Assembly (NCBI GenBank): GCA_049322915.1
Contig: JBMOPW010000002.1
Span: 1-64,000, forward strand
DNA from: Candidatus Zhuqueibacterota bacterium
Lineage (GTDB): Bacteria > Zhuqueibacterota > Zhuqueibacteria > Thermofontimicrobiales > Thermofontimicrobiaceae
DNA: 64,000 nucleotides
Direction of reading: 5' to 3'
Shown: positions 1-64,000 of the stretch, in pieces
Layout of the letters: each line of letters begins with the position of its first letter
Position numbering within the stretch: the stretch's first letter is position 1
Position numbers and translations under genes: made by a program
The notes under the pieces: generated by a model
What the model saw: the letters and a program-made list of their open reading frames with translations, nothing else
Told to the model about the DNA's origin: nothing
The model's database searches: none

Positions 1-23
1 GGACGGTCGCGACCGTCCACTAC
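1..23. repeat. REP-like perfect palindrome, truncated by the window start
   Basis: GGACGGTCGCGACCGTCCACTAC; the same palindrome occurs at 31970-31994 preceded by GTAG, typical of GTAG-type REP elements. Confidence 0.7.
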
Positions 24-167
24 AGATACAAAAAGTATCGAATTTATTGCACATGCTTTCAACGGGTCATTCCTATGAACGGCAACGGGTGAAACAGTGC
101 GATTGTTACTTTGAGGCAAAAATTCATGACTGCATAGTCACTCTCGAATGGTTTCAAAACCCATCCA

Positions 168-1268
168 TCAAATGACTTCCAAATAATCCCGATCCGGTAG
201 TACCGGAAATTCTGCATGGGGTTCGGCCTGATACCAGAAAGCCACTGAAGAAATATCGTCCTGTAGCGGCAGGTAGCGGCTCTGTTGCTTGCCCATCTGC
301 GTGCGCCATCCCAGCGCCTGCATGGTGACGCGCAGGTCCTTTTCAAAGCGGACCGGGTCCATAATATGCCAGCGATACAAGCTGAAGCGGTGATTGCTCT
401 GCGTGAAGCCATCCGGTTTGATCACCTGTGGCATGCCGGAATAGGGGGTGGAAAATTCACAATAATGCCCTTCCGGGTAGACGAATCCCCAGGCGCCGCA
501 AAAATAATCTTCAGTGCCGGTGCCACAAATCGTCGGAAAATCGTTGTCACCGTCCATGTAAAATTTGATCTCACCTTCGCCCCACCAGCCGTTATTGTTC
601 ACTCCCCAGGCCATGTAGGTTCCCACGTAATGCCCCTGTCCGGACACGCCATCCAGAATGGTGTGCACCTGCTTGTAGGGCAGGGGATTGTTCCGGCGCC
701 ATTGGGCATGAAAATAAGCCGCATCCTCCGGGACATCCGTGAGGGTGTAATCGATCTGATAGAAAAGCATATCAACCGGCTCATCGCTCAGGTTCTCAAT
801 CGTTATTTTGGCGGATTTGCGAAATGGCATTTCCCAATAACTGTTGAGTCCGCCGGCGGGATTAACGCAAACGGCCAGTGAATTAACCAGCCCCGGTTTG
901 CACCAACCGGTGCAGAAAAAGTCGCCTAACGGCACTTCAACGGAGGGCGTTTTCTCGCCGTCCCAGTAACACCGAAAGATCAATCGTCTCAACTCGCGGG
1001 GACTGACCGTCATCCAAATATGCTGGATCGCGCCGGAGCCATTAATATTCGCCAGCGTTACAATGGATTTTGGCGCCAGAGCAATGCAGGGCGACACTTT
1101 CCAGGTCTGGCCGAGGTCGCGGGCGGCAGTCTCGCAGATGCCGGAGGTGGCCATTCCGCCTTTGCCTTTTTCACCAGTGAAGTTCTCCGCGCTGATGGAG
1201 CGCGTCTGAGCGTGTGAGAGCCGGGAGAGATTTCCCAAATGAAGATTTAATCCATTGAACTGGTTCAT
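168..1268 (-). CDS. DUF2961 / GH172-family glycoside hydrolase
   Basis: Motifs RSISAENFTGEKGKGG, GAIQHIWMT, WWGEGEIKFYMDGD, GTGTEDYF, DDISSVAFWYQ; start reassigned to MNQF at 1268 with AGGAG RBS. Confidence 0.85.
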   Translation of the reverse strand: MNQFNGLNLHLGNLSRLSHAQTRSISAENFTGEKGKGGMATSGICETAARDLGQTWKVSPCIALAPKSIVTLANINGSGAIQHIWMTVSPRELRRLIFRCYWDGEKTPSVEVPLGDFFCTGWCKPGLVNSLAVCVNPAGGLNSYWEMPFRKSAKITIENLSDEPVDMLFYQIDYTLTDVPEDAAYFHAQWRRNNPLPYKQVHTILDGVSGQGHYVGTYMAWGVNNNGWWGEGEIKFYMDGDNDFPTICGTGTEDYFCGAWGFVYPEGHYCEFSTPYSGMPQVIKPDGFTQSNHRFSLYRWHIMDPVRFEKDLRVTMQALGWRTQMGKQQSRYLPLQDDISSVAFWYQAEPHAEFPVLPDRDYLEVI

Positions 1269-1430
1269 GCTTTGTCTCCTGAATTGGTTAAATATCGAAT
1301 CATCAGCGATGGATGCTGGAAAAAGAATTATAGTGAATTGCACCGTGACTGGAGAAAGATACAGAATTTTCGTTTCAATTGCAAGAGCAGAGTCATAGCT
1401 GCTGCACGTCTATTTTAAAATTTGAAAAAG

Positions 1431-2483
1431 CTAATCAGCGAAATATAATCGCATGGCCACTGACGCAAACACATTCTCCGGCTGAGTACGAAGCACCTGC
1501 TCGAAGAGTGACCTTGCTGCGTCCTTGTCTCCCCGAACGAGGAGCGCATTGGCCTTCTTCCACATGGCTTCGATTCGATGACTTTCAATGGCCAATGCAG
1601 CGTCGTAGCGTTCGACTGCCTTGCCTGTCTCGCCCAAGGCCATGAGCACATCGCCGGACATCAACAGGATCGCTGCTGGCTTCTGCGTGAAATTCAACGC
1701 ACTGGTGAGGGCGGCCGCTGCCTGGCCATAGTCGCCGGCATGAATGAATTCCTCGGCTGCGGTTGTGTAAAAATGGACGCTGTCGTTTTCAACGGCCATC
1801 GGCGCAAAATAGCTGTCCATGATCCCGATGGTGCGCGTGAACAGCGAAAATGTGCCAGGCTCATTCATGCCAATGATCTGTTGAAACAGCGCGCGGGCGG
1901 AATCGGGTTGCGCGCTTTGAATCCAGAGATTTACTTTCCGAATGAGGGCGTCTCCATTCCGGGGATCATGCTCCAGGCACTTGCCGATCAAAAACTGGGC
2001 GGTGTCCAGCTCCGAAGCGGCGGCGAAAATATCCGCTTTGAGAAGCAGCGTGGTTGGATTGTCGAATTTCTTGTTATCAACACGGTCGAATGAATCGCGG
2101 GCTTCATCATTCCTGTTCATCAAAAACAAGGCCAGTCCGCGGTTGAAGTAGTTGGCTTCGTTGTTGGCATTCGTGCCGGCCACTGCGATGGATTGATCGT
2201 AGCTCATCACGGCATCTTCGAACTGCCTGAGTTGAAACTGGGCGTTCCCCTTGGCTGCCAGAGCGCGTTCATACGAGGGATTCCAGTTCAGAAATCCTTT
2301 CTTAAAATTGGGATTGGCGGCAATGTACGAATCAAAGGCAGCGATGGCGCCCTCGAAATTCCCTTGCTGGTAGAGTAATTTGCCATCCTTGCAGATGTGC
2401 TCATTCCGGCTGGCACAGGTATTCAGCAGGATTGAAATAAGGCCAAAAATCACAACGACTTTTATAGTGAATTTAATTTTCAT
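1431..2483 (-). CDS. Tetratricopeptide-repeat protein, possible lipoprotein
   Basis: Multiple TPR-like helices (YFNRGLALF, A..KGNA, W.KKANAL); hydrophobic N-terminus ending LLNTC; start MKIKF with CAGGAG RBS. Confidence 0.75.
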   Translation of the reverse strand: MKIKFTIKVVVIFGLISILLNTCASRNEHICKDGKLLYQQGNFEGAIAAFDSYIAANPNFKKGFLNWNPSYERALAAKGNAQFQLRQFEDAVMSYDQSIAVAGTNANNEANYFNRGLALFLMNRNDEARDSFDRVDNKKFDNPTTLLLKADIFAAASELDTAQFLIGKCLEHDPRNGDALIRKVNLWIQSAQPDSARALFQQIIGMNEPGTFSLFTRTIGIMDSYFAPMAVENDSVHFYTTAAEEFIHAGDYGQAAAALTSALNFTQKPAAILLMSGDVLMALGETGKAVERYDAALAIESHRIEAMWKKANALLVRGDKDAARSLFEQVLRTQPENVFASVAMRLYFAD

Positions 2484-2690
2484 GGATTGCTCCTGTTTTA
2501 TTTTGAAAGTGATGCCCGAATTGGTTTTCAGTAGATGGGCAACATCCCGGCTCGCATCATCGAGGCTTCCACAAAAGGGATACATGAATTCTGAGAAAAC
2601 AGCTTTTTCGCTCGTCCGTCAATCGGTTCAGAAATTAAACCGAAACGCATGTGACGAATCACCATTTCGTTGAATGGCGAATAGAACAGC

Positions 2691-3944
2691 TCACACTTTT
2701 TCGAGATAATGGCCGCCTTTGGCTTCGATCAGTTTGAGCCACACGGAAAAGAAGAATCCGATCACGCCCAGCACCGAAAACATCAGCATGGCCGGATTGT
2801 AGCTGCCGGTTTTATCGCGAATCAATCCAACGAGCAGGGGAAAGATGAACAATCCCACATTCTGAACCATGGCGATCACGCCGTATGCTGTGCCCAATTG
2901 TTTTTCCTTCACCATCAGCGGCAGCGCCGGCCACAGAGACGCCGGAACCAGGGAGAAGGAGATACCCAGGACAATCATGGGAATCCAGGGCGAGAGGTAA
3001 GAGTAGCCCATTAAAAAGTGCGTGGGAATCATGACCAGAGAGCCGATCATCATCATGGTTGCGCGCTTTCCGATTCTGTCCACGATGAAGCCGAAAAACC
3101 AGGTGGTGAACATGGAAATCAGAATGATCGTGCCAGCCAATCGACCGGCGAAAACGTACTCCAGATTGTAACGCTCGGTGAAGAAATCCGTTGCTGCACC
3201 CTGGAATGGAAAAATAGCGGAATAGAAAACCATGCAGAGGATGCTGATCACCCAGAAGGCCAATGGGAGTTTGAGCGCATCGCGGAGATGAAACACCTCG
3301 TCCTGAACTCCTTCTTCCGGGATGGAAACCAGTTTTTTGCGTTCGCCATAGTTGTCCAGGAATCCATAGGCAAAAGTCACCAGAAATCCGAATATATTGA
3401 TCGCGGCGACGATCCACAAAGCGGTGCCCAGAGTGAAATTGTTAGCCAGCCAGGGGAGCCCGAAGAATGCGACATAGGTTCCCAGCCGAATCAGGAACAG
3501 ATTGATCCCGAAAGCCATGGCCAGTCCGCGACCTTTGAGCCATTTGGCCATAATTTTGTTCATCACGACATAGTAGGCCTCGGCACCGATACCGAAGAAA
3601 AACCGTCCCACCAACATGACGGTAAAATTTTCACTCGCAGTGAGCACCGTCCCGAAAGCGAAAAGGCCTGAAAAGAGGATGGCCGCTTTTTTCACGCCCA
3701 GACGGTCGGTTAACAGACCACCCAATACAACGAACAAAATCACCGGGATCGAATAAATGCTGTACAGCCAGTATACCTGGGTCGTGGAGAGGTTCAGTTT
3801 TTCTTTCAATAATGGGGTCAATGGCCCGATACAATCGTACGCGAAATAACTTGCCATTGCGGCGATGCTGATGAGCACAAGCGAGAGATAGGCCAGAACA
3901 TACACATGGGTCATCGAAATTTTGGATTCCGGGGAATTGCTCAT
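2691..3944 (-). CDS. MFS transporter (MFSD1-like)
   Basis: About 12 TM segments; motif A GLLTDRLGVK and the repeat GFIVDRIGKR. Confidence 0.9.
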   Translation of the reverse strand: MSNSPESKISMTHVYVLAYLSLVLISIAAMASYFAYDCIGPLTPLLKEKLNLSTTQVYWLYSIYSIPVILFVVLGGLLTDRLGVKKAAILFSGLFAFGTVLTASENFTVMLVGRFFFGIGAEAYYVVMNKIMAKWLKGRGLAMAFGINLFLIRLGTYVAFFGLPWLANNFTLGTALWIVAAINIFGFLVTFAYGFLDNYGERKKLVSIPEEGVQDEVFHLRDALKLPLAFWVISILCMVFYSAIFPFQGAATDFFTERYNLEYVFAGRLAGTIILISMFTTWFFGFIVDRIGKRATMMMIGSLVMIPTHFLMGYSYLSPWIPMIVLGISFSLVPASLWPALPLMVKEKQLGTAYGVIAMVQNVGLFIFPLLVGLIRDKTGSYNPAMLMFSVLGVIGFFFSVWLKLIEAKGGHYLEKV

Positions 3945-4095
3945 AACCAAACCTTTCTGTTAAGTCGTAGCCAATGGGTATAATTCGAGGTTGGAGCCGC
4001 GGTATTTCATGATGGTGCGCGGCTTTGGCAACAGGCCGTCTGCGTTGTGGGCAAATCGTGATGCGAACAGGTCTGTCGGTTTCATTTAAAAGTAA

Positions 4096-4261
4096 GTAAC
4101 CATTCAGGTTGTCAGGTTCATCGTTCAGGGTTCAGAGTTAATGACATTGCTGAGTCAATTCCCGTGCCAGTTGCCAGGCTTGAATGACTTCAATTTGACT
4201 GATGTCCATCTCTGGTAAATCCTGAACAGGTCACTTTGGAACGTTGAACCAGAATAGTTCA
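4096..4261. repeat. Element bounded by GTAACCATTCAG...CAGAATAGTTCA with inward heptamer repeats
   Basis: Imperfect terminal inverted repeats; (G/C)GTTCA(G/T) heptamers on the left, (C/T)TGAAC-type on the right. Confidence 0.45.
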
Positions 4262-4405
4262 AAAAGAAAGATAAATGTAGACGAATAGGATGATAATGTC
4301 AAGGGATTTTTTTCATCGCGCATAATTCAATATGCCTGGTGCAGTTCGCATACATCGTTCGACAGACAGAGCGGTTATTTTTCAGCAGCCACGAAATAAT
4401 CAGCC

Positions 4406-4525
4406 GTTACTGTTTAGCCACATGATCGGGCTAGATATTTATCCAGCGCGGGGAATGAATTGGATCATATACTCACGAACGATCGGTTGGCAAGCCTGGC
4501 GTACTTCAAATGATTAAATAGTTAC
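4406..4525. repeat. ~120 bp dispersed repeat, copy 1
   Basis: Collinear similarity to 14349-14467 (TTAGCCACATGAT, ATTTATC, TCGGTTGG, ATTAAA); ends GTTACTGTTTAG / TTAAATAGTTAC. Confidence 0.6.
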
Positions 4526-4695
4526 AATCTGGCGAACTCATGTCCAGATTTTTCTTGACATTAAGTCTCTGATTTATTATCTTTCGGCCGGTCAATGGGC
4601 CGAACGGCATGGCGTAGTTCCGTCACGCGCATGGTGAAAATTTATTAGGAAACTGCTCAGCCACCAGTCTCAAAGGCGCGAAGAAAAAAATAAAT

Positions 4696-4865
4696 CTAAC
4701 CTGAATTATTCATGAACTTGCTCAGAATTTGAGTCGACATTCAGATTTTCAATTAGCTAAAAACTAAGCTATTTTGAAACTCAGTTTTTATACGTTTATT
4801 CTAAAAAGAGCACCATTCAGGTTTGCCAGCCTTCTTTAATAATACGATGAAAAATGCAGGCTGAA
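4696..4865. mobile_element. MITE-like element, copy 1 (130 bp core 4696-4825 plus ~40 bp shared flank)
   Basis: Core differs at 5 of 130 positions from the reverse complement of 24035-24164; terminal inverted repeat AACCTGAAT...ATTCAGGTT. Confidence 0.8.
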
Positions 4866-4977
4866 TTATCGATTCAGAAAAGCTGAATGTGGCTTAAAAA
4901 AATGAATTGCACAAAATACGAACGAAGAAAATGACGTCTTCGTGAAACTTTATGGCCTGGTGACTTCGAAAATTCTC

Positions 4978-5024
4978 TTTAACCCGGAACCTGGAACCTT
5001 TAAACCTGGAACCTGAGTAGTCAC
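4978..5024. repeat. Short AACCTGG-type heptamer array ending CTGAGTAGTCAC
   Basis: AACCCGG AACCTGG AACCTTTA AACCTGG AACCTGAGTAGTCAC; resembles the right end of 4096-4261. Confidence 0.45.
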
Positions 5025-5056
5025 CTTTTAAAATGTAATACATTGAGGAATTCAGT

Positions 5057-6097
5057 ATGGAAACATATCGAGCGAATAAAATGATCGTGGTGCTGCTGGG
5101 AATTCTGGTCATCATTGCCCTGGGTTTTATACTTCGAATTCTTGGGTCCATTCTGAAGCCATTCCTGATTGCGCTGTTTTTATCATTCCTTTTTGATCTG
5201 CCCATCAAAGTGATGCGTCGTATAAAAATCCCTAAGTCCGTGGCGATTATCATCATTCTGATTTTCACCTTTCTGTTTTTCTACCTCATCGGCCTGCTCA
5301 TTTATTCGAATGTCAATTCATTCAAGGAAGAATTCCCGGCATACGAAGAAAAATTCCAGAATCTCTATCTGGGTGTGTTGGAGCATCTGCACATACCGGA
5401 AACAGATGTTCAGAAATATTATGAAAGCATCAACTGGCCTGAGTTGCTCCAGAAGTTTTCGATTCACAAACTGCTGTCCGCCAGCGCCGATTCGTTCATG
5501 AGTTTCGTCTCGAACCTTTTTTTGATATTGCTATTCATGGTTTACATCCTTCTCGGTCGCGATGAATTGCTGCAACGTATCGTGCTGGCTTTCCCGGATG
5601 ATGGCAAGAAATTTCTGACTGTCTACGAAAATATCAATACCGGAATTCAGCGGTATGTCGCCGCCAAAGCGCTGATCAGTCTGGGGACAGGGATATCGGC
5701 AACGATCATCTTGTTGATTTTCGGCGTCGACTTTGCCTGGGTGTGGGGATTGCTCACATTTCTCTTGGACTTCATCCCCAACCTCGGCTCAACACTGGCC
5801 ATTGTGCCGCCGTTTCTGGTGGCGATTTTCCAGTTCGGCGGGTTGGTTCCGGCGGTCTGGATTGCATTGCTGCTGATCCTGGTCCAACTCACCTGGGGCA
5901 ATATTGTTGAACCGGCAGTGATGGGCAAACGAATGAACCTGAGCCCTCTGGTCGTCATTGTTTCATTGATTTTCTGGGGATTTATCTGGGGGCCGATAGG
6001 CATGGTTTTAGCCGTGCCGGTCTCTTCTGCTATTCAAATCGTTTGCTCGCATATAAATTCGTTGAAACCCATCAGTGTTATGATGGCCGATGAATGA
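5057..6097 (+). CDS. AI-2E family (UPF0118) transporter
   Basis: Hydrophobic; FIPNLGS, NIVEPAVMG...NLSPLVV and WGPIGMVLAVP motifs. Confidence 0.9.
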   Translation: METYRANKMIVVLLGILVIIALGFILRILGSILKPFLIALFLSFLFDLPIKVMRRIKIPKSVAIIIILIFTFLFFYLIGLLIYSNVNSFKEEFPAYEEKFQNLYLGVLEHLHIPETDVQKYYESINWPELLQKFSIHKLLSASADSFMSFVSNLFLILLFMVYILLGRDELLQRIVLAFPDDGKKFLTVYENINTGIQRYVAAKALISLGTGISATIILLIFGVDFAWVWGLLTFLLDFIPNLGSTLAIVPPFLVAIFQFGGLVPAVWIALLLILVQLTWGNIVEPAVMGKRMNLSPLVVIVSLIFWGFIWGPIGMVLAVPVSSAIQIVCSHINSLKPISVMMADE

Positions 6098-6767
6098 TGC
6101 AGCATTCATTCCCCTGTGATGTGTGTCCACAATCTCTCAACCTTCTCACCAATGTGCGAATTTCGTTCCTGAATTTCACAGAAATGGTCGTCCCTATCTA
6201 TGCAAAATATTGCTTAGTCTGGCTTGATAATTCTTGCACGATGGATGATATTTCGTGTTATGATCCGATCTATCGATTTATATAACTCACTATAAATAAA
6301 AGAGAACACTGATATTGTTAAAATATTGGTATAAAATTTGTATAGGGTTCTTCCCTAATGTAAAATACGTGATCAGTCTTCAGCGATCCGTACTCAGCTA
6401 AAGAACTAATGTTGCATTATATACGAGCACTGAAATCACCTACAGTTGAAAAAGTGTGCCAAGTTTATCTGATTGAAATTTTAGGAGCTGATGGCTGACC
6501 GCCAATCGCTCAATTTAGGTCTAAATCAGTTCCTGTCGGAGACGAAGAAATCCTGAGCGTTGTGATTGTAAGCCCGGGGAGATTTTTCGATGACAACACC
6601 GATGGCGAAAATGGAAAGAAGTGATTTTCTGGAAAAAGTAAGTTAAATGTCACAGGAACAATCTGCCTGTAAGGAGGTGATCGGCAAAAAAATTAAAGTA
6701 TGATTGGTGAGTCAGTCTGTGTTTTGTACAAGTAATTTAGTGTGTGTGAAACCAAAACGGAGGAATC

Positions 6768-9683
6768 ATGAACAAAAAGATTTTGGTTGGTTTACTAGTG
6801 TTAATGTTGATACCTGCCTGGCTTTTTGCTGGTGTTACTGGTAAAATTTCGGGTGTAATCAAAGATAAAGATACGGGCGAACCGTTGCCAGGTGTCAACG
6901 TGACGATCGAAGGAACCATGATGGGCGCCGCCACGGACATCAATGGTATGTATATCATATTGAATGTCCCGGTTGGAACCTATGTGGTGAAAGCTCAATA
7001 CATCGGTTATAAGACAGTGGATATGACCGATGTCCGTGTTAGTGCAGACCTCACTACTGAGGTGAGTTTCGATTTGCCCCCGACGGTTCTTGAAGGTGAA
7101 ATGGTGCGAATCACGGCCGAACGGCCCATCATCAACAAGAACGTCACCAATACCGTGAAAACGATTCAGGCGGATGAGTTGAAAAATCTCCCCGCACGAG
7201 GCGTTCAGACAGTGATGAACCTGTCCTCAGCAGTTGTCGATGGCAGCCACGTCCGTGGTGGCCGTTCTGAAGAGAACGTCACCTACATCGACGGTGTGAT
7301 GACCACGTTGCTGCGCGGTGGAGATACCAACGCACTCACGGTTATCAATAATGCAATTGAAGAATCAAATTTCCATGCGGGTGGTTTCAACGCTGAGTAC
7401 GGCTTCGCCACCTCGGGTGTGCTGCAAACCACGACCAAATCCGGCGGTTCCGATTATCACTTCAGCCTGGAAGGTATTTCCGATGAAGTGTTCAAGAACA
7501 ACGAAAACAAGACGCTGGGAGCTGATTCGTGGGGATACAACACCTATACGGTCACAGCGGGTGGACCTATACCTTATCTGTTCGATAAGAAATTGAGATT
7601 CTTCGTGGCTGGTGAAAGAAATTTCGATCACGGCTATGCGACCAATTACGAAGGATTTGAAATTGATACAGTGCTCACCTCCCAGGGGAAAGACTTCCAT
7701 TTTGTCGGTGGACTGCCGGCTGGCCCTGGCCCAGGTTATTATAGTAGCTCCTATGACATCAATGGAAACCTGACCTACAATTTGCAATCCATGCGTTTCA
7801 AATTTGGTGGTACTTACCACAATGGTGAGACCAAAGGCGGCGCCGGAACGACCAGTTTCCTGAACCAGGAGAAAAATGGAATTACCAAATACTGGAATGC
7901 CAGCAGCTACCTCAACATCACCCACCAGGTGAATCCAAAATTATTCTACACGTTCAATTTGAACTATTTCTATTACAAGAATGAATACGGTGATCCAGAC
8001 CTGTGGGATGATATTGCCAAATACGGCGATCCTGAATACAATGCAGATTTGGTTGACTGGAATACCTCTTATACTTACAGTCTTTACGGTCTTTATACAT
8101 TCCAGATTCCCGGCCAGGTAACCTCCGGCTATGGAAAAACAGCCCAATCGAACTGGGGACCCAAATTTGACCTTGTCTGGCAGTTCAATAATTTTAATGA
8201 ATTGAAAGCCGGCTTTGAGTATAACTACTATACCATCCGCCGATATGCGATCGATCCATTTGCCGTGTCGCTAAACCTGCATAACCGTGCCATCACTCCT
8301 GAAGATACGCGAACCGAGTATGACCTGTATCGCAATAGCTACGGGTACTATGGCTACGATATGTTTGGCAATGAAATCGACGAAGATCAGATGTACGAAG
8401 TCACCAATGATCAGAGCGAAATCATCTCCGTCAATGGTCATGATGCTCCGAAACATCCGGTTCGCGCTGCCCTCTATGTTCAGGACAAAATCGAGTTGAA
8501 AGACCTTGTGTTGAATGCCGGTCTTCGCTTTGATTATTTTGCATCCGGAACTGAAAGTTGGATTGATCCATCCCGTCTGATACTTAATGATGCAAATTTG
8601 CTCGGCGATGAAAGCTTTGGCGATGAAAAAGTGTACAAAATAATCAGCCCGCGCCTGGGATGGTCATTCCCTGTGACCGAGAAAACGGTGTTCCACGCCC
8701 AATTCGGAAAATTCGTCCAGATGCCCAAAGTGGACGATATGTATGACGGTCATACATACGTTGGACGTTTCCTCCAGGGCGGTAATGCGCGATCCATGCC
8801 CAATCCCAATTTGGAACCGATGCAAACCATCCAGTACGAAGTTGGAATTAAGCAACAGATCGGACAGAACGCCAGCTTGAATTTGACTGCATTCTATAAA
8901 GATGAGAAAGATAAAATCCAGTTGCGCGTTTACTTCCCGGAAGAAGGCTACGGCTATTCCTCATATTTCCAATATCAGAACGTGGACTATGGAACGACCA
9001 AAGGTCTTACGCTGAGCTTGAATCTGAGGCGCATCAACCGCATCAGCGGCTCTGTGGAATATACCTATTCCAAAGCGATGGGAACCGGCTCCGGCAGCGG
9101 TACGCATTTCGACATTGCATGGCAGGATCAGAGTTTGCGATTCCCAACCATCATTATGCCTCTGGAATTCAACCAGGATCATGTCGCCAATTTCAATCTC
9201 GATTTCCGGTTGAATAAAGACGATGGCCCAACCATATTCAACTTCAAACCGTTGGCCAATCTCGGCATCAATATTATTTACCTCATGCACAGCGGCAACC
9301 GCTATACACGCACCGAGCCAGGTCCTCGTGGTTTGTTCTCACAGAACGCACCGAGGCCATTGGAAGCCCTCAATTCTTCGGTGATGCCCTGGTATCAAAG
9401 AATGGATCTGAAAATCGACCGCTCGTTCCAGATCGATCAATTCAGATTGAAACCCTACATCTGGGTGTACAATGTGTTTAACATTAAAAACGTGACCGGC
9501 GTGTATACGCAGACCGGTGAAGCCCAGGATAATGGCTGGTTCCAGACAGAAGACGGCAAAGCCTGGGAAGAGATTAATGGCGACGCCGGCATGTACTGGG
9601 CGCGCTATGCCCTGACCGGCGGTGGTAACGCCAATTTGAGCACCCCCCGCATTATGCGGTTTGGTCTGCTGGTTGAGTTTTAA
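6768..9683 (+). CDS. TonB-dependent receptor with N-terminal carboxypeptidase-regulatory-like domain
   Basis: Signal peptide; TGKISG..D..TGEPLPGVNV; plug motifs HVRGGRSEE..YIDG and GGFNAEYG; C-terminal Phe (FGLLVEF). Confidence 0.9.
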   Translation: MNKKILVGLLVLMLIPAWLFAGVTGKISGVIKDKDTGEPLPGVNVTIEGTMMGAATDINGMYIILNVPVGTYVVKAQYIGYKTVDMTDVRVSADLTTEVSFDLPPTVLEGEMVRITAERPIINKNVTNTVKTIQADELKNLPARGVQTVMNLSSAVVDGSHVRGGRSEENVTYIDGVMTTLLRGGDTNALTVINNAIEESNFHAGGFNAEYGFATSGVLQTTTKSGGSDYHFSLEGISDEVFKNNENKTLGADSWGYNTYTVTAGGPIPYLFDKKLRFFVAGERNFDHGYATNYEGFEIDTVLTSQGKDFHFVGGLPAGPGPGYYSSSYDINGNLTYNLQSMRFKFGGTYHNGETKGGAGTTSFLNQEKNGITKYWNASSYLNITHQVNPKLFYTFNLNYFYYKNEYGDPDLWDDIAKYGDPEYNADLVDWNTSYTYSLYGLYTFQIPGQVTSGYGKTAQSNWGPKFDLVWQFNNFNELKAGFEYNYYTIRRYAIDPFAVSLNLHNRAITPEDTRTEYDLYRNSYGYYGYDMFGNEIDEDQMYEVTNDQSEIISVNGHDAPKHPVRAALYVQDKIELKDLVLNAGLRFDYFASGTESWIDPSRLILNDANLLGDESFGDEKVYKIISPRLGWSFPVTEKTVFHAQFGKFVQMPKVDDMYDGHTYVGRFLQGGNARSMPNPNLEPMQTIQYEVGIKQQIGQNASLNLTAFYKDEKDKIQLRVYFPEEGYGYSSYFQYQNVDYGTTKGLTLSLNLRRINRISGSVEYTYSKAMGTGSGSGTHFDIAWQDQSLRFPTIIMPLEFNQDHVANFNLDFRLNKDDGPTIFNFKPLANLGINIIYLMHSGNRYTRTEPGPRGLFSQNAPRPLEALNSSVMPWYQRMDLKIDRSFQIDQFRLKPYIWVYNVFNIKNVTGVYTQTGEAQDNGWFQTEDGKAWEEINGDAGMYWARYALTGGGNANLSTPRIMRFGLLVEF

Positions 9684-9721
9684 TACTAATTGATATTTTT
9701 GCTTTATTTAACAAGATGCGG

Positions 9722-9828
9722 TTAACCCTATAACGTCAATTAACAAATTTATCACAATATGTTGAATTTTTCATCTCTCCGAAATACAATATATAACGAT
9801 AAAAAATCTGTGTACGTAACAGGGTTAA
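9722..9828. mobile_element. TTAA-bounded ~100 bp MITE, diverged copy
   Basis: TTAACCCTATAACGTCA...TACGTAACAGGGTTAA; collinear with 43270-43377 and 58591-58698. Confidence 0.7.
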
Positions 9829-9859
9829 TATGCGATTTTCTTTTTCAGGAGGAAAAGCA

Positions 9860-12800
9860 ATGATAAAAAAGATCATGCCCGGATTCATCGTGTGTCTTTT
9901 GATATTGCTCATTGCCAGTATGGCGTTGGCAATAGAAGGGACAGGAAATTCGGGATCAAAATTAGATAAATCTTTTATTAAAAAGGCCACAAAGTATTTG
10001 GATGTAAACTCCATCCGTTGCGCGGTTATGAACAATGGTACTTATTCGAGGCATCCGATTACAACTAATTCGGATATGGAATGGCCCAAGGGCACAGGTA
10101 AAATGATTTGCTATGCTGCGGGTATGTGGATTTCTGGCAAAGTGAATGACCAGATTCGTACTGCCTGCGCTGATTATAACGTGGAATACCAGCCAGGGTT
10201 AATTCTGCCGGATGGAACTGCAGATGATCCCAGTAAAGAAGAATACCGCGTTTATAAAGTTCACATCAATTACCCTGATGGTAATGAATCTCTTGAAATT
10301 GATCCATGGTCTGCCTGGCCTGTTAACCAGGGTGCGCCAGTCAATGAAGATGGTTCCATCAAATGGATTGGCGACGAAATGCTGTATACTGTAATGAACG
10401 ATCTCGATCAGAATTTACATAGCACGACTTACAATACGCTCCCAATCGGTATCGAACTGCATTTGTTAGTATTTGCATTCGACCGAGCCGGCGCTTTGGG
10501 CAATAGCATGTTCGTTCAGTATACGATTATTAACAAAGGTAGTGCAGATTTACAAGATGCCTATATCGGCGCCTGGTACGATGTGGATAATGGCGGTGCA
10601 AATGATGACTTGATCGCCTATTGGGAAGAAGGCGGCGTGGCTATGTGCTACGGTGGTAAACCCATCGATGAAACGTATGGCTCCCGTCCCCCTGCATTTG
10701 GAATAGACTTTTTCCAGGGTCCCATCGTGGATTCCCCGGGAGACTCTGTTCGGTTGCCGGACGGCCGCGTGTTCTATGATAAAAAGAAACTGAGTGCCAC
10801 ATCATTTAATAAGTATTACAATTCAAACGCGACCTACTCCGATCCGCCTTATAACGCGCAGGGCGCTGTGGAAGTATACAACTATATGAGTGGTCACAGA
10901 AAAGATGGAGCTGACTGGATCAATCCACATACAGGTGAGGTTACCTCATTTGTAAATACCGGCGATCCTGTTACTGGCATTGGCTGGTTATCCACTGAAG
11001 AAAGCCCGCCTGCTGATGTCCGAATGCTCACCAGCGCTGGTCCATTTACTCTGGCAGTTGGTGATACCCAGGAGGTTGTAGTCGGTATCGTTATTGCCCA
11101 GGGTGGTGATCGCCTGTCCAGTGTTTCTTTGTTGAAGGTCTATGACAAACAATTGCAGCAAGCGTATGACCTCGGATTCAACGTTCCAAGTCCACCGCTT
11201 TCTCCTGATGTTGTCATTTCCGAGATGGATCGCGAAGTGATGCTCACCTGGGGACAGGGAGCAGAAGATTATACCAGCGACGCCGGGTACGAATTTGAGG
11301 GTTATAATGTGTACATTGGCGATTCGGAAGGTGGACCCTGGAAATTGGTTCAGGTATATGATGTACTCAACGGCGTGTTAACCGTTCTGGACGAAGGATA
11401 CGATGAAGCCACAAACGCAGTGCTGGAATTGCCGAGCGCCAAAGGTACCGATGGCGGTTTGCAGTACAATTACACGTTTTCAAAAGACTATGATGGTTTC
11501 ACCATGGCCAATGGTCGTACCTATTACGCAGCCGTGACATCCTATGCTTTTGAAAAAACAGCCACGCCTAAAGTGCTGGAAAGTTCAAAAATAGTGCTTC
11601 CGATTGTTCCTCATCAGGCACGACCAGGCACTGTTGTAGGTCAAACAGTGGGGCAGGAGATCGTACCTGAGCACTATACAGGAACTGCCAGTGAAGACAA
11701 ATACGAAGTTTGGGTTCAGATACCGGATCCACTCCATGTTCAAACCGCTGCTTATGAAGTGACAATTAATGAAGACAGCACCTGGACGATGTGGAGAAAC
11801 GGTCAGGCGATTCCTGAATATACCGATGTTGCTGAATACGGTATTTCAAAGGACAGGACGTTTGATACGGCGATTGGTGATCCCATCGATTTCTACTTCG
11901 GAATCAATGCTGATTTTAGTTTGTTGCCAATCACAAGTTTCATGTCCAAAATAGTGACCGATGCAGGTGAGGCAAATCCTGAACTGATCACATCGCTTAC
12001 CGGCCCTCTGGGTCTCAAATTAGGACCCAAAACAGATATGGCCGTTGATGGTCAATATAAAAAAGGTACGAAAAGCGCCGCGCTTCTGTACAACAATCTC
12101 GAAATTCGCTTCACCGGGGTGTTGTCTGCTGATTCGTTGACCGTGACATCCGGTGGGTCCATGGCGACATTGTTGTTTGGATGGGCCGACGCTGCCAATT
12201 TTATGCCACAGCATCCGGCTAACCCGGTGCCTGGTTCACGAACTCCATTCCTGGTCCGTGTCCCGTTTGAAATCTGGGATGTCGATAGAGGGATTCAACT
12301 GAATGCTTCATTCACAGATTACAAGCAGAAGATCAGCGATTCGACGTTCGTCCCCACGTGGCATCCGCGCGGACAATGCGCTGTTTATATTGTTGCGTCT
12401 CAGTATGATGAGCAGGTTCATAATGTCACTTTTACAGGAACCGATACCATGGCAACCTGGACATTCATCTACAAACAGGATGCAACATGGTCTACCGGGG
12501 ATGTGGTTGGATTGAGCTTCAAACAACTCACCCCAGTTACAGGTAAAGCTGTTGACATGGTGGTTCAGGGACAGAATGTAACACTGCAACCTGATAAGTT
12601 CAGATTCACGATTCAAGGCGTAACAGAAAACGTTGTTGCAGATGCTAAGAAGCGATTGGATATCATCAATGTATTTCCAAATCCATATCTTGGCTACAAC
12701 GTCATGGAGAGAAATTTACACGAAGAACATGTCTCGTTCATCAATATGCCCGAAGACTACACGATTCGAATCTTTTCTCTGGCAGGCCAGCTAATCCGAA

Positions 12801-12973
12801 CGCTGGAACCATTGGACACGCAAACCACGACACGAAGTTGGGATTTGCGCAATGAAAATAACTTGCCAGTCGCCAGTGGCTTCTATTTTGCTCATATCGA
12901 TGTCCCCGGCGTCGGCGAAAAGATTCTGAAACTGGCCGTGGTTTTCAGGCAGCAACGATTGAAGAATCTGTAA
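9860..12973 (+). CDS. Large secreted protein with T9SS-type/FlgD-like C-terminal domain
   Basis: Signal peptide; FN3-like segment (FEGYNVY...NGRTYYAAVTSY); CTD VFPNPY...IRIFSLAGQLIRTL...WDLRN...VASGFY...KLAVV; start MIKK with AGGAGG RBS. Confidence 0.8.
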   Translation: MIKKIMPGFIVCLLILLIASMALAIEGTGNSGSKLDKSFIKKATKYLDVNSIRCAVMNNGTYSRHPITTNSDMEWPKGTGKMICYAAGMWISGKVNDQIRTACADYNVEYQPGLILPDGTADDPSKEEYRVYKVHINYPDGNESLEIDPWSAWPVNQGAPVNEDGSIKWIGDEMLYTVMNDLDQNLHSTTYNTLPIGIELHLLVFAFDRAGALGNSMFVQYTIINKGSADLQDAYIGAWYDVDNGGANDDLIAYWEEGGVAMCYGGKPIDETYGSRPPAFGIDFFQGPIVDSPGDSVRLPDGRVFYDKKKLSATSFNKYYNSNATYSDPPYNAQGAVEVYNYMSGHRKDGADWINPHTGEVTSFVNTGDPVTGIGWLSTEESPPADVRMLTSAGPFTLAVGDTQEVVVGIVIAQGGDRLSSVSLLKVYDKQLQQAYDLGFNVPSPPLSPDVVISEMDREVMLTWGQGAEDYTSDAGYEFEGYNVYIGDSEGGPWKLVQVYDVLNGVLTVLDEGYDEATNAVLELPSAKGTDGGLQYNYTFSKDYDGFTMANGRTYYAAVTSYAFEKTATPKVLESSKIVLPIVPHQARPGTVVGQTVGQEIVPEHYTGTASEDKYEVWVQIPDPLHVQTAAYEVTINEDSTWTMWRNGQAIPEYTDVAEYGISKDRTFDTAIGDPIDFYFGINADFSLLPITSFMSKIVTDAGEANPELITSLTGPLGLKLGPKTDMAVDGQYKKGTKSAALLYNNLEIRFTGVLSADSLTVTSGGSMATLLFGWADAANFMPQHPANPVPGSRTPFLVRVPFEIWDVDRGIQLNASFTDYKQKISDSTFVPTWHPRGQCAVYIVASQYDEQVHNVTFTGTDTMATWTFIYKQDATWSTGDVVGLSFKQLTPVTGKAVDMVVQGQNVTLQPDKFRFTIQGVTENVVADAKKRLDIINVFPNPYLGYNVMERNLHEEHVSFINMPEDYTIRIFSLAGQLIRTLEPLDTQTTTRSWDLRNENNLPVASGFYFAHIDVPGVGEKILKLAVVFRQQRLKNL

Positions 12974-13034
12974 TTTTTCTCATTTCATGATGTTCCAACG
13001 ACAAACATTTTGAAATTAATTTGGAGAGTTAAAG

Positions 13035-14069
13035 ATGAAAATAAACAAACTTCTAATAATCATAGCTGTTATCGCCTTGGCTTTCAGTGTTACCTCTGTG
13101 ATGGCAGGTAACAAAGATAAAGTCGGTGGCGCGGGAGCACAGGAATTATTGATTCCAGTCGGTTCTCGAGGGATCGCCATGGGTGGAGCTTTCAATGCCA
13201 TCGTCAGCGGCAATGAAGCCATCTTCTGGAACCCGGCTGGTCTGGCTGCCTCCCCAGCTACTGCTGAGGCAACTTTTTCTAATTTGCAATACCTTGCAGA
13301 TACACAGGTGAACTATTTTGCTGTATCATCCAAATTAGGTAGTGTTGGCTCGTTAGGTATCAGTGCAAAAGTGCTCGATCTCGGCGAATTTGCTGAAACG
13401 ACCGAATTTGAGACCGAAGGCACCGGAAGAATGGTGAGCCCGAATTTCGTCGTGTTGGGTCTGACGTTCTCACGACAAATGACGGACCGCATTTTCTTCG
13501 GCGTGAATACCAAACTCATTTCCGAAAGCTTCCTCCGAATGAGCGCCACAGGCGTTGCGTTCGATTTTGGCGTGCAATACGTCAGCAATTACGGCGTGCG
13601 CATGGGTTTGACCCTCAATAATTTCGGTGGCATGATGAAGTATACAGGTGAGGATCTCCAGGAAAACGTGGATATTCCTTATACCGAATATGGCACTGAA
13701 CGATTCGATTTGAGATGGGAAGCCCAGGGCTTTGAATTGCCCAGCACGTTCGAAATTGGTATTGCCTACGATTATAAACTGGCTGACACGCAGTTGATAA
13801 CCGCTGCTGCCAATTACCGTAACCAAAACTACGGCATGGATGAAGTCATGGGCGGTCTGGAATATGCGTTCAACGACATGTTCTTTGTGCGCGGTGGTTA
13901 TTCCACCATGCCCGAGGGGACGTCTGAGGACAATATTTTCGGAATGACGGCCGGCGCCGGTCTCAAATACAAACTCGCTGGTACGACCTACGTGATGTTC
14001 GACTATGCCTATCGGGAAACCAAATGGTTCGATGCAAATCAATGGTTTACTGTCGGCCTTACCTTTTAA
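13035..14069 (+). CDS. PorV/PorQ-family outer-membrane beta-barrel
   Basis: GAQELLIPVGSRGIAMGGA, AIFWNPAGL, alternating beta-strands, terminal Phe. Confidence 0.85.
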   Translation: MKINKLLIIIAVIALAFSVTSVMAGNKDKVGGAGAQELLIPVGSRGIAMGGAFNAIVSGNEAIFWNPAGLAASPATAEATFSNLQYLADTQVNYFAVSSKLGSVGSLGISAKVLDLGEFAETTEFETEGTGRMVSPNFVVLGLTFSRQMTDRIFFGVNTKLISESFLRMSATGVAFDFGVQYVSNYGVRMGLTLNNFGGMMKYTGEDLQENVDIPYTEYGTERFDLRWEAQGFELPSTFEIGIAYDYKLADTQLITAAANYRNQNYGMDEVMGGLEYAFNDMFFVRGGYSTMPEGTSEDNIFGMTAGAGLKYKLAGTTYVMFDYAYRETKWFDANQWFTVGLTF

Positions 14070-14097
14070 GGAATAAACAGTTCCGTCGTTAATGGTT

Positions 14098-14144
14098 GAA
14101 AAGGATTGATGCCGATCTTGTGGCGTCAATCCTTTTCCCTTTTT
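14098..14144 (+). terminator. Rho-independent terminator after the PorV-like gene
   Basis: Stem GAAAAGGATTGATGCC / GGCGTCAATCCTTTTC followed by a T-run. Confidence 0.7.
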
Positions 14145-14348
14145 AAACGGTCGCTTCAGGTCTGCAATCCTGAGCAGACGCGAGATGACAGGCTTTTCGT
14201 TCAATCGGAGGGAACTCCGGTGTTGCATTTTTTCAATCTGTTTTTCCATGGGCTTTGATGTGAATTCTCCGCATGTAAATGTCTTTCACGCGCTATGCGC
14301 AGTTTAAATTTTTCGGATTTTGTAATTCAATTCAGATGTTCACTCATG

Positions 14349-14467
14349 ATAACTGGTTAGCCACATGATGGCGCCGGAAATTTATCTGGCGCTGGCAATG
14401 GTTGGAATGTATATCCCCGAAAGTTCGGTTGGTCGTCTTTGTGTTCAACAAATAATTAAACAGCTTC
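14349..14467. repeat. ~120 bp dispersed repeat, copy 2
   Basis: Collinear similarity to 4406-4525. Confidence 0.6.
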
Positions 14468-14510
14468 AAATAATTCATCCCATACTTGAATTGAAAAAAG
14501 TGTTAATCCT

Positions 14511-16010
14511 ATGAAAATGAAATTGAGATTCTTTTTGGTGCTCGCCATAGTGGCATTGAGCATTCCCGCCCTGCAAAGCGCAGAGAAAATGACGCTGAGC
14601 CTGGATGTGTGCCAGTTCCGCTTTAGCACGGATTCATCTCTGGTGGAAGTGTATTATGGACTTTATGCTCCTGCCAACATCGCAAATACCGCGCCGGCCG
14701 AGAACCTGCTTGTCCTGGCATTGACCATTTTCAACGGACGGGAGCAAATCGTCAACAATATCTGGAAGGTGGAAGCGCAGCCGCAGGATTCGGCCGATCC
14801 GGCCACACCCCACATGATCATCGATGTCATGCGCTATCTGCTGCCGGCTGGGAATTATGATTTCAAATTGACCGCTCGGGATATGAATGATCCCAATCGC
14901 TCGGACAGCATTGCAGTGAAAGATTTTAAAGTGCACACATTCGGCCCGCAGGCACTGGCCATGAGCAGCCTGGAATTCGCCCAGGAAATTACCCCAGTCC
15001 CGGGCGACAGTGAAGATCGATTCTTTAAAAATCGATTTCGCGTCGTGCCCAATCCGCTCACCCTGTATGGAGAAACGAATAACCAGGTTTATTATTATTT
15101 TGAAAACTACAATCTGCCCACTCGTTTCGGCGATAGTTTCTACATCATCAAGCGCACGGTTGTGGATAGCTATGGCCTGCCGTTAGCTGCCATACCCGTT
15201 GATTTGAAGAAGAAGCGAATTCGCGGCAACGATGCCGCCGAAGTCGGAATGTTCGATGTTTCTGCCGTCCCGAGCGGAACGTACTTCCTGCATTTTGTGC
15301 TGATGGACGAGTCGAATAAAGAATACAGTTCGATGCAAAAACGGTTCTACATCCATAATCCGAACGTCGCTCCTATTCAGCGCGATACGCTTCCGCTTCA
15401 AAGCCAGGTGGCCAGCAGCGAAATTGCTCTGCTTTCGCCGGAGGACGTAGAAATACTGACGACTATTGTGCACGATTATTTGGGGGAGGAACACGATAGA
15501 AAAATAGTTGAAGCGCTTCTCACAGATACTGCCCGGCGCGAATTTCTGTATCGGTACTGGAAGAGTCGCGACACTAATCCGAATACGGGATTTTTCGAAC
15601 CATTGCAGGAGATGATGCAGCGAATCCGGTTTTCATCAGATAATTATAGCGAGTCGCAATTGGCCGGCTGGCGAACTGACCGCGGTCGTATTTTCATCAC
15701 CTACGGCAAGCCGACTGAAATACAACGATATCCCAATGTTGCGGACTTCAAAGAATTCGAAGCCTGGAGTTACGATGAGATTGAACATGGTGTTGTGTTC
15801 ATCTTTGCCGTGAAAGGCGCCTTTGGTGATTTATCGCTGATTCACTCCACAAAAACCGGAGAGTTGCAAAATGAACTGTGGTTTGACCTCGTCAAAGTCA
15901 CCAGTGGCTCCACAGGATTGAGCAGCGAAGCCCAGGGAACTGATCGGATGGATCTGTTGCGGGATACGTTCCGAAGCTACGGACTCGAATTGCCTCGGTA
16001 TTTGAGGTAA
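14511..16010 (+). CDS. GWxTD domain-containing protein
   Basis: Signal peptide; FLYRYWKSRD..P, GWRTDRGRIFITYGKP, EAWSY. Confidence 0.9.
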   Translation: MKMKLRFFLVLAIVALSIPALQSAEKMTLSLDVCQFRFSTDSSLVEVYYGLYAPANIANTAPAENLLVLALTIFNGREQIVNNIWKVEAQPQDSADPATPHMIIDVMRYLLPAGNYDFKLTARDMNDPNRSDSIAVKDFKVHTFGPQALAMSSLEFAQEITPVPGDSEDRFFKNRFRVVPNPLTLYGETNNQVYYYFENYNLPTRFGDSFYIIKRTVVDSYGLPLAAIPVDLKKKRIRGNDAAEVGMFDVSAVPSGTYFLHFVLMDESNKEYSSMQKRFYIHNPNVAPIQRDTLPLQSQVASSEIALLSPEDVEILTTIVHDYLGEEHDRKIVEALLTDTARREFLYRYWKSRDTNPNTGFFEPLQEMMQRIRFSSDNYSESQLAGWRTDRGRIFITYGKPTEIQRYPNVADFKEFEAWSYDEIEHGVVFIFAVKGAFGDLSLIHSTKTGELQNELWFDLVKVTSGSTGLSSEAQGTDRMDLLRDTFRSYGLELPRYLR

Positions 16011-16020
16011 GTGAATTTTT

Positions 16021-17391
16021 ATGAAAGGTCGCGAATTATTTCAGACAAAAAACGTGCAGAATAAATTTCTGTTTTTTGCCATATTTCTCTTGCTAATTCA
16101 AATACCGTGTTTTGCACAAGAAAAAAAGTGGATTGTTTACAATCCGGAAAATTCTGGATTATCGGATACCAATGTGCTTTCCCTGGCAATGGATGATGCG
16201 GGAGTCCTCTGGATTGGATCCAAGTACTCAGGATTGATAGAGTTCAACGGTGATAAATGGGTTTCGTATATTCCTGATAGCTCGAATACGGAGCCGCAGA
16301 AAAAAATATACTCCGGCACGAAAATCCAGGCATTTTCTTCTTCTCTCGGGCCACAAATTAATGCCTTTTACGATGTGGCTGTCGATGCCAGTGGCGTGAA
16401 GTGGCTGGGCACAAAAATCGGCGGCTTGTTCAAACTGGTCGGAACCACATGGAAAGTTTATAGCCCAGATAATTCCGAAATTCCAGATGTACGCGCCTGG
16501 ACAGTGACTCTGGATTCCCAAGGGCGAAAATGGATCGGCACCAAGACAGGCGGTGTAGCTGTTTTTGATAATTTGAATTGGGTGATTTACAATGAGACCA
16601 ATTCACTGCTGCCGGATAATGATGTCAATTGCATATTTATTGATAAGACCGGTATAAAATGGATTGGAACATACAATGGTTTGGCTGTGCTGAATAACAG
16701 TACATGGACGATTTATCAGACGAAAAATTCAGGACTGCCGGTCAATACTGTATCTTCCATTGCCATCGATGGCGCCGGAGCAAAATGGTTTGGAACTCTT
16801 GGCGGCGGCCTGGTTAAATATAACGGTTCCCACTGGCAGGTATTCAATTCATCGAATTCAGAATTGCCGGATGATGATATTTGGAAGATAGCCACCGATG
16901 TGCAGGGCAATGTGTGGATAGGAACCTTAAGCGCGGGCCTTGCAAAATTTGATGGAAAGAATTGGGAGGTTTTCAATCCAGATAATTCGAATTTTCCATC
17001 GAACAATGTGTGGGATATTTTAATAGATGCTAAGGGAAATAAATGGGTGGCCACAAGTTTGGGGCTTGCGTTTTTGGGTGATATGGAAACGCCTGCTCCT
17101 GAAAATGAAACAATTGATTTTCTCCTTTTACAGAATTTTCCAAATCCCTTCAACTCCTCGACAATCCTTACTTTTCACCTTCCGGTTGAAACGAAGGTTA
17201 AAATTTCTATTTACAATGTACTTGGCGCCCAGATTCAGGTTTTGACCAATTCGGTTTATGGCCCGGGCGCGCACCAGGTGATTTGGGATGGAAAGGACAA
17301 CGCAGGGGATTTTGTACCAAGTGGGACGTATATTTGTCGGTTGAAAACAAGAGGTGCGTCAATCACGAAAAAAATGTTGCTGCTGCGTTAG
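16021..17391 (+). CDS. Reg_prop-type beta-propeller protein with T9SS/FlgD-like CTD
   Basis: Repeated W.VY...NS.LP...V..I..D..G.KWIGT blades; LQNFPNPFNSST...WDG...SGTY...KKMLLLR. Confidence 0.85.
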   Translation: MKGRELFQTKNVQNKFLFFAIFLLLIQIPCFAQEKKWIVYNPENSGLSDTNVLSLAMDDAGVLWIGSKYSGLIEFNGDKWVSYIPDSSNTEPQKKIYSGTKIQAFSSSLGPQINAFYDVAVDASGVKWLGTKIGGLFKLVGTTWKVYSPDNSEIPDVRAWTVTLDSQGRKWIGTKTGGVAVFDNLNWVIYNETNSLLPDNDVNCIFIDKTGIKWIGTYNGLAVLNNSTWTIYQTKNSGLPVNTVSSIAIDGAGAKWFGTLGGGLVKYNGSHWQVFNSSNSELPDDDIWKIATDVQGNVWIGTLSAGLAKFDGKNWEVFNPDNSNFPSNNVWDILIDAKGNKWVATSLGLAFLGDMETPAPENETIDFLLLQNFPNPFNSSTILTFHLPVETKVKISIYNVLGAQIQVLTNSVYGPGAHQVIWDGKDNAGDFVPSGTYICRLKTRGASITKKMLLLR

Positions 17392-17651
17392 CGATTCGGA
17401 GGGTTAGCGATGGTTTAAAGATGGGGAGGCGCATCTAAATGACCGGCAAAACCTTTGAAATTTCGAACACATTGTTCCACCGATTAATTAGTTCCTGATT
17501 TACCTCGTAATCAATCCATTGGTAGTTATAATATATCTCTGCGCCAACTGAAAGCGACAATCCTCTCAATTTCCTGAACTGTCATGTCCTGAAAAAAGTT
17601 GACAGAAATTAGTTAATGTTTTTTAGTTTTAGAAAAACAGTTTTTATTGTC

Positions 17652-17690
17652 AAATTGCGGCCCTGCATTAATCCAGAGCCGCAATAAAAA
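17652..17690. terminator. Hairpin terminator between convergent genes
   Basis: Stem ATTGCGGC...GCCGCAAT with flanking A/T runs. Confidence 0.55.
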
Positions 17691-17717
17691 TTTGCACTTT
17701 TTCAAAATCGGTTCGAC

Positions 17718-19661
17718 TTAAGTCTGGCGCGATTTTGCTGCCACTTTGTACAAATAATAACCCAGCGCAGAAAATGCGATCACCGAGACTACCTGTCCCA
17801 GCAATTCGGTGGGGTAGTGGATTTCCAAAAATATTGGTTCCTTTGAAATGACCACGGCAATGACAGCGATGACAACGCCCATCAATCCTTCGCCGGCAAT
17901 GAATCCCGATCCCAATAGCACGCCCTGATCTTTCACTTTTGACTGCGCGTCTACGTTGTAATTTTTATCCACGAGATAACGGATAAGCGCGCCGATGAAC
18001 ACCGGCGTCATGGTGTAGAGCGGCAGGTACATGCCAACAGCAAACGGAAGGGGCGGGATTTTGAAGAAGAGAACAATGATCGAAAAAATTGCGCCGATAC
18101 CCACCAGATCCCATCGCAGATTCCCGCCGAGGACGCCATCCAATATCGTCTTCATCAGGGTCGCCTGCGGCGCCGGCAGGGCGTCTGTGCCAAAACCATA
18201 GGCTTTGCCCAGATACAACACGGCCAGACTGATGAAGAAAGCCGAGCCTATGGCCCCGATGATTTCGCTGATCTGTTGAATTCTCGGCGTGGCGCCGATG
18301 ATGTAGCCGGTCTTCAAATCCTGAGAAATATCCCCGGCAATGGAAGCGGCGATACAGACCATGGTCCCAATGGTGAGCGCGGTGATTTTTCCGGTAATGT
18401 CGGTCCAGCCAATCAGATTGAAAATCAAACCTGTTCCCAACAGGGTGACGATGGCCATGCCCGAGGTGGGATTGGAGGAAACGCCGATCAGCCCAACGAT
18501 TCGGGAGGAGACTGTCACGAAAATGAACGCGAACAGCGCGATAGCCAGGGCGCTGAGAAAACGCATGAGCAGAAAAGTGTGGTGCCCAATAATTCCCGGG
18601 ATGAACGTGACTGCGAAAATGACGAGAGAAATTCCAAGAAGGACCCACTTCAAATGAATGTCCTGTTCGGTGCGGAGTCTGGTCTCGCCGGACTTGGTTG
18701 TGCTCGATTTGATCTGAGCCACGCCAATTTTCAGCGACTGAATCATGGTGGGAATCGACCGGGCCACGGTGATAATTCCGGCGGCTGCCACAGCGCCGGC
18801 GCCAATGATTCGGATGTAGCCCTCCCAAATTTGCTTGGCGCTCAATTGGCCGATGGTGGTGATGTCCTGGGCCAGGCCATTTGCCCTGAGATAGGCCAAC
18901 GTATCCGGCCAGATGGCGGAATCCCCAAATTTATAGGCGATGAATGGAATGATGAACACCCACGAGAGGAGACCACCGCTGACCATGATCGTGCCGATTC
19001 GAAGGCGCAGAATATAGCCCACGCCGAGTAGCGCCGGTGTGGTGGAAATGCCAATAATGGCTTTTTGTACGAATGGTATGTGCAGGAAAACTTTACTGGG
19101 CCACAAGTATAACAGCGAAATGAGACTCTTGAAAAATGCGCCGAGGCCCAACCCAATGAAGACATTTTTTGCAGAAGAGCCTCCCTCTGAGGCGGCAATG
19201 AGCACCTCGGCGCTGGCCGTTCCTTCCGGATAGGGCAAATTGTAATGCTCCTTGACAATGAGAAATCCCCGCAGCGGCACCATGAACAGAACGCCGATGA
19301 CGCCGCCGCACATCGCCAATAATGTCATTTGAAATAGCGAAGGCTGGTAGCCCCAAATGAACAGCGCCGGAATCGTGAAAATCGTCCCGGAGGCCAGTGA
19401 TGAACTGGCAGAGCCGACGGTCTGCATCACATTGCCTTCGAGGATTGTGCCTTTGCCGAACAGAGGCGTGAGAATCCGTAGAATTGCAACGGAGACAACT
19501 GCGAGCGGGATGGCGGTGCTGATGGTCAGTCCCACCAGCAGGCCGAGATAGGCATTGGCGCTCCCAAAAATCGCTCCCAGCACGATTCCGATACTGACGG
19601 TTTTGAAGTTGAAGTCTTTGACTTTCATTTCTGCGGGAATGAATGGTTTGTGTTCTGTCAT
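17718..19661 (-). CDS. OPT-family oligopeptide transporter
   Basis: NAYLGL..GLT, LPYPEGTA.AEVL, SSNPTSG, DISQDLKTG, LPAPQATLM. Confidence 0.9.
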   Translation of the reverse strand: MTEHKPFIPAEMKVKDFNFKTVSIGIVLGAIFGSANAYLGLLVGLTISTAIPLAVVSVAILRILTPLFGKGTILEGNVMQTVGSASSSLASGTIFTIPALFIWGYQPSLFQMTLLAMCGGVIGVLFMVPLRGFLIVKEHYNLPYPEGTASAEVLIAASEGGSSAKNVFIGLGLGAFFKSLISLLYLWPSKVFLHIPFVQKAIIGISTTPALLGVGYILRLRIGTIMVSGGLLSWVFIIPFIAYKFGDSAIWPDTLAYLRANGLAQDITTIGQLSAKQIWEGYIRIIGAGAVAAAGIITVARSIPTMIQSLKIGVAQIKSSTTKSGETRLRTEQDIHLKWVLLGISLVIFAVTFIPGIIGHHTFLLMRFLSALAIALFAFIFVTVSSRIVGLIGVSSNPTSGMAIVTLLGTGLIFNLIGWTDITGKITALTIGTMVCIAASIAGDISQDLKTGYIIGATPRIQQISEIIGAIGSAFFISLAVLYLGKAYGFGTDALPAPQATLMKTILDGVLGGNLRWDLVGIGAIFSIIVLFFKIPPLPFAVGMYLPLYTMTPVFIGALIRYLVDKNYNVDAQSKVKDQGVLLGSGFIAGEGLMGVVIAVIAVVISKEPIFLEIHYPTELLGQVVSVIAFSALGYYLYKVAAKSRQT

Positions 19662-19843
19662 GGGCAGATTCCTTTTCTTGCGAATAACAGGTTTGTGAAT
19701 TATGGTAGCGTCCGACGACAGCGTCATGGCTGAATCGGCTTTCTATTTGAAATAGAGCTCAGGCGCATTACGGTCGATTGAATCGTCCTCTTACAAAGAC
19801 CGATCTACGATTCGGCAAAAAGCGCCTGAATCAAGTCTGATTT

Positions 19844-22246
19844 TCATTTGAGCAAAAGGCATGATTCGATCCTGGTCCCCTCGATGGAGTTCAGGCGAAT
19901 GAAATAAATGCCGCTGGGAAGCGTGTTCCCTGCCGCATCGCGTGCATCCCACTGGCGCTGATGATTTCCGGCGTTGAGCGGTCCAGACCACAGCGTTGCC
20001 ATTCGTTGACCCATGACATTGAAAATTTCCAGTTGAACATCGCTTTGTTTTGAAATCGAAAATTGAATCGTAGTCGTCATATTGAACGGATTGGGATAGC
20101 TTTTATTCAAAGTAAAATTGAAGGTTGTTGACTGTTCGATGAGGACGTTCGTGGACGGGCTGGAAATAGCGCCGGTGAAAGGAACGTAATTGTGCGCAGT
20201 AACAGTCAGGTCGATTGTGGCTGACCTGGGCGCAGTGCTGACAGGAAGATCGATATTCCCGTTCGCGCCGGTGATTCCTGTCGAAAGTACTTCGCCGTTC
20301 GAAGAGAGAGCGACTCTGGCGCCGGCAACATCGGCGCTGATATGAACCGTCGCCGGAATGCTTTCAATCTCAGACGGATAGCTGATGGAGTTAAATGTGC
20401 TTACGGTGTTGGTCCACAGCGGCATCGCCGGATCGCCCAACACGTTGCAGCCATAAAAACACCAGCGCAATGCGCCGGGCTCCCATTGATTCGGCGCGGT
20501 GACAAAGGGCGCGGTTCGAAATCTGGAAGAGGCATGGGCTGCGCCGAGGGTGAAAATGCTGTCGCCGTAAATCGCCCCTATAAATTCGCGATTCAGATGA
20601 ATGCTCGGCCCTTCGGTCTGTCCTTCGTTGAACCAACCGTAGCGGGTATTGCCAATGTAGGCGGAGGCAAATTTCTCAATTTCCAGCATGGCTTCGGCAA
20701 TGCAATCACCCCCGCGAAACGTCTGCAAATCGAGAGCAGCGGAGTTGCAGCCGTGCGAGTAGACCACAGGATTCAAATGCTTTGCGCCGTCGCATGCCTG
20801 AAAATTTTCGTTGGTAATATCGGCTAACGATAAATTCATGTTGCCGTTCATGCTGGAATGGCCATCATGAAAAATGATGTTGCAGCCGCTATTGATCCGC
20901 TGCATGATATCGCCCCCATTCCACGGCCCCATCGTCTTTTCGTAGAGAAAAATATAGTCCAGATCAGCAGGCATGCCCACCGTGAAATAGCCATTGTCGT
21001 CGTGATTCCCGATCAGCAGATTGAGGTAATCAGAACCGTAGCTCAGTGGATTATCCCACAGTTTTTCTCCGGCCATGAGCATTCGTCTCGAATCGCTCAC
21101 AACCGGACGCGAAACATAATTGAAAATCTTGTTGAGATACGCGGCAATCTCATCAGCGGTATCGGCGCAGATCCGTCCGACAGCTATTTCCGGCAGCAAA
21201 TCGTCCTCGCCTGGCTCGCCCCACGCATCATCGCCGTCCGTATTCCAGTTACCGTCCAGGGCGCTGTAATACAGATCAGTCGGGATGTCCTCCGAAACAA
21301 TACTCCCGCCGGACAGCACTTCGCAGTAAAATTTACGGATAGGAACCTGCAGCAGGATGTCATCGGCCATATCGGCGTCGCCGGCCAACAGCACGCAGGA
21401 AATTCCGGAAGTCGCGATTTGCTGGATGATGTAATTGCGGATTTTTTCCTGTTCATCCGCGCCTGCGATGGATTTGTAAATCTCTTCCACAGCGGTTGCC
21501 CGCGTTCGAATGCCACGTTGATTGTAGAAGGTCACCAGGCTCTGGTAGTTCGTGAGGAAATCTTTTCGGGTGATGATCAGATAATCGTACACCGGCTCAA
21601 AAACAGGACTCGAATACAATCGGCGACTGTGATTGAAATTATCCACCCGCTTTGAAAGGGCGTTTTGCGCAAAGGGGGTTAAAGGGAATCGATTCAAGGC
21701 CTGCTCGGCGCGGGAGTCCGGCGCTGTTTCGATCACGACGTCCGCTTCTGAAAAGTAAGAAACAGAGCCGCTGGCTGGAATATATTCGACCGGACAGAAG
21801 AAAGCGAGCGCAACACTATGGCCGTGGAAAAAGTGCGTCTCCACGCTCGGTGAGGGAATCGCGTAAATCTCCTGGCTCAGATAGACGGCGCTGTTCAGGT
21901 GCTGATCCGCGTCGGGGACCATCTCAGTCCGCGGGTATTGCCGCGGCGACAGGGTCACCGCCTCCGCCAGTTTCAGCCTGCCGCGAAAATGCACTTCGAT
22001 GGAGCGGGCTGAATGTCCCGGCGGGAGCAGAAGTCGTACCGGGATGTGCGGCAGCGTTGGCTCGCCAATCTTCCCCATCTGGTAGCTGTCGGCCAGGCTG
22101 AGCAGCGTGAAGCCATCGGATTGGGCGATCAATTTCGGCGCAGCGATGGAGTAGCGGTGTATGATGGTGGCTGCCATCGAATGGGAGGAAACCACCGTGA
22201 GCGTGACAAGCAAAAGGAAGATGCGAGAAAATTGGCGTGCGTGCAT
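19844..22246 (-). CDS. Peptidase C25 (gingipain-like) with propeptide and T9SS-type CTD
   Basis: Propeptide GEPTLP; YLIIT, LLAGD, TDLYYSALDG, VGRI; His (HDGHS) and Cys (SHGC) dyad; CTD YPNPFN...PSGIYF. Confidence 0.9.
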   Translation of the reverse strand: MHARQFSRIFLLLVTLTVVSSHSMAATIIHRYSIAAPKLIAQSDGFTLLSLADSYQMGKIGEPTLPHIPVRLLLPPGHSARSIEVHFRGRLKLAEAVTLSPRQYPRTEMVPDADQHLNSAVYLSQEIYAIPSPSVETHFFHGHSVALAFFCPVEYIPASGSVSYFSEADVVIETAPDSRAEQALNRFPLTPFAQNALSKRVDNFNHSRRLYSSPVFEPVYDYLIITRKDFLTNYQSLVTFYNQRGIRTRATAVEEIYKSIAGADEQEKIRNYIIQQIATSGISCVLLAGDADMADDILLQVPIRKFYCEVLSGGSIVSEDIPTDLYYSALDGNWNTDGDDAWGEPGEDDLLPEIAVGRICADTADEIAAYLNKIFNYVSRPVVSDSRRMLMAGEKLWDNPLSYGSDYLNLLIGNHDDNGYFTVGMPADLDYIFLYEKTMGPWNGGDIMQRINSGCNIIFHDGHSSMNGNMNLSLADITNENFQACDGAKHLNPVVYSHGCNSAALDLQTFRGGDCIAEAMLEIEKFASAYIGNTRYGWFNEGQTEGPSIHLNREFIGAIYGDSIFTLGAAHASSRFRTAPFVTAPNQWEPGALRWCFYGCNVLGDPAMPLWTNTVSTFNSISYPSEIESIPATVHISADVAGARVALSSNGEVLSTGITGANGNIDLPVSTAPRSATIDLTVTAHNYVPFTGAISSPSTNVLIEQSTTFNFTLNKSYPNPFNMTTTIQFSISKQSDVQLEIFNVMGQRMATLWSGPLNAGNHQRQWDARDAAGNTLPSGIYFIRLNSIEGTRIESCLLLK

Positions 22247-22555
22247 GAAAGCCTCCGGGTTGGTCAGAGATTAGAGATGAATTTTTCAGGTGCTAATGTT
22301 CAGACATGCCAGGGATTTAAAATTTTCAGCCATGCTCCAAAATCGGTTTTAAATATAATAGTCATAAAAGTCAGAAGCAAGGATTTTCATCGCCGGGGCG
22401 CATTTTATTCTGTGCGACAGTACCGATAAAGATTATCGGGTTTTTGTCGATTTCTATTGAAGAATCCATCATGCCAGTCGTTCTCAAAGATGCGGAAAAG
22501 CGTCGCTTTTTCTCCGGATTGAATTGAGTTCAAAATCAAAGAAGGATGACAAACA

Positions 22556-23023
22556 TTGAACAAGGCAGCTATCTCAGAGCGTCGTAAGCATGTCAGCGAT
22601 CGCCGGCAACAACCGACGCATTTTTTAAATCGGCACACGTTGACCGGCAAACGAGCGTACCAGCGCCGGGCTGAAAATCGGCAGACGAACCACTATGTCG
22701 ATCGTTACGGCCTTAAATCCCTGGCTGTCTTTGCCATCACGCTGCTGCTGTGCGCGCTGGACGCCCGAATTACCCTGGTGCTGCTGTCCCGCGGCGCAAC
22801 AGAGTTGAATCCATTCCTTGTTTTCGCGCTGAAACTGGGGCCAACCTGGTTTCTGCTCATCAAGTATACGATCACCGGGCTCTGTCTGTTGGCGCTGTTG
22901 GTGCACAAAAATTTCGTTGTGTTCAACTACCGACTTCCGGTGAAGCGGATTCTCTTTCTGGTGCTTTTTGGTTATAGTCTATTGATTCTGTACGAGGTGT
23001 GGTTGCTGGTATCAATAAAATAA
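22556..23023 (+). CDS. DUF5658-like membrane protein
   Basis: N-terminal ERR/DRR motifs; LCALDARIT...GATELNPF and three TM helices. Confidence 0.7.
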   Translation: MNKAAISERRKHVSDRRQQPTHFLNRHTLTGKRAYQRRAENRQTNHYVDRYGLKSLAVFAITLLLCALDARITLVLLSRGATELNPFLVFALKLGPTWFLLIKYTITGLCLLALLVHKNFVVFNYRLPVKRILFLVLFGYSLLILYEVWLLVSIK

Positions 23024-23055
23024 GCCGACATCCATAAGGGGAGATGCCGGCTTTT
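23022..23055. terminator. Bidirectional terminator
   Basis: Stem AAGCCGACATC / GATGCCGGCTT with T-runs on both strands. Confidence 0.7.
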
Positions 23056-23252
23056 GAGGGATATGAGCAAGATATTTTATGACATCAGTTGGTATTCAGA
23101 AACCATCCCATCATGCCGTTGATTGTGCCCAACCGTTATCGTATCCATTTCCGTCCAACAAGGCTTCGTCTTTCATTCGTCGTCGTCGTTTAAGAACGGC
23201 GTTAATGGGAGTTTCCTGTTTTTCTGTTTCATCCTGTTTTCACTCTTATTTT

Positions 23253-23268
23253 AGCAATTTGCATGCCA
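23253..23268 (-). promoter_or_regulatory. Sigma54-type -24/-12 promoter
   Basis: Minus strand TGGCATGCAAATTGCT: GG-N10-GC, close to the TGGCAC-N5-TTGCW consensus. Confidence 0.6.
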
Positions 23269-23994
23269 TTTCAGGACCGAAAAATTTACTGTTTAATTTT
23301 CAATGAATTAGATGCAAGCGTTCATCTGCTGAAGCCATAGTCCCCAGTGTCTGAAACCAAATTGAATTTCGTCCTTGAAATTTGAATTACATTTTTGTCC
23401 TTCAAAATTTTAGTTGTAACTTTCCGGAATTTTACGTAAAATAGGCATGTTTCAACACATTTACAACGAAAGCCATTCTGGCCGCTATCCTGAACAACAT
23501 CCAGTCTTTGCATTCAGTCATTGAGCGTGTTTACTGAGTAATATTCAAAACATCCCGGTGCGTCTCCCTGTGTGCTGCGCCGTCATGGCGCCGCTGTCCG
23601 GCGGATTCCATGGGCGCTGCATTTTTTGCCATTTTCAGTTGATGATGCACTTTACCGTTGCGCCAACTCCTGTCCCTGAAATCTTCGGACAGATCACGTG
23701 GGCGCAACATCTCCGTTGACGATGGGATTGAAAATTGTCCTGCTGAACCATTTAAATTTTTTACATGAGATGCGTGTCTGAGTCATTTCCAGAACCGATT
23801 GAACAGGGCGTCAATCGCGTCGTGTGTGGATGAATCAGCAGTCGCAGAACGATCGATTCCACGATCTGCAGCAAACGGATAGCGTTTATACTGAAACCAT
23901 CATCGAGCCCGTACCGCCGCGATTTCCAGAGGCGGCAAAACATGATTCAGCACACTGTATGGCAATCACCGGGTCGCCGGTAACATTCAGCCAG

Positions 23995-24164
23995 TTTAGC
24001 CTGCATTATTCATAGTATATGTAAAGGAGGCTGGCTAACCTGAATGGTGCACTTTTTAGAATAAACGTATAAAAACTGAGTTTCAAAATAGCTTAGCCTT
24101 TAGCTAATTGAAAATCTGAATGTTGACTCAAATTCTGAGCAAGTTCATGAATAATTCAGGTTAG
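23995..24164. mobile_element. MITE-like element, copy 2 (inverted relative to 4696-4865), abutting the selA RBS
   Basis: CTAACCTGAAT...ATTCAGGTTAG; 125 of 130 core positions identical to copy 1. Confidence 0.8.
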
Positions 24165-24176
24165 AAAGGATTCCCT

Positions 24177-25610
24177 TTGAAAAAAGAACCGAAAAAATTT
24201 CTGCAAACTGTGTTAGCGCGAATCCCTCAGGTGGATAAAATGCTTCAGACAGAGCGCATGCAGCATCTGCTCCAGGAATTTCCCCGGGACCTGGTCATCG
24301 AAAAAATTCGCGGCGCCTTGAAAATCTATCGGAGTGAAATTTCAAAAATGGATGAGGCTGAACTGGAAAAGCTTCAGATTCATTCAAAAGACATTGTCGA
24401 TTCCATTGCGGAGAAAATATCCTTCAGCCTGCGGCCGAAACTGCGGCGCGTGATCAATGCCAGTGGCATTGTACTAAACACAGGGCTCGGGCGAGCGCCG
24501 TTGAGTTATCAGGCGCAGCAAGCGCTCATGGACGTGACGCATGGTTATTCCTCAGTGGAAATCGATCTGGAATCCGGCAAGCGGGGGAGTCGCCATGATC
24601 TGGTTCAGGAATTGCTGGTGAGCCTCACCGGCGCTGAAGCCGCTGCCGTGGTGAACAACAATGCGGCAGCGACCCTGTTGACGCTGAATACGCTGTCCAA
24701 TGGCAGACAGGCCATTGTCTCGCGGGGAGAGTTGGTCACAATCGGGGGCTCGTTCCGCATCCCGGACATCATGAAGAAGAGCGGGGCGATTATGACGGAG
24801 ATTGGCACCACGAACAAGACTGAATTCTGGGAATACGAGGACGCCATCAACGAGAATACCGGGCTGCTGATGAAGGTGCATACGAGCAATTACCGAATCA
24901 TCGGTTTTGTCTCGGATGTTCCGATTGAACAATTGGTGCTTCTGGGGAAAAAATACAAAATCCCGGTGGTGCATGATCTGGGCAGTGGCATGTTGTTCGA
25001 TCTGTCCAAATATGGTCTGCCAAAAGAGCCGGTTGTGGGCGAGAGCATCAAAGCCGGGGCCGATGTCGTCACGTTCAGCGGGGACAAATTGCTGGGCGGG
25101 CCACAGGCTGGCATCATTGTCGGGAAGAAAAAGTACATTGATCAGATTAAAAAGAACCAACTTGCGCGGGCGGTTCGCTGTGGGAAATTGACGTTCGCCG
25201 CGCTGGAAGCGACCCTGCGTCTGTTTCTGGATAAAAAGAAATTGGAGCAGTTCCATCCGGTCATCCGGATGTTGATGAAAGACGAGACCGAGGTTCAGGC
25301 CGACGCCCTGTCGCTTCAGACAGAAATTGCGATGGTGCTGGGCGAGCGCGGAGAGGCTGTCCTCAAAAAGGGGCTCTCTGAAGTCGGCGGCGGGTCCCTG
25401 GCGACGGAATCGCTCCCGACATGGCTCGTTTACGTCACGCTGCGCCCGTTCACATCAGAAGAATTGGGCCGCAGACTGCGCCTGAGTGAACCGGCCATTA
25501 CGACCCGCATTATCAATGACTGCGTTGCATTCGATGTGAGGACGCTGCTCGGGAATGAGATACCATTAATCGTCCAGGCGATTGCCAGGATATTGCAGGA
25601 GAGCGAATGA
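24177..25610 (+). CDS. selA: L-seryl-tRNA(Sec) selenium transferase
   Basis: RVINASGIVLNTGLGRAPL, VNNNAAA, SRGELV.IGGSFRIPD, FSGDKLLGGPQAG (PLP Lys). Confidence 0.97.
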   Translation: MKKEPKKFLQTVLARIPQVDKMLQTERMQHLLQEFPRDLVIEKIRGALKIYRSEISKMDEAELEKLQIHSKDIVDSIAEKISFSLRPKLRRVINASGIVLNTGLGRAPLSYQAQQALMDVTHGYSSVEIDLESGKRGSRHDLVQELLVSLTGAEAAAVVNNNAAATLLTLNTLSNGRQAIVSRGELVTIGGSFRIPDIMKKSGAIMTEIGTTNKTEFWEYEDAINENTGLLMKVHTSNYRIIGFVSDVPIEQLVLLGKKYKIPVVHDLGSGMLFDLSKYGLPKEPVVGESIKAGADVVTFSGDKLLGGPQAGIIVGKKKYIDQIKKNQLARAVRCGKLTFAALEATLRLFLDKKKLEQFHPVIRMLMKDETEVQADALSLQTEIAMVLGERGEAVLKKGLSEVGGGSLATESLPTWLVYVTLRPFTSEELGRRLRLSEPAITTRIINDCVAFDVRTLLGNEIPLIVQAIARILQESE

Positions 25611-27535
25611 ATCAGATAAACAAGAAACGGCATTTTGTCATTGGCACTGCCGGCCATATCGATCACGGGAAAACGTCGCTGGTGAAAAATCTCACCGGCA
25701 CCGACACCGATTGGCTGCGGGAGGAAAAAGAGCGGGGCATGACCATCGATCTCGGTTTTGCATTTCTGGGCGACGACGTCACCATCATTGACGTGCCCGG
25801 TCACGAAAAGTTTGTCCGGAACATGGTGGCTGGCGTCAGCACCATTGACCTGGTCTTGTTCGTCATTGCTGCGGACGATGGCGTGATGCCGCAAACCAGG
25901 GAACATCTGGATATTTTAAAATTGCTCCAGATTAAACAGGGCATTCTGGTCATCACCAAAATCGATCTGGTCGAGCGCGATTGGCTGGAGCTCGTCATCG
26001 AAGAGATCAAAGAATTTGTCAAAGATACCTTCCTGAAAGATGCGCCGATCGTCCCGATTTCCAATCAGAGCGGTGAAGGGATCGAAACCCTGAAGGAGAT
26101 CATCAACGCTGCTGTGGCCGGCAAAGAAGAGCGACAGGACAAAGGTGTTTTCCGGATGCCCATCGATCGGGTGTTCACGATGAAAGGATTTGGGACCGTG
26201 GTCGCCGGCACTGTCCTCTCCGGCACCCTGAAAATGGACCAGATGGTGGAACTGTTGCCTCAGAACGCGAAGCTGCGCGTTCGGCGATTGGAGATTCATG
26301 AGAACACCGTGAATCAGGTGAAAATCGGCGATCGGGCTGCCATCAATCTGGCCAATATCGAGAAAGAAGCGGTAACCCGCGGCGATGTGCTGGCAGAGCC
26401 GGCCATGTTTCAGTCGACCCGCTTTTTCGATGGCAAATTTTATCTGCTGGAAAGCGCTTCCCGCAATCTGAAAAACACAGCGCGAATCCGACTGAATATC
26501 GGCACTGCCGAAGTCATCGGTCGCGTCAGCATACTGGACAGCGAAGAGGTGAAGCGCGGCGAGTCCGTCTACATTCAATTTCGTTTGGAGAGTCCCATCG
26601 TTGCGGATGTGGGGGACAGGTTTGTCGTGCGCTCGTATTCCCCGGTCTACACGATTGGCGGAGGCGTGGTGCTGGACGTGAAACCCAAGCGCCACAAGCG
26701 TTTCTCCGAGGACGTGCTGAAAACAATCAATGTTCTGGAGAGCGGCGATCCTGAGAACATTATTGACCAGAATCTGCTGAGTAACAAGTTCACGGCAGTC
26801 ACTGCCAAGGATCTGGTTCAGCAATCCTCGCTGAGCGCTGAGCGCGTTGATGTGGCTCTGGAATCCCTGTGTAAAACAAATCGTTGCTATCGCTATCAGG
26901 AAAAGGGACAGACCTTTTTCCTGCACTCGACTTACCACGATCGGCTGAGTGAGAAGATACTGAACTCGTTGAGCGAATATCACGAGAAAAATCCCAATCG
27001 CAAGGGCATCTCCCGCACCGATTTGAAAGTGCTCATCGACATTCCCGTCGATGTCCTTCTGTTCAATAAAATTCTGGACGAACTGGTGAGCGGGCAGAAA
27101 ATCACCATCGCCGAAAATCGGGTGGCTGCGGCCAGTCACAAATTAGTCGTGTCGGAGAAGCAGCAGAAGGCCATGGATAGAATTTCGGCGATATATTTCG
27201 AAGAAAATTTTACCACGTCGAGTCCCGCCCAGATTGCTGAAAAGACCGGTCTTTCGAAGGAGGACGTGAGCGAACTGGTGGACATTTTAATCGAGACCGG
27301 CATGCTGCGGCGCGTGGAGGAAGAGATCATTTTTCATTCGCGCCGGGTGATGGAGGGAATACAAATTATCAGGAAGCATTTTGAAACGAATACCCAACTC
27401 ACGGTCGGGGACTTTCGGCAGATGCTGAATTCGAGCCGGAAGTATGTTGTTCCGTTGCTCAATTTTTATGACGCGATTGGATTGACAGTCCGACAGCAGG
27501 ATGTTCGCGCAATCAATCCGGATTTTAAAGGGTGA
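25607..27535 (+). CDS. selB: Selenocysteine-specific elongation factor
   Basis: IGTAGHIDHGKT, EEKERGMTIDLGFA, DVPGHEKF; C-terminal winged helix SSRKYVVPLL; ATGA overlap with selA. Confidence 0.97.
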   Translation: MNQINKKRHFVIGTAGHIDHGKTSLVKNLTGTDTDWLREEKERGMTIDLGFAFLGDDVTIIDVPGHEKFVRNMVAGVSTIDLVLFVIAADDGVMPQTREHLDILKLLQIKQGILVITKIDLVERDWLELVIEEIKEFVKDTFLKDAPIVPISNQSGEGIETLKEIINAAVAGKEERQDKGVFRMPIDRVFTMKGFGTVVAGTVLSGTLKMDQMVELLPQNAKLRVRRLEIHENTVNQVKIGDRAAINLANIEKEAVTRGDVLAEPAMFQSTRFFDGKFYLLESASRNLKNTARIRLNIGTAEVIGRVSILDSEEVKRGESVYIQFRLESPIVADVGDRFVVRSYSPVYTIGGGVVLDVKPKRHKRFSEDVLKTINVLESGDPENIIDQNLLSNKFTAVTAKDLVQQSSLSAERVDVALESLCKTNRCYRYQEKGQTFFLHSTYHDRLSEKILNSLSEYHEKNPNRKGISRTDLKVLIDIPVDVLLFNKILDELVSGQKITIAENRVAAASHKLVVSEKQQKAMDRISAIYFEENFTTSSPAQIAEKTGLSKEDVSELVDILIETGMLRRVEEEIIFHSRRVMEGIQIIRKHFETNTQLTVGDFRQMLNSSRKYVVPLLNFYDAIGLTVRQQDVRAINPDFKG

Positions 27536-27627
27536 TTGTCCTGTGCAACCTCTGCGACACGCTCCGGCAAAGGCGACCCCTGATCCTGTCCGTGTGCCTC
27601 AAAGGCTGCCGGCATTTGCGGTTCAAT

Positions 27628-29919
27628 TCAATTGAGACTCATTGCGCTGGCGCGATCCGTTCTCTTCTGAGAAGAAAAAAACATCACGGCTGAGACTGCG
27701 TTCAATCCGCAGAAGAACAGGCAGATCCAGCCCAGGCCGAACAGCGGCACGAGAAACGCGCTGGTGATGAACGCGCCAAACACCGAGCCGGTCAGGTCCA
27801 ATGCGTAAAGCGCGCCACCCGTCCTTTCGATTCTTTCGCCCTCCCGATGAATAAGATGATTCGCTACTGGAAATTGAAATCCACCGATAAATCCAATGCC
27901 GACAATCAGCGCCAGAAAGATCAACTGGAACAGCCAGTCGGGAATCGCGTTGCGCGCTAACCACGTGAAAATTCCGAAGGTGAGCAGCGGATAGCCGGCA
28001 AGCGCCACCTGAAACCTGAGAAAAGTCCCTGCTGTGGCGCTGGCGCGGCGGATTTTTGACAACGCGGCAAGACTGCCCAGCGTGAGACCGATCATATAGC
28101 CGCTCATGATCAGCGCCAGTTGGTAAAAGGCGTAACCGTACATGGCCTGAAATCCGAGGATGATGACGACTTCCAAAGAAATGGCGGTGAAACCGACGAC
28201 GACCATTGTGGTGTTGATGGCCAGCCGGCTCAATGGCCTCGTCTTGTGCAATTTTATAGCTATCCCCAGTGCGAGCAGCAGCGCCATGAACATCAGCGCC
28301 AGCAATACCCCGGGATGAATTTGATGGAGATGATGCGCGTGTCGCGCCGCAGCGTCGGAAAAAGAGGATAGCCACAACGCGATGCTGTTGAAATAACCGA
28401 TGGGGTGGAAGTCCGTATTGGCGGCTGGAACTACCGCGTCCCTGACTTGTTGGGCGATGTATTCGAGTCGGCCCGGGGACATTCGGAATGGGATAAAATA
28501 TTCGCGCACATACTGCGTGGGAAGCCGGCGCTCGCTGATCCGCCTGATCAGCGCCTGCGGGTCTCTTTCAATGACGTTCGGCGCGTTGCAGGCGATGAAT
28601 TGGACGGTATTCCCCGGGATGAGAAAAATGTCCGGGAAAACCTGGTTCAGCGTATGGAACAGGCCGTTCAAAACATCCCGCTGACTCTGGCTCAGCACAT
28701 TTTCTGAGGATGTAATGGAAAAGCTAATCATGCCGGTTTCCGTCAGTCGCTTGTTCGCAGCGATGAAGAACTCACGCGTGTAAAATCGATTGATCAGCGT
28801 GGTTTGCGGATCCGGCAGATCGACAATGATCACGTCGTACCTGGCAGGCGTGCGCTGGATGAATTTTCGGCCATCGGCGAAAATCACCCGGATTTTTTCA
28901 TTCGCCATCAGTTTCCCAACGGACGGGATATGCTTTCTGGCGAGGTCGAAGAGCGCCGGGTCCAGCATCACAAAATCCAGTCTCTCCACAGTGGAATGAT
29001 GGAGTATCTGCTCCAGCGATCCGGCAACGCTGCCGCCGATGAGCAGCACGCTCTTTGGCGTCGGGTGCTCCAGCAGCGCGTAATGAACCGACTCCTCCGC
29101 GCGCATTTCATCCGGATGAGAAAAAATGAGCATTCCGTTTTCATAAAAGCTGAGGCTATTTCCCAGTTTTGTGACAGCAATGTCGCCGTAGATGGTGGTT
29201 CTGGTCTCGATGAGTTCCAACGGGCGCCACTGTCTTGAACTCAAATAAAAATCCAGACGCGGTGTGAACATAGCGAAGGTCGCTGCGAGGAGCAGCAGAA
29301 GCGGAACAACGAACCGAATGTATTTTTTTTGAAGCGGCTGAAACAGCAGCGCCGCGACAACCAGATTTAAAAAACTGAGCAGGGCTAAAATTTCAAAATT
29401 TGACAGGCAGCGGAAGAAGAAAATGCCGGCCACGAAGCCGGCAATGCCGGCGCCGATGGATTCCCAGAAAAATACCCGGCCGGGAATTTCTCCCGCATGC
29501 GGCCTGGACAGTGCAAAGAGCCTGCAGCCGAGAGGGTAGATGAAGCCGAACAAAATGCAGACCGGCGCCAGCGCGATGAGTGGGATCAGCACGATGAACA
29601 GCGGACTGGTAATTTCTCCCGCGGGCTGGGATAGCAGGTTTTTGCTCAATCGAACGGCGATGCCGGACAGCGGCAACAGCAGCGCAATGGAAATTTGGCT
29701 GATGAGGAGCATGCGCCGGGGATGGTGTATCGTCTGAAGTATTTTGCCGAAGACTCCGCTGCCCACGGCCGTCCATAGCAGCCAGATGGCCAGCATGATC
29801 CCCAGCGTCAGTTCATTTCCGGTGAACAGGATCACCAGTTCCCGCATCAGCACGGCCTGTCCGACCAGCGATGAAAATCCCAGCGTTACAATAGCGGTGA
29901 CGAGGAGTTTATGATTCAT
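27628..29919 (-). CDS. Membrane-fused spermidine-synthase-like protein
   Basis: TM bundles at both ends flanking a SAM/dcSAM-binding domain (VLLIGG, DGRKFI, YDVIIVDLPDP, NRFYTREFF). Confidence 0.85.
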   Translation of the reverse strand: MNHKLLVTAIVTLGFSSLVGQAVLMRELVILFTGNELTLGIMLAIWLLWTAVGSGVFGKILQTIHHPRRMLLISQISIALLLPLSGIAVRLSKNLLSQPAGEITSPLFIVLIPLIALAPVCILFGFIYPLGCRLFALSRPHAGEIPGRVFFWESIGAGIAGFVAGIFFFRCLSNFEILALLSFLNLVVAALLFQPLQKKYIRFVVPLLLLLAATFAMFTPRLDFYLSSRQWRPLELIETRTTIYGDIAVTKLGNSLSFYENGMLIFSHPDEMRAEESVHYALLEHPTPKSVLLIGGSVAGSLEQILHHSTVERLDFVMLDPALFDLARKHIPSVGKLMANEKIRVIFADGRKFIQRTPARYDVIIVDLPDPQTTLINRFYTREFFIAANKRLTETGMISFSITSSENVLSQSQRDVLNGLFHTLNQVFPDIFLIPGNTVQFIACNAPNVIERDPQALIRRISERRLPTQYVREYFIPFRMSPGRLEYIAQQVRDAVVPAANTDFHPIGYFNSIALWLSSFSDAAARHAHHLHQIHPGVLLALMFMALLLALGIAIKLHKTRPLSRLAINTTMVVVGFTAISLEVVIILGFQAMYGYAFYQLALIMSGYMIGLTLGSLAALSKIRRASATAGTFLRFQVALAGYPLLTFGIFTWLARNAIPDWLFQLIFLALIVGIGFIGGFQFPVANHLIHREGERIERTGGALYALDLTGSVFGAFITSAFLVPLFGLGWICLFFCGLNAVSAVMFFSSQKRTDRASAMSLN

Positions 29920-30179
29920 GATAAACGCCATGTTGTGAAAGAAACTGATTCTTACGAATTTTTGGTAGTCATGAACTCGGGCCAATGAAAATAGCCAATT
30001 GGCATGAAAAAATCAAGTTTATAATGTGATTTTTTAATTGACTTTATGGATAATTTTTTTAAATTTATCTGGTAGCTGGTGTCGATCGAAGTGAAAAGCC
30101 TGAGAAGCACTGAGTGTCGCATGATGCGGAACAGCCAGGCGGTGTGCAATAGAAGAAATTGATAGGAGGAGGAAATAAT

Positions 30180-30563
30180 ATGGGTATGTTCAAGAAAAAA
30201 GTGAAGATATCTAACAGTAAAAACCCGAACCAGTTTTTTGAAAAAGATTTCTGGGTTGATACGGGATCTCTTTATTCTTTTGTGCCAGAGGATTATCTTG
30301 AAAGAATAGATGTGGAACCATCTGTAACACGAAAGTTAATACTTGCGGACGGTCGAGAGGATACGAGGCTCCTTGGCTTTTGTGATTTTCAAATTGAAGG
30401 GTTGGAAGGCAATATCCCATGTCCGGTAATCTTTGCCCCAAAGAATTCTCTTTTCCTGCTTGGAGCAACAGCCCTGGAAAACTTTGGGGTCGATGTAGAT
30501 CCAATTCAAAAAAAGCTGAAACCTATCCTGGCGGTTATTGGAGGTTTCATCGCTTCGCAGTGA
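30180..30563 (+). CDS. Clan AA (retropepsin-like) aspartyl protease
   Basis: WVDTGS, LADG, LLGATALENFG..VDP; strong AGGAGG RBS. Confidence 0.85.
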   Translation: MGMFKKKVKISNSKNPNQFFEKDFWVDTGSLYSFVPEDYLERIDVEPSVTRKLILADGREDTRLLGFCDFQIEGLEGNIPCPVIFAPKNSLFLLGATALENFGVDVDPIQKKLKPILAVIGGFIASQ

Positions 30564-30567
30564 TCGT

Positions 30568-30695
30568 TGCCAACCCGTCATTGCACCTGACCGCAGACAG
30601 TGTGGCGGTTTTTCAAAGCTCTGTGCTCTATTAAGATTTAGTTGTTCCGCGAAGTTTTGTGGTGTATTCTGTTTGCGGTGGTGAGTTAGAATCCA
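30568..30695 (+). other. Degenerate attC-like site
   Basis: GCCAAC-CCGTCA-TTGCACCTGACCGC just after the stop codon and GCGGTGGTGAGTTAG about 100 bp later; right core imperfect. Confidence 0.35.
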
Positions 30696-30857
30696 AGCAA
30701 GTCGAAAAACGGCTGCGCGGCGTCGGAAATATGGTTTCGATAAAAGTTACCGCTGATGTAAGTCTTTATTGTGGTGATAAACGAAGGAATACCGCGCTGT
30801 CACAAGCTGTGGAATAGTCAGGCGGTTATCAAAATGTTGGTTGTAATAGGAGCAATA

Positions 30858-31787
30858 ATGAAGCTTGGCAAACTAAATCGTGTTGATCTAAGAGAATACT
30901 GGAAGCATGAAGCATTGGATTTTACTCACTGGCTCGCTGAATCAGAAAACATTGAATTGCTCGCTGATGAAGTCGGCATAGGAATTCAGATAACTCAAAC
31001 TGAGGCCAGTGTTGGCAGATTCAATGTGGATATTCTTGCCGAAGAGGAAAACACTGGCCGAAAAATTATTATTGAGAATCAACTTGAAATTACGGATCAT
31101 TCACATCTTGGCCAACTGATTACCTATGCCGCAGGATTAGATGCTGAATTTATTATTTGGATTGTCCGTGAGGTAAGAGAAGAGCATCAGCAAGCGGTTG
31201 ACTGGCTCAATGAGCATACAGATGAACAAATCAACTTCTTTCTAGTTGTTGTTGAACTATGGCAAATCGCAGATTCCCCCCCGGCTCCAAAATTCACAGT
31301 AATATCTCGCCCGAATGAGTGGAAACGTTCTGTTCGTACCAGTTCACAAGAAAGTGAATTGACTGATACAAAGACAAAACAGCTTGAGTTTTGGCAACGG
31401 TTTAAAGAATTTGTTTCAAAAAATAATCCGAAATTGAAGCTCCGAAGTCCTAGACCCCAACACTGGTTTGATATTTCGATTGGGCGAGCCGATTGTCATA
31501 TATCACTCGTTGTCGATTCTCGAGAGGATAAAGTTCGTTGTGAACTTTACATTCCCGATTCAAAAGCTCTTTATCAAATTTTCCTTTCAAAAAAAGTACA
31601 GATTGAAAATGAACTTGAGATGCCGAATTCTTTGGAATGGCAAGAACTACCTGGTAAAAAGGCAAGCCGGATAAGAACAATCAATAGTTTTCGATTTTCA
31701 GAAGACAGTACGTGGGAGCCTGCGTTCGCTTGGTTAGCAGAAGCGACCAGCAAATTTAAAAAAGTATTCTCAAAGGATTGGAGTTAA
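30858..31787 (+). CDS. DUF4268 domain protein with N-terminal PD-(D/E)xK-like domain
   Basis: LREYWKHEALDFTHWL, VDILA, IIIENQL..TDHSHLGQLITYA, QLEFW, LEWQELP.KKASRI. Confidence 0.85.
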   Translation: MKLGKLNRVDLREYWKHEALDFTHWLAESENIELLADEVGIGIQITQTEASVGRFNVDILAEEENTGRKIIIENQLEITDHSHLGQLITYAAGLDAEFIIWIVREVREEHQQAVDWLNEHTDEQINFFLVVVELWQIADSPPAPKFTVISRPNEWKRSVRTSSQESELTDTKTKQLEFWQRFKEFVSKNNPKLKLRSPRPQHWFDISIGRADCHISLVVDSREDKVRCELYIPDSKALYQIFLSKKVQIENELEMPNSLEWQELPGKKASRIRTINSFRFSEDSTWEPAFAWLAEATSKFKKVFSKDWS

Positions 31788-31969
31788 ATTGGCAGTCAAT
31801 ATCTGGAACCAGTTGCCCAAACCGCCGCGCTTCAATTGAAGTTCGGTGGATAATTGAAGGATTCGTGTGCAAAATCAATTTTTGTTTAAGAGGTTCAGCT
31901 ATTGGCATCCATGAAATATATGAATGACCAGTAAAAATTTTGGCGCCTATATTTTTATTGGACATACAC

Positions 31970-31994
31970 GTAGTGGACGGTCGCGACCGTCCAC
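31970..31994. repeat. GTAG-type REP-like palindrome
   Basis: GTAGTGGACGGTCGCGACCGTCCAC; same as positions 1-20. Confidence 0.7.
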
Positions 31995-32065
31995 CGTGAA
32001 ACGGCAAGAAGGAAATTCGATGAAGAAGAAGGAACTTTAAAATGTAGCCAATAGAAAATGATGCT

Positions 32066-32116
32066 GGGGATGGAGTCCCCCCGTGAAACCGCCCAGACCA
32101 GGCTGATGACTCCTAC
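32066..32116 (+). promoter_or_regulatory. Fluoride riboswitch (crcB motif)
   Basis: GGGGATGGAGTCCCCC...AAACCGCC...GGCTGATGACTCCTAC matches the crcB consensus, including the GGAGTC/GACTCC pseudoknot. Confidence 0.92.
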
Positions 32117-32170
32117 AACACCGATTGCTGCGCAGTGGTCTGGAACGCTTTCAAAAACGAGGACTTCATT

Positions 32171-33376
32171 ATGGAACATATTTACACACTTGCCGCCTTG
32201 TGGCTCGGATTAGCCGTTGTCTCAGCGGTGGTCGCGTACCATCTGCGGATATCCATTGCCCTGGTTGAAATTTGTGTTGGTGTGGTAGCAGCCGCAGTGG
32301 CTGGTTATTTCGGAAAGGCCGATTCACTCGGTTCCAACTCAGAATGGCTCAGGTTTTTGGCTGCATCAGGGGCTGTCCTGCTCACGTTCCTGGCGGGCGC
32401 CGAACTTGATCCTGAAGTGTTACAAAAGAAACTGAAGGAAGTAACTGTCGTAGGTCTTATTGGCTTTTTTGCCCCATTCGTGGGGTGTGCAGCTATTGCT
32501 TGGTACGTTCTGGGCTGGAATTTACAGGCCAGTTTACTTAGCGGCGTGGCGCTTTCGACCACGTCCATGGCAGTTGTCTATGCAGTCATGCTTGAAACAG
32601 GCTTCAATAAGACGGACTTCGGCAAAGGTATTCTTGGGGCATGCTTCATCAACGATCTCGGAACAGTGATCGCTCTCGGATTGTTGTTTGCCCCTTTTAC
32701 GTACAAGACTATCATCTTCATCGCGGCGACGACCCTCACGCTGTTGATATTGCCATTCACGAGCAAGTTGTTGACGCGCATCTATGCCTATCGGACTGCG
32801 GCCATCCGAACCAAATGGATCATCTTCATTCTTTTCGCATTGGGCGCCTTAGCGCTTTGGTCTGGGAGCGAGGCAGTTCTTCCCGCCTATCTCGTTGGTA
32901 TGGTGCTGGCTGAGTTCTCGAACGGAGACACTTTCTGGATTCGTCGTTTTCGAACATTGACCGTCGGGTTTCTCACTCCGTTCTATTTTCTTCGTGCGGG
33001 AACATTCGTCTCGCTGCCGGCCCTGGTAGCTGCCCCGGTCGTTTTTTTGCTATTGCTTGGGGGGAAGGTGATATCGAAGATCCTGGGACTTTACCCGATA
33101 ATCGGTCAGTTTCGCCGCAGACGAGATGAGCGATGGTATTACACGCTGATGATGTCCACTGGCCTGACGTTCGGAACAATTTCGGCTTTGTATGGGTTCT
33201 CGCACCACATCGTCACGCAGTCACAGTATTCTTTTCTGGTTGCAGTGGTTATTGCAAGCGCTGTCGTGCCGACTCTGATTGCTGGCGTTTTCTTTTTACC
33301 CCGTCATCTGCTGCCGGAACCTGAAATACAGTCAGCGATAATGCCGCAAGAAGAAGGGGCGGATGAAGAGGGATGA
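32171..33376 (+). CDS. Cation:proton antiporter (Na+/H+ exchanger family)
   Basis: About 12 TM segments; FLAGAELD, ALSTTSMAVV, ACFINDL, FLTPFYF. Confidence 0.9.
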   Translation: MEHIYTLAALWLGLAVVSAVVAYHLRISIALVEICVGVVAAAVAGYFGKADSLGSNSEWLRFLAASGAVLLTFLAGAELDPEVLQKKLKEVTVVGLIGFFAPFVGCAAIAWYVLGWNLQASLLSGVALSTTSMAVVYAVMLETGFNKTDFGKGILGACFINDLGTVIALGLLFAPFTYKTIIFIAATTLTLLILPFTSKLLTRIYAYRTAAIRTKWIIFILFALGALALWSGSEAVLPAYLVGMVLAEFSNGDTFWIRRFRTLTVGFLTPFYFLRAGTFVSLPALVAAPVVFLLLLGGKVISKILGLYPIIGQFRRRRDERWYYTLMMSTGLTFGTISALYGFSHHIVTQSQYSFLVAVVIASAVVPTLIAGVFFLPRHLLPEPEIQSAIMPQEEGADEEG

Positions 33377-33479
33377 TGCGAATCAATTATAAAAAAACGC
33401 ATTACAACTGGTCCCATCGGACAGCGGTCTACAGCCGCTGAACCGAAACGTATTCAATGTTCATCAAGGAATTGTAACT

Positions 33480-34169
33480 ATGTTTAGCATGAAAGCAAAT
33501 AAAAAGTCGGGATTCGGAAGCGTCTACTTCATGGTGCTCGCATTGGGGGTCGTCCTCGCGCTGATGGCCTATCTGAAAGCTGATATGAAAAAACTGAAGC
33601 AGCCGGCCGCGCCACGATTTGCCGAAGAGATAAAGGTTGTGGATAAAACCTATTTCAATAAGCCGATGAATTTCTGCATTTCCATGCCCAACTCGGACTG
33701 GGAGATGACCTGCGTTGATAACGTGGATTCGCTCGCGACCCAGGACGTGTCCAAAACCATTCTGGAAAACATCTACGTCCTGGCTGAGATGTACCGCCGG
33801 GATGGCGCAGACACGCTGGCGCTGGTGCAGATGGGTGTGATGCCGCTGGCCGAGCCACGAACGCCGCAAAGCCTGGCCATGCAAAATTTCGCAGAGATCA
33901 GCCAGTCGTTTTCAGCGCCGGATACGGTGCGCGTGATTCAGCCTGTGGTTTTAACGACGTTCGGCAAGTTGCGGGGCGCTTACTACATGGTGGAATTTCC
34001 GGAGTCGGTCAGGTACTCGTACCCGGTGTGGTTGGCCATGTTCGTCGTGTACAGCAAAACTTCATACTCGATCATCTGTCAGGTTCGGAGCGAAGACTAT
34101 GAATTTCTCCGAACCGATCTTGAAAAAATTCTGGAGAGTTTTCATCCTTTAAATATCAAGAGATTATAA
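33480..34169 (+). CDS. Hypothetical membrane-anchored protein
   Basis: 229-aa ORF, one N-terminal TM segment, stop overlapping the next start (TAATG). Confidence 0.65.
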   Translation: MFSMKANKKSGFGSVYFMVLALGVVLALMAYLKADMKKLKQPAAPRFAEEIKVVDKTYFNKPMNFCISMPNSDWEMTCVDNVDSLATQDVSKTILENIYVLAEMYRRDGADTLALVQMGVMPLAEPRTPQSLAMQNFAEISQSFSAPDTVRVIQPVVLTTFGKLRGAYYMVEFPESVRYSYPVWLAMFVVYSKTSYSIICQVRSEDYEFLRTDLEKILESFHPLNIKRL

Positions 34170-34804
34170 TGCGGACAATTGATCTGTCTCATCCTTTTTA
34201 TGAGGGCATGCCTCAATATCGGGAAGAGTGGTACAGTTCAGCGAATGTGCGCCGATATGCAGATCCCCACAGCGGCAAACATATTTTCAAGCTCGATCTC
34301 ATGGTCTGCAGCGGAACGCACATCAAAGCCCCGCGATTTTTTCGGGCCCAGTTGAAATCCCTGGAGCACCTGCCCCTGGATAGACTCATCAGCTACTCCA
34401 GCATTGCTCACATCAGCGATAAGCGAGCCAAGGATTTCATCACGTACGAAGACATGCAACATTTCTATATTAAACCGGGGGATGGCGTCATTATCCATAC
34501 GGGTTGGTCAGAGTTCTGGGAAAAAGGCCAGTATTACATGGACTTTCCGGTCATCACATCCGACGCTGCTGAATACTTAGCCTATGACAGGAATGTCCCA
34601 TTCATTGGCGCGGATGTGCCTTTCTCCGGCGAAGTCCAGCGGGTTCTACTCGGCAGCGACAGATTCCTGATCGAAAATCTGACCAATCTCGACATGATCA
34701 ATTTGAATCGATTTTTATTAATTGCCCTGCCCCTGAATATTTACGGCAGCTCTGCGGCGCCGGCTCGCGTTGTTGCCGTTGAGAACGAAAATTTAATCAT
34801 TTGA
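34169..34804 (+). CDS. Cyclase-family (kynurenine formamidase-like) protein with degenerate metal motif
   Basis: IDLSHP, SGTHIKAP, IIHTGWS, IENLTNL, ALPLNI.G..AAPARVVA. Confidence 0.8.
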   Translation: MRTIDLSHPFYEGMPQYREEWYSSANVRRYADPHSGKHIFKLDLMVCSGTHIKAPRFFRAQLKSLEHLPLDRLISYSSIAHISDKRAKDFITYEDMQHFYIKPGDGVIIHTGWSEFWEKGQYYMDFPVITSDAAEYLAYDRNVPFIGADVPFSGEVQRVLLGSDRFLIENLTNLDMINLNRFLLIALPLNIYGSSAAPARVVAVENENLII

Positions 34805-34880
34805 TTTGGGAAGCTGCGCTGCATCAGGGTGACACCAACAGGCTCGGATTTCATGAAAGCTAACAAGGGAATGAGCAGCT

Positions 34881-35708
34881 ATGAAACTGGCAATAGTATC
34901 CGATGAGATATCACTGGATTTCAGGGAAGCGGCGGACTATGGGTCGGAGTGGGGAATCACCGATTTTGAAATCCGAACTCTCACCACGGGCCGCGTGCCC
35001 TATGTGGCCAATGATGAGATTCGCATGATACAGGAGACCATCAGAGATTCCGAATTGAATATCTCGGCCATTTCCCCTGGACTTTTTAAAATATCGCTCC
35101 TGAATGAAGAACAATTGAAACCCCAGATTGAGGATACCATTTACGAGAGTTTTCGATTGGCCGAGCGGTTGGGCACCAGAAATGTCATCATCTTCGGATT
35201 CAAGCGATACGAGCGAGAGCCTCAATCCGATTATATTCAGGTGGTTCACATCCTGGGACGAATGGCGTCTCTGGCAGAAAAATATGGATTCAATTTGCTG
35301 CTCGAAAATGAGCCCGGCTATTGGGCGGATAACGGGGTAAATACAGCGAAAATTCTGGACGATATCAATTCCAATAATCTCAAGGCGAACTGGGATCTGG
35401 CCAATGCTGCCGGCGCCGGAGAAATTCCCTATCCCTATGGGTTTCTGGCCATCAGAAAACATATCCGCTCCATTCATGTGAAAGACTATCGCCTGAGCGC
35501 CAATGGCGAGCCTGAATATGTCATAATAGGCGATGGTATCGTGGATTGGTCTGGCCAACTCAAAGCCATCATGCACGGTTTTGATATCAAGTATATTACC
35601 ATCGAAACGCACGCCAAACCATTGATCGAAAACTCCCACCTCAGCATCCTTCGTATCATTGATTTGCTGGAGGATTTTCAACTGGATGAGAGTTTCATTA
35701 TCAAATGA
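34881..35708 (+). CDS. Sugar-phosphate isomerase/epimerase (AP endonuclease 2 TIM barrel)
   Basis: SDEIS.D, LLENE, NWDLAN, HVKD, IETH. Confidence 0.85.
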   Translation: MKLAIVSDEISLDFREAADYGSEWGITDFEIRTLTTGRVPYVANDEIRMIQETIRDSELNISAISPGLFKISLLNEEQLKPQIEDTIYESFRLAERLGTRNVIIFGFKRYEREPQSDYIQVVHILGRMASLAEKYGFNLLLENEPGYWADNGVNTAKILDDINSNNLKANWDLANAAGAGEIPYPYGFLAIRKHIRSIHVKDYRLSANGEPEYVIIGDGIVDWSGQLKAIMHGFDIKYITIETHAKPLIENSHLSILRIIDLLEDFQLDESFIIK

Positions 35709-35905
35709 CAGGTGCGTCTCTGCCAATCTTTGCGGTGCAGACAAGAAAAGCATTTAACGGTATCAGCAGCGCGTCCTCCGCGCCGAAGCAACAGCCTCTT
35801 GCTGCTGCCAGTGTCATGTATGAATATGTGCAAAATATATATTGATGGATTGAACACATCCATGGAATCAGAACAATACCAAACGATGGAAAGGAAGTGT
35901 CACGT

Positions 35906-37132
35906 ATGTCGAAATTAGCGATGCATGGTGGAACACCGGTTCGGACAAAACCATTCCCGACCTGGCCGGTCTGGGATGGCAAAGAATTGCAGTACCTGAA
36001 AGAAGTTGTGGAAAGTGGAAAATGGGGTTCGCTTCATGGCGATAAGGTGAAGACCTTTGAAGCGAAGTATGCTCAGTATCATGATGCGAAAATTGGCGTG
36101 TGCGTCAACAGCGGAACCACTGCGCTTAAAATTGCGCTGCAGGCGCTGGGCATTGGTCCCGGCGATGAGGTGATACTTCCTGCGTACACCTTTGTTGCGA
36201 CTGCCACGGCCGTGCTTGAAGCCGGCGCGATTCCTGTTTTTGTCGATATTGATCCTGCCACATACAATATTGCCATCGACGCCATTGAAAATGCAATCAC
36301 CAAACGGACAGCGGCGATTATGCCGGTGCATTTTGGCGGCAGGCCGGCTGACATGGATGCCATCATGGCCATCGCCCGGAAACGGCATTTGAAGGTGGTT
36401 GAAGATGCTGCCCAGGCCTGGGGTTCAGCCTGGAACGGGATTAAAGTAGGCGCCATTGGCGATGCCGGCTGTTTCAGTTTTCAATCATCAAAAAATATCA
36501 CGTCGGCCGAGGGGGGCATCATCCTCACCAATGACGAGGAGACCGGGAAATTCCTCCGATCCTACGCCAATTGCGGCCGTGTGGACGGCGGCGTCTGGTA
36601 CGAGCATTATTACCTCGGCGGCAACTCGCGGATGACGGAATTCCAGGCTGCGGTGCTGCACGCTCAATTTGAACGATATCCGGCACTGCAAGCAAAGAGG
36701 GAAGCCAATGCGCATTATTTGAATAACCATCTGTCAAAAATTAAAGGCATTGGGGTGATGGCTGATGATCCGCGGATAACCAGCAATTCGGTTCACCTGT
36801 ACATCTGGCGCTATCAAAAAGAGTATTTCAATAATGCGCCCAAAGAGAAGTTCATTGAAGCACTTCGCAAGGAAGGGATATTTGTGAGCGCGGGTTATTC
36901 CATCCCATTGTATGTCCAGCCGTTATTCAAAAATCTGGCGTTCGGCCCCCGCGGAAAAAGGATGGATGTCGGCGTCGATTACACAGCGTATCACTTGCCG
37001 GAGAGCGAAAAAGCCTGCTACGAAGAGGCGCTCTGGCTCCCGCAGTTCGTGATGATGGGCGATGAGGCCGATATGAAAGATATTGTGGAAGCGGTGAGTA
37101 AAATAAGGGAGAATGCCGGCGAGTTAGCCTGA
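35906..37132 (+). CDS. DegT/DnrJ/EryC1/StrS-family PLP aminotransferase
   Basis: NSGTTAL, GDEVILPAYTFVAT, EDAAQA, FSFQSSKNITSAEGG. Confidence 0.92.
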   Translation: MSKLAMHGGTPVRTKPFPTWPVWDGKELQYLKEVVESGKWGSLHGDKVKTFEAKYAQYHDAKIGVCVNSGTTALKIALQALGIGPGDEVILPAYTFVATATAVLEAGAIPVFVDIDPATYNIAIDAIENAITKRTAAIMPVHFGGRPADMDAIMAIARKRHLKVVEDAAQAWGSAWNGIKVGAIGDAGCFSFQSSKNITSAEGGIILTNDEETGKFLRSYANCGRVDGGVWYEHYYLGGNSRMTEFQAAVLHAQFERYPALQAKREANAHYLNNHLSKIKGIGVMADDPRITSNSVHLYIWRYQKEYFNNAPKEKFIEALRKEGIFVSAGYSIPLYVQPLFKNLAFGPRGKRMDVGVDYTAYHLPESEKACYEEALWLPQFVMMGDEADMKDIVEAVSKIRENAGELA

Positions 37133-37158
37133 TTTCGATTCTGTGGGACTGTTAAATT

Positions 37159-37204
37159 AAAAAGGACATCACTGCCGATTCCAGGGTGGGGTGTCCTTTT
37201 TTTT
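37159..37204 (+). terminator. Rho-independent terminator
   Basis: Stem AAAAGGACATCAC...GGTGTCCTTTT with a T8 run. Confidence 0.7.
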
Positions 37205-37290
37205 GTTGGAGATTTTTATCGCACGGACAGATAATAGTCATGAGAGAGAAATTGCGATACATTGCCAGGTAATTCTTAAGGTGTAAAAAT

Positions 37291-37324
37291 GAAAAAGCCA
37301 CAGAATTGAATCTGCGGCTTTTTC
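37291..37324 (-). terminator. Original tRNA-operon terminator displaced by islet integration
   Basis: GAAAAAGCCACAGA / TCTGCGGCTTTTTC hairpin immediately outside the duplicated tRNA 3' end. Confidence 0.65.
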
Positions 37325-37325
37325 G

Positions 37326-37337
37326 TGGCATCCCCAA
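37326..37337. repeat. att core (displaced tRNA-Glu 3' fragment)
   Basis: Identical to 46189-46200. Confidence 0.85.
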
Positions 37338-37536
37338 CAGTTATAATGTCGAACTCTTTTTATGAAGACCTAAAGAAAATATTTGATTTAGAGCCGTTTC
37401 TTCCTGTACAGTACCTTGACTTTAAGAGATTAAAACCATGTCACAGTTGCTTATAATTCCCTAATGGTAGTAGAACTATATATATATATATATATAAGAA
37501 GAACGATTTCAAAAAAAGAAAAGGACAATTGCTATA

Positions 37537-37965
37537 ATGAAAGATTCTGAAGAAAAAGAAAAATTCATTGAATGGCGCGCCAAAGGTTTTTCTTATGATG
37601 AAATCGCTAAAAGATTAAACAAATCAAAAACCACTTTGATAAAGTGGAATAGAGAATTGTCAAAAGAAATATCTAATGTGTCATTTTATATGTGTGATTC
37701 ATTAATCGAAAAATATAAATTAAGCAAGCAGGCAAAAGTAGAATATCTTGCAGAACAAATTTACAAAATAAAAGAAGCCCTTAAGGAGAAAGATTACAAA
37801 AAGCTCTCTGTTCGTGATCTAATAAGTTTACTTGAAAAATATGAAAATGAGTTACATGAAGAATTTAAAAATATAACATTTTTTACGGGTGAAAAAGAAT
37901 CTCTCGATCTATCAAATTTTAAAGAATCACTCGGAGAATTTGAAATAACAGTTAACTTGTACTAA
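37537..37965 (+). CDS. Helix-turn-helix protein with coiled-coil C-terminus
   Basis: FIEWRAKGFSYDEIAKRLNKSKTTLIKW HTH pattern. Confidence 0.7.
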   Translation: MKDSEEKEKFIEWRAKGFSYDEIAKRLNKSKTTLIKWNRELSKEISNVSFYMCDSLIEKYKLSKQAKVEYLAEQIYKIKEALKEKDYKKLSVRDLISLLEKYENELHEEFKNITFFTGEKESLDLSNFKESLGEFEITVNLY

Positions 37966-38807
37966 ACGATACTAAATTTGAACTATGGTAAATATGTCTT
38001 TTTGTGTTATAAAAGCCTTTGTCCTGTGGAGCTTTTTTATATCTTCTCGCTTGGCATCGGGAAGGGTGGGAATGGCTCGGGTGAGTTTAAATTTATAACT
38101 GTTGCACATGAGAAAATTTAATCACGGAAATAAAAGGGATTGGGTATTGATTTAGAAATTTACCTTCTTGCTTGGCATCTGGAAGGGTGGGTGGTCTTGA
38201 GTGGTGAGATTATAAAAAAGCGGAACAGGATAAGGCTGTTTTTGGTGGAGGTGGGAAAATGCAGTAAAACTACGAGAGCAGCGGGTATGCGGGTGGGTAG
38301 AGCGCTGGGCGTGGACGTGAGGAGAGGGGAGCGGAAAGACTGGGGTGGTGATGGTGCTGGGCTGGCTACCTTGTTAGCTGCGAACGATGATAGGCGGAAT
38401 TTTAGAATATTTTTTATAAGTTTAATAAAGAAAAAGCATGGTGTTACGTTTTTTGTAACACGATGCTTTTTTTCATTTAGTCAAAACATTGTACCGTTTA
38501 TTGCTGAATTAAGCATGATGCAGGAAAAGGGGAGAGGTGTCTGGGGTGATGGGGCTTCCTGCATGATGCGAAAAATAACAGTAAAGAATAATTTGAAAAT
38601 TAAATTAAATATCAGTTGACATTATAAAATAAATGATTATATTATGAGTATAAATATTAAAAAATTCTAAGTTTTTAAATCAGTTTTAAATTGTTACTAA
38701 GCGGTGAAAAAAATCCCTGAGAGTTGGATTGATTTTGGATTTGTTTTGTCGATATTGGAAATGAAACTCTTTAAAATATTAAATGTATACAATAGTGCAA
38801 TAAATAC

Positions 38808-38836
38808 TTGACAAAGACAAAATAAATTTATAGAAT
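38808..38836 (+). promoter_or_regulatory. Sigma70-type promoter for the Panacea operon
   Basis: TTGACA-N17-TAGAAT ending 9 bp before the ATG (near-leaderless). Confidence 0.6.
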
Positions 38837-38845
38837 AATATTGTT

Positions 38846-39421
38846 ATGAATATTAAAGAACAAAAAATAATAAATGGTATAAAATATTTAGTTAAGCATA
38901 CCAATAATGTAGGTCGTACGAAACTTTTTAAGCTTCTTTTCTTTTGGGATTTTATTCATTTTAAAAGATTTGGGATGGCTGTGACAGGATATGATTATTA
39001 TACCTATCCATTTGGCCCTGTACCAAAGGAGTTATATGACCAAATAACGAAAGAAAATCTACCTGTAGAATTTAAAAATGAATTTATAATAATCGAAGAT
39101 TGTGAAGATGACGATGATAATAAATTTAAAAAGTTCAAAGTAGTTTCAAGGAATACAAAAATAGATTTAGATTGGTTGTCACCAAATGAAAAAAATGTTC
39201 TCGAAGAAGTGGCATTGATATTTAAATATGCATCTGCAAAAGAAATGACAGAAATTACTCATTTGCATAATAGCCCGTGGGACAAAACGATTAAAGAAAA
39301 GGGTGAATTCCAAAAAATTGATTATTTTTTAGCAGTAGACGATGAGACGACTTTAGATATGGATACGATAAAAGAAAGGTATTATATACAAAAGGATTTG
39401 CTTAAGGATGGCAGACTTTGA
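38846..39421 (+). CDS. Panacea (SocA/DUF4065) domain antitoxin
   Basis: TKLFKLLFFWDF.HF...G..VTG..Y....FGPVP.ELY...EITH...PW. Confidence 0.85.
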   Translation: MNIKEQKIINGIKYLVKHTNNVGRTKLFKLLFFWDFIHFKRFGMAVTGYDYYTYPFGPVPKELYDQITKENLPVEFKNEFIIIEDCEDDDDNKFKKFKVVSRNTKIDLDWLSPNEKNVLEEVALIFKYASAKEMTEITHLHNSPWDKTIKEKGEFQKIDYFLAVDDETTLDMDTIKERYYIQKDLLKDGRL

Positions 39422-39818
39422 TAAGGGGCAATTCTTTCTTGATAAGGGGGCGACAAATTATCAAGGGACAAAAGGTAAATATTTTATTGGATTGAATGAT
39501 GCTGAATATGATGATGACATAATAGTCTGTTTTGTTATTAATTCAGAAAATAGAATGGAGAGACTTACGTTTAACTGTAATAGGGAAGCAAATAAATTTG
39601 TATTGAAACCTGATTCTTTCCCTTTTATAAAGCATCATTCATCTATAATGCTGGCAATACCTAACTATTATAAATTGATAGAAATGTATTTACCATCAAT
39701 TAAGCTACTGGATAAAGCAGATGAAATGATGTGTAGGCAAATAAAAAATTGTATTGATTGGTCTTATATAATCCAGAAATATCATAAAATTATAAAAGAT
39801 TGTTTTAAAAGCAAATGA
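39408..39818 (+). CDS. Hypothetical protein, putative cognate toxin
   Basis: Overlaps the antitoxin stop by 14 bp; 136 aa; KYFIGL, VCFVINS, SFPFIKHHSSI loosely PemK/MazF-like. Confidence 0.6.
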   Translation: MADFDKGQFFLDKGATNYQGTKGKYFIGLNDAEYDDDIIVCFVINSENRMERLTFNCNREANKFVLKPDSFPFIKHHSSIMLAIPNYYKLIEMYLPSIKLLDKADEMMCRQIKNCIDWSYIIQKYHKIIKDCFKSK

Positions 39819-39837
39819 CTATGATTTAAAAAAAAAT

Positions 39838-42800
39838 TCACTTATTAGCTTCTTTAAAAGAATTCTCCACTACCTCAATTTCCTCTGGTGTTAAACCATA
39901 AAGCTCATAAACCATTTGGTCAATTTCTTTGTCTGTTCTATCAATTTCAGCTTTTAATTCAATAGCTTTTTGCTTTTGTTCTTTGAAATAGTCCATCCAC
40001 TGTGATTCTTCTGATAACTTTAATTTGATACCTGCATTAGAAAAATATTTCAATAAATCAGGAAAATCTATATCACACCAATTTGAGATAATAATATTGT
40101 ATTTTCCAAAAATAAATGAAGTAATATTCTTTTGTAACTCATATAATATTAGAAAATTAGAAATATTAATATTAATTTTGTTAAGCATTGCTTTATATAT
40201 ATCGATTTTATTTTTATCATTAACATTTATTTCAATAATTGGCAAATCACCAATTTTTGTAGTGCTTAATTGGTTATATTGACCATTCGATATATGTTTT
40301 TGAATAAATGAACTATTTAATAATGCATTAGTAAATTTTGTGAAATCAACTTTATTACTGAATTGCTCAATAGAAGGAATTTTGTCACTTTTAAGGTAAA
40401 TAAAGTTTTGACCGCCAGAACCACCGCCTGAAGAATAATGACTTGTAGAAGAGAAAGTGAATTTATTCATATTTTTAGTGTTCACAATTATTTTTGTAGA
40501 ATCAAAGGGAACATCTGCTCTTTCATAAAGTGGCAACCACCAAAATTTTCTTTTCATTATTTTTTGAACTGCACCTGCTGAGCTATATTTAGCCTTTATA
40601 TCATCGATTGAAAAATTCTCAAATTCTTCTAATGTAATTACTTTGCCTTCAGGAATAGTTGTAGAACGGTTTAGCAAAACACCTGAAAACTGAGTTAAAT
40701 AATTTTTAATTTGACCTTCTAATTCATTAGAACATATATAGATAACAAAATATTCACTTTCAGTTACAATCCATTTATTAAGATTTTCAGTTTTAATAAA
40801 TGGTTTAATATATTTGGCTTCTTTGCTGTTCAATACAACCCAATTACCACTAATGTTTAATTGAATGTTATCTTGTTTATATTTTATATCAACGTTATTT
40901 TGTAAAATGAAAATTCCACGGCCTAAATATTCTTTAGAAATTAATTTATTTTCAACATGTTTATTTGTAACTTTATCTGCACCAGTAACCAATCCTTGAG
41001 AAATATAAAAATATTTTGAAAGTGGACATATTGTTTCATTGAAGTCAACAGAAGCTTGGTAAAAATTCCAAGGTTTATAATTTTCATTATCAAATTTTGA
41101 AGTTGAATAGGAAATAGCTAAACTATCGTCAAATAATTGAGTAGCAACTATGTTATTATCACGAAGGGATTTAAATTTAAAATAGTATGGATTATTGATT
41201 ACAGCTTTCAATTGAGTTAAAATTAAACTTGTTGTTCCAACATCTTTGAACACCTTAAGATCATTAAAATCTACAATTGAAATTATTTTTGAATCATTAA
41301 TAATTGATGCTCGAACTTTATTTGCCCAGTCGGCTGAAACAAATTCACGTGGAATAATCAAACTTTGAATTCCATTGTTCTTTAAAAGTTCAATTCCATG
41401 CTTTATAAAGAAATAGTATGTATTAGACCTACGCCTATAGAATTCTAACCACTTGGGGATTTTTTTTAGAGAATCGAAAATATCAGCGTTCCCTTTCTCT
41501 CCAACATAAGGTGGATTCCCAATAACCACATGAAAACCGCCTTTGGCAAATATTTCGGGAAATTCTTTTTCCCAATTGAATGCTTTTTCTCCTGCAATTT
41601 CTGGATCGTCAATCAATGAATTCCCACACTTGATGTTGTTATTCAGCATGGAAAGTTTTCTTCCTATTTTGGCAGTTCTCAACCACAATGATAATTTTGC
41701 AATTTCCACACTTTCTTCGTTTATGTCCACACCAAAAAGATTGTTTTCCAATATCTGCTTATCTGTGTCGTAAAGTCCTAAAGTTTGCTGAGTCAATTCG
41801 TTTATCAACATGTCATTGATTTTGTGTTCTTCAATTAAAAAAACCAATGCTTGATTCAAAAATGCACCACTTCCACAGGCAGGGTCCAGTATTTTCAATG
41901 TGAGCAGCCATTCCTTGTACTGGTTAAGTTTCTGGAAAAGCTGTTCTCCTTTTTTGGAAATCTTTCCATCTGCTTTTCTATGGGAATCATCAATTGTAAT
42001 TTCAGCAATATCCAGTTCCTGTTTTTTCTCCTTGCATAACGCGCCAATGGTGTTTTCAACAATGTATTGAGTGATATATTTGGGTGTGTAGTATATTCCT
42101 TCTTTCTTCCTTTTCGTCTTCTTTTTATCGACTGGTTTTCCTTCAAGTTCAGATGTGATTTCTTCAATCTCATTTAAGGAATGTTCGAAAATGTGTCCTA
42201 AAATATTTACATCAATTTCAGTGCTGAAATCATACGTCGAAAGTTTAATGCTGTCCTTTTCCAGAATATCATCTTCAATGATCACGCTGTTCAGGATTTC
42301 ATCTTTTGCGAAAAGTCCACCATTGTATTCTGGAAGCTCATAAGTATTATATTTATGTCCTTTGTCCAGGTGGTCGAAAAATAGCTTGAGACGGGCATAT
42401 AAAGGCTGATATGCCTCTAAATCTTTTAATTGGTGCCAATGGTCAATGATTCGGGAAATTGCATTGGGTGGGACCAGTCCCCTGTCTTCTGCAAAGAAAA
42501 TAAATAAAAGTCTGTCCAAAAGCTTTTGAGATTTTTTGAACAATAAAAGCTTGTCGTATTGCGGATTGTTTTTTACAAGATTGTTGAAGATTCTATGTTT
42601 AAATGTTGAATAGTCTTTATAAAATTTATCTGATATATTTTCTTCGTGAAATTTGGTTTCCTGTTTTAGCTTTGAAGGAACATCATTAAAAATGCTGTCT
42701 TTACTCAGGATAAGATATAATTTATTGAAATCAGTTTTGTTCAAGTTGAACAAATCGAACTCCTCAAACTCTGTTGCATTTTCAATGTAGAATCGGAGCA

Positions 42801-43212
42801 GCCGAAAATTTGAGGTGATGACATATTTACAATCGGGCTGATTGTTTTTATAGTTGAATGCCTGGTGTTTAATGGTTTCCAGATTAATTGTTTTGGTGGA
42901 TTTCAGTTCGATCACACCAATGGCTGAACCATCTTTTAAAATGGCTCCATCTGCTTTTTTTGAATCAGTGAAATTTTGAAATTCAGTGGTGAGATTAAAG
43001 TTATCATCTGGATTGATGGTATATCCAAGAACCTGTACAAAAATTTCTCTCAGGAATCCCTCCTGATAATTTTCTTCTTTCAGTTGTCTAATGTTCTGGA
43101 TACGCGCTTTATTTCCATAGAACTTTTGAAATATTTGGAAGGCTGTATTTACTTTGGTTTCATTGAGAGATTGAAGATATTTTTCAATGACTGATTTCTG
43201 AAAGATTTCCAT
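39838..43212 (-). CDS. Type IIG restriction-modification enzyme (fused endonuclease and N6-adenine methyltransferase)
   Basis: KADGAI...VIELK nuclease; GIYYTP; ILDPACGSGAFL; VIGNPPYV; C-terminal IDQMVYELYGLTPEEI. Confidence 0.92.
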   Translation of the reverse strand: MEIFQKSVIEKYLQSLNETKVNTAFQIFQKFYGNKARIQNIRQLKEENYQEGFLREIFVQVLGYTINPDDNFNLTTEFQNFTDSKKADGAILKDGSAIGVIELKSTKTINLETIKHQAFNYKNNQPDCKYVITSNFRLLRFYIENATEFEEFDLFNLNKTDFNKLYLILSKDSIFNDVPSKLKQETKFHEENISDKFYKDYSTFKHRIFNNLVKNNPQYDKLLLFKKSQKLLDRLLFIFFAEDRGLVPPNAISRIIDHWHQLKDLEAYQPLYARLKLFFDHLDKGHKYNTYELPEYNGGLFAKDEILNSVIIEDDILEKDSIKLSTYDFSTEIDVNILGHIFEHSLNEIEEITSELEGKPVDKKKTKRKKEGIYYTPKYITQYIVENTIGALCKEKKQELDIAEITIDDSHRKADGKISKKGEQLFQKLNQYKEWLLTLKILDPACGSGAFLNQALVFLIEEHKINDMLINELTQQTLGLYDTDKQILENNLFGVDINEESVEIAKLSLWLRTAKIGRKLSMLNNNIKCGNSLIDDPEIAGEKAFNWEKEFPEIFAKGGFHVVIGNPPYVGEKGNADIFDSLKKIPKWLEFYRRRSNTYYFFIKHGIELLKNNGIQSLIIPREFVSADWANKVRASIINDSKIISIVDFNDLKVFKDVGTTSLILTQLKAVINNPYYFKFKSLRDNNIVATQLFDDSLAISYSTSKFDNENYKPWNFYQASVDFNETICPLSKYFYISQGLVTGADKVTNKHVENKLISKEYLGRGIFILQNNVDIKYKQDNIQLNISGNWVVLNSKEAKYIKPFIKTENLNKWIVTESEYFVIYICSNELEGQIKNYLTQFSGVLLNRSTTIPEGKVITLEEFENFSIDDIKAKYSSAGAVQKIMKRKFWWLPLYERADVPFDSTKIIVNTKNMNKFTFSSTSHYSSGGGSGGQNFIYLKSDKIPSIEQFSNKVDFTKFTNALLNSSFIQKHISNGQYNQLSTTKIGDLPIIEINVNDKNKIDIYKAMLNKININISNFLILYELQKNITSFIFGKYNIIISNWCDIDFPDLLKYFSNAGIKLKLSEESQWMDYFKEQKQKAIELKAEIDRTDKEIDQMVYELYGLTPEEIEVVENSFKEANK

Positions 43213-43269
43213 TAAGTGACCTTTGATAAAATTATTGAGCATTGAAAAATGAAGTATAGTAGTTGGGAA

Positions 43270-43377
43270 TTAACCCTACTACGTCATATAGCAAGTTTTG
43301 CACAATATATTGTATGTTATGATGTCAAAAAATACGATATATTGTGTTGATAATTCTAAGTGACGTTGTAGGGTTAA
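43270..43377. mobile_element. TTAA-bounded ~100 bp MITE inside the islet
   Basis: TTAACCCTACTACGTCA...TGACGTTGTAGGGTTAA; 11 mismatches in 108 bp versus 58591-58698. Confidence 0.85.
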
Positions 43378-43634
43378 TCGATCATTAAAATCTGGATACT
43401 ATTGTCAATGTATTATAATAAATTTTCATTTAAATTCAATAGAAAAATTAAAGATGACGAAAATTTCTAAAAACTAAATGAGAACTATTTTGAAAAAAAC
43501 AAAAAAATTACTTGCGTGTAAGGTTTTTGTGTATTATATTAAACCTTACATATATGTAAAGTTTGATGGATAGAGTAAACCATTTGAAAAACATAAAATT
43601 CATAAAAAGTATTTCTATTAGAATCGGGAAAAAA

Positions 43635-44261
43635 ATGGAAAATAAAATTAAGGCAATAAATTTCTATCATACTGAGCTTAATGCACATTATAATTCAAGT
43701 ATAGGAAAGTCAATTTCAATACTACTAAATAGTAAAAAAAGCAGATTGATAGGGCATAATATTAGTTATCGTGTTATCAATCATTGGGAAAAAATGGGAA
43801 TTCTTGATACAAAAAAAGAGACAGATAAAAAATGGCGGAGGTATTCTATTATTGATTTAGTTTGGATTCAAGTTACTATTATTTTAAGAACTTTTGGCTA
43901 TCCATTAGAAAAAATTTTGACAGCCAAAAGGAACTTAGAAATGAATGATTGGGAAAGTAAACCTACTCAATCATCATTTTTCGAAGAGGATAATATTAAA
44001 AATAAACCAGTTCAATTTCCATTGTTTGAAATGCATATTGGAATGGCTTTTTTTAAAGGGGAGGAAGTTTATTTATTGGTGTTTCCAGACGGGAATGCAG
44101 TATCTATTATGATCAAAGAGCCACTGTCGTACGATAAATTAAAAGAATTAGGCGATCATATTATCATCTCGATAAACAATATTCTAAAAAAGTTATTTCC
44201 AGAAAATAATATGAGCGCTATTTCACAGCAAGAACCTGAGCTATCCAGTGAAGAAATTTAA
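43635..44261 (+). CDS. MerR-like HTH protein, possibly C-terminally truncated
   Basis: ISYRVINHWEKMGIL...KWRRYSIIDLVW...LRTFGYPLEKI. Confidence 0.7.
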   Translation: MENKIKAINFYHTELNAHYNSSIGKSISILLNSKKSRLIGHNISYRVINHWEKMGILDTKKETDKKWRRYSIIDLVWIQVTIILRTFGYPLEKILTAKRNLEMNDWESKPTQSSFFEEDNIKNKPVQFPLFEMHIGMAFFKGEEVYLLVFPDGNAVSIMIKEPLSYDKLKELGDHIIISINNILKKLFPENNMSAISQQEPELSSEEI

Positions 44262-44457
44262 TGATAAAACGAAAGGGTTAGTAACAGTGAAATTATAAAA
44301 TAGACGGTAAAACTGAATATTTAAAAATCAGAAAGATAAGAAAAATGAAATACTGATAGGCTAAATTAGGCGTTTAATTCTGACATTGAAATTGAAAAAC
44401 GAAACTGAATAATTTAAAACTTACACTAAATATTGATAACTAAATTTAAGGATTAAC

Positions 44458-44649
44458 ATGATGATTAAAAAACAATTCAATGCAGAACCATTGCATCGGC
44501 TGAGGTTCTCAGTGGTGCAATTCTTAGGACTATTACGCTATGCTGTCTATAAACGAATGCAGGAAAATCCTGGAGTCAAAAGGGAAAAAATATTCACATT
44601 CAGAAATAAAGATGTTGAGAGACTTGCTTTATACTTTGGCAGAAATTGA
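44458..44649 (+). CDS. Small hypothetical protein upstream of the recombinase
   Basis: 63-aa ORF with AAGGGA RBS, ending 29 bp before the recombinase start. Confidence 0.35.
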   Translation: MMIKKQFNAEPLHRLRFSVVQFLGLLRYAVYKRMQENPGVKREKIFTFRNKDVERLALYFGRN

Positions 44650-44678
44650 GATTCAAAATAATAAGGATAACTTAGAAA

Positions 44679-46238
44679 ATGGTAAGAAAAGCGATTATTT
44701 ACGTACGCGTCTCAACTGATGAGCAGCGAGAAAACGGCTTTAGTTTGCAGGAACAGGAAAACAGGTTGAGGAAGTATTGCCAGAAAGAAAACATTGAGAT
44801 TGTTGCTATATATAGAGAAGACTGCTCTGCTAAAAATTTCAATCGGCCTGAATATAGAAAAATGGAATCGGAACTAAAAAGTAATAAATTAAAAGCTGAT
44901 TTATTTTTATGTGTAAGAATGGACAGGTTTTCGAGAAATGCCTTTGAGTCTCTTAAAAAGATAATGGAACTAAAGAAATTTGGTGTAGAATTTAAACCGT
45001 TAGAAATGGATTATGATTTATCAGTTCCAGAAAACTTAATTCCATTTTTTATAAATTTAGTGATGCCTCAAGTTGACAATGAGAGACGAGGCATTAATAC
45101 AAAAAGGGGAATGAGACAGGCAATGCGGGAAGGCAGGTGGATTGCACAGGCACCAAAGGGATACAAACTTGAAAGGATTGATGAAAAATCTTATTTAGTT
45201 CAAGATGAAAATGCAAGATTTGTTATTGAGGCATTTACTGAATTTTCAAAAGGTATTTACAGTGTGAATGAGCTAAGATTAATGTTAAATGAAAAGGGAT
45301 TTAGTTGTAGCAAAACTCAATTTCACGAACTATTAAGAAATCCTGTTTACATAGGTAAGATAAGGATAAAAGCTTGGAAAGATGAGGAAGAAGAAATAGT
45401 TAATGGCGCGCATGAGGGAATTATTCTTGAAGATGTTTTTTACAAAGTCCAATCCATTCTTGAGGGCCGAAGACCAAGAAAGAAACCCAAATCTAAATAC
45501 GTGGATGAATTTCCTTTGAGAGGCCATTTGCAATGTTCTAAATGTGGCAGGAAACTTACAGGTAGTCCTTCTCGAAGCAAGACAGGTGCAAGACACTTCT
45601 ATTATCATTGCCGAAACGACTGTAAGGAAAGATTCAGGGCAGATGAAGCGAATGCCGAGTTTTTGAGATATATAAAATCATTCAAGATTCGGCCAGAAAT
45701 ATTGTCTCTGTATTTCAAGATTCTGGAAGATGTGTTTGACAGGGATGAAATGAGCAAAGATAAAGAAATTCAAAAGCTGAAAAATCAAATGAAATCATTT
45801 GAAGATAAAATTATTACTGTTGAGGATAAATTCATTAATAACGATATTTATAAACAGGATTATAACACGATAAAACATAGGTATGAGGAAAATATCAGGG
45901 AGCTAAAAATTAAAATTTCTGAGTTAGAGATGCAGGATTCTAACTACATGAAATACGTTGAATATTCGTTTTCCCTGCTTGGTGATTTGGAAGGATATTA
46001 CAAAAAGGCTGATGTTGAGGTGAAAGATAAAATAGTGAGTTCGATTTTTCCAGAAAAATTGATCTATGAAGAAAAAAAATATCGAACTCCAAAAGTCAAT
46101 GAAGTGCTGTCATTGTTGACTAAAAATATCAATGAGTTAGGAGAAATAAAAAACAAAAAAGCTGTCAAAAATGACAGCTTCTCCGCTTTGGCATCCCCAA
46201 GGGGAGTCGAACCCCTGTTACAGGATCGAAAATCCTGA
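44679..46238 (+). CDS. Large serine recombinase (integrase)
   Basis: YVRVSTDEQ (catalytic Ser), DRFSRN, recombinase domain (APKGY, LRNPVYIG, HEGII), Zn ribbon C..CG...YYHC...C, coiled coil; 3' end overlaps tRNA-Glu antisense. Confidence 0.95.
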   Translation: MVRKAIIYVRVSTDEQRENGFSLQEQENRLRKYCQKENIEIVAIYREDCSAKNFNRPEYRKMESELKSNKLKADLFLCVRMDRFSRNAFESLKKIMELKKFGVEFKPLEMDYDLSVPENLIPFFINLVMPQVDNERRGINTKRGMRQAMREGRWIAQAPKGYKLERIDEKSYLVQDENARFVIEAFTEFSKGIYSVNELRLMLNEKGFSCSKTQFHELLRNPVYIGKIRIKAWKDEEEEIVNGAHEGIILEDVFYKVQSILEGRRPRKKPKSKYVDEFPLRGHLQCSKCGRKLTGSPSRSKTGARHFYYHCRNDCKERFRADEANAEFLRYIKSFKIRPEILSLYFKILEDVFDRDEMSKDKEIQKLKNQMKSFEDKIITVEDKFINNDIYKQDYNTIKHRYEENIRELKIKISELEMQDSNYMKYVEYSFSLLGDLEGYYKKADVEVKDKIVSSIFPEKLIYEEKKYRTPKVNEVLSLLTKNINELGEIKNKKAVKNDSFSALASPRGVEPLLQDRKS

Positions 46239-46263
46239 GTCCTGACCACTAGACGATGGGGAC
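46189..46263 (-). tRNA. tRNA-Glu (TTC)
   Basis: GTCCCCATCGTCTAGTGGTCAGGACTCAGGATTTTCGATCCTGTAACAGGGGTTCGACTCCCCTTGGGGATGCCA cloverleaf with encoded CCA. Confidence 0.97.
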
Positions 46264-46286
46264 ATATTTTCAGCGTATTCAGAATG

Positions 46287-46365
46287 TGGGGGAGAGCGAC
46301 GGGAGTCGAACCCGCGACCCCCAGGGCCACAACCTGGTGCTCTAACCATCTGAGCTACGCCCTCC
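46287..46365 (-). tRNA. tRNA-His (GTG)
   Basis: GGAGGGCGTAGCTCAGATGGTTAGAGCACCAGGTTGTGGCCCTGG...GGTTCGACTCC; G-1:C73 pair. Confidence 0.95.
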
Positions 46366-46610
46366 GAATATTTTGGAGCGAAAATATAATATAATTTTTT
46401 TTAAAATGCAAGTAAAAAAATCATGATTGTTGAGCTTTGATTCCACACAACCAGCCTCTTGTTCGCGGTTGAGTTTCGTAATTGTCCGCAGCATTTTCTG
46501 AAGGCTTCATTTCAAGCAAATTAAACTTGATTTTGCAATCCATATTCATTAAATTTGGCCTCTTCGTTTCAGCTATGTTGCTTTATTTAGGAGCAAGGCC
46601 GTAAAGTTGT

Positions 46611-46717
46611 GAAACCGTTAAAGCGGTTTCCAACATCTTGTTCTTTCGAATTCCACCCCGATGAATCGGAGTGTTAACAAATAAGAAAATAATGAATGAA
46701 CTGCTTCAGCAGTTTTC
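46611..46717. repeat. Cluster of three short palindromes (REP-like)
   Basis: GAAACCGTTAAAGCGGTTTC, CACCCCGATGAATCGGAGTG, AACTGCTTCAGCAGTT. Confidence 0.5.
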
Positions 46718-47026
46718 ATTATTCTTATGTGCTATCCCAAATTTTAACTTTTCAGAATTGCTCTCGCTTTGTTCCATTAGCTTCGTAAATTAATTTCGAA
46801 ATTTTTTTGAAACTTAGTTGTTTAAATAAAAGTATTAAATGTCGATTAAATCACACCAGGGTCTTCGAAGGCAGTATTCCGGGATTCGATTGAGGTAAAT
46901 ATCGCTCTTCACAGGCGCGGGTGTTATAGAAGTTCCATTCGATGAATCGTTGCATTGCATGACTATCAGTCGGCGAATTAAAGAATTTTGTACAGATAAT
47001 TTAGCTCTCAAAAAGCAGGAGGAGTA

Positions 47027-47383
47027 ATGGAAATTCACACTGAAACAAGTGGCCATACAGGGATCATTAGATTTTTGGGTAAAACGTTGGGTGAACCTGC
47101 TGATTCCAAACAGTTCGAAACGCAATTCAAAACTCTCCTCAAGGGAGGTGTGAAAAATGTCATTCTCGATCTTCACCAGGTAAATCGGATCAATAGCACC
47201 GGACTGGCCATATTAATCACGGCTACCACGCTGCTATCCAATACCGGCGGAAGCAAAGTCGCCCTTGCCGGGAGCAATGATTTCATTCAGGGCGCGCTGA
47301 CCCTCACGCGGCTGAATCAGTTCTTTGATTGCTTTGACGATGTCTCTCAAGCGACCCAGCAACTGCAGTCGAGTGGCCATTAA
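47027..47383 (+). CDS. STAS-domain anti-sigma-factor antagonist
   Basis: VILDL..V..INSTGLAILI; AGGAGGAG RBS. Confidence 0.88.
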   Translation: MEIHTETSGHTGIIRFLGKTLGEPADSKQFETQFKTLLKGGVKNVILDLHQVNRINSTGLAILITATTLLSNTGGSKVALAGSNDFIQGALTLTRLNQFFDCFDDVSQATQQLQSSGH

Positions 47384-47422
47384 GTTTTTATAAAATATAA
47401 GGTGTGTAAATCGAGATCATTA

Positions 47423-48631
47423 ATGATAGCAAATCCAAAGGACTTCTATCGAAAATTAGATGCGTTTCTTTCTGAAATTTATCTGGTTGGATCTGACAGA
47501 ATTTTATCGACTGTTCTGAGCGAGCTTGTAGATTTTTTCGGCAGAGACCTTCACATACAAAGCGGGTCCCTTTATGAATTGAGCGGCGACCAGTTTGTTC
47601 TTCTGCACAGTGTAAAGGTCTCACAATCAAGTGAATTAGCTGAGAGTTTGAGTTTACAGGATACTGCCGTTCAGAATGTAATGAAACACGGGAGCTACAT
47701 TTTCAACCCACCGCAGGAACACCCTCATCACTATTCCAAATCACAGCAGGAAAACCTCACCCCGGTCGCTTTTGCCATTCAGAATGGATCCATGAAATGG
47801 CTGTTTATCTTCGATCTCACACCGGGTTGGACCCGCGAGGAAATCGAATTTTCCATCAATACCATCAGAAAAGTGCTGAACGCGCGAATCGCCAATGAGT
47901 CGTTCAGAAACTCGATGCGCCAGGCTGAATTGATTCAACAGAGCTTACTTCCCAAAGGACCCATCGAATTCGCCGGCTTTGAAATTGCCGGAGATTCCAT
48001 ATCGACCGATATTGTCGGCGGTGATCTTTTTGATTTCATTCATTTTGATGACGATCATTTTGGCATTGCCGTTGGGGATTCCAGCGGCCACGGTTTACCG
48101 GCAGCGCTGCTGGTCCGCGATGTCGTCACTGGATTGCGTATGGGCCTGGAAAAGGAAATGAAAATCACGCCGGTGCTGGAAAAACTCAATCGCGTGATTC
48201 ACCGCAGCACTCTGTCCACGGCGTTCATCTCCCTTTTTTATGGTGAGATTGAAGCCAATGGAAATGTTGTGTACACAAACGCCGGCCACCCTCCGCCGAT
48301 TCTGTTTTCAGGCGAGCACATTGAAATGCTCGATCTCGGCGGCCTGGTCCTTGGTCCCATGCCTGAAGTAAAACTGCGGCGCGGCTTTGCGCGAATGAAT
48401 CCGGGGAACGTGTTGGTCATGTACAGCGATGGCCTGATCGAGCGGCAGAACAGGTATGGCATTCAGTTCGAACTCGATCGCGTCAAAAAGATCGTCATTG
48501 ATCATCAACACCGTTCTGCAGAGAACATTAAAGACATTTTGATTGAATCAGCTTTCAACTATGGGGAGAAAGGCTCGTGGAAGGATGACGTCACCGTTGT
48601 CGTTGTGAAACGGAAACCTGAAACAGCCTGA
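47423..48631 (+). CDS. PP2C/SpoIIE-type phosphatase (RsbU-like)
   Basis: IQQSLLP, VGGDLFDF, GDSSGHG.PAAL, NAGHPPP, YSDGLIE, DDVTVV. Confidence 0.92.
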   Translation: MIANPKDFYRKLDAFLSEIYLVGSDRILSTVLSELVDFFGRDLHIQSGSLYELSGDQFVLLHSVKVSQSSELAESLSLQDTAVQNVMKHGSYIFNPPQEHPHHYSKSQQENLTPVAFAIQNGSMKWLFIFDLTPGWTREEIEFSINTIRKVLNARIANESFRNSMRQAELIQQSLLPKGPIEFAGFEIAGDSISTDIVGGDLFDFIHFDDDHFGIAVGDSSGHGLPAALLVRDVVTGLRMGLEKEMKITPVLEKLNRVIHRSTLSTAFISLFYGEIEANGNVVYTNAGHPPPILFSGEHIEMLDLGGLVLGPMPEVKLRRGFARMNPGNVLVMYSDGLIERQNRYGIQFELDRVKKIVIDHQHRSAENIKDILIESAFNYGEKGSWKDDVTVVVVKRKPETA

Positions 48632-48980
48632 GTCGGAGCAATAGTTCGACGGGTAAGAATGCTGCTGACTGCGAACATTTTCAGTGATCGGGTTGAAGCT
48701 CGGTTTACTCATGATGAACTCAGCCAGGGAAATTTTACACCTGAAAGAAGTGATTAGCTTTCAGCGTTAAGAAAAACAGCATGTTCAGATGGAATTATCC
48801 TATCATCGAATGAGTGAAACCCTGCAAATGTTACTATTTATAGTTTTTGAAAGAGCCGATGGCTGAATGCTGTTCGCTCAAAGTAGATTTCAAAAATTAG
48901 TCGTTGTGTTAATCAATAGATTTTGTCGCATGCCAGTCGTCTGCCGAGACTGGCGTTTTTTTCATCCAGCAGCACCAGAT

Positions 48981-49640
48981 TTATAATATTCCTCGCGTTC
49001 CGGTTTTGGAGGAATGATATGTCCTCATTTTCTCCTCGATAAAATCCAGATGATTTTCCAATTGCGCGATGGGATATGTCCGTGGCGCAAACACAACGAA
49101 CAGGACTTCCCGCGACTCCAGCGTGATTTTCGTCCGATCGGAATCTGAGGAAGGATTTCCAAATGGCCCAAGACGATCGACCAGTGCGAGTCTGCCGTTG
49201 AGGTTGATGTATTCCTTGCCGATTCCGTGATAGCCCTCGCCCTCGGCGCCAAGCCGCAGATGCGCCGGCCACTGGATTTTCTCCACATCATACAGGCCGA
49301 TGGAGAGCAGAAACGAAAGTGAACATAGGTTGCAAATGTCAACGACTGAATTGATCTGGTAGATGGAATCGCCCTTTAAAACCCGCCGTAGCAAGGCTTC
49401 GGACGACGGCCTCGTTTTTGTCGGATCAAGACCAATGCTCCGGTAAAATTGTCGCGTAACATTCAGCCGATCCCGGGCATCCTGCGGTGAACCATATTGG
49501 CGCCGGAGTTGAGCGCCCAATGCTTCCATTTCCTGGACGAGAGGTACATTGATCGCCGAAACCACTACTTCCTCGAATCCGATGTGACCCACCTGGACGA
49601 TGTGACGCAGCGCAGGGTCAATGACAAGTTTCATTTCCAT
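48981..49640 (-). CDS. Stand-alone B3/B4 domain protein (PheRS-beta editing-like)
   Basis: GLDPTKTRPSSEALLRR, INSVVDICNL.SL, GLYD, GPFGNP.SDS.RT. Confidence 0.88.
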   Translation of the reverse strand: MEMKLVIDPALRHIVQVGHIGFEEVVVSAINVPLVQEMEALGAQLRRQYGSPQDARDRLNVTRQFYRSIGLDPTKTRPSSEALLRRVLKGDSIYQINSVVDICNLCSLSFLLSIGLYDVEKIQWPAHLRLGAEGEGYHGIGKEYINLNGRLALVDRLGPFGNPSSDSDRTKITLESREVLFVVFAPRTYPIAQLENHLDFIEEKMRTYHSSKTGTRGIL

Positions 49641-49946
49641 ACACCAGTTCCGTTCTATTTTTCAATGCAAAATACAAATTTACAACTGGCCGGCACGTCC
49701 TTCAGGCTGAGCAGGAATATGCGCGCTGACCAGGGACTGTCAGGTGCTAAAATACAAAATGTTGAGTTGGGAAGCAAATAGTATTTTCAGGAGTGATTCA
49801 TTTGACAGAAAATTTCATAGCAGGCATACATGGGAGGCATTGTCAAAATCTGCCACCATTGTCAGAGTCATTGCGCCACTCGAAAGAGGCATCTTTTCAA
49901 AAATGGAACGCGTGGCAATTGCTGGGTTCAATGGGAGAGCAAAAAG

Positions 49947-50375
49947 TCAGGATGACAGCGCGTTATTGACTTCGTCCAGCAATCGCTGGGCTGAGAATGG
50001 CTTTGTGATAGTTGCAAATGCGCCCAGATTCCTGGCGAGCGCCAGGTACTGATCCGCATCGATCTTCCCGCCGCCTGAAATGGCGATGATCTTTATATTT
50101 GGATCTGAACGTCGTATTTCCAGAATGACCTCGATTCCCTCCTTTGACGGCATGATGATGTCGGTGATAACCACATCAAACGGATATTCATGAAACTGAT
50201 TCAAACCGATGCGACCATCCGAGGCTTCATGCACGGTGTAGTCGGCCTTTTCCAGACACCTGCGGATAAAATTTCTGACTTGCTCATCGTCATCGATGAT
50301 GAGAATTCTTGGTGAGTCACCTTTTTCACTGCATGCCACGATTGTCCCCAATTCGGTAGTTACGACTCTCTCCAT
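49947..50375 (-). CDS. Single-domain response regulator
   Basis: ILIIDDD, VITDIIMP, AISGG, TKPF. Confidence 0.9.
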   Translation of the reverse strand: MERVVTTELGTIVACSEKGDSPRILIIDDDEQVRNFIRRCLEKADYTVHEASDGRIGLNQFHEYPFDVVITDIIMPSKEGIEVILEIRRSDPNIKIIAISGGGKIDADQYLALARNLGAFATITKPFSAQRLLDEVNNALSS

Positions 50376-50471
50376 TTGCACATCGCGTCTCAGGTATTTA
50401 TCGTCACTTTCCTGATAATATCCATCGAGGCTATTAAATTTGTCTTTCTTTAAAATAATTGAAAATAGTAC

Positions 50472-50539
50472 TTGACTTTAAAATGAAATATACGTATACT
50501 GTCACTGACGATAAACAAAAACTAAAACTGACAGTATAC
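50472..50539 (+). promoter_or_regulatory. Sigma70-type promoter with overlapping inverted-repeat operator
   Basis: TTGACT-N17-TATACT; GTATACTGTCA (50494-50504) and TGACAGTATAC (50529-50539). Confidence 0.6.
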
Positions 50540-50549
50540 TGGTAGGATT

Positions 50550-51266
50550 ATGAAAAAGGAAGTTTTTACTGAACGTGAGATACTGGACCACGCATCGATC
50601 CCGGCCGAGTTATTCCAGCAATTGGTCAAGAAAAATATTATCAAACCGCTGGGGACAACAAACGAAAATCTGCTTGTTTTCAGTTCTGAAGTGCTGATGC
50701 AGTTGAAGGAGATCAGCCTATTTCATTCCATGGGATATTCGATGGATGAAATTGAAAAGATACACAAAAAGGTGGGATTGCCTTCCACGAAAAAAACAAA
50801 AGGCGATTCGCCTAAAAAAATTCGTTATCTCACCGTGGGCGATCTGGCCAATCATGTGGACATCAATCCGCGCACCATCAAGTACTGGGAAGAGCGCGGA
50901 ATAATCGAGCCTGACACTCGTTCCGATGGCGGATTTCGACTTTACTCAGAGCACTGGATTTACCTGTGCAATCTCATCAAAGACCTGCAACTCTTCGGCT
51001 ACACTCTGGAGGATATCAAAGAGATTTCGGTTCTATTCCGGGATTTTTTGGCGATAGAAAATTCCAGTAGCACGTTCACACCGGAGGAGGTGCAGGCAAA
51101 GCTCACGGTCATGAAAGACAAGATTAAACTTTTTTATGCTAAAATGAATGATTTCAAAGAGGGCATTCAACGCTGGGAGGAGCTGTTGAAGAAGAAAGAA
51201 AAAGAGATTCGTCAAATGGAAAGCAAATTAAAGCAGACGAATAAACCTGATGAAAGTAAGGAGTAA
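50550..51266 (+). CDS. MerR-family regulator with two HTH modules
   Basis: LTVGDLA...INPRTIKYWEERGII.P..RSDGGFRLY; similar degenerate N-terminal module (MGYSMDEI versus FGYTLEDI). Confidence 0.85.
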   Translation: MKKEVFTEREILDHASIPAELFQQLVKKNIIKPLGTTNENLLVFSSEVLMQLKEISLFHSMGYSMDEIEKIHKKVGLPSTKKTKGDSPKKIRYLTVGDLANHVDINPRTIKYWEERGIIEPDTRSDGGFRLYSEHWIYLCNLIKDLQLFGYTLEDIKEISVLFRDFLAIENSSSTFTPEEVQAKLTVMKDKIKLFYAKMNDFKEGIQRWEELLKKKEKEIRQMESKLKQTNKPDESKE

Positions 51267-51270
51267 CAAC

Positions 51271-52815
51271 ATGAAGCCAATCCCAACAAAAAAAATGATA
51301 TTCATTGAGCCCAAATCGCCCAACTTGCACATTTTCTCGGTGTTCGTCATTCCCCGGTTGGGCACGTTGATTCTGGGCACTATTATGAAGCAGAAGGGGT
51401 GGGACGTGGAAGTTATCGTCGAAGAGAATGAAGAGATTGATTTCAACAGGATCGCCTCTGCGGATATTGTGGGCATTTCCACAATCACCTCCACAGCGCC
51501 CCGGGCTTACACCATCGCGGATCAGGTGCGGAAAATGGGCATCACCGTGATAATGGGCGGCCCTCATGTCACGTTCTTGCCGGATGAAGCCCTGGAGCAT
51601 GCGGATTTTGTCATTCGCAGCGAAGGTGAAAATGCGCTGCCGGCGTTTATTGAAGCCTGGGAAAATGGCAGGAATTATTCGACCATTCCCAATTTATCGT
51701 ATCTGCGCGATGGGAAGGTCATTCACAATCCCATCGAAAAACTCAATGACAATTTGGACAAGATTCCATACCCTGATTTTTCGCTCATTCGCACCGGCAT
51801 TCGAAAAACTTTCGGCTACCAGATCGTGCCCGTTCAAACATCGCGGGGCTGTCCGTTCGATTGCGAGTTCTGCTCCGTGACCGGTATGTTTGGCAGGAAA
51901 ATTCGCTATCGATCCACTGAAAATATCATCGAGGAACTTCGGCAGTACGATAACCCGAAAAACGTGATCTTTTTCTACGACGATAATTTCACGGCAAACC
52001 GACGACGGACGAAAGAATTACTGCATGCGATGATCGCTGAAAAATTCAGGTTCAATTGGTCCACTCAGGTGCGCGCCGATGTGGCCAAAGACCCGGAAAT
52101 CATCCAACTGATGCACAAGGCCGGCTGCACCACTGTTTTCATCGGATTCGAATCGGTTGACCCGGCCAGTCTGAAGGAGATGAAAAAAGAGCAATCCGTG
52201 GGCGAGATTAAAGCGGCGATTCAGGCATTTTATAAAAACAAGATTCACGTGCACGGCATGTTCGTATTCGGATTTGAAAGCGACACGCCATCAAAGATGA
52301 GAGAGACCATCGGTTTCGTGAATAAAAGCCATATCGGCACTGTTCAATTTCTCATTCTCACACCGCTGCCCGGTTCAGTCACGTTTCGGAAATTGAAAGA
52401 CCAGGGGCGAATAAAATTCTATGATTGGGGTTTATACGACGCCCATCATGCAGTGTTCGAGCCAAAACAAATGACCATTGATGAACTGCAAAAAGCCCAG
52501 ATTCGCGGACATCAGTCGTTCTATTCGCTGCGGCAGCTATTCAAACGAGCGATTCATTTTGAATGGAATGAATTGATCATTGGATTGTACGCGCGACGGT
52601 TGAACCGAAACTGGAAAAAGAAGAACCGAATCTGGCTCAAAGTGCTGAACCTGCTCCGGCCGAGTCATGATTTTAAAATTAATATCGACTTCCGGCAGGC
52701 TGTTCGATTACCGAGCAGGGTTCAGCAATTGACGAAAAGGAGTGCGCGACAGTTCAGTCCGAGGGAGGATTTGAATCCCCTGGGTCGCCAAAACGGGCTG
52801 TCCCTGGAGCAATAA
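51271..52815 (+). CDS. B12-binding radical SAM protein
   Basis: GGPHVT..PDEAL; QTSRGCPFDCEFC; FYDDNF; IGFES; LTPLPGS. Confidence 0.92.
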   Translation: MKPIPTKKMIFIEPKSPNLHIFSVFVIPRLGTLILGTIMKQKGWDVEVIVEENEEIDFNRIASADIVGISTITSTAPRAYTIADQVRKMGITVIMGGPHVTFLPDEALEHADFVIRSEGENALPAFIEAWENGRNYSTIPNLSYLRDGKVIHNPIEKLNDNLDKIPYPDFSLIRTGIRKTFGYQIVPVQTSRGCPFDCEFCSVTGMFGRKIRYRSTENIIEELRQYDNPKNVIFFYDDNFTANRRRTKELLHAMIAEKFRFNWSTQVRADVAKDPEIIQLMHKAGCTTVFIGFESVDPASLKEMKKEQSVGEIKAAIQAFYKNKIHVHGMFVFGFESDTPSKMRETIGFVNKSHIGTVQFLILTPLPGSVTFRKLKDQGRIKFYDWGLYDAHHAVFEPKQMTIDELQKAQIRGHQSFYSLRQLFKRAIHFEWNELIIGLYARRLNRNWKKKNRIWLKVLNLLRPSHDFKINIDFRQAVRLPSRVQQLTKRSARQFSPREDLNPLGRQNGLSLEQ

Positions 52816-52891
52816 CGCCGCACTGCGGTGAATCGATGATCTGTCAGCCACTTTCTTCAGCTCAGCATGATTTTACCTGACTGTTCGCGCT

Positions 52892-53692
52892 TCAATCTTC
52901 GGTGTAATTTTTTCGGTAGTAGGTCCGAATGATCTTTCTTGCCACGGTGACATACAGGGGCAGGGGAATGAGCTTCACCAGGCGATACAATACCTTCATT
53001 GGGAAAGGATAGATGAGCAATTTTTTCCGATCCGCCACTGCAGCAATCATTATCCGGGCGGCCTTTTCAGCAGGCATCACCCATAGCGGTTTCATATTCT
53101 TGCTGATAATGGGCGTTTCCACGTAGCCCGGGTGAATCATGGTGAATTGAATCATGGGCAATTCCGCAGCCAGGCTTTCGATGAAATAGTGCAGGCCGAT
53201 CTTGGTGAGGCTGTAAATACCGCGGGTCGGCAGGCCTCGCATACTTGCAGCGGAACCAATGGCGATCACCGTCCCTCTCCCTTGCGGCACCATCGCCTCC
53301 AGGCAGGCGCGCGTGGTGTAAATGGCGCCTTTGAGATTGGTGTCGATGGTTGCCTCCACATCTTCCCAATTCCATTTCTCGAAAGACGAATTAGAACCAA
53401 TGCCGCTGTTCACCCACACAGCATCGATGGAGCCGGCGACCGAGTGAAATTCCTGAATCGCTGCGTACACCTGCTCCCGCACCTGCACATCGCAGCGTTT
53501 CACCCAGAAGGTGCTGCCGCTTGATTTGAGCGAGTTCGCCAGTTCCAGCATGGGCTCCTCGCGACGGCTCAGCAGACAAAAACGAATCGTGAACGGCGCC
53601 AGGGCTTCCACCACTGCTTTGCCCAGGCCGGAGGAAGCGCCGGTGACAACGACGGATTTCCCGGTCCAGTATGTGGCTATTTTTTTAGTCAT
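52892..53692 (-). CDS. Short-chain dehydrogenase/reductase
   Basis: TGASSGLG, NSG, YSLTK, HPGYVET. Confidence 0.92.
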   Translation of the reverse strand: MTKKIATYWTGKSVVVTGASSGLGKAVVEALAPFTIRFCLLSRREEPMLELANSLKSSGSTFWVKRCDVQVREQVYAAIQEFHSVAGSIDAVWVNSGIGSNSSFEKWNWEDVEATIDTNLKGAIYTTRACLEAMVPQGRGTVIAIGSAASMRGLPTRGIYSLTKIGLHYFIESLAAELPMIQFTMIHPGYVETPIISKNMKPLWVMPAEKAARIMIAAVADRKKLLIYPFPMKVLYRLVKLIPLPLYVTVARKIIRTYYRKNYTED

Positions 53693-53789
53693 CAATCAAC
53701 TTCTCCGTTATAAAAAATTGATCGTTCGGGTGGATTTTCAGAAAATGAAGCAGACGTCCTGATCGGTTCGGAGCATGACGCGCCGATGG

Positions 53790-54581
53790 TCAATCGCAAA
53801 TTATCGTGCCCTGAATATGCTCTCCCAGAATGGTTCTGGCAATGACCCCGGCGTCGGATCTGCCGGACAAAATGATGGCGGTTGTCAATGAGCTTTCTGT
53901 TACCAGTTGGATCATTTGCCCGACTTTGGATTTCATGCCGCCAGTGACATCCGCGCCGGCAGAGCCGCCCAGATGTGCGATGATCTGAGTATAACTTTTA
54001 TGATCGATCCGCGGAATCACCTGGCCGGCGCTATCCAGAACTCCCGGCACATCGCTGATGAGGACGATGCGCCGGAACGACATGTACTCATTCAACTGCG
54101 CAATCTGATCTTCGGTGGAAGCGATGGTGAATCCCTGACTTTCGTCCACGATGATGTCGCCGTGGATCAATGGTATCTGGTCGGCGTCCAGCAGCAGCCG
54201 AATTATTCGGGTATCGATGAAGTTCAATTTGCCGGCTCGCGCTGTGGCGATTGCCGATGGCTGCACCGTGATCGGGAATAATCCCTCGTCCCTGAAAATT
54301 TGCAGTAACCTCAGATTCATGCGAATCATGCTCTCGCGGATCTCATAAAACGCCGCCCAGCGCCACTGCGGGTGTCGACCCTTTTTCGCGCTGTATTTCT
54401 CCGCGGCCATGTGCCCGTAACTGCCGGCGCCGTGGCTGAGAATCAGACTGATTTGCTGCGACTGCCACGCGCTGAGAATTTCGCGCGCTACCGTGCGAAC
54501 ATTTTCTTCATTCAGGCTCTCCGGTTTGTTTTTATCCGTGATAAAAGATCCACCGATTTTAACAATGACTTTTGTTTTCAA
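53790..54581 (-). CDS. Isopentenyl phosphate kinase (amino-acid-kinase family)
   Basis: KIGGSFITDK, HGAGSYGH (IPK-type His), P.IHGD, DVTGGM.SK; TTG start overlapping the upstream gene. Confidence 0.85.
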   Translation of the reverse strand: MKTKVIVKIGGSFITDKNKPESLNEENVRTVAREILSAWQSQQISLILSHGAGSYGHMAAEKYSAKKGRHPQWRWAAFYEIRESMIRMNLRLLQIFRDEGLFPITVQPSAIATARAGKLNFIDTRIIRLLLDADQIPLIHGDIIVDESQGFTIASTEDQIAQLNEYMSFRRIVLISDVPGVLDSAGQVIPRIDHKSYTQIIAHLGGSAGADVTGGMKSKVGQMIQLVTESSLTTAIILSGRSDAGVIARTILGEHIQGTIICD

Positions 54582-54960
54582 TGGTAATTACATCTCCTGA
54601 AATTTTAATGAAATCGCCGGTCTGCATGCGTTCAATCGGAACCGAATCGATGGTGGGAATTTCACTGATGATGGCGCCCACGGCGACGATGGTTTCGCAC
54701 TCGGAAAGAATCATTGCTGCCGGTGCGACGTTCATTTTTTTCAAAGAATAAAGGATGTACGAACCCACTGTGCTGCCTTTGGCAGTGGGGAAGATGAGCA
54801 CTTTGCCTGCCAGTGTTTGCCCGAACAGTGGATGTCCCGGCTCTTTGACAATGCCTGTTTTCGGATCCACAGCGCCAAAGAAGCTGATGGGCTGATCCGA
54901 TTTCAGCGCCTCGCCTTCGGCAGTGCCGTGATAAATGATCCGTCCGGTTAGTTTTTCCAT
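54559..54960 (-). CDS. Aconitase X swivel subunit (DUF126; phosphomevalonate dehydratase small subunit-like)
   Basis: ISFFGAVDPKTG, HPL.GQ...GKVL.FP..KGSTVGSY. Confidence 0.9.
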   Translation of the reverse strand: MEKLTGRIIYHGTAEGEALKSDQPISFFGAVDPKTGIVKEPGHPLFGQTLAGKVLIFPTAKGSTVGSYILYSLKKMNVAPAAMILSECETIVAVGAIISEIPTIDSVPIERMQTGDFIKISGDVITIENKSHC

Positions 54961-56174
54961 TGTCCCTCCACAGCGGATTCGATGCACTGCTCAGTTGTCC
55001 CAAAATGGGTGATGATTCCCTGATGCGACGGCAGATAGGTTGCGGCTTTGGCTGAATTCGTCCCGATGAATCGAATGCCCATTTCGGCCAGCGGCGCAAC
55101 GACCATGCAGGTATCGGCGAGAATCCGGCCGCCAGCCTGTTCGATTTGCGAGGCCAGTCCCTGACTTCGCGCCTGTCCCCGCACGATGGAGGAAGTAGCG
55201 ATCCACAGCGGCGTTCTCAATGTGCGTTCTGCCACGCGCCGGGCAATACTGGCGATTTCATCCAGCGATGCATGGGGGCAGCCCAGCGTCACCAGATCGA
55301 GTTCGTTGCCTTCGCGTGACAGAGCGTTACGCGCCTCATCGAGCGAATGAATTGAGATGTCCTGCGCAGTTTCGCGGATGATTCGTTCGCCGTATGATCG
55401 CGCCTCCGGCGTTTCATTTTCGATGTGAAACAGAGCAACAGCGCCGCTGGCGGCCATTGCCGCGCCGAGCGACTTCAGGCAGGTGGTCTGTTCCGAGTCG
55501 TCGGCTGGAAGAGGCAGCCCCTGAAAGAACGGGATGCCGCCGCCGATTTTTTTCCCTATGATGTACCCCAACAGGCCAAAATCAGCGCTCGTTTTTACAG
55601 GACAATGAATCTGCACGCGGGCTGTGGCCAGCCTGTTTTTATGAAGATGAAGGCCGAAGCGCGGTGTGCGACCGCAAAATGCCGATGCCAGCGCTGAGGG
55701 TCCGCCTTCGCGGTTGGTTCGCGCGCCCAGAACCGAATTGGCATAACTCACAGCGGACGATTCGCTCCAGGCAATGTGTTCGCCCGTCTTTGGCCCCAAT
55801 CCGATATGATAGGGAGTGCATGTGAGCGTCGCGCGAATGCCAACCCGCTTGAGCTGATGGATTATCTCCATCTGCCTGGCCGCGAACTCCGCCGGGAAAC
55901 CCAACTGCTGCCACAGCATCCGGTCGATTCCGGCCGGATTCATGAACGCAGGCACATGGGCATAGACGCCCATATCCGCCCAGTCCCTGAGAAATTCGAG
56001 ACCGGGTTCGCCGATATTTTTGTAACTGATGCCGGAAATTTGCGCGGACTGAATTGGCGTCATGTCCTCAGCGCCATAAATACGTCCCAGCGCGACCAAA
56101 ATTTCCATGGCGCGTTTTACACCTCGTCCGTGCCGGCCATCGAGAAGAGCATATTCTGTTTCAGTCAATTTCAT
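54948..56174 (-). CDS. Aconitase X catalytic subunit (DUF521; phosphomevalonate dehydratase large subunit-like)
   Basis: GISYKNIG, TCTPY, AWSESSAV.YANSVLGARTNREGG, LGCPH, DTCMVVAP. Confidence 0.92.
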   Translation of the reverse strand: MKLTETEYALLDGRHGRGVKRAMEILVALGRIYGAEDMTPIQSAQISGISYKNIGEPGLEFLRDWADMGVYAHVPAFMNPAGIDRMLWQQLGFPAEFAARQMEIIHQLKRVGIRATLTCTPYHIGLGPKTGEHIAWSESSAVSYANSVLGARTNREGGPSALASAFCGRTPRFGLHLHKNRLATARVQIHCPVKTSADFGLLGYIIGKKIGGGIPFFQGLPLPADDSEQTTCLKSLGAAMAASGAVALFHIENETPEARSYGERIIRETAQDISIHSLDEARNALSREGNELDLVTLGCPHASLDEIASIARRVAERTLRTPLWIATSSIVRGQARSQGLASQIEQAGGRILADTCMVVAPLAEMGIRFIGTNSAKAATYLPSHQGIITHFGTTEQCIESAVEGQWKN

Positions 56175-56312
56175 AATCATTCAGGGTTGTACCTGCCGCT
56201 GCTGCAAAGAGTCGGTTGAATTAGAACCGCGTCTCAGCAGGCGAATGGATTCATGCTGAATCAATCATTTTGTCTGCCAAAATGTGAAAGAAGCGAAACG
56301 CTCACTTGTGAT

Positions 56313-57155
56313 TCATCTTTTAAAAATTCCCAATTCCCGCTCCATGGCCAGGTTTTTATCCAGAGCAACCTGCGCCTGTTCGATCAACTGTTTATCAATC
56401 CCAAAAATGTCGGCAATGACGTCGTGGTAATTGCGCGCAATGTTGTGATTTTTTTTTGAAGTGAACGTCGTTTCCCGCATGAAGTTTTTATGGATATAAA
56501 TATAGCCATCTTTTTGAATTCTGGTCAGGCAAATGCCGTGCATGGAGGGTCTGGTGAATGAGGCCTGCCAGTGCCCTAAAAATTCATCCGGCGGACAAAT
56601 CCTGTCGGCAAAGTTGTAGCGCCAGGTCAGGTTTTCTTTATTGAACGTAAACAATTGGTATTTTTGAAGCGTCAGATTGAACTGCAATTCGACGCCGGCA
56701 TGGGGCGTCCGAAAGATGCGCGGTTTTGCCGGATCAATCTCCATGGGGACGTTCAACAGATATCCGGGATCGACGAGGTATTTTCGCTGATCCAGCGTGA
56801 CGATCATCGCGCAATGAATATTGTCGCCGGCTTTCATGTCTGCCATCACCGGATAGCAGGAGTAGCCGTGGAACAGCAGGACTGTCTCCAGAAAAAAAGT
56901 GAGCGAAAAGCATGTGCCGCCCAGAGAGAAATGGGCGTGATCGTCCATCACTTCAAGCGGCAGGCGTATCTTTTCATCGGATTCCCATGTCCGGCTCAGC
57001 TTAATAATTTTGCTGATATTTTCATAGGGCAGGGTGGAAAATTTTTCCAGAATCGCTTGCAGCGAGAGCATATCCGGCTTCGTCACATTCAATTTGAAAA
57101 AATCATTGAAATATCGAACGCTGTCGCCGTGATTTTCCGGGAGAAGATACACCAT
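56313..57155 (-). CDS. Arylamine N-acetyltransferase family protein
   Basis: LPYENISK, GGTCF (Cys), IHCA (His), LVDPG (Asp); start uncertain (57155 or 57212). Confidence 0.85.
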   Translation of the reverse strand: MVYLLPENHGDSVRYFNDFFKLNVTKPDMLSLQAILEKFSTLPYENISKIIKLSRTWESDEKIRLPLEVMDDHAHFSLGGTCFSLTFFLETVLLFHGYSCYPVMADMKAGDNIHCAMIVTLDQRKYLVDPGYLLNVPMEIDPAKPRIFRTPHAGVELQFNLTLQKYQLFTFNKENLTWRYNFADRICPPDEFLGHWQASFTRPSMHGICLTRIQKDGYIYIHKNFMRETTFTSKKNHNIARNYHDVIADIFGIDKQLIEQAQVALDKNLAMERELGIFKR

Positions 57156-57366
57156 ATTTCTTTTTCCGAATATTCGTTCCTTTGGTTGAATCGCTTTATT
57201 TGGCCGGGGCAAAGCCCTTGTTACATTTTGTTGTGGAGGTCGCCTTCATGTTCGGCTTTCTGAATAGACCAATGTCCGCAGGACTGCCTTTTAACAGGCA
57301 AAAAATCTGGCGTCACTTTGATCTGAAAAGCGCCAAACATAGTGCGCGAAGGCCGGATGGTTGTCT

Positions 57367-58419
57367 CTAATCGAGCACGAACAAATGAGCCGGATGATCT
57401 GTCACCACCTCTCCGATCACAGCCGCTGTTTCCACGCCGCGCTGTTTCAACAGGGAGACCAGCGCATCGACTTTGTCCTCTGCCACAGAAATGAGTAATC
57501 CGCCGGAGGTTTGAGCATCGAACAGAGCGGTGGAGAGCGCCCAGGAGATGGAGTCGCTCAACGTCACCTTGTCCTCGAGAAAGTAGCGATTGTTATTGGT
57601 ACCGCCGGGCACGTATCCTTCGTTGATGAGAGCCAGGGTACGCTCGAAAATCGGCGCATTGCAGGCCCAGATATTGATGCCAACCTGACTGCCGGCAGCC
57701 ATTTCGTAGGTATGTCCCAACAGACCAAATCCGGTGATGTCGGTGCAGGCGTTGACCCCAATTTCCTGCATCGCCTCGGCAGCATTTTTGTTGAGCGTCG
57801 CCATGACCGCATTAACCCGCTCACTCAACTCTCCCAGATCGAGGCCTGCTTTGATAGCCGTTGAAAGAATGCCGCTGCCCAATGGTTTGGTCAACACGAG
57901 CTTATCGCCCGGCCTGGCAGCAGCATTGGTGACCACCTTGTCGGGGTGAATGATGCCGGTCACCGCAAGCCCATATTTCAGCTCTTCGTCCATAATGGTG
58001 TGGCCGCCGGCAATGACCGCGCCGGCCTCGGCCACTTTATCCGCGCCACCTTTGAGAATTTCCACCAGAACGTCCAGCGAAAAATGCTTCTGATGAAAAC
58101 CAACAACGTTGAGCGCGGTCAGCGGTCGCCCGCCCATGGCGTAGACGTCGCTGAGGGAATTTGCCGCTGAAATCTGGCCGTAAGTATAGGGATCATCCAC
58201 AATAGGAGTGAAAAAATCCACCGTCAGAATGAGCGCCATATCATCGGAGATTTTGTAGACGCCGGCGTCATCCGCAGTGTTAATGCCCACAATCAGGTTC
58301 GGGTCAGTTGGCAATGGCAGTTGTTTTAATACTGAGCCTAACTCCGTCAGGCTTAATTTCGACGCTCAGCCAGCGCATTTCACAGTTTCAGTCAGTCTTT
58401 TTTTCATGGGTTCGGACAT
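57367..58419 (-). CDS. selD: Selenide, water dikinase; selenoprotein (UGA at codon 18)
   Basis: Upstream in-frame extension MSEPMKKRLTETVKCAG-U-ASKLSL joins DDAGVY, TVDFFTP, AANSLSDVYAMGG, GGHT, TDITGFGLLGH, DAQTSGGLL. Confidence 0.95.
58335..58353 (-). promoter_or_regulatory. SECIS-like hairpin in selD
   Basis: AGCCTGAC-GGA-GTTAGGCT starting 12 nt after the UGA. Confidence 0.7.
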
Positions 58420-58590
58420 GAATTTCTCCGCGACAAAATAGAGTTCAGCGTTATTGGTATTTGGTAGCTCTTATTTTAAAAATCGAAAACAGGTAACAAG
58501 ATACACGTTCCGAAAAGATAATGCAACAATTTTTTCATACGAGGGACAGCGCCGCCAGCAATGGCAGGCGCTACGATATAATATCATGAA

Positions 58591-58698
58591 TTAACCCTAT
58601 TACGTCATTTAGCAAGTTCTGCACAATATATTGTATGTTATGTTGTCAGGAATTACGCTATATTGTGCTAATAATTCTAAGTGACGTTGTAGGATTAA
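58591..58698. mobile_element. TTAA-bounded ~100 bp MITE
   Basis: TTAACCCTATTACGTCA...TGACGTTGTAGGATTAA; the right TTAA contains the stop codon of the TauE gene. Confidence 0.85.
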
Positions 58699-59447
58699 AA
58701 GACATTCAATAATTTCAGAACACTGATGAAGATGGCGATGAGCAGCGCGCCGCGAACAACGCCCTCGCCCTTTTTCACCGAGACTTTTGCCGCCCACCAG
58801 GCGCCCAGCGCATTGCCTGCAGAAAGTACGATTCCGTACATCCAATGAATATTGTGTGTCGCCATAAAAATAAACAGCGCAGGAAGAGTGAAGAAAAAGA
58901 CGATGAACACTTTGTGCATATTCACATGAACCAGGCCGAGCTTGAGGATGTGCACGAGCGCCGCCATGATGATAAATCCCACACCAACCTGCAAAAAGCC
59001 GCCGTAAAACCCGATGCCGAACAAGGCCGGGTACAGGAGCCAGGGATGATCTGTGAGATGTTCTGCACTGACATTGGTCTTTTGTCGGGGTGGAAAGATG
59101 ATTGTCACCATGATTCCGACCATGACGATGGCGAGGAGTTTCTGGAACAATTCATTGCTGATGTTGACGGCCAGGAGTGCGCCAAGGATAGCTCCGGGCA
59201 GCGTCCAGATGGCTAACTTCAGACTGAGCCGAAACTGAAACACTTTTTCCTGCTTGAAAGAAAGGATAGCAGCGACATTCTGGATGAAGACAGCAATGCG
59301 ATTGGTGCCGTTGGCCATGGCGCTATCCAATCCCATGAAGATGAGCATGGGCAGGGTGAGCGTCGAGCCGCCGCCGGCCATGACGTTCAGGAATCCGGCG
59401 ATGGCGCCAACACCGAACAAAAGGAAAATGTAGAAAAACTGGGGCAT
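58695..59447 (-). CDS. TauE/SafE-family (TSUP) transporter
   Basis: AGFLNVMAGGGSTLTLP, ANGTNR, GFYGGFLQVGVGF. Confidence 0.9.
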   Translation of the reverse strand: MPQFFYIFLLFGVGAIAGFLNVMAGGGSTLTLPMLIFMGLDSAMANGTNRIAVFIQNVAAILSFKQEKVFQFRLSLKLAIWTLPGAILGALLAVNISNELFQKLLAIVMVGIMVTIIFPPRQKTNVSAEHLTDHPWLLYPALFGIGFYGGFLQVGVGFIIMAALVHILKLGLVHVNMHKVFIVFFFTLPALFIFMATHNIHWMYGIVLSAGNALGAWWAAKVSVKKGEGVVRGALLIAIFISVLKLLNVF

Positions 59448-59699
59448 ACGCTGAAATGGCCTATTTTTCTTATTAAAGACTCGCTGATTTTGGATGGGAA
59501 ATATATGCAAAAAAAGATACAATTGAAAGTATTATTTCTACATTTGGCTGATGTGTAATGAAGCTTCGAGAATTACGACAGAGGACAGCTATAAATTTCT
59601 TCTTGATTTATATGTCCCGGTAAGTTATATTTAATAAAATTCAAAAAAAGCTATATCTATTTCGCTACGTATTTTTAAAACAGAATAAAAGGTGCAAGA

Positions 59700-60953
59700 A
59701 TGATTACAAGAGTCCAGGCCTTATTTTACAAAGGCTTTAAGTATCTCGATGTTGCATTAAATCCTTTTGTCATTCTGGTAGGGCCGAATGCCAGCGGCAA
59801 GAGCACATTTATTGATATTTTTAATTTTATTCGGGATACATTGATTGATGGACCAGAAGCAGCGGTACAAAAGCGAAGCTCGCAATTCATGGAATTGTTA
59901 TGGAACCAGATTGGTACCAGAATTGAATTTGCTATTGAAATTGCCATCCCTGCTCCGATGAGTGAAGTATTCCGGTCGGCGAGGTATGAGCTTTCAGTTG
60001 CACTCGACGATAGATTGGGGATTGTAATTGAAAACGAGTATTTATGGTTACTTAAAGAAGGAGCCGAACTTCTTGAACCTGGGAAAGATCATACCAGACA
60101 ATGCACGATATTTCCGTCTGAGCCTATTGCACCTGAATTTATCATCACTCAAAGAAAGAAAACACCTATCGGATGGAGAAAGATAATTTCTAAAAGCGCT
60201 CAGGGGAATGATTATTTTCGTTCGGAAACAACTGATTGGAATATCATTTATCGCTTTGGTCCCTATAAAGCATCATTGGCCAGGATACCTGAAGATGAAG
60301 CGCGGTTTCCAATATCATTATGGATTAAAAAAATATTAATGGAGAATATTCAATTCCTGCAGTTGAACAGTATCGCCATGCGTTGGCCTTGTCGGCCAGA
60401 TAGCCCTGTTGCATTTCAGATGGAAGGAAATAATCTACCAAAGGTAATTAAATATTTACGCGATGAGCATCCAAAGAATTTTGATCAATGGTTGAAACAT
60501 GTCAGATCTGCTCTGCCGGAAGTCGATCGAATCACGATTCAGGAACGTCCGGAGAATCGATCTTTATATCTTCAATTTGAATATCTGAATAAAAATTGGG
60601 TGCCTTCCTGGTTGCTATCCGATGGGACACTTCGTTTGCTGGCTCAAACTCTGATTGCATATCTTCCGGAAAAAGATCGTCTCTTTATGATTGAAGAACC
60701 AGAGAACGGGCTTCATCCTCTGGCGATTGAAAGCGTTTATCAATCACTATCTTCCTGTTATGATAATCAAATTATTCTCGCCACCCATTCACCTGGAATA
60801 ATTCGTTTAGCCGAACCACGAGATATCATCTGTTTCTCGAAAACCGAAAGTGGATTGATCGATATTTGCCCAGGCCTTGAGCATCCTCGACTTAAAAATT
60901 GGATGAAAGGTATTGATTTAGCAACTTTACATGCTGCAGGAGTGTTACAGTGA
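59700..60953 (+). CDS. ABC/AAA_21-type ATPase (MADS MAD3-like)
   Basis: GPNASGKST, LSDGTLR, MIEEPENGLHP, ATHSP. Confidence 0.85.
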   Translation: MITRVQALFYKGFKYLDVALNPFVILVGPNASGKSTFIDIFNFIRDTLIDGPEAAVQKRSSQFMELLWNQIGTRIEFAIEIAIPAPMSEVFRSARYELSVALDDRLGIVIENEYLWLLKEGAELLEPGKDHTRQCTIFPSEPIAPEFIITQRKKTPIGWRKIISKSAQGNDYFRSETTDWNIIYRFGPYKASLARIPEDEARFPISLWIKKILMENIQFLQLNSIAMRWPCRPDSPVAFQMEGNNLPKVIKYLRDEHPKNFDQWLKHVRSALPEVDRITIQERPENRSLYLQFEYLNKNWVPSWLLSDGTLRLLAQTLIAYLPEKDRLFMIEEPENGLHPLAIESVYQSLSSCYDNQIILATHSPGIIRLAEPRDIICFSKTESGLIDICPGLEHPRLKNWMKGIDLATLHAAGVLQ

Positions 60954-61561
60954 AAAAAGATTTAGTTGTATTAGCTCCGGACATCACCGTCAAAGTGACT
61001 CTTGATTGTCTGCTTAATCGAAATAGGGATTTTGAAATTCGCAAGATAAGCTGGGAAACATTTGTGCATCCCCTTCGGGATCCGGGTGTCTACAGCAACT
61101 CGGATTCATTTTTGAGAAGCTATATAAATGATTATCATTTTGCATTAATATTAATGGATAAAGAGGGCAGTGGGCAAGAAGCAAAGCCTTATGATTCATT
61201 GATCGAAGAAATGAAAAGAAAAATGGAGCGCAATGGTTGGAGCGATAGGGTAGGCGTTATTGTATTTGACCCGGAATTAGAAATATGGGCTTGGATAAAT
61301 TCACCCCATTTGGCGAGAGTTTTAGGTTGGCCGGACTATACGACATTGAAGAACACGCTCGTTGATAATGGGTTATGGGATCATCATCGGCCTAAGCCAG
61401 TTCGACCGAAGGAAGCATTTGAATTCGCGTTGAAAACGAAGAGAATCCCCCGCTCGTCTTCTATTTATCGGGAAATTGCTATAGCTGTTGATTTTAACAT
61501 GTGCCGGGAACCATCCTTCCAGGCTTTGAAAAACATGCTGAACCAGTGGTTTCCGAAATAA
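60950..61561 (+). CDS. ATPase partner protein (MADS MAD4-like, putative nuclease)
   Basis: GTGA overlap with the ATPase; DLVVLAPD, HP.RDPG, MDKEGSG, DPELEIWAW, KP.RPKEA, WFP terminus; family call from memory. Confidence 0.6.
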   Translation: MKKDLVVLAPDITVKVTLDCLLNRNRDFEIRKISWETFVHPLRDPGVYSNSDSFLRSYINDYHFALILMDKEGSGQEAKPYDSLIEEMKRKMERNGWSDRVGVIVFDPELEIWAWINSPHLARVLGWPDYTTLKNTLVDNGLWDHHRPKPVRPKEAFEFALKTKRIPRSSSIYREIAIAVDFNMCREPSFQALKNMLNQWFPK

Positions 61562-61631
61562 TTTTCCGATGGCGCGCGTAAAATAACTCCCCGGTTATCT
61601 TTGTAAAGGGTACTCCTGAAAAAAATGCCGT

Positions 61632-62654
61632 CTATTCCCTCCGCCTGAATCGCACATTGGCGCACTCGAAAACCTTATGATTGATGACAAATTGCGGCGG
61701 TCGGCCCTCGATGAATGCCTTTACGTCATCCATGATCATGTAGCGAATATCCCAGCCGCCTTCTTCACTGTACCAGGCCACATGCGGAGTCAACATGACG
61801 TTATCCATTTTGAGCAATTCGCTGTCTTCCCCGGGGGGCTCATCTTCGTACACATCCAGCCCGGCGCCCATGATTCGCTTTTCTCTGAGGGCGCGCACCA
61901 AATCCTCAGTGTGAATGATGGGCCCGCGGGAGGTGTTGATGATCACCGCCTCCGGCTTCATCTGGTTAAATTCGGCCAGCTTGAACATCCCCCGCGTCTC
62001 GTCCGTCACCGGTACGTGGATGGTGATGATATCGGATTGCCGCAGGACAGTCTCAAACGGGGTGTGACGGATTTCGAGTTCGCGGTATCGTTCCTCCGAG
62101 AGGTAGGGGTCGCAGACAAGCATGTTCATGCCAAAACAGCGCATTCGATTCAATAGCCGCGATCCAATATTGCCGCACCCGATGATCCCCAGCGTTTTGC
62201 CTTTCATCCGAAACAGCGGATAAATATCCTGCGAACTCCACTGGCCGGTGCGTATCCAATGCAGCAGCGCTTTTTCTTGCAATTTTCTCTTTCGGTAGGT
62301 CTCCAGTATCAACATAATTGCATGCTCGGCCACGTCCTCGCTGGAAGCCGTGGCTTCATTGGCGAATACGATGCCATTCTTCGTCGCTGCCGGCACATCG
62401 ATATTGTCGTAGCCGATGCCATGTCGCAACAGCACTTTGACGCTGGTTATTCCGTTCATCACCTCTTCCGTGAATTTTGCCATGTTCGTCAGCACGATAT
62501 CCGCTTGCTCGCAAATCGCGATCAGTATATCGGCTGATGCGTCTCGCAGTTGATGGAAGGAGAAATCAATCCCCAATCGCTGGCACTGCTCTTCTTCCCA
62601 TTTCAGATCCCGTTCGATATAATCGGTGATGACGAATTTTATTCGCTTGCTCAT
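61632..62654 (-). CDS. D-isomer-specific 2-hydroxyacid dehydrogenase (CtBP-like)
   Basis: GIGYDNID, GCGNIG, INTSRG, GLDVYEDEP, TPHVAWYS. Confidence 0.92.
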   Translation of the reverse strand: MSKRIKFVITDYIERDLKWEEEQCQRLGIDFSFHQLRDASADILIAICEQADIVLTNMAKFTEEVMNGITSVKVLLRHGIGYDNIDVPAATKNGIVFANEATASSEDVAEHAIMLILETYRKRKLQEKALLHWIRTGQWSSQDIYPLFRMKGKTLGIIGCGNIGSRLLNRMRCFGMNMLVCDPYLSEERYRELEIRHTPFETVLRQSDIITIHVPVTDETRGMFKLAEFNQMKPEAVIINTSRGPIIHTEDLVRALREKRIMGAGLDVYEDEPPGEDSELLKMDNVMLTPHVAWYSEEGGWDIRYMIMDDVKAFIEGRPPQFVINHKVFECANVRFRRRE

Positions 62655-62757
62655 GAAGTTATCCTGTTTATAAAGTAATCGTTGCTATGGCCGGCTTCAG
62701 TGGCGCGCTTCTCTGGCAACTCATGCCGCGTTGAAGCTGAATCATTGTTTTGTGGAT

Positions 62758-63897
62758 TTAATAAACGCATGTTTTCTGGTATTCATCGAGCATGGCCATG
62801 TAATTTTCGTATTTGCTGCCCACGGCGACTGAATGGCTGATGCCCAGAATGAATCGGCCACCGGGTTTGGCGCAAGCCATTGCATTTCGAACATCATTTC
62901 GAACATCGTCCGGGGCGCCGCTCACGATATGCTCCAGTGCAACGCCGCCCCAGAGAGTGAGTTTATCGCCGTATTTCTGTTTCAACTGGCACAAGTCCAT
63001 ACCGGCGGTGGGTTGAATGGACTGATAGGCGTCGTAGCCGATTTCAATGAAATCATCCATCAGTGGATTGTTATTGCCGCAGGCGTGTTTCATTATTTTC
63101 ACGCCAAATTTTTCGCGTAAATTTTTTACTCTCGCCTTGTTCGGCGCCACGAAAAAATCCCTGAACATAGTCGGACTGATGAACGGGCCTGACTTATAAC
63201 CAAAGTCAGCGCCCCATAAAATCGCGTCGGCATCCGGGTGGACAAAGACGTCGTCGGCCAGGTTCTGCAGACGCAGATAGTAATCGGTGGCCGCGCGCAC
63301 TACGTCGGGATTCTCCGCCAATTCCATGCAGCCGCGTTCCAGGCCGCCCAATAGAATGATGCCGATTTCGCCGCCTTCCGGGCCGCAAATGAATTTTTCA
63401 TGTTTGAACCGTTGAATCACCGCGTCGACAATTTTCCAGGAGCGCTCATCGCGCGTTGGTTTCTCAGGCGCCCGCGCGAATTCATCGACGGTGAACACCC
63501 TGGCGTCCATCACCGGATCTTTGATACAGGTGATGTCCGCGGTGATGTCGGAATATTTGTACACGCGGCCGTACTTATCCTCCCAGGTCGTGGCGTCGAT
63601 TTTCCGAGGAGGAGGGTCATCGCTTTCCGGCGGAATGAACCACGTGGCCATGGGAAATGTGATGATGTCCAGATCGAGCTTTTCGTGCAGCTCAATGTGG
63701 TCTTTGAGATAGCTCTCGGCGACTTCATCGTGCCGGCGCTCCCAGAAGGCGATCTGCGATTTCGCTTTGGCGCGGAGAAATGTCTCGCGGCCAAGTATCT
63801 TTTCCACGGTGTCGAAATCCACCGCAAATTCACCGATGGGAACCCGATCCGGCTCCTGGCCGCTCATGGTTGTGAGTACGCGTTGCTTTGAATTCAT
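62758..63897 (-). CDS. Uroporphyrinogen-decarboxylase-family TIM-barrel protein
   Basis: MNSKQRV...EPDRVP, DFGYKSGPFISP..F, HACGN, IQP.AGMD, GGRFILG.SHS. Confidence 0.88.
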   Translation of the reverse strand: MNSKQRVLTTMSGQEPDRVPIGEFAVDFDTVEKILGRETFLRAKAKSQIAFWERRHDEVAESYLKDHIELHEKLDLDIITFPMATWFIPPESDDPPPRKIDATTWEDKYGRVYKYSDITADITCIKDPVMDARVFTVDEFARAPEKPTRDERSWKIVDAVIQRFKHEKFICGPEGGEIGIILLGGLERGCMELAENPDVVRAATDYYLRLQNLADDVFVHPDADAILWGADFGYKSGPFISPTMFRDFFVAPNKARVKNLREKFGVKIMKHACGNNNPLMDDFIEIGYDAYQSIQPTAGMDLCQLKQKYGDKLTLWGGVALEHIVSGAPDDVRNDVRNAMACAKPGGRFILGISHSVAVGSKYENYMAMLDEYQKTCVY

Positions 63898-64000
63898 GGT
63901 ATTCCTTTCTGACTCATCAAATTTGGCCTGCGAGCTTGCAGGGCTGCAATCTGTCTGGATAACTGAGCGACATGCGAATTGGGCGATAAACCACCCAAGC

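Follow-up and report, generated by a model that had tools for sequence, protein, structure and literature searches.

A run of overlapping genes in a bacterial contig raises the question of whether its host makes isopentenyl diphosphate by the mevalonate route of archaea. Passages of two recent papers still call the trans-anhydromevalonate route unique or exclusive to archaea (PMC10040528, PMC11052028), and the single bacterial case cited, by two reviews, comes from Chloroflexota. An AcnX of type IIb has been characterised from Aeropyrum pernix, the structure of the Thermococcus kodakarensis enzyme has been solved (7CNR/7CNS), and the archaeal-type pathway is being engineered into E. coli (PMC12547664).

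The window, that is, the whole 64-kb stretch of DNA analysed here, had been said in a first-pass annotation to hold overlapping genes for an AcnX large subunit, an AcnX small subunit and a kinase with an isopentenyl phosphate kinase (IPK) signature at 53790-56174, and ORFs, family matches and overlaps all agree with that description (Table 1). We propose, with a probability of roughly 75%, that these genes are a coupled AcnX type IIb-IPK module of the archaeal-type lower mevalonate pathway in an FCB-group host, with UbiD and UbiX encoded outside the window.

Table 1 Genes of the AcnX-IPK module and the evidence for their assignment
Feature	Position	Strand	Basis
AcnX large subunit (aconitase domains 1-2-3), putative phosphomevalonate dehydratase large subunit	54948..56174	-	PF04412, 7cnr_A, conserved residues
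AcnX small subunit (swivel domain 4)	54559..54960	-	PF01989, 7cnr_B, S72-T73-V74 motif
Isopentenyl phosphate kinase (IPK), 263 aa, TTG start	53790..54581	-	NF040647 IPPK_Arch, 3k4o, IPK tree

The ORF listing of the window places minus-strand frames at 54948-56180 (410 aa), 54559-54987 (142 aa) and 53790-54581 (263 aa). The large-subunit frame has in-frame ATGs at 56180 and 56174, the second of which gives a 408-aa form identical (100%) to a protein database entry, P0001; the end coordinate given at first pass is this second ATG and agrees with the database form. For the small subunit, the longest frame opens with GTG at 54987 (142 aa), and the start is probably the ATG at 54960 (133 aa), because homologues align with that start and GGAGGG precedes it. 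From this ATG the small-subunit gene shares 13 nt with the end of the large-subunit gene (stop 54948-54950), as it also does in a KSB1 locus (L001), and the kinase gene, opening with TTG at 54581, shares 23 nt with the small-subunit gene, whose stop is at 54559-54561. We read the three genes as a single, translationally coupled module. Rfam and tRNA scans found no RNA element in or beside it. A scan of 52.5-58.8 kb for promoters and terminators gave nothing usable on the transcription unit (4 promoter-like sites against 5.1 expected, 10 terminator-like sites against 7.6 expected), the promoter consensus used being different from that of FCB bacteria.

Family models identified all three products, with E-values from 1e-29 to 1e-142, far past chance. 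The large subunit scored 473.8 bits against Pfam PF04412 AcnX (cut-off 31.5) and the small subunit 115.3 bits against the AcnX swivel domain PF01989 (cut-off 27) and 161.1 bits against NF003046, slightly below its cut-off of 163. The domains are split between two adjacent overlapping ORFs, 1-2-3 in the large subunit and 4 in the small, which is the type IIb layout. Among solved proteins, the best relative of the large subunit is 7cnr_A from the Thermococcus type IIb enzyme (347.5 bits), as against 200.8 bits to 7cnp, the Agrobacterium type I cis-3-hydroxyproline dehydratase; the small subunit likewise reached 135.7 bits with 7cnr_B and 71.3 bits with the type I enzyme.

The kinase matched the amino-acid kinase family PF00696 (102.5 bits) and passed the curated NCBIfam equivalog NF040647 IPPK_Arch (183.8 bits, cut-off 120), which bears out its earlier description as a kinase with an IPK signature. 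Paralogous kinase families stayed below their cut-offs (the next best, the fosfomycin kinase FomA, 66.8 against 550; ArgB, 47.6 against 151.3). Its best solved relatives are six IPK sequences, led by that of Methanocaldococcus jannaschii (3k4o), with which it aligns over its whole length at 122 bits. The alignment includes the N-terminal lysine and the glycine-rich H-G-x-G-x-x-G-H stretch, whose histidine we take, together with that lysine, to be the catalytic pair of IPK. Unlike the archaeal enzyme, the window IPK belongs to a bacterial host and its gene is joined by overlap to that of a dehydratase small subunit; it is also divergent, with just 49% identity even to the KSB1 locus L001.

Active-site residues tell the same story for the dehydratase. 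The sections consulted of the structural report on the Thermococcus enzyme name mevalonate-5-phosphate contacts at G48, V49, S50, N53, N79, E129, S130, S131, K361 and Y365 of the large subunit and at S62 and T63 of the small (PMC8184944). Transferred by hand through alignments with the solved chains, these correspond to G50, I51, S52, N55, N81, E140, S141, S142, K378 and Y382, and to S72 and T73, in the window. All are identical to Thermococcus except V49, which becomes I51, a main-chain contact. The cluster cysteines C121, C301 and C358 are invariant in 84 of 84 aligned large subunits, and the contact and cysteine positions vary little or not at all across that alignment, with agreement in 27 of 27 bacterial rows and in 54-57 of 57 archaeal rows. 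N55 is shared with Thermococcus, most sampled archaea having T or S there. In the small subunit, the S72-T73-V74 motif is invariant in all 32 aligned sequences, and the equivalent of Thermococcus Leu27 is Phe, at a position that varies in both domains (bacterial rows F 6, L 3, Y 1; archaeal rows L 11, Y 11). After C358 the window reads M-V where the Agrobacterium enzyme has W-C, with no second cysteine two residues on; type IIb enzymes are described, in the part of the source consulted, as carrying cluster cysteines at the three sites A, 1 and B but lacking the site C cysteine of type I (PMC10040528). In these alignments the AcnX active site is complete and as constrained as that of the archaeal sequences.

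The window pair therefore resembles archaeal phosphomevalonate dehydratase in its two subunits, its three-cysteine pattern and its counterparts to all named mevalonate-5-phosphate contacts, and differs from it in the Phe at the Leu27 position, in its bacterial host and in its place in a separate, bacterial-labelled clade, its activity being predicted. The large and small subunits would assemble into a heterodimeric iron-sulfur dehydratase (phosphomevalonate dehydratase, type IIb) that converts (R)-mevalonate 5-phosphate to trans-anhydromevalonate 5-phosphate. The iron-sulfur cluster would be held by C121, C301 and C358, the substrate by E140, S141, S142, K378 and Y382, and the substrate phosphate by G50, S52, N55 and N81. 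The next step, to isopentenyl phosphate, would fall to a UbiD-family decarboxylase and its UbiX partner, whose genes would lie outside the window, and the window IPK would phosphorylate this product to isopentenyl diphosphate. Of the three enzymes that the lower archaeal-type mevalonate pathway requires or has to itself, the module encodes two; we infer their activities, the existence of a decarboxylase gene in the rest of the genome, and that the pathway carries flux.

Gene neighbourhoods of relatives place AcnX of this kind in the same pathway. We kept the best 80 of 581 relatives' loci for context and assigned neighbouring genes by ORF clustering followed by NCBIfam searches on one representative per cluster. 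As beside archaeal phosphomevalonate dehydratases, genes for UbiD, UbiX, mevalonate kinase (MVK) and IPK adjoin the window's relatives. A UbiD-family gene occurs in 30 of the best 80 loci (7 bacterial-labelled, 23 archaeal), in most cases immediately ahead of the large-subunit gene on its upstream side, and a close relative of these AcnX-adjacent UbiD proteins (P0154) bears the source name 'anhydromevalonate phosphate decarboxylase'. UbiX is present in 16 of the best 80, MVK in 16, IPK in 24, HMG-CoA reductase (HMGR) in 4 and IDI2 in 4. An Elusimicrobiota locus (L016) reads IDI2, HMGR, MVK, one unrelated gene, AcnX large, AcnX small, IPK, and a Planctomycetia locus (L012) also carries genes for a thiolase and for an HMG-CoA synthase of archaeal type (476.8 bits). 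Because 21 of the best 80 loci carry bacterial labels, with at least five phylum-level labels among them, the earlier phrase 'few bacterial cases' may understate the spread of the AcnX route.

Trees of the two proteins agree with one another. In the AcnX large-subunit tree (84 rows), the window falls in a KSB1-like clade (support 95) that joins Elusimicrobiota and Planctomycetia (99) and then Chloroflexota (96). In the IPK tree (25 rows), it groups with the KSB1-labelled, Elusimicrobiota and Planctomycetia loci L001, L002, L016 and L012 with support 100, so that both trees give the order KSB1-labelled, then Elusimicrobiota and Planctomycetia with their full mevalonate operons, then Chloroflexota. 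The nearest relatives are bacterial-labelled rather than archaeal in both trees, the bacterial-labelled AcnX clade of the window is separate from the 57 sampled archaeal rows, and no sampled archaeal group encloses the bacterial AcnX-IPK lineage in these trees. That the module has a history in common with its counterparts in Elusimicrobiota, Planctomycetia and Chloroflexota implies that it was inherited or transferred as a unit among bacteria.

The first-pass annotation had put the decarboxylase, UbiX and upper-pathway genes outside the window, and our searches concur. A tblastn search of the 64-kb window with nine pathway proteins from related loci found no UbiD, UbiX, mevalonate kinase, HMG-CoA synthase or reductase, IDI2 or MDD-family gene, returning two chance-level matches (E 0.2-0.4), and Pfam on the 46 window ORFs likewise found no such gene. 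Beyond the window, the KSB1 phylum is credited with orthogroups for MVK, HMG-CoA synthase (HMGS), HMGR, IDI, UbiD and UbiX, the last two listed without a link to the mevalonate route (Table S9, PMC11683472). The Elusimicrobiota mevalonate kinase used as a query retrieved P0291, named 'mevalonate kinase [candidate division KSB1 bacterium]', at 48% identity. The UbiD of an Anaerolineae locus (L051) gave 120 listed matches, all at least 71% identical and Chloroflexota-like, none of them KSB1-named, a result that speaks neither for nor against a KSB1 decarboxylase.

The alternative that fares best against this background, although we regard it as unlikely, concerns the missing decarboxylase: IPK would work with an MDD-family ATP-dependent phosphomevalonate decarboxylase of the haloarchaeal or Chloroflexota type, or the MEP pathway would operate, in a genome without a UbiD-type decarboxylase, and AcnX would be redundant, a relic or active on another hydroxy-acid phosphate. 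It draws on the window and the four other loci of the KSB1/Elusimicrobiota/Planctomycetia subclade (L001, L002, L012 and L016), none of which has a UbiD or UbiX gene in the DNA searched, up to 10 kb on each side in the case of UbiD. The MEP genes dxs, dxr and ispG are also listed for the KSB1 phylum, as is an MVD-family decarboxylase whose gain is placed, with those of MVK and HMGS, at a single KSB1 node (Table S9, PMC11683472), so the module could be redundant, or its IPK could serve a phosphomevalonate-decarboxylase route. MDD-family genes moreover share clusters with AcnX in 7 of the best 80 loci (2 bacterial, 5 archaeal), which means that both routes can coexist. Against this stand the intact active site, constrained as in archaea, and the translational coupling of AcnX to IPK, with gene order kept across five bacterial loci of at least three phylum labels, which is hard to square with a relic. 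The UbiD and UbiX orthogroups of the phylum listing also count against it, and a flank of about 20 kb free of UbiD weighs little for a whole genome.

We also considered a shared replacement decarboxylase encoded beside IPK in the Elusimicrobiota and Planctomycetia loci and rejected it, the two unannotated ORFs there being unrelated. One of these ORFs encodes an Ap4A phosphorylase, and the other, which matches no family, probably runs across the true start of IPK.

Far less room is left for a second alternative, in which the AcnX pair is a hydroxyproline-type dehydratase and the neighbouring kinase an unrelated enzyme of the amino-acid-kinase fold. Bacterial two-subunit AcnX proteins are described, in the part of the source consulted, as so far mostly hydroxyproline dehydratases or of unknown function (PMC10040528), and the sole NCBIfam model matched by the large subunit is the hydroxyproline dehydratase equivalog NF051439. 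The match, however, reaches 287.3 bits (89.8 for the small subunit), far under the cut-off of 700, and the kinase passes the IPK equivalog. Hydroxyproline-type AcnX shares PF04412, PF01989, the core residues E140, S141, K378 and Y382 and two cysteines with the window but is 30-39% identical to it, sits on long separate branches, has other residues at substrate-specific positions and its third cluster ligand elsewhere, and keeps hydroxyproline-catabolism neighbours.

Those differences include the substrate-defining positions. The Agrobacterium enzyme binds the proline ring through Asp203 and Ile206, according to the sections consulted of the structural report (PMC8184944), and these positions are S49 and S52 in the window. 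Six proteobacterial homologues have D (4 of 6), C (1 of 6) or a gap (1 of 6) in place of S49, I or L in place of S52 and N in place of S142. Four of them, of hydroxyproline type, carry D at the S49 position, I or L at the S52 position, and S or N at the C301 position; the hydroxyproline-type residues seen in these homologues are absent from the window AcnX. Genes for proline racemase, hydroxyproline epimerase or ornithine cyclodeaminase adjoin the proteobacterial AcnX in three loci (L082, L083 and L086), whereas no such neighbour accompanies AcnX in the window. In the rooted tree, the proteobacterial outgroups lie outside the clade on long branches of 1-2.9 changes per column, and the window groups with mevalonate-cluster rather than hydroxyproline-linked AcnX, as the phylogenetic check suggested at first pass called for, although the separating branch is weakly supported. 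The hydroxyproline reading is close to refuted. The earlier argument that linkage to IPK favours a phosphomevalonate over a hydroxyproline dehydratase gains from the position of the hydroxyproline-linked proteobacterial proteins outside the clade and from their different substrate-defining residues. Score, residues, tree and gene context agree in predicting that the AcnX pair is of the mevalonate-5-phosphate type (type IIb), as first proposed, and not of the hydroxyproline type.

The host had been called a bacterium, and the window carries bacterial hallmarks: a TonB-dependent receptor, a type IX secretion sorting tail and a C25 peptidase. With the closest AcnX homologues labelled candidate division KSB1, it is most likely an FCB-group bacterium of candidate division KSB1 (Zhuqueibacterota) or a close relative. 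An acidobacterium-labelled locus (L059) nests within Bathyarchaeia with support 100, so mislabelled contigs do occur in the collection, and the G+C content of the 54-56 kb bin (0.557; adjacent bins 0.509 and 0.497) is the highest in the window. Even so, archaeal DNA misjoined to a bacterial contig by assembly or binning is the least probable account of all, since the three genes lie mid-run among same-strand bacterial-type genes, both flanks are bacterial (TonB receptor, type IX secretion tail, SelA, SelB, SelD and a MAD3 defence ATPase), the database places the protein on a single 166,606-base contig and the closest relatives are bacterial-labelled in both trees.

The coupled AcnX type IIb-IPK module has a known bacterial parallel in Chloroflexota. 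Kanno et al. are said to have described, in Appl Environ Microbiol in 2024, an archaeal mevalonate pathway in the Chloroflexota bacterium Candidatus Promineifilum breve. Like the window's host, this is a bacterium with genes for the AcnX-type dehydratase and IPK of the archaeal route, and the AcnX and IPK of Chloroflexota are the sister group of the window's clade. The window's host differs in being of another phylum (KSB1-like, FCB group), and UbiD lies directly upstream of AcnX in 6 of 16 Chloroflexota loci (L044, for example, reads UbiX-UbiD-AcnXL-AcnXS-IPK), unlike in the window and its four nearest loci. Our literature search returned no work tying KSB1 to the mevalonate route or anhydromevalonate to Anaerolineae, and the metagenome-assembled cases were all archaeal. 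With the Chloroflexota precedent, an archaeal-type pathway in bacteria is not new; the window adds a KSB1-like lineage.

A more speculative extension, which we hold to be improbable, is that KSB1, Elusimicrobiota and Planctomycetia, with Chloroflexota as sister, form a multi-phylum bacterial lineage in which UbiD is uncoupled from the module and may be replaced by another step from anhydromevalonate phosphate to isopentenyl phosphate, and that the module could feed archaeal-type ether lipids in FCB bacteria that carry geranylgeranylglyceryl phosphate synthase (GGGPS). K17104 is listed for the KSB1 phylum, evidence for GGGPS homologues (PMC11683472), and Coleman et al. found GGGPS and DGGGPS in 12 of 12 FCB phyla surveyed.

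Finding a well-conserved, translationally coupled pair of dehydratase and kinase in an FCB bacterium of KSB1-like affinity extends the known range of this route among bacteria and brings more bacterial taxa into the debate on the origin of the mevalonate pathway and its crossing between domains. It offers a source of mesophilic bacterial versions of an ATP-saving pathway, and it directs attention to the place or identity of the decarboxylase in the KSB1/Elusimicrobiota/Planctomycetia subclade.

The first-pass annotation had reported overlapping genes for an AcnX large subunit, an AcnX small subunit and an isopentenyl phosphate kinase (IPK), and ORF calls, Pfam and NCBIfam matches and the overlaps themselves bear this out. 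The kinase falls in the NCBIfam equivalog for IPK (NF040647; 183.8 bits, cut-off 120), and its second-best family, fosfomycin kinase FomA, scores 66.8 of the 550 required. The second ATG of the large-subunit ORF, at 56174, gives a 408-aa form with 100% identity to database protein P0001, which is recorded on a single 166,606-base contig. Alignment with seven homologues favours the shorter small-subunit start; the ATG at 54960 has GGAGGG just 5′ and a 13-nt overlap with the large-subunit stop, as in KSB1 locus L001, and between the kinase TTG start at 54581 and the small-subunit stop the overlap is 23 nt. KSB1-like loci L001 and L002 share only these three overlapping genes with the window amid unrelated neighbours, and neither of the module's two same-strand neighbours recurs in them.

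Coordinates of the module, its neighbours and other features of the window
Feature	Position	Strand	Evidence or remark
AcnX large-subunit ORF	54948-56180	-	Pfam AcnX PF04412, 473.8 bits
AcnX small-subunit ORF	54559-54987	-	AcnX swivel domain PF01989, 115.3 bits
Kinase ORF	53790-54581	-	amino-acid kinase fold PF00696, 102.5 bits
Arylamine N-acetyltransferase-fold protein	56313-57212	-	PF00797, E 2.7e-9; no NCBIfam family
Short-chain dehydrogenase	52892-53695	-	other flank of module
SelA	24177-25610	+	
SelB	25607-27535	+	
SelD	57367-58419	-	in-frame TGA 58366-58368
Fluoride riboswitch	32057-32122	+	52 bits, gathering score 34
Na+/H+ exchanger family gene	32135-33376		
Low-G+C stretch	about 38000-46400		G+C 0.29-0.33
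MmeI/Eco57I-like restriction-methylase fusion	39838-43242		in low-G+C stretch
Large serine recombinase	44679-46238		in low-G+C stretch
tRNA-Glu, tRNA-His	46189-46365		end of low-G+C stretch
MerR-family regulator, B12-binding radical SAM enzyme	50550-52815	+	
MAD3 ATPase, methylation-associated defence system	59700-60953	+	NCBIfam equivalog, 448.8 bits, cut-off 420
203-aa ORF	60950-61561	+	overlaps and follows MAD3 ATPase; no Pfam family

PMC10040528 and PMC8184944 divide AcnX into four groups, in which type IIa is split with the same activity as type I, type IIb is the mevalonate 5-phosphate dehydratase of archaea, which has a [4Fe-4S] cluster, and types IIc-f are bacterial with no function assigned. 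Four tests (score, residues, outgroups and gene context) assign the window AcnX to type IIb at the sequence level, upholding the earlier preference for a phosphomevalonate dehydratase over a hydroxyproline dehydratase. Against the Thermococcus type IIb chain the large subunit reaches 347.5 bits, vs 200.8-206 against the Agrobacterium type I enzyme; the corresponding values for the small subunit are 135.7 vs 71.3, and the large subunit does not reach the curated hydroxyproline dehydratase model (287.3 bits, 700 required). We transferred the Thermococcus contacts, as given in PMC8184944, by hand through pairwise alignments. Phosphate contacts G48, V49, S50, N53 and N79 correspond to window G50, I51, S52, N55 and N81; E129, S130 and S131 to large-subunit E140, S141 and S142; K361 and Y365 to large-subunit K378 and Y382; and small-subunit S62, T63 and V64 to S72, T73 and V74. 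Except for I51, where Thermococcus has V49, the mapped contacts are identical. The cluster cysteines of the large subunit are C121, C301 and C358, and there is no cysteine two residues past C358, the site of the type I third ligand. An 84-row alignment shows no variation at the mapped positions among its 27 bacterial rows, and 54-57 of its 57 archaeal rows conserve them too; the exception is N55, a position that holds T or S in most sampled archaea.

A tblastn search of a plasmid collection returned 164 AcnX records, all below 60% identity (28.2% to 36.9% among the best 40 of the 164), and six of these homologues served as the outgroup. Three are fused genes, two of which adjoin a proline racemase family gene or a 4-hydroxyproline epimerase plus trans-3-hydroxyproline dehydratase; one is a split pair beside an ornithine cyclodeaminase family gene, and two have no clear gene context. 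Four hydroxyproline-type rows carry D, I/L, N and S/N where the window has S49, S52, S142 and C301. In a rooted 56-row tree with a 50-row subsample as ingroup, the outgroup branches span 1 to 2.9 changes per column and the ingroup base lacks resolution. On this phylogeny, a check that the first-pass annotation had named, the window AcnX lies outside the long-branched hydroxyproline-type outgroups, across a weakly supported dividing branch.

Querying with an alignment of 16 large subunits and keeping one genome per species, we obtained 581 relatives and analysed the best 80 loci, a sample biased towards relatives of the bacterial query. By record title, 59 are archaeal and 21 bacterial: 16 Chloroflexota and one each from KSB1, 'Cytophagia' (which groups with KSB1), Planctomycetia, Elusimicrobiota and 'Acidoferrum'. 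We called ORFs greedily with a 70-aa minimum and discarded overlaps of more than 90 nt, which makes the counts lower bounds; the ORFs were clustered by BLASTP, with cluster names taken from NCBIfam on one representative each. UbiD-family decarboxylases, usually immediately upstream of the AcnX large subunit, occur in at least 30 of the best 80 loci (7 bacterial, 23 archaeal), IPK in at least 24 (8 and 16), UbiX in at least 16 (1 and 15), mevalonate kinase (MVK) in at least 16 (3 and 13), MDD-family decarboxylases in at least 7 (2 and 5), HMG-CoA reductase (HMGR) in at least 4 (2 and 2) and IDI2 in at least 4 (1 and 3). P0154, a close homologue of the AcnX-adjacent UbiD, bears the source name 'anhydromevalonate phosphate decarboxylase'. 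Gene order is IDI2, HMGR, MVK, one unrelated gene, AcnX large, AcnX small and IPK in Elusimicrobiota (L016); thiolase with archaeal-type HMG-CoA synthase, HMGR, MVK, then AcnX large, AcnX small and IPK in Planctomycetia (L012); and UbiX, UbiD, AcnX large, AcnX small, IPK and an MDD-like gene in Chloroflexia (L044).

An MDD-family gene clusters with AcnX, UbiD and IPK in L044 (12563-13549), L070 (12507-13472) and archaeal L003, L006, L010, L057 and L077; these 7 loci thus seem to encode, next to each other, two alternative ways of converting mevalonate 5-phosphate to isopentenyl phosphate. The MDD-family gene matches diphosphomevalonate decarboxylase best (251.6 bits), with phosphomevalonate decarboxylase MvaD at 193.3 against a cut-off of 475. 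Directly upstream of AcnX large (6127) in L002 lies a CDP-alcohol phosphatidyltransferase gene (5405-6058, +), whose best NCBIfam match, archaetidylinositol phosphate synthase, is weak (75.2 bits, cut-off 180); this hints at a lipid link and no more.

The large-subunit tree (quick IQ-TREE search, SH-aLRT support) covers 76 loci together with the window and 7 named matches, 84 rows in total; for the other four loci our calling gave no large-subunit ORF of 340 aa or longer. The window sits in a clade of 10 KSB1-like rows (support 95), joined by Elusimicrobiota and Planctomycetia at 99 and then by 14 Chloroflexota rows to make 26 (96). The remaining 58 rows are archaeal-labelled, bar the 'Acidoferrum' locus. 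That locus (L059, titled Candidatus Acidoferrum sp.) has a UbiD-AcnX large-AcnX small cluster nested within Bathyarchaeia (100), which points to either mis-binning of an archaeal contig or a very recent transfer. A 25-row IPK tree recovers the five-member clade of the window, L001, L002, L016 and L012 (100), with Chloroflexota as sister (81). The IPK tree thus gives the same clade as the AcnX tree, so the three genes share a history as a module.

The window gene set is bacterial and FCB-like, including a TonB-dependent receptor that carries a carboxypeptidase-regulatory-like domain, a C25 peptidase bearing a sorting tail for type IX secretion, SelA, SelB, SelD and the MAD3 ATPase. In a protein database search the closest named large-subunit homologues are labelled 'candidate division KSB1 bacterium' (56-70% identity), and matches without a name reach 87%; these labels suggest an organism of KSB1 (Zhuqueibacterota) or a near relative. 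The SelD ORF was listed from 58314 without its N-terminus; if the in-frame TGA is taken as selenocysteine, the frame runs back to an ATG at 58419 and includes the usual cysteine-x-glycine-selenocysteine motif. Read this way, SelD is itself a selenoprotein. A tRNA scan found no tRNA-Sec in the window. The low-G+C stretch (about 0.47 elsewhere in the window) also carries a SocA/Panacea antitoxin-like gene and a MerR-like gene, and looks like an integrated mobile element. The fluoride riboswitch lies immediately upstream of the exchanger gene. The duplicated-looking MerR-family regulator overlaps the start of the radical SAM gene, whose product is of the BchE/PhpK/HpnJ kind and below every NCBIfam equivalog cut-off.

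The decarboxylase, UbiX and upper-pathway genes had been described as absent from the window, and tblastn with nine pathway proteins of related loci (two UbiD, UbiX, MVK, HMGR, HMGS, IDI2, MDD and thiolase) agrees, giving only two matches at E 0.2-0.4. UbiD was found at none of the five loci of the window's subclade, in the DNA around each locus, and with an Anaerolineae UbiD as query the matches listed were near relatives of the query only. An Elusimicrobiota MVK query retrieved 'mevalonate kinase [candidate division KSB1 bacterium]' at 48% identity, within a block of nameless 314-aa proteins just below Elusimicrobiota and Planctomycetota matches, an order that mirrors the AcnX tree. Mevalonate goes unmentioned in the main text of the KSB1 phylum paper PMC11683472. 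In Table S9 of that paper the phylum has orthogroups for MVK, HMGS, HMGR, MVD, IDI, UbiD, UbiX and GGGPS, and for dxs, dxr and ispG too, with gains and losses at named nodes. From these orthogroups and the KSB1-named MVK, the lineage thus has the makings of both isoprenoid pathways, on evidence from the phylum rather than the window's genome. The main rival holds that the genome has no UbiD-type decarboxylase and that IPK serves an MDD-type phosphomevalonate decarboxylase, or that the MEP pathway dominates; we put its probability at roughly one in six.

For the module, the analysis shows the identities of the genes, an intact set of active-site residues, translational coupling, conserved synteny and concordant phylogeny. 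In the mevalonate route that we favour, the AcnX heterodimer, with a [4Fe-4S] cluster on C121, C301 and C358, would dehydrate mevalonate 5-phosphate, a UbiD/UbiX pair encoded elsewhere would decarboxylate the product, and IPK would produce isopentenyl diphosphate. The pathway is reportedly present in the Chloroflexota bacterium Ca. Promineifilum breve, a finding that two reviews credit to Kanno et al. 2024. Our literature searches returned no paper on a mevalonate route in KSB1 or on anhydromevalonate in Anaerolineae, and only archaeal papers on anhydromevalonate in metagenome-assembled genomes; a broader spread among bacteria may already have been published. PMC10040528 and PMC11052028 still call the trans-anhydromevalonate route unique or exclusive to archaea. 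The reading of the three genes as an archaeal-type mevalonate module in a bacterium appears correct and is well supported at the gene level.
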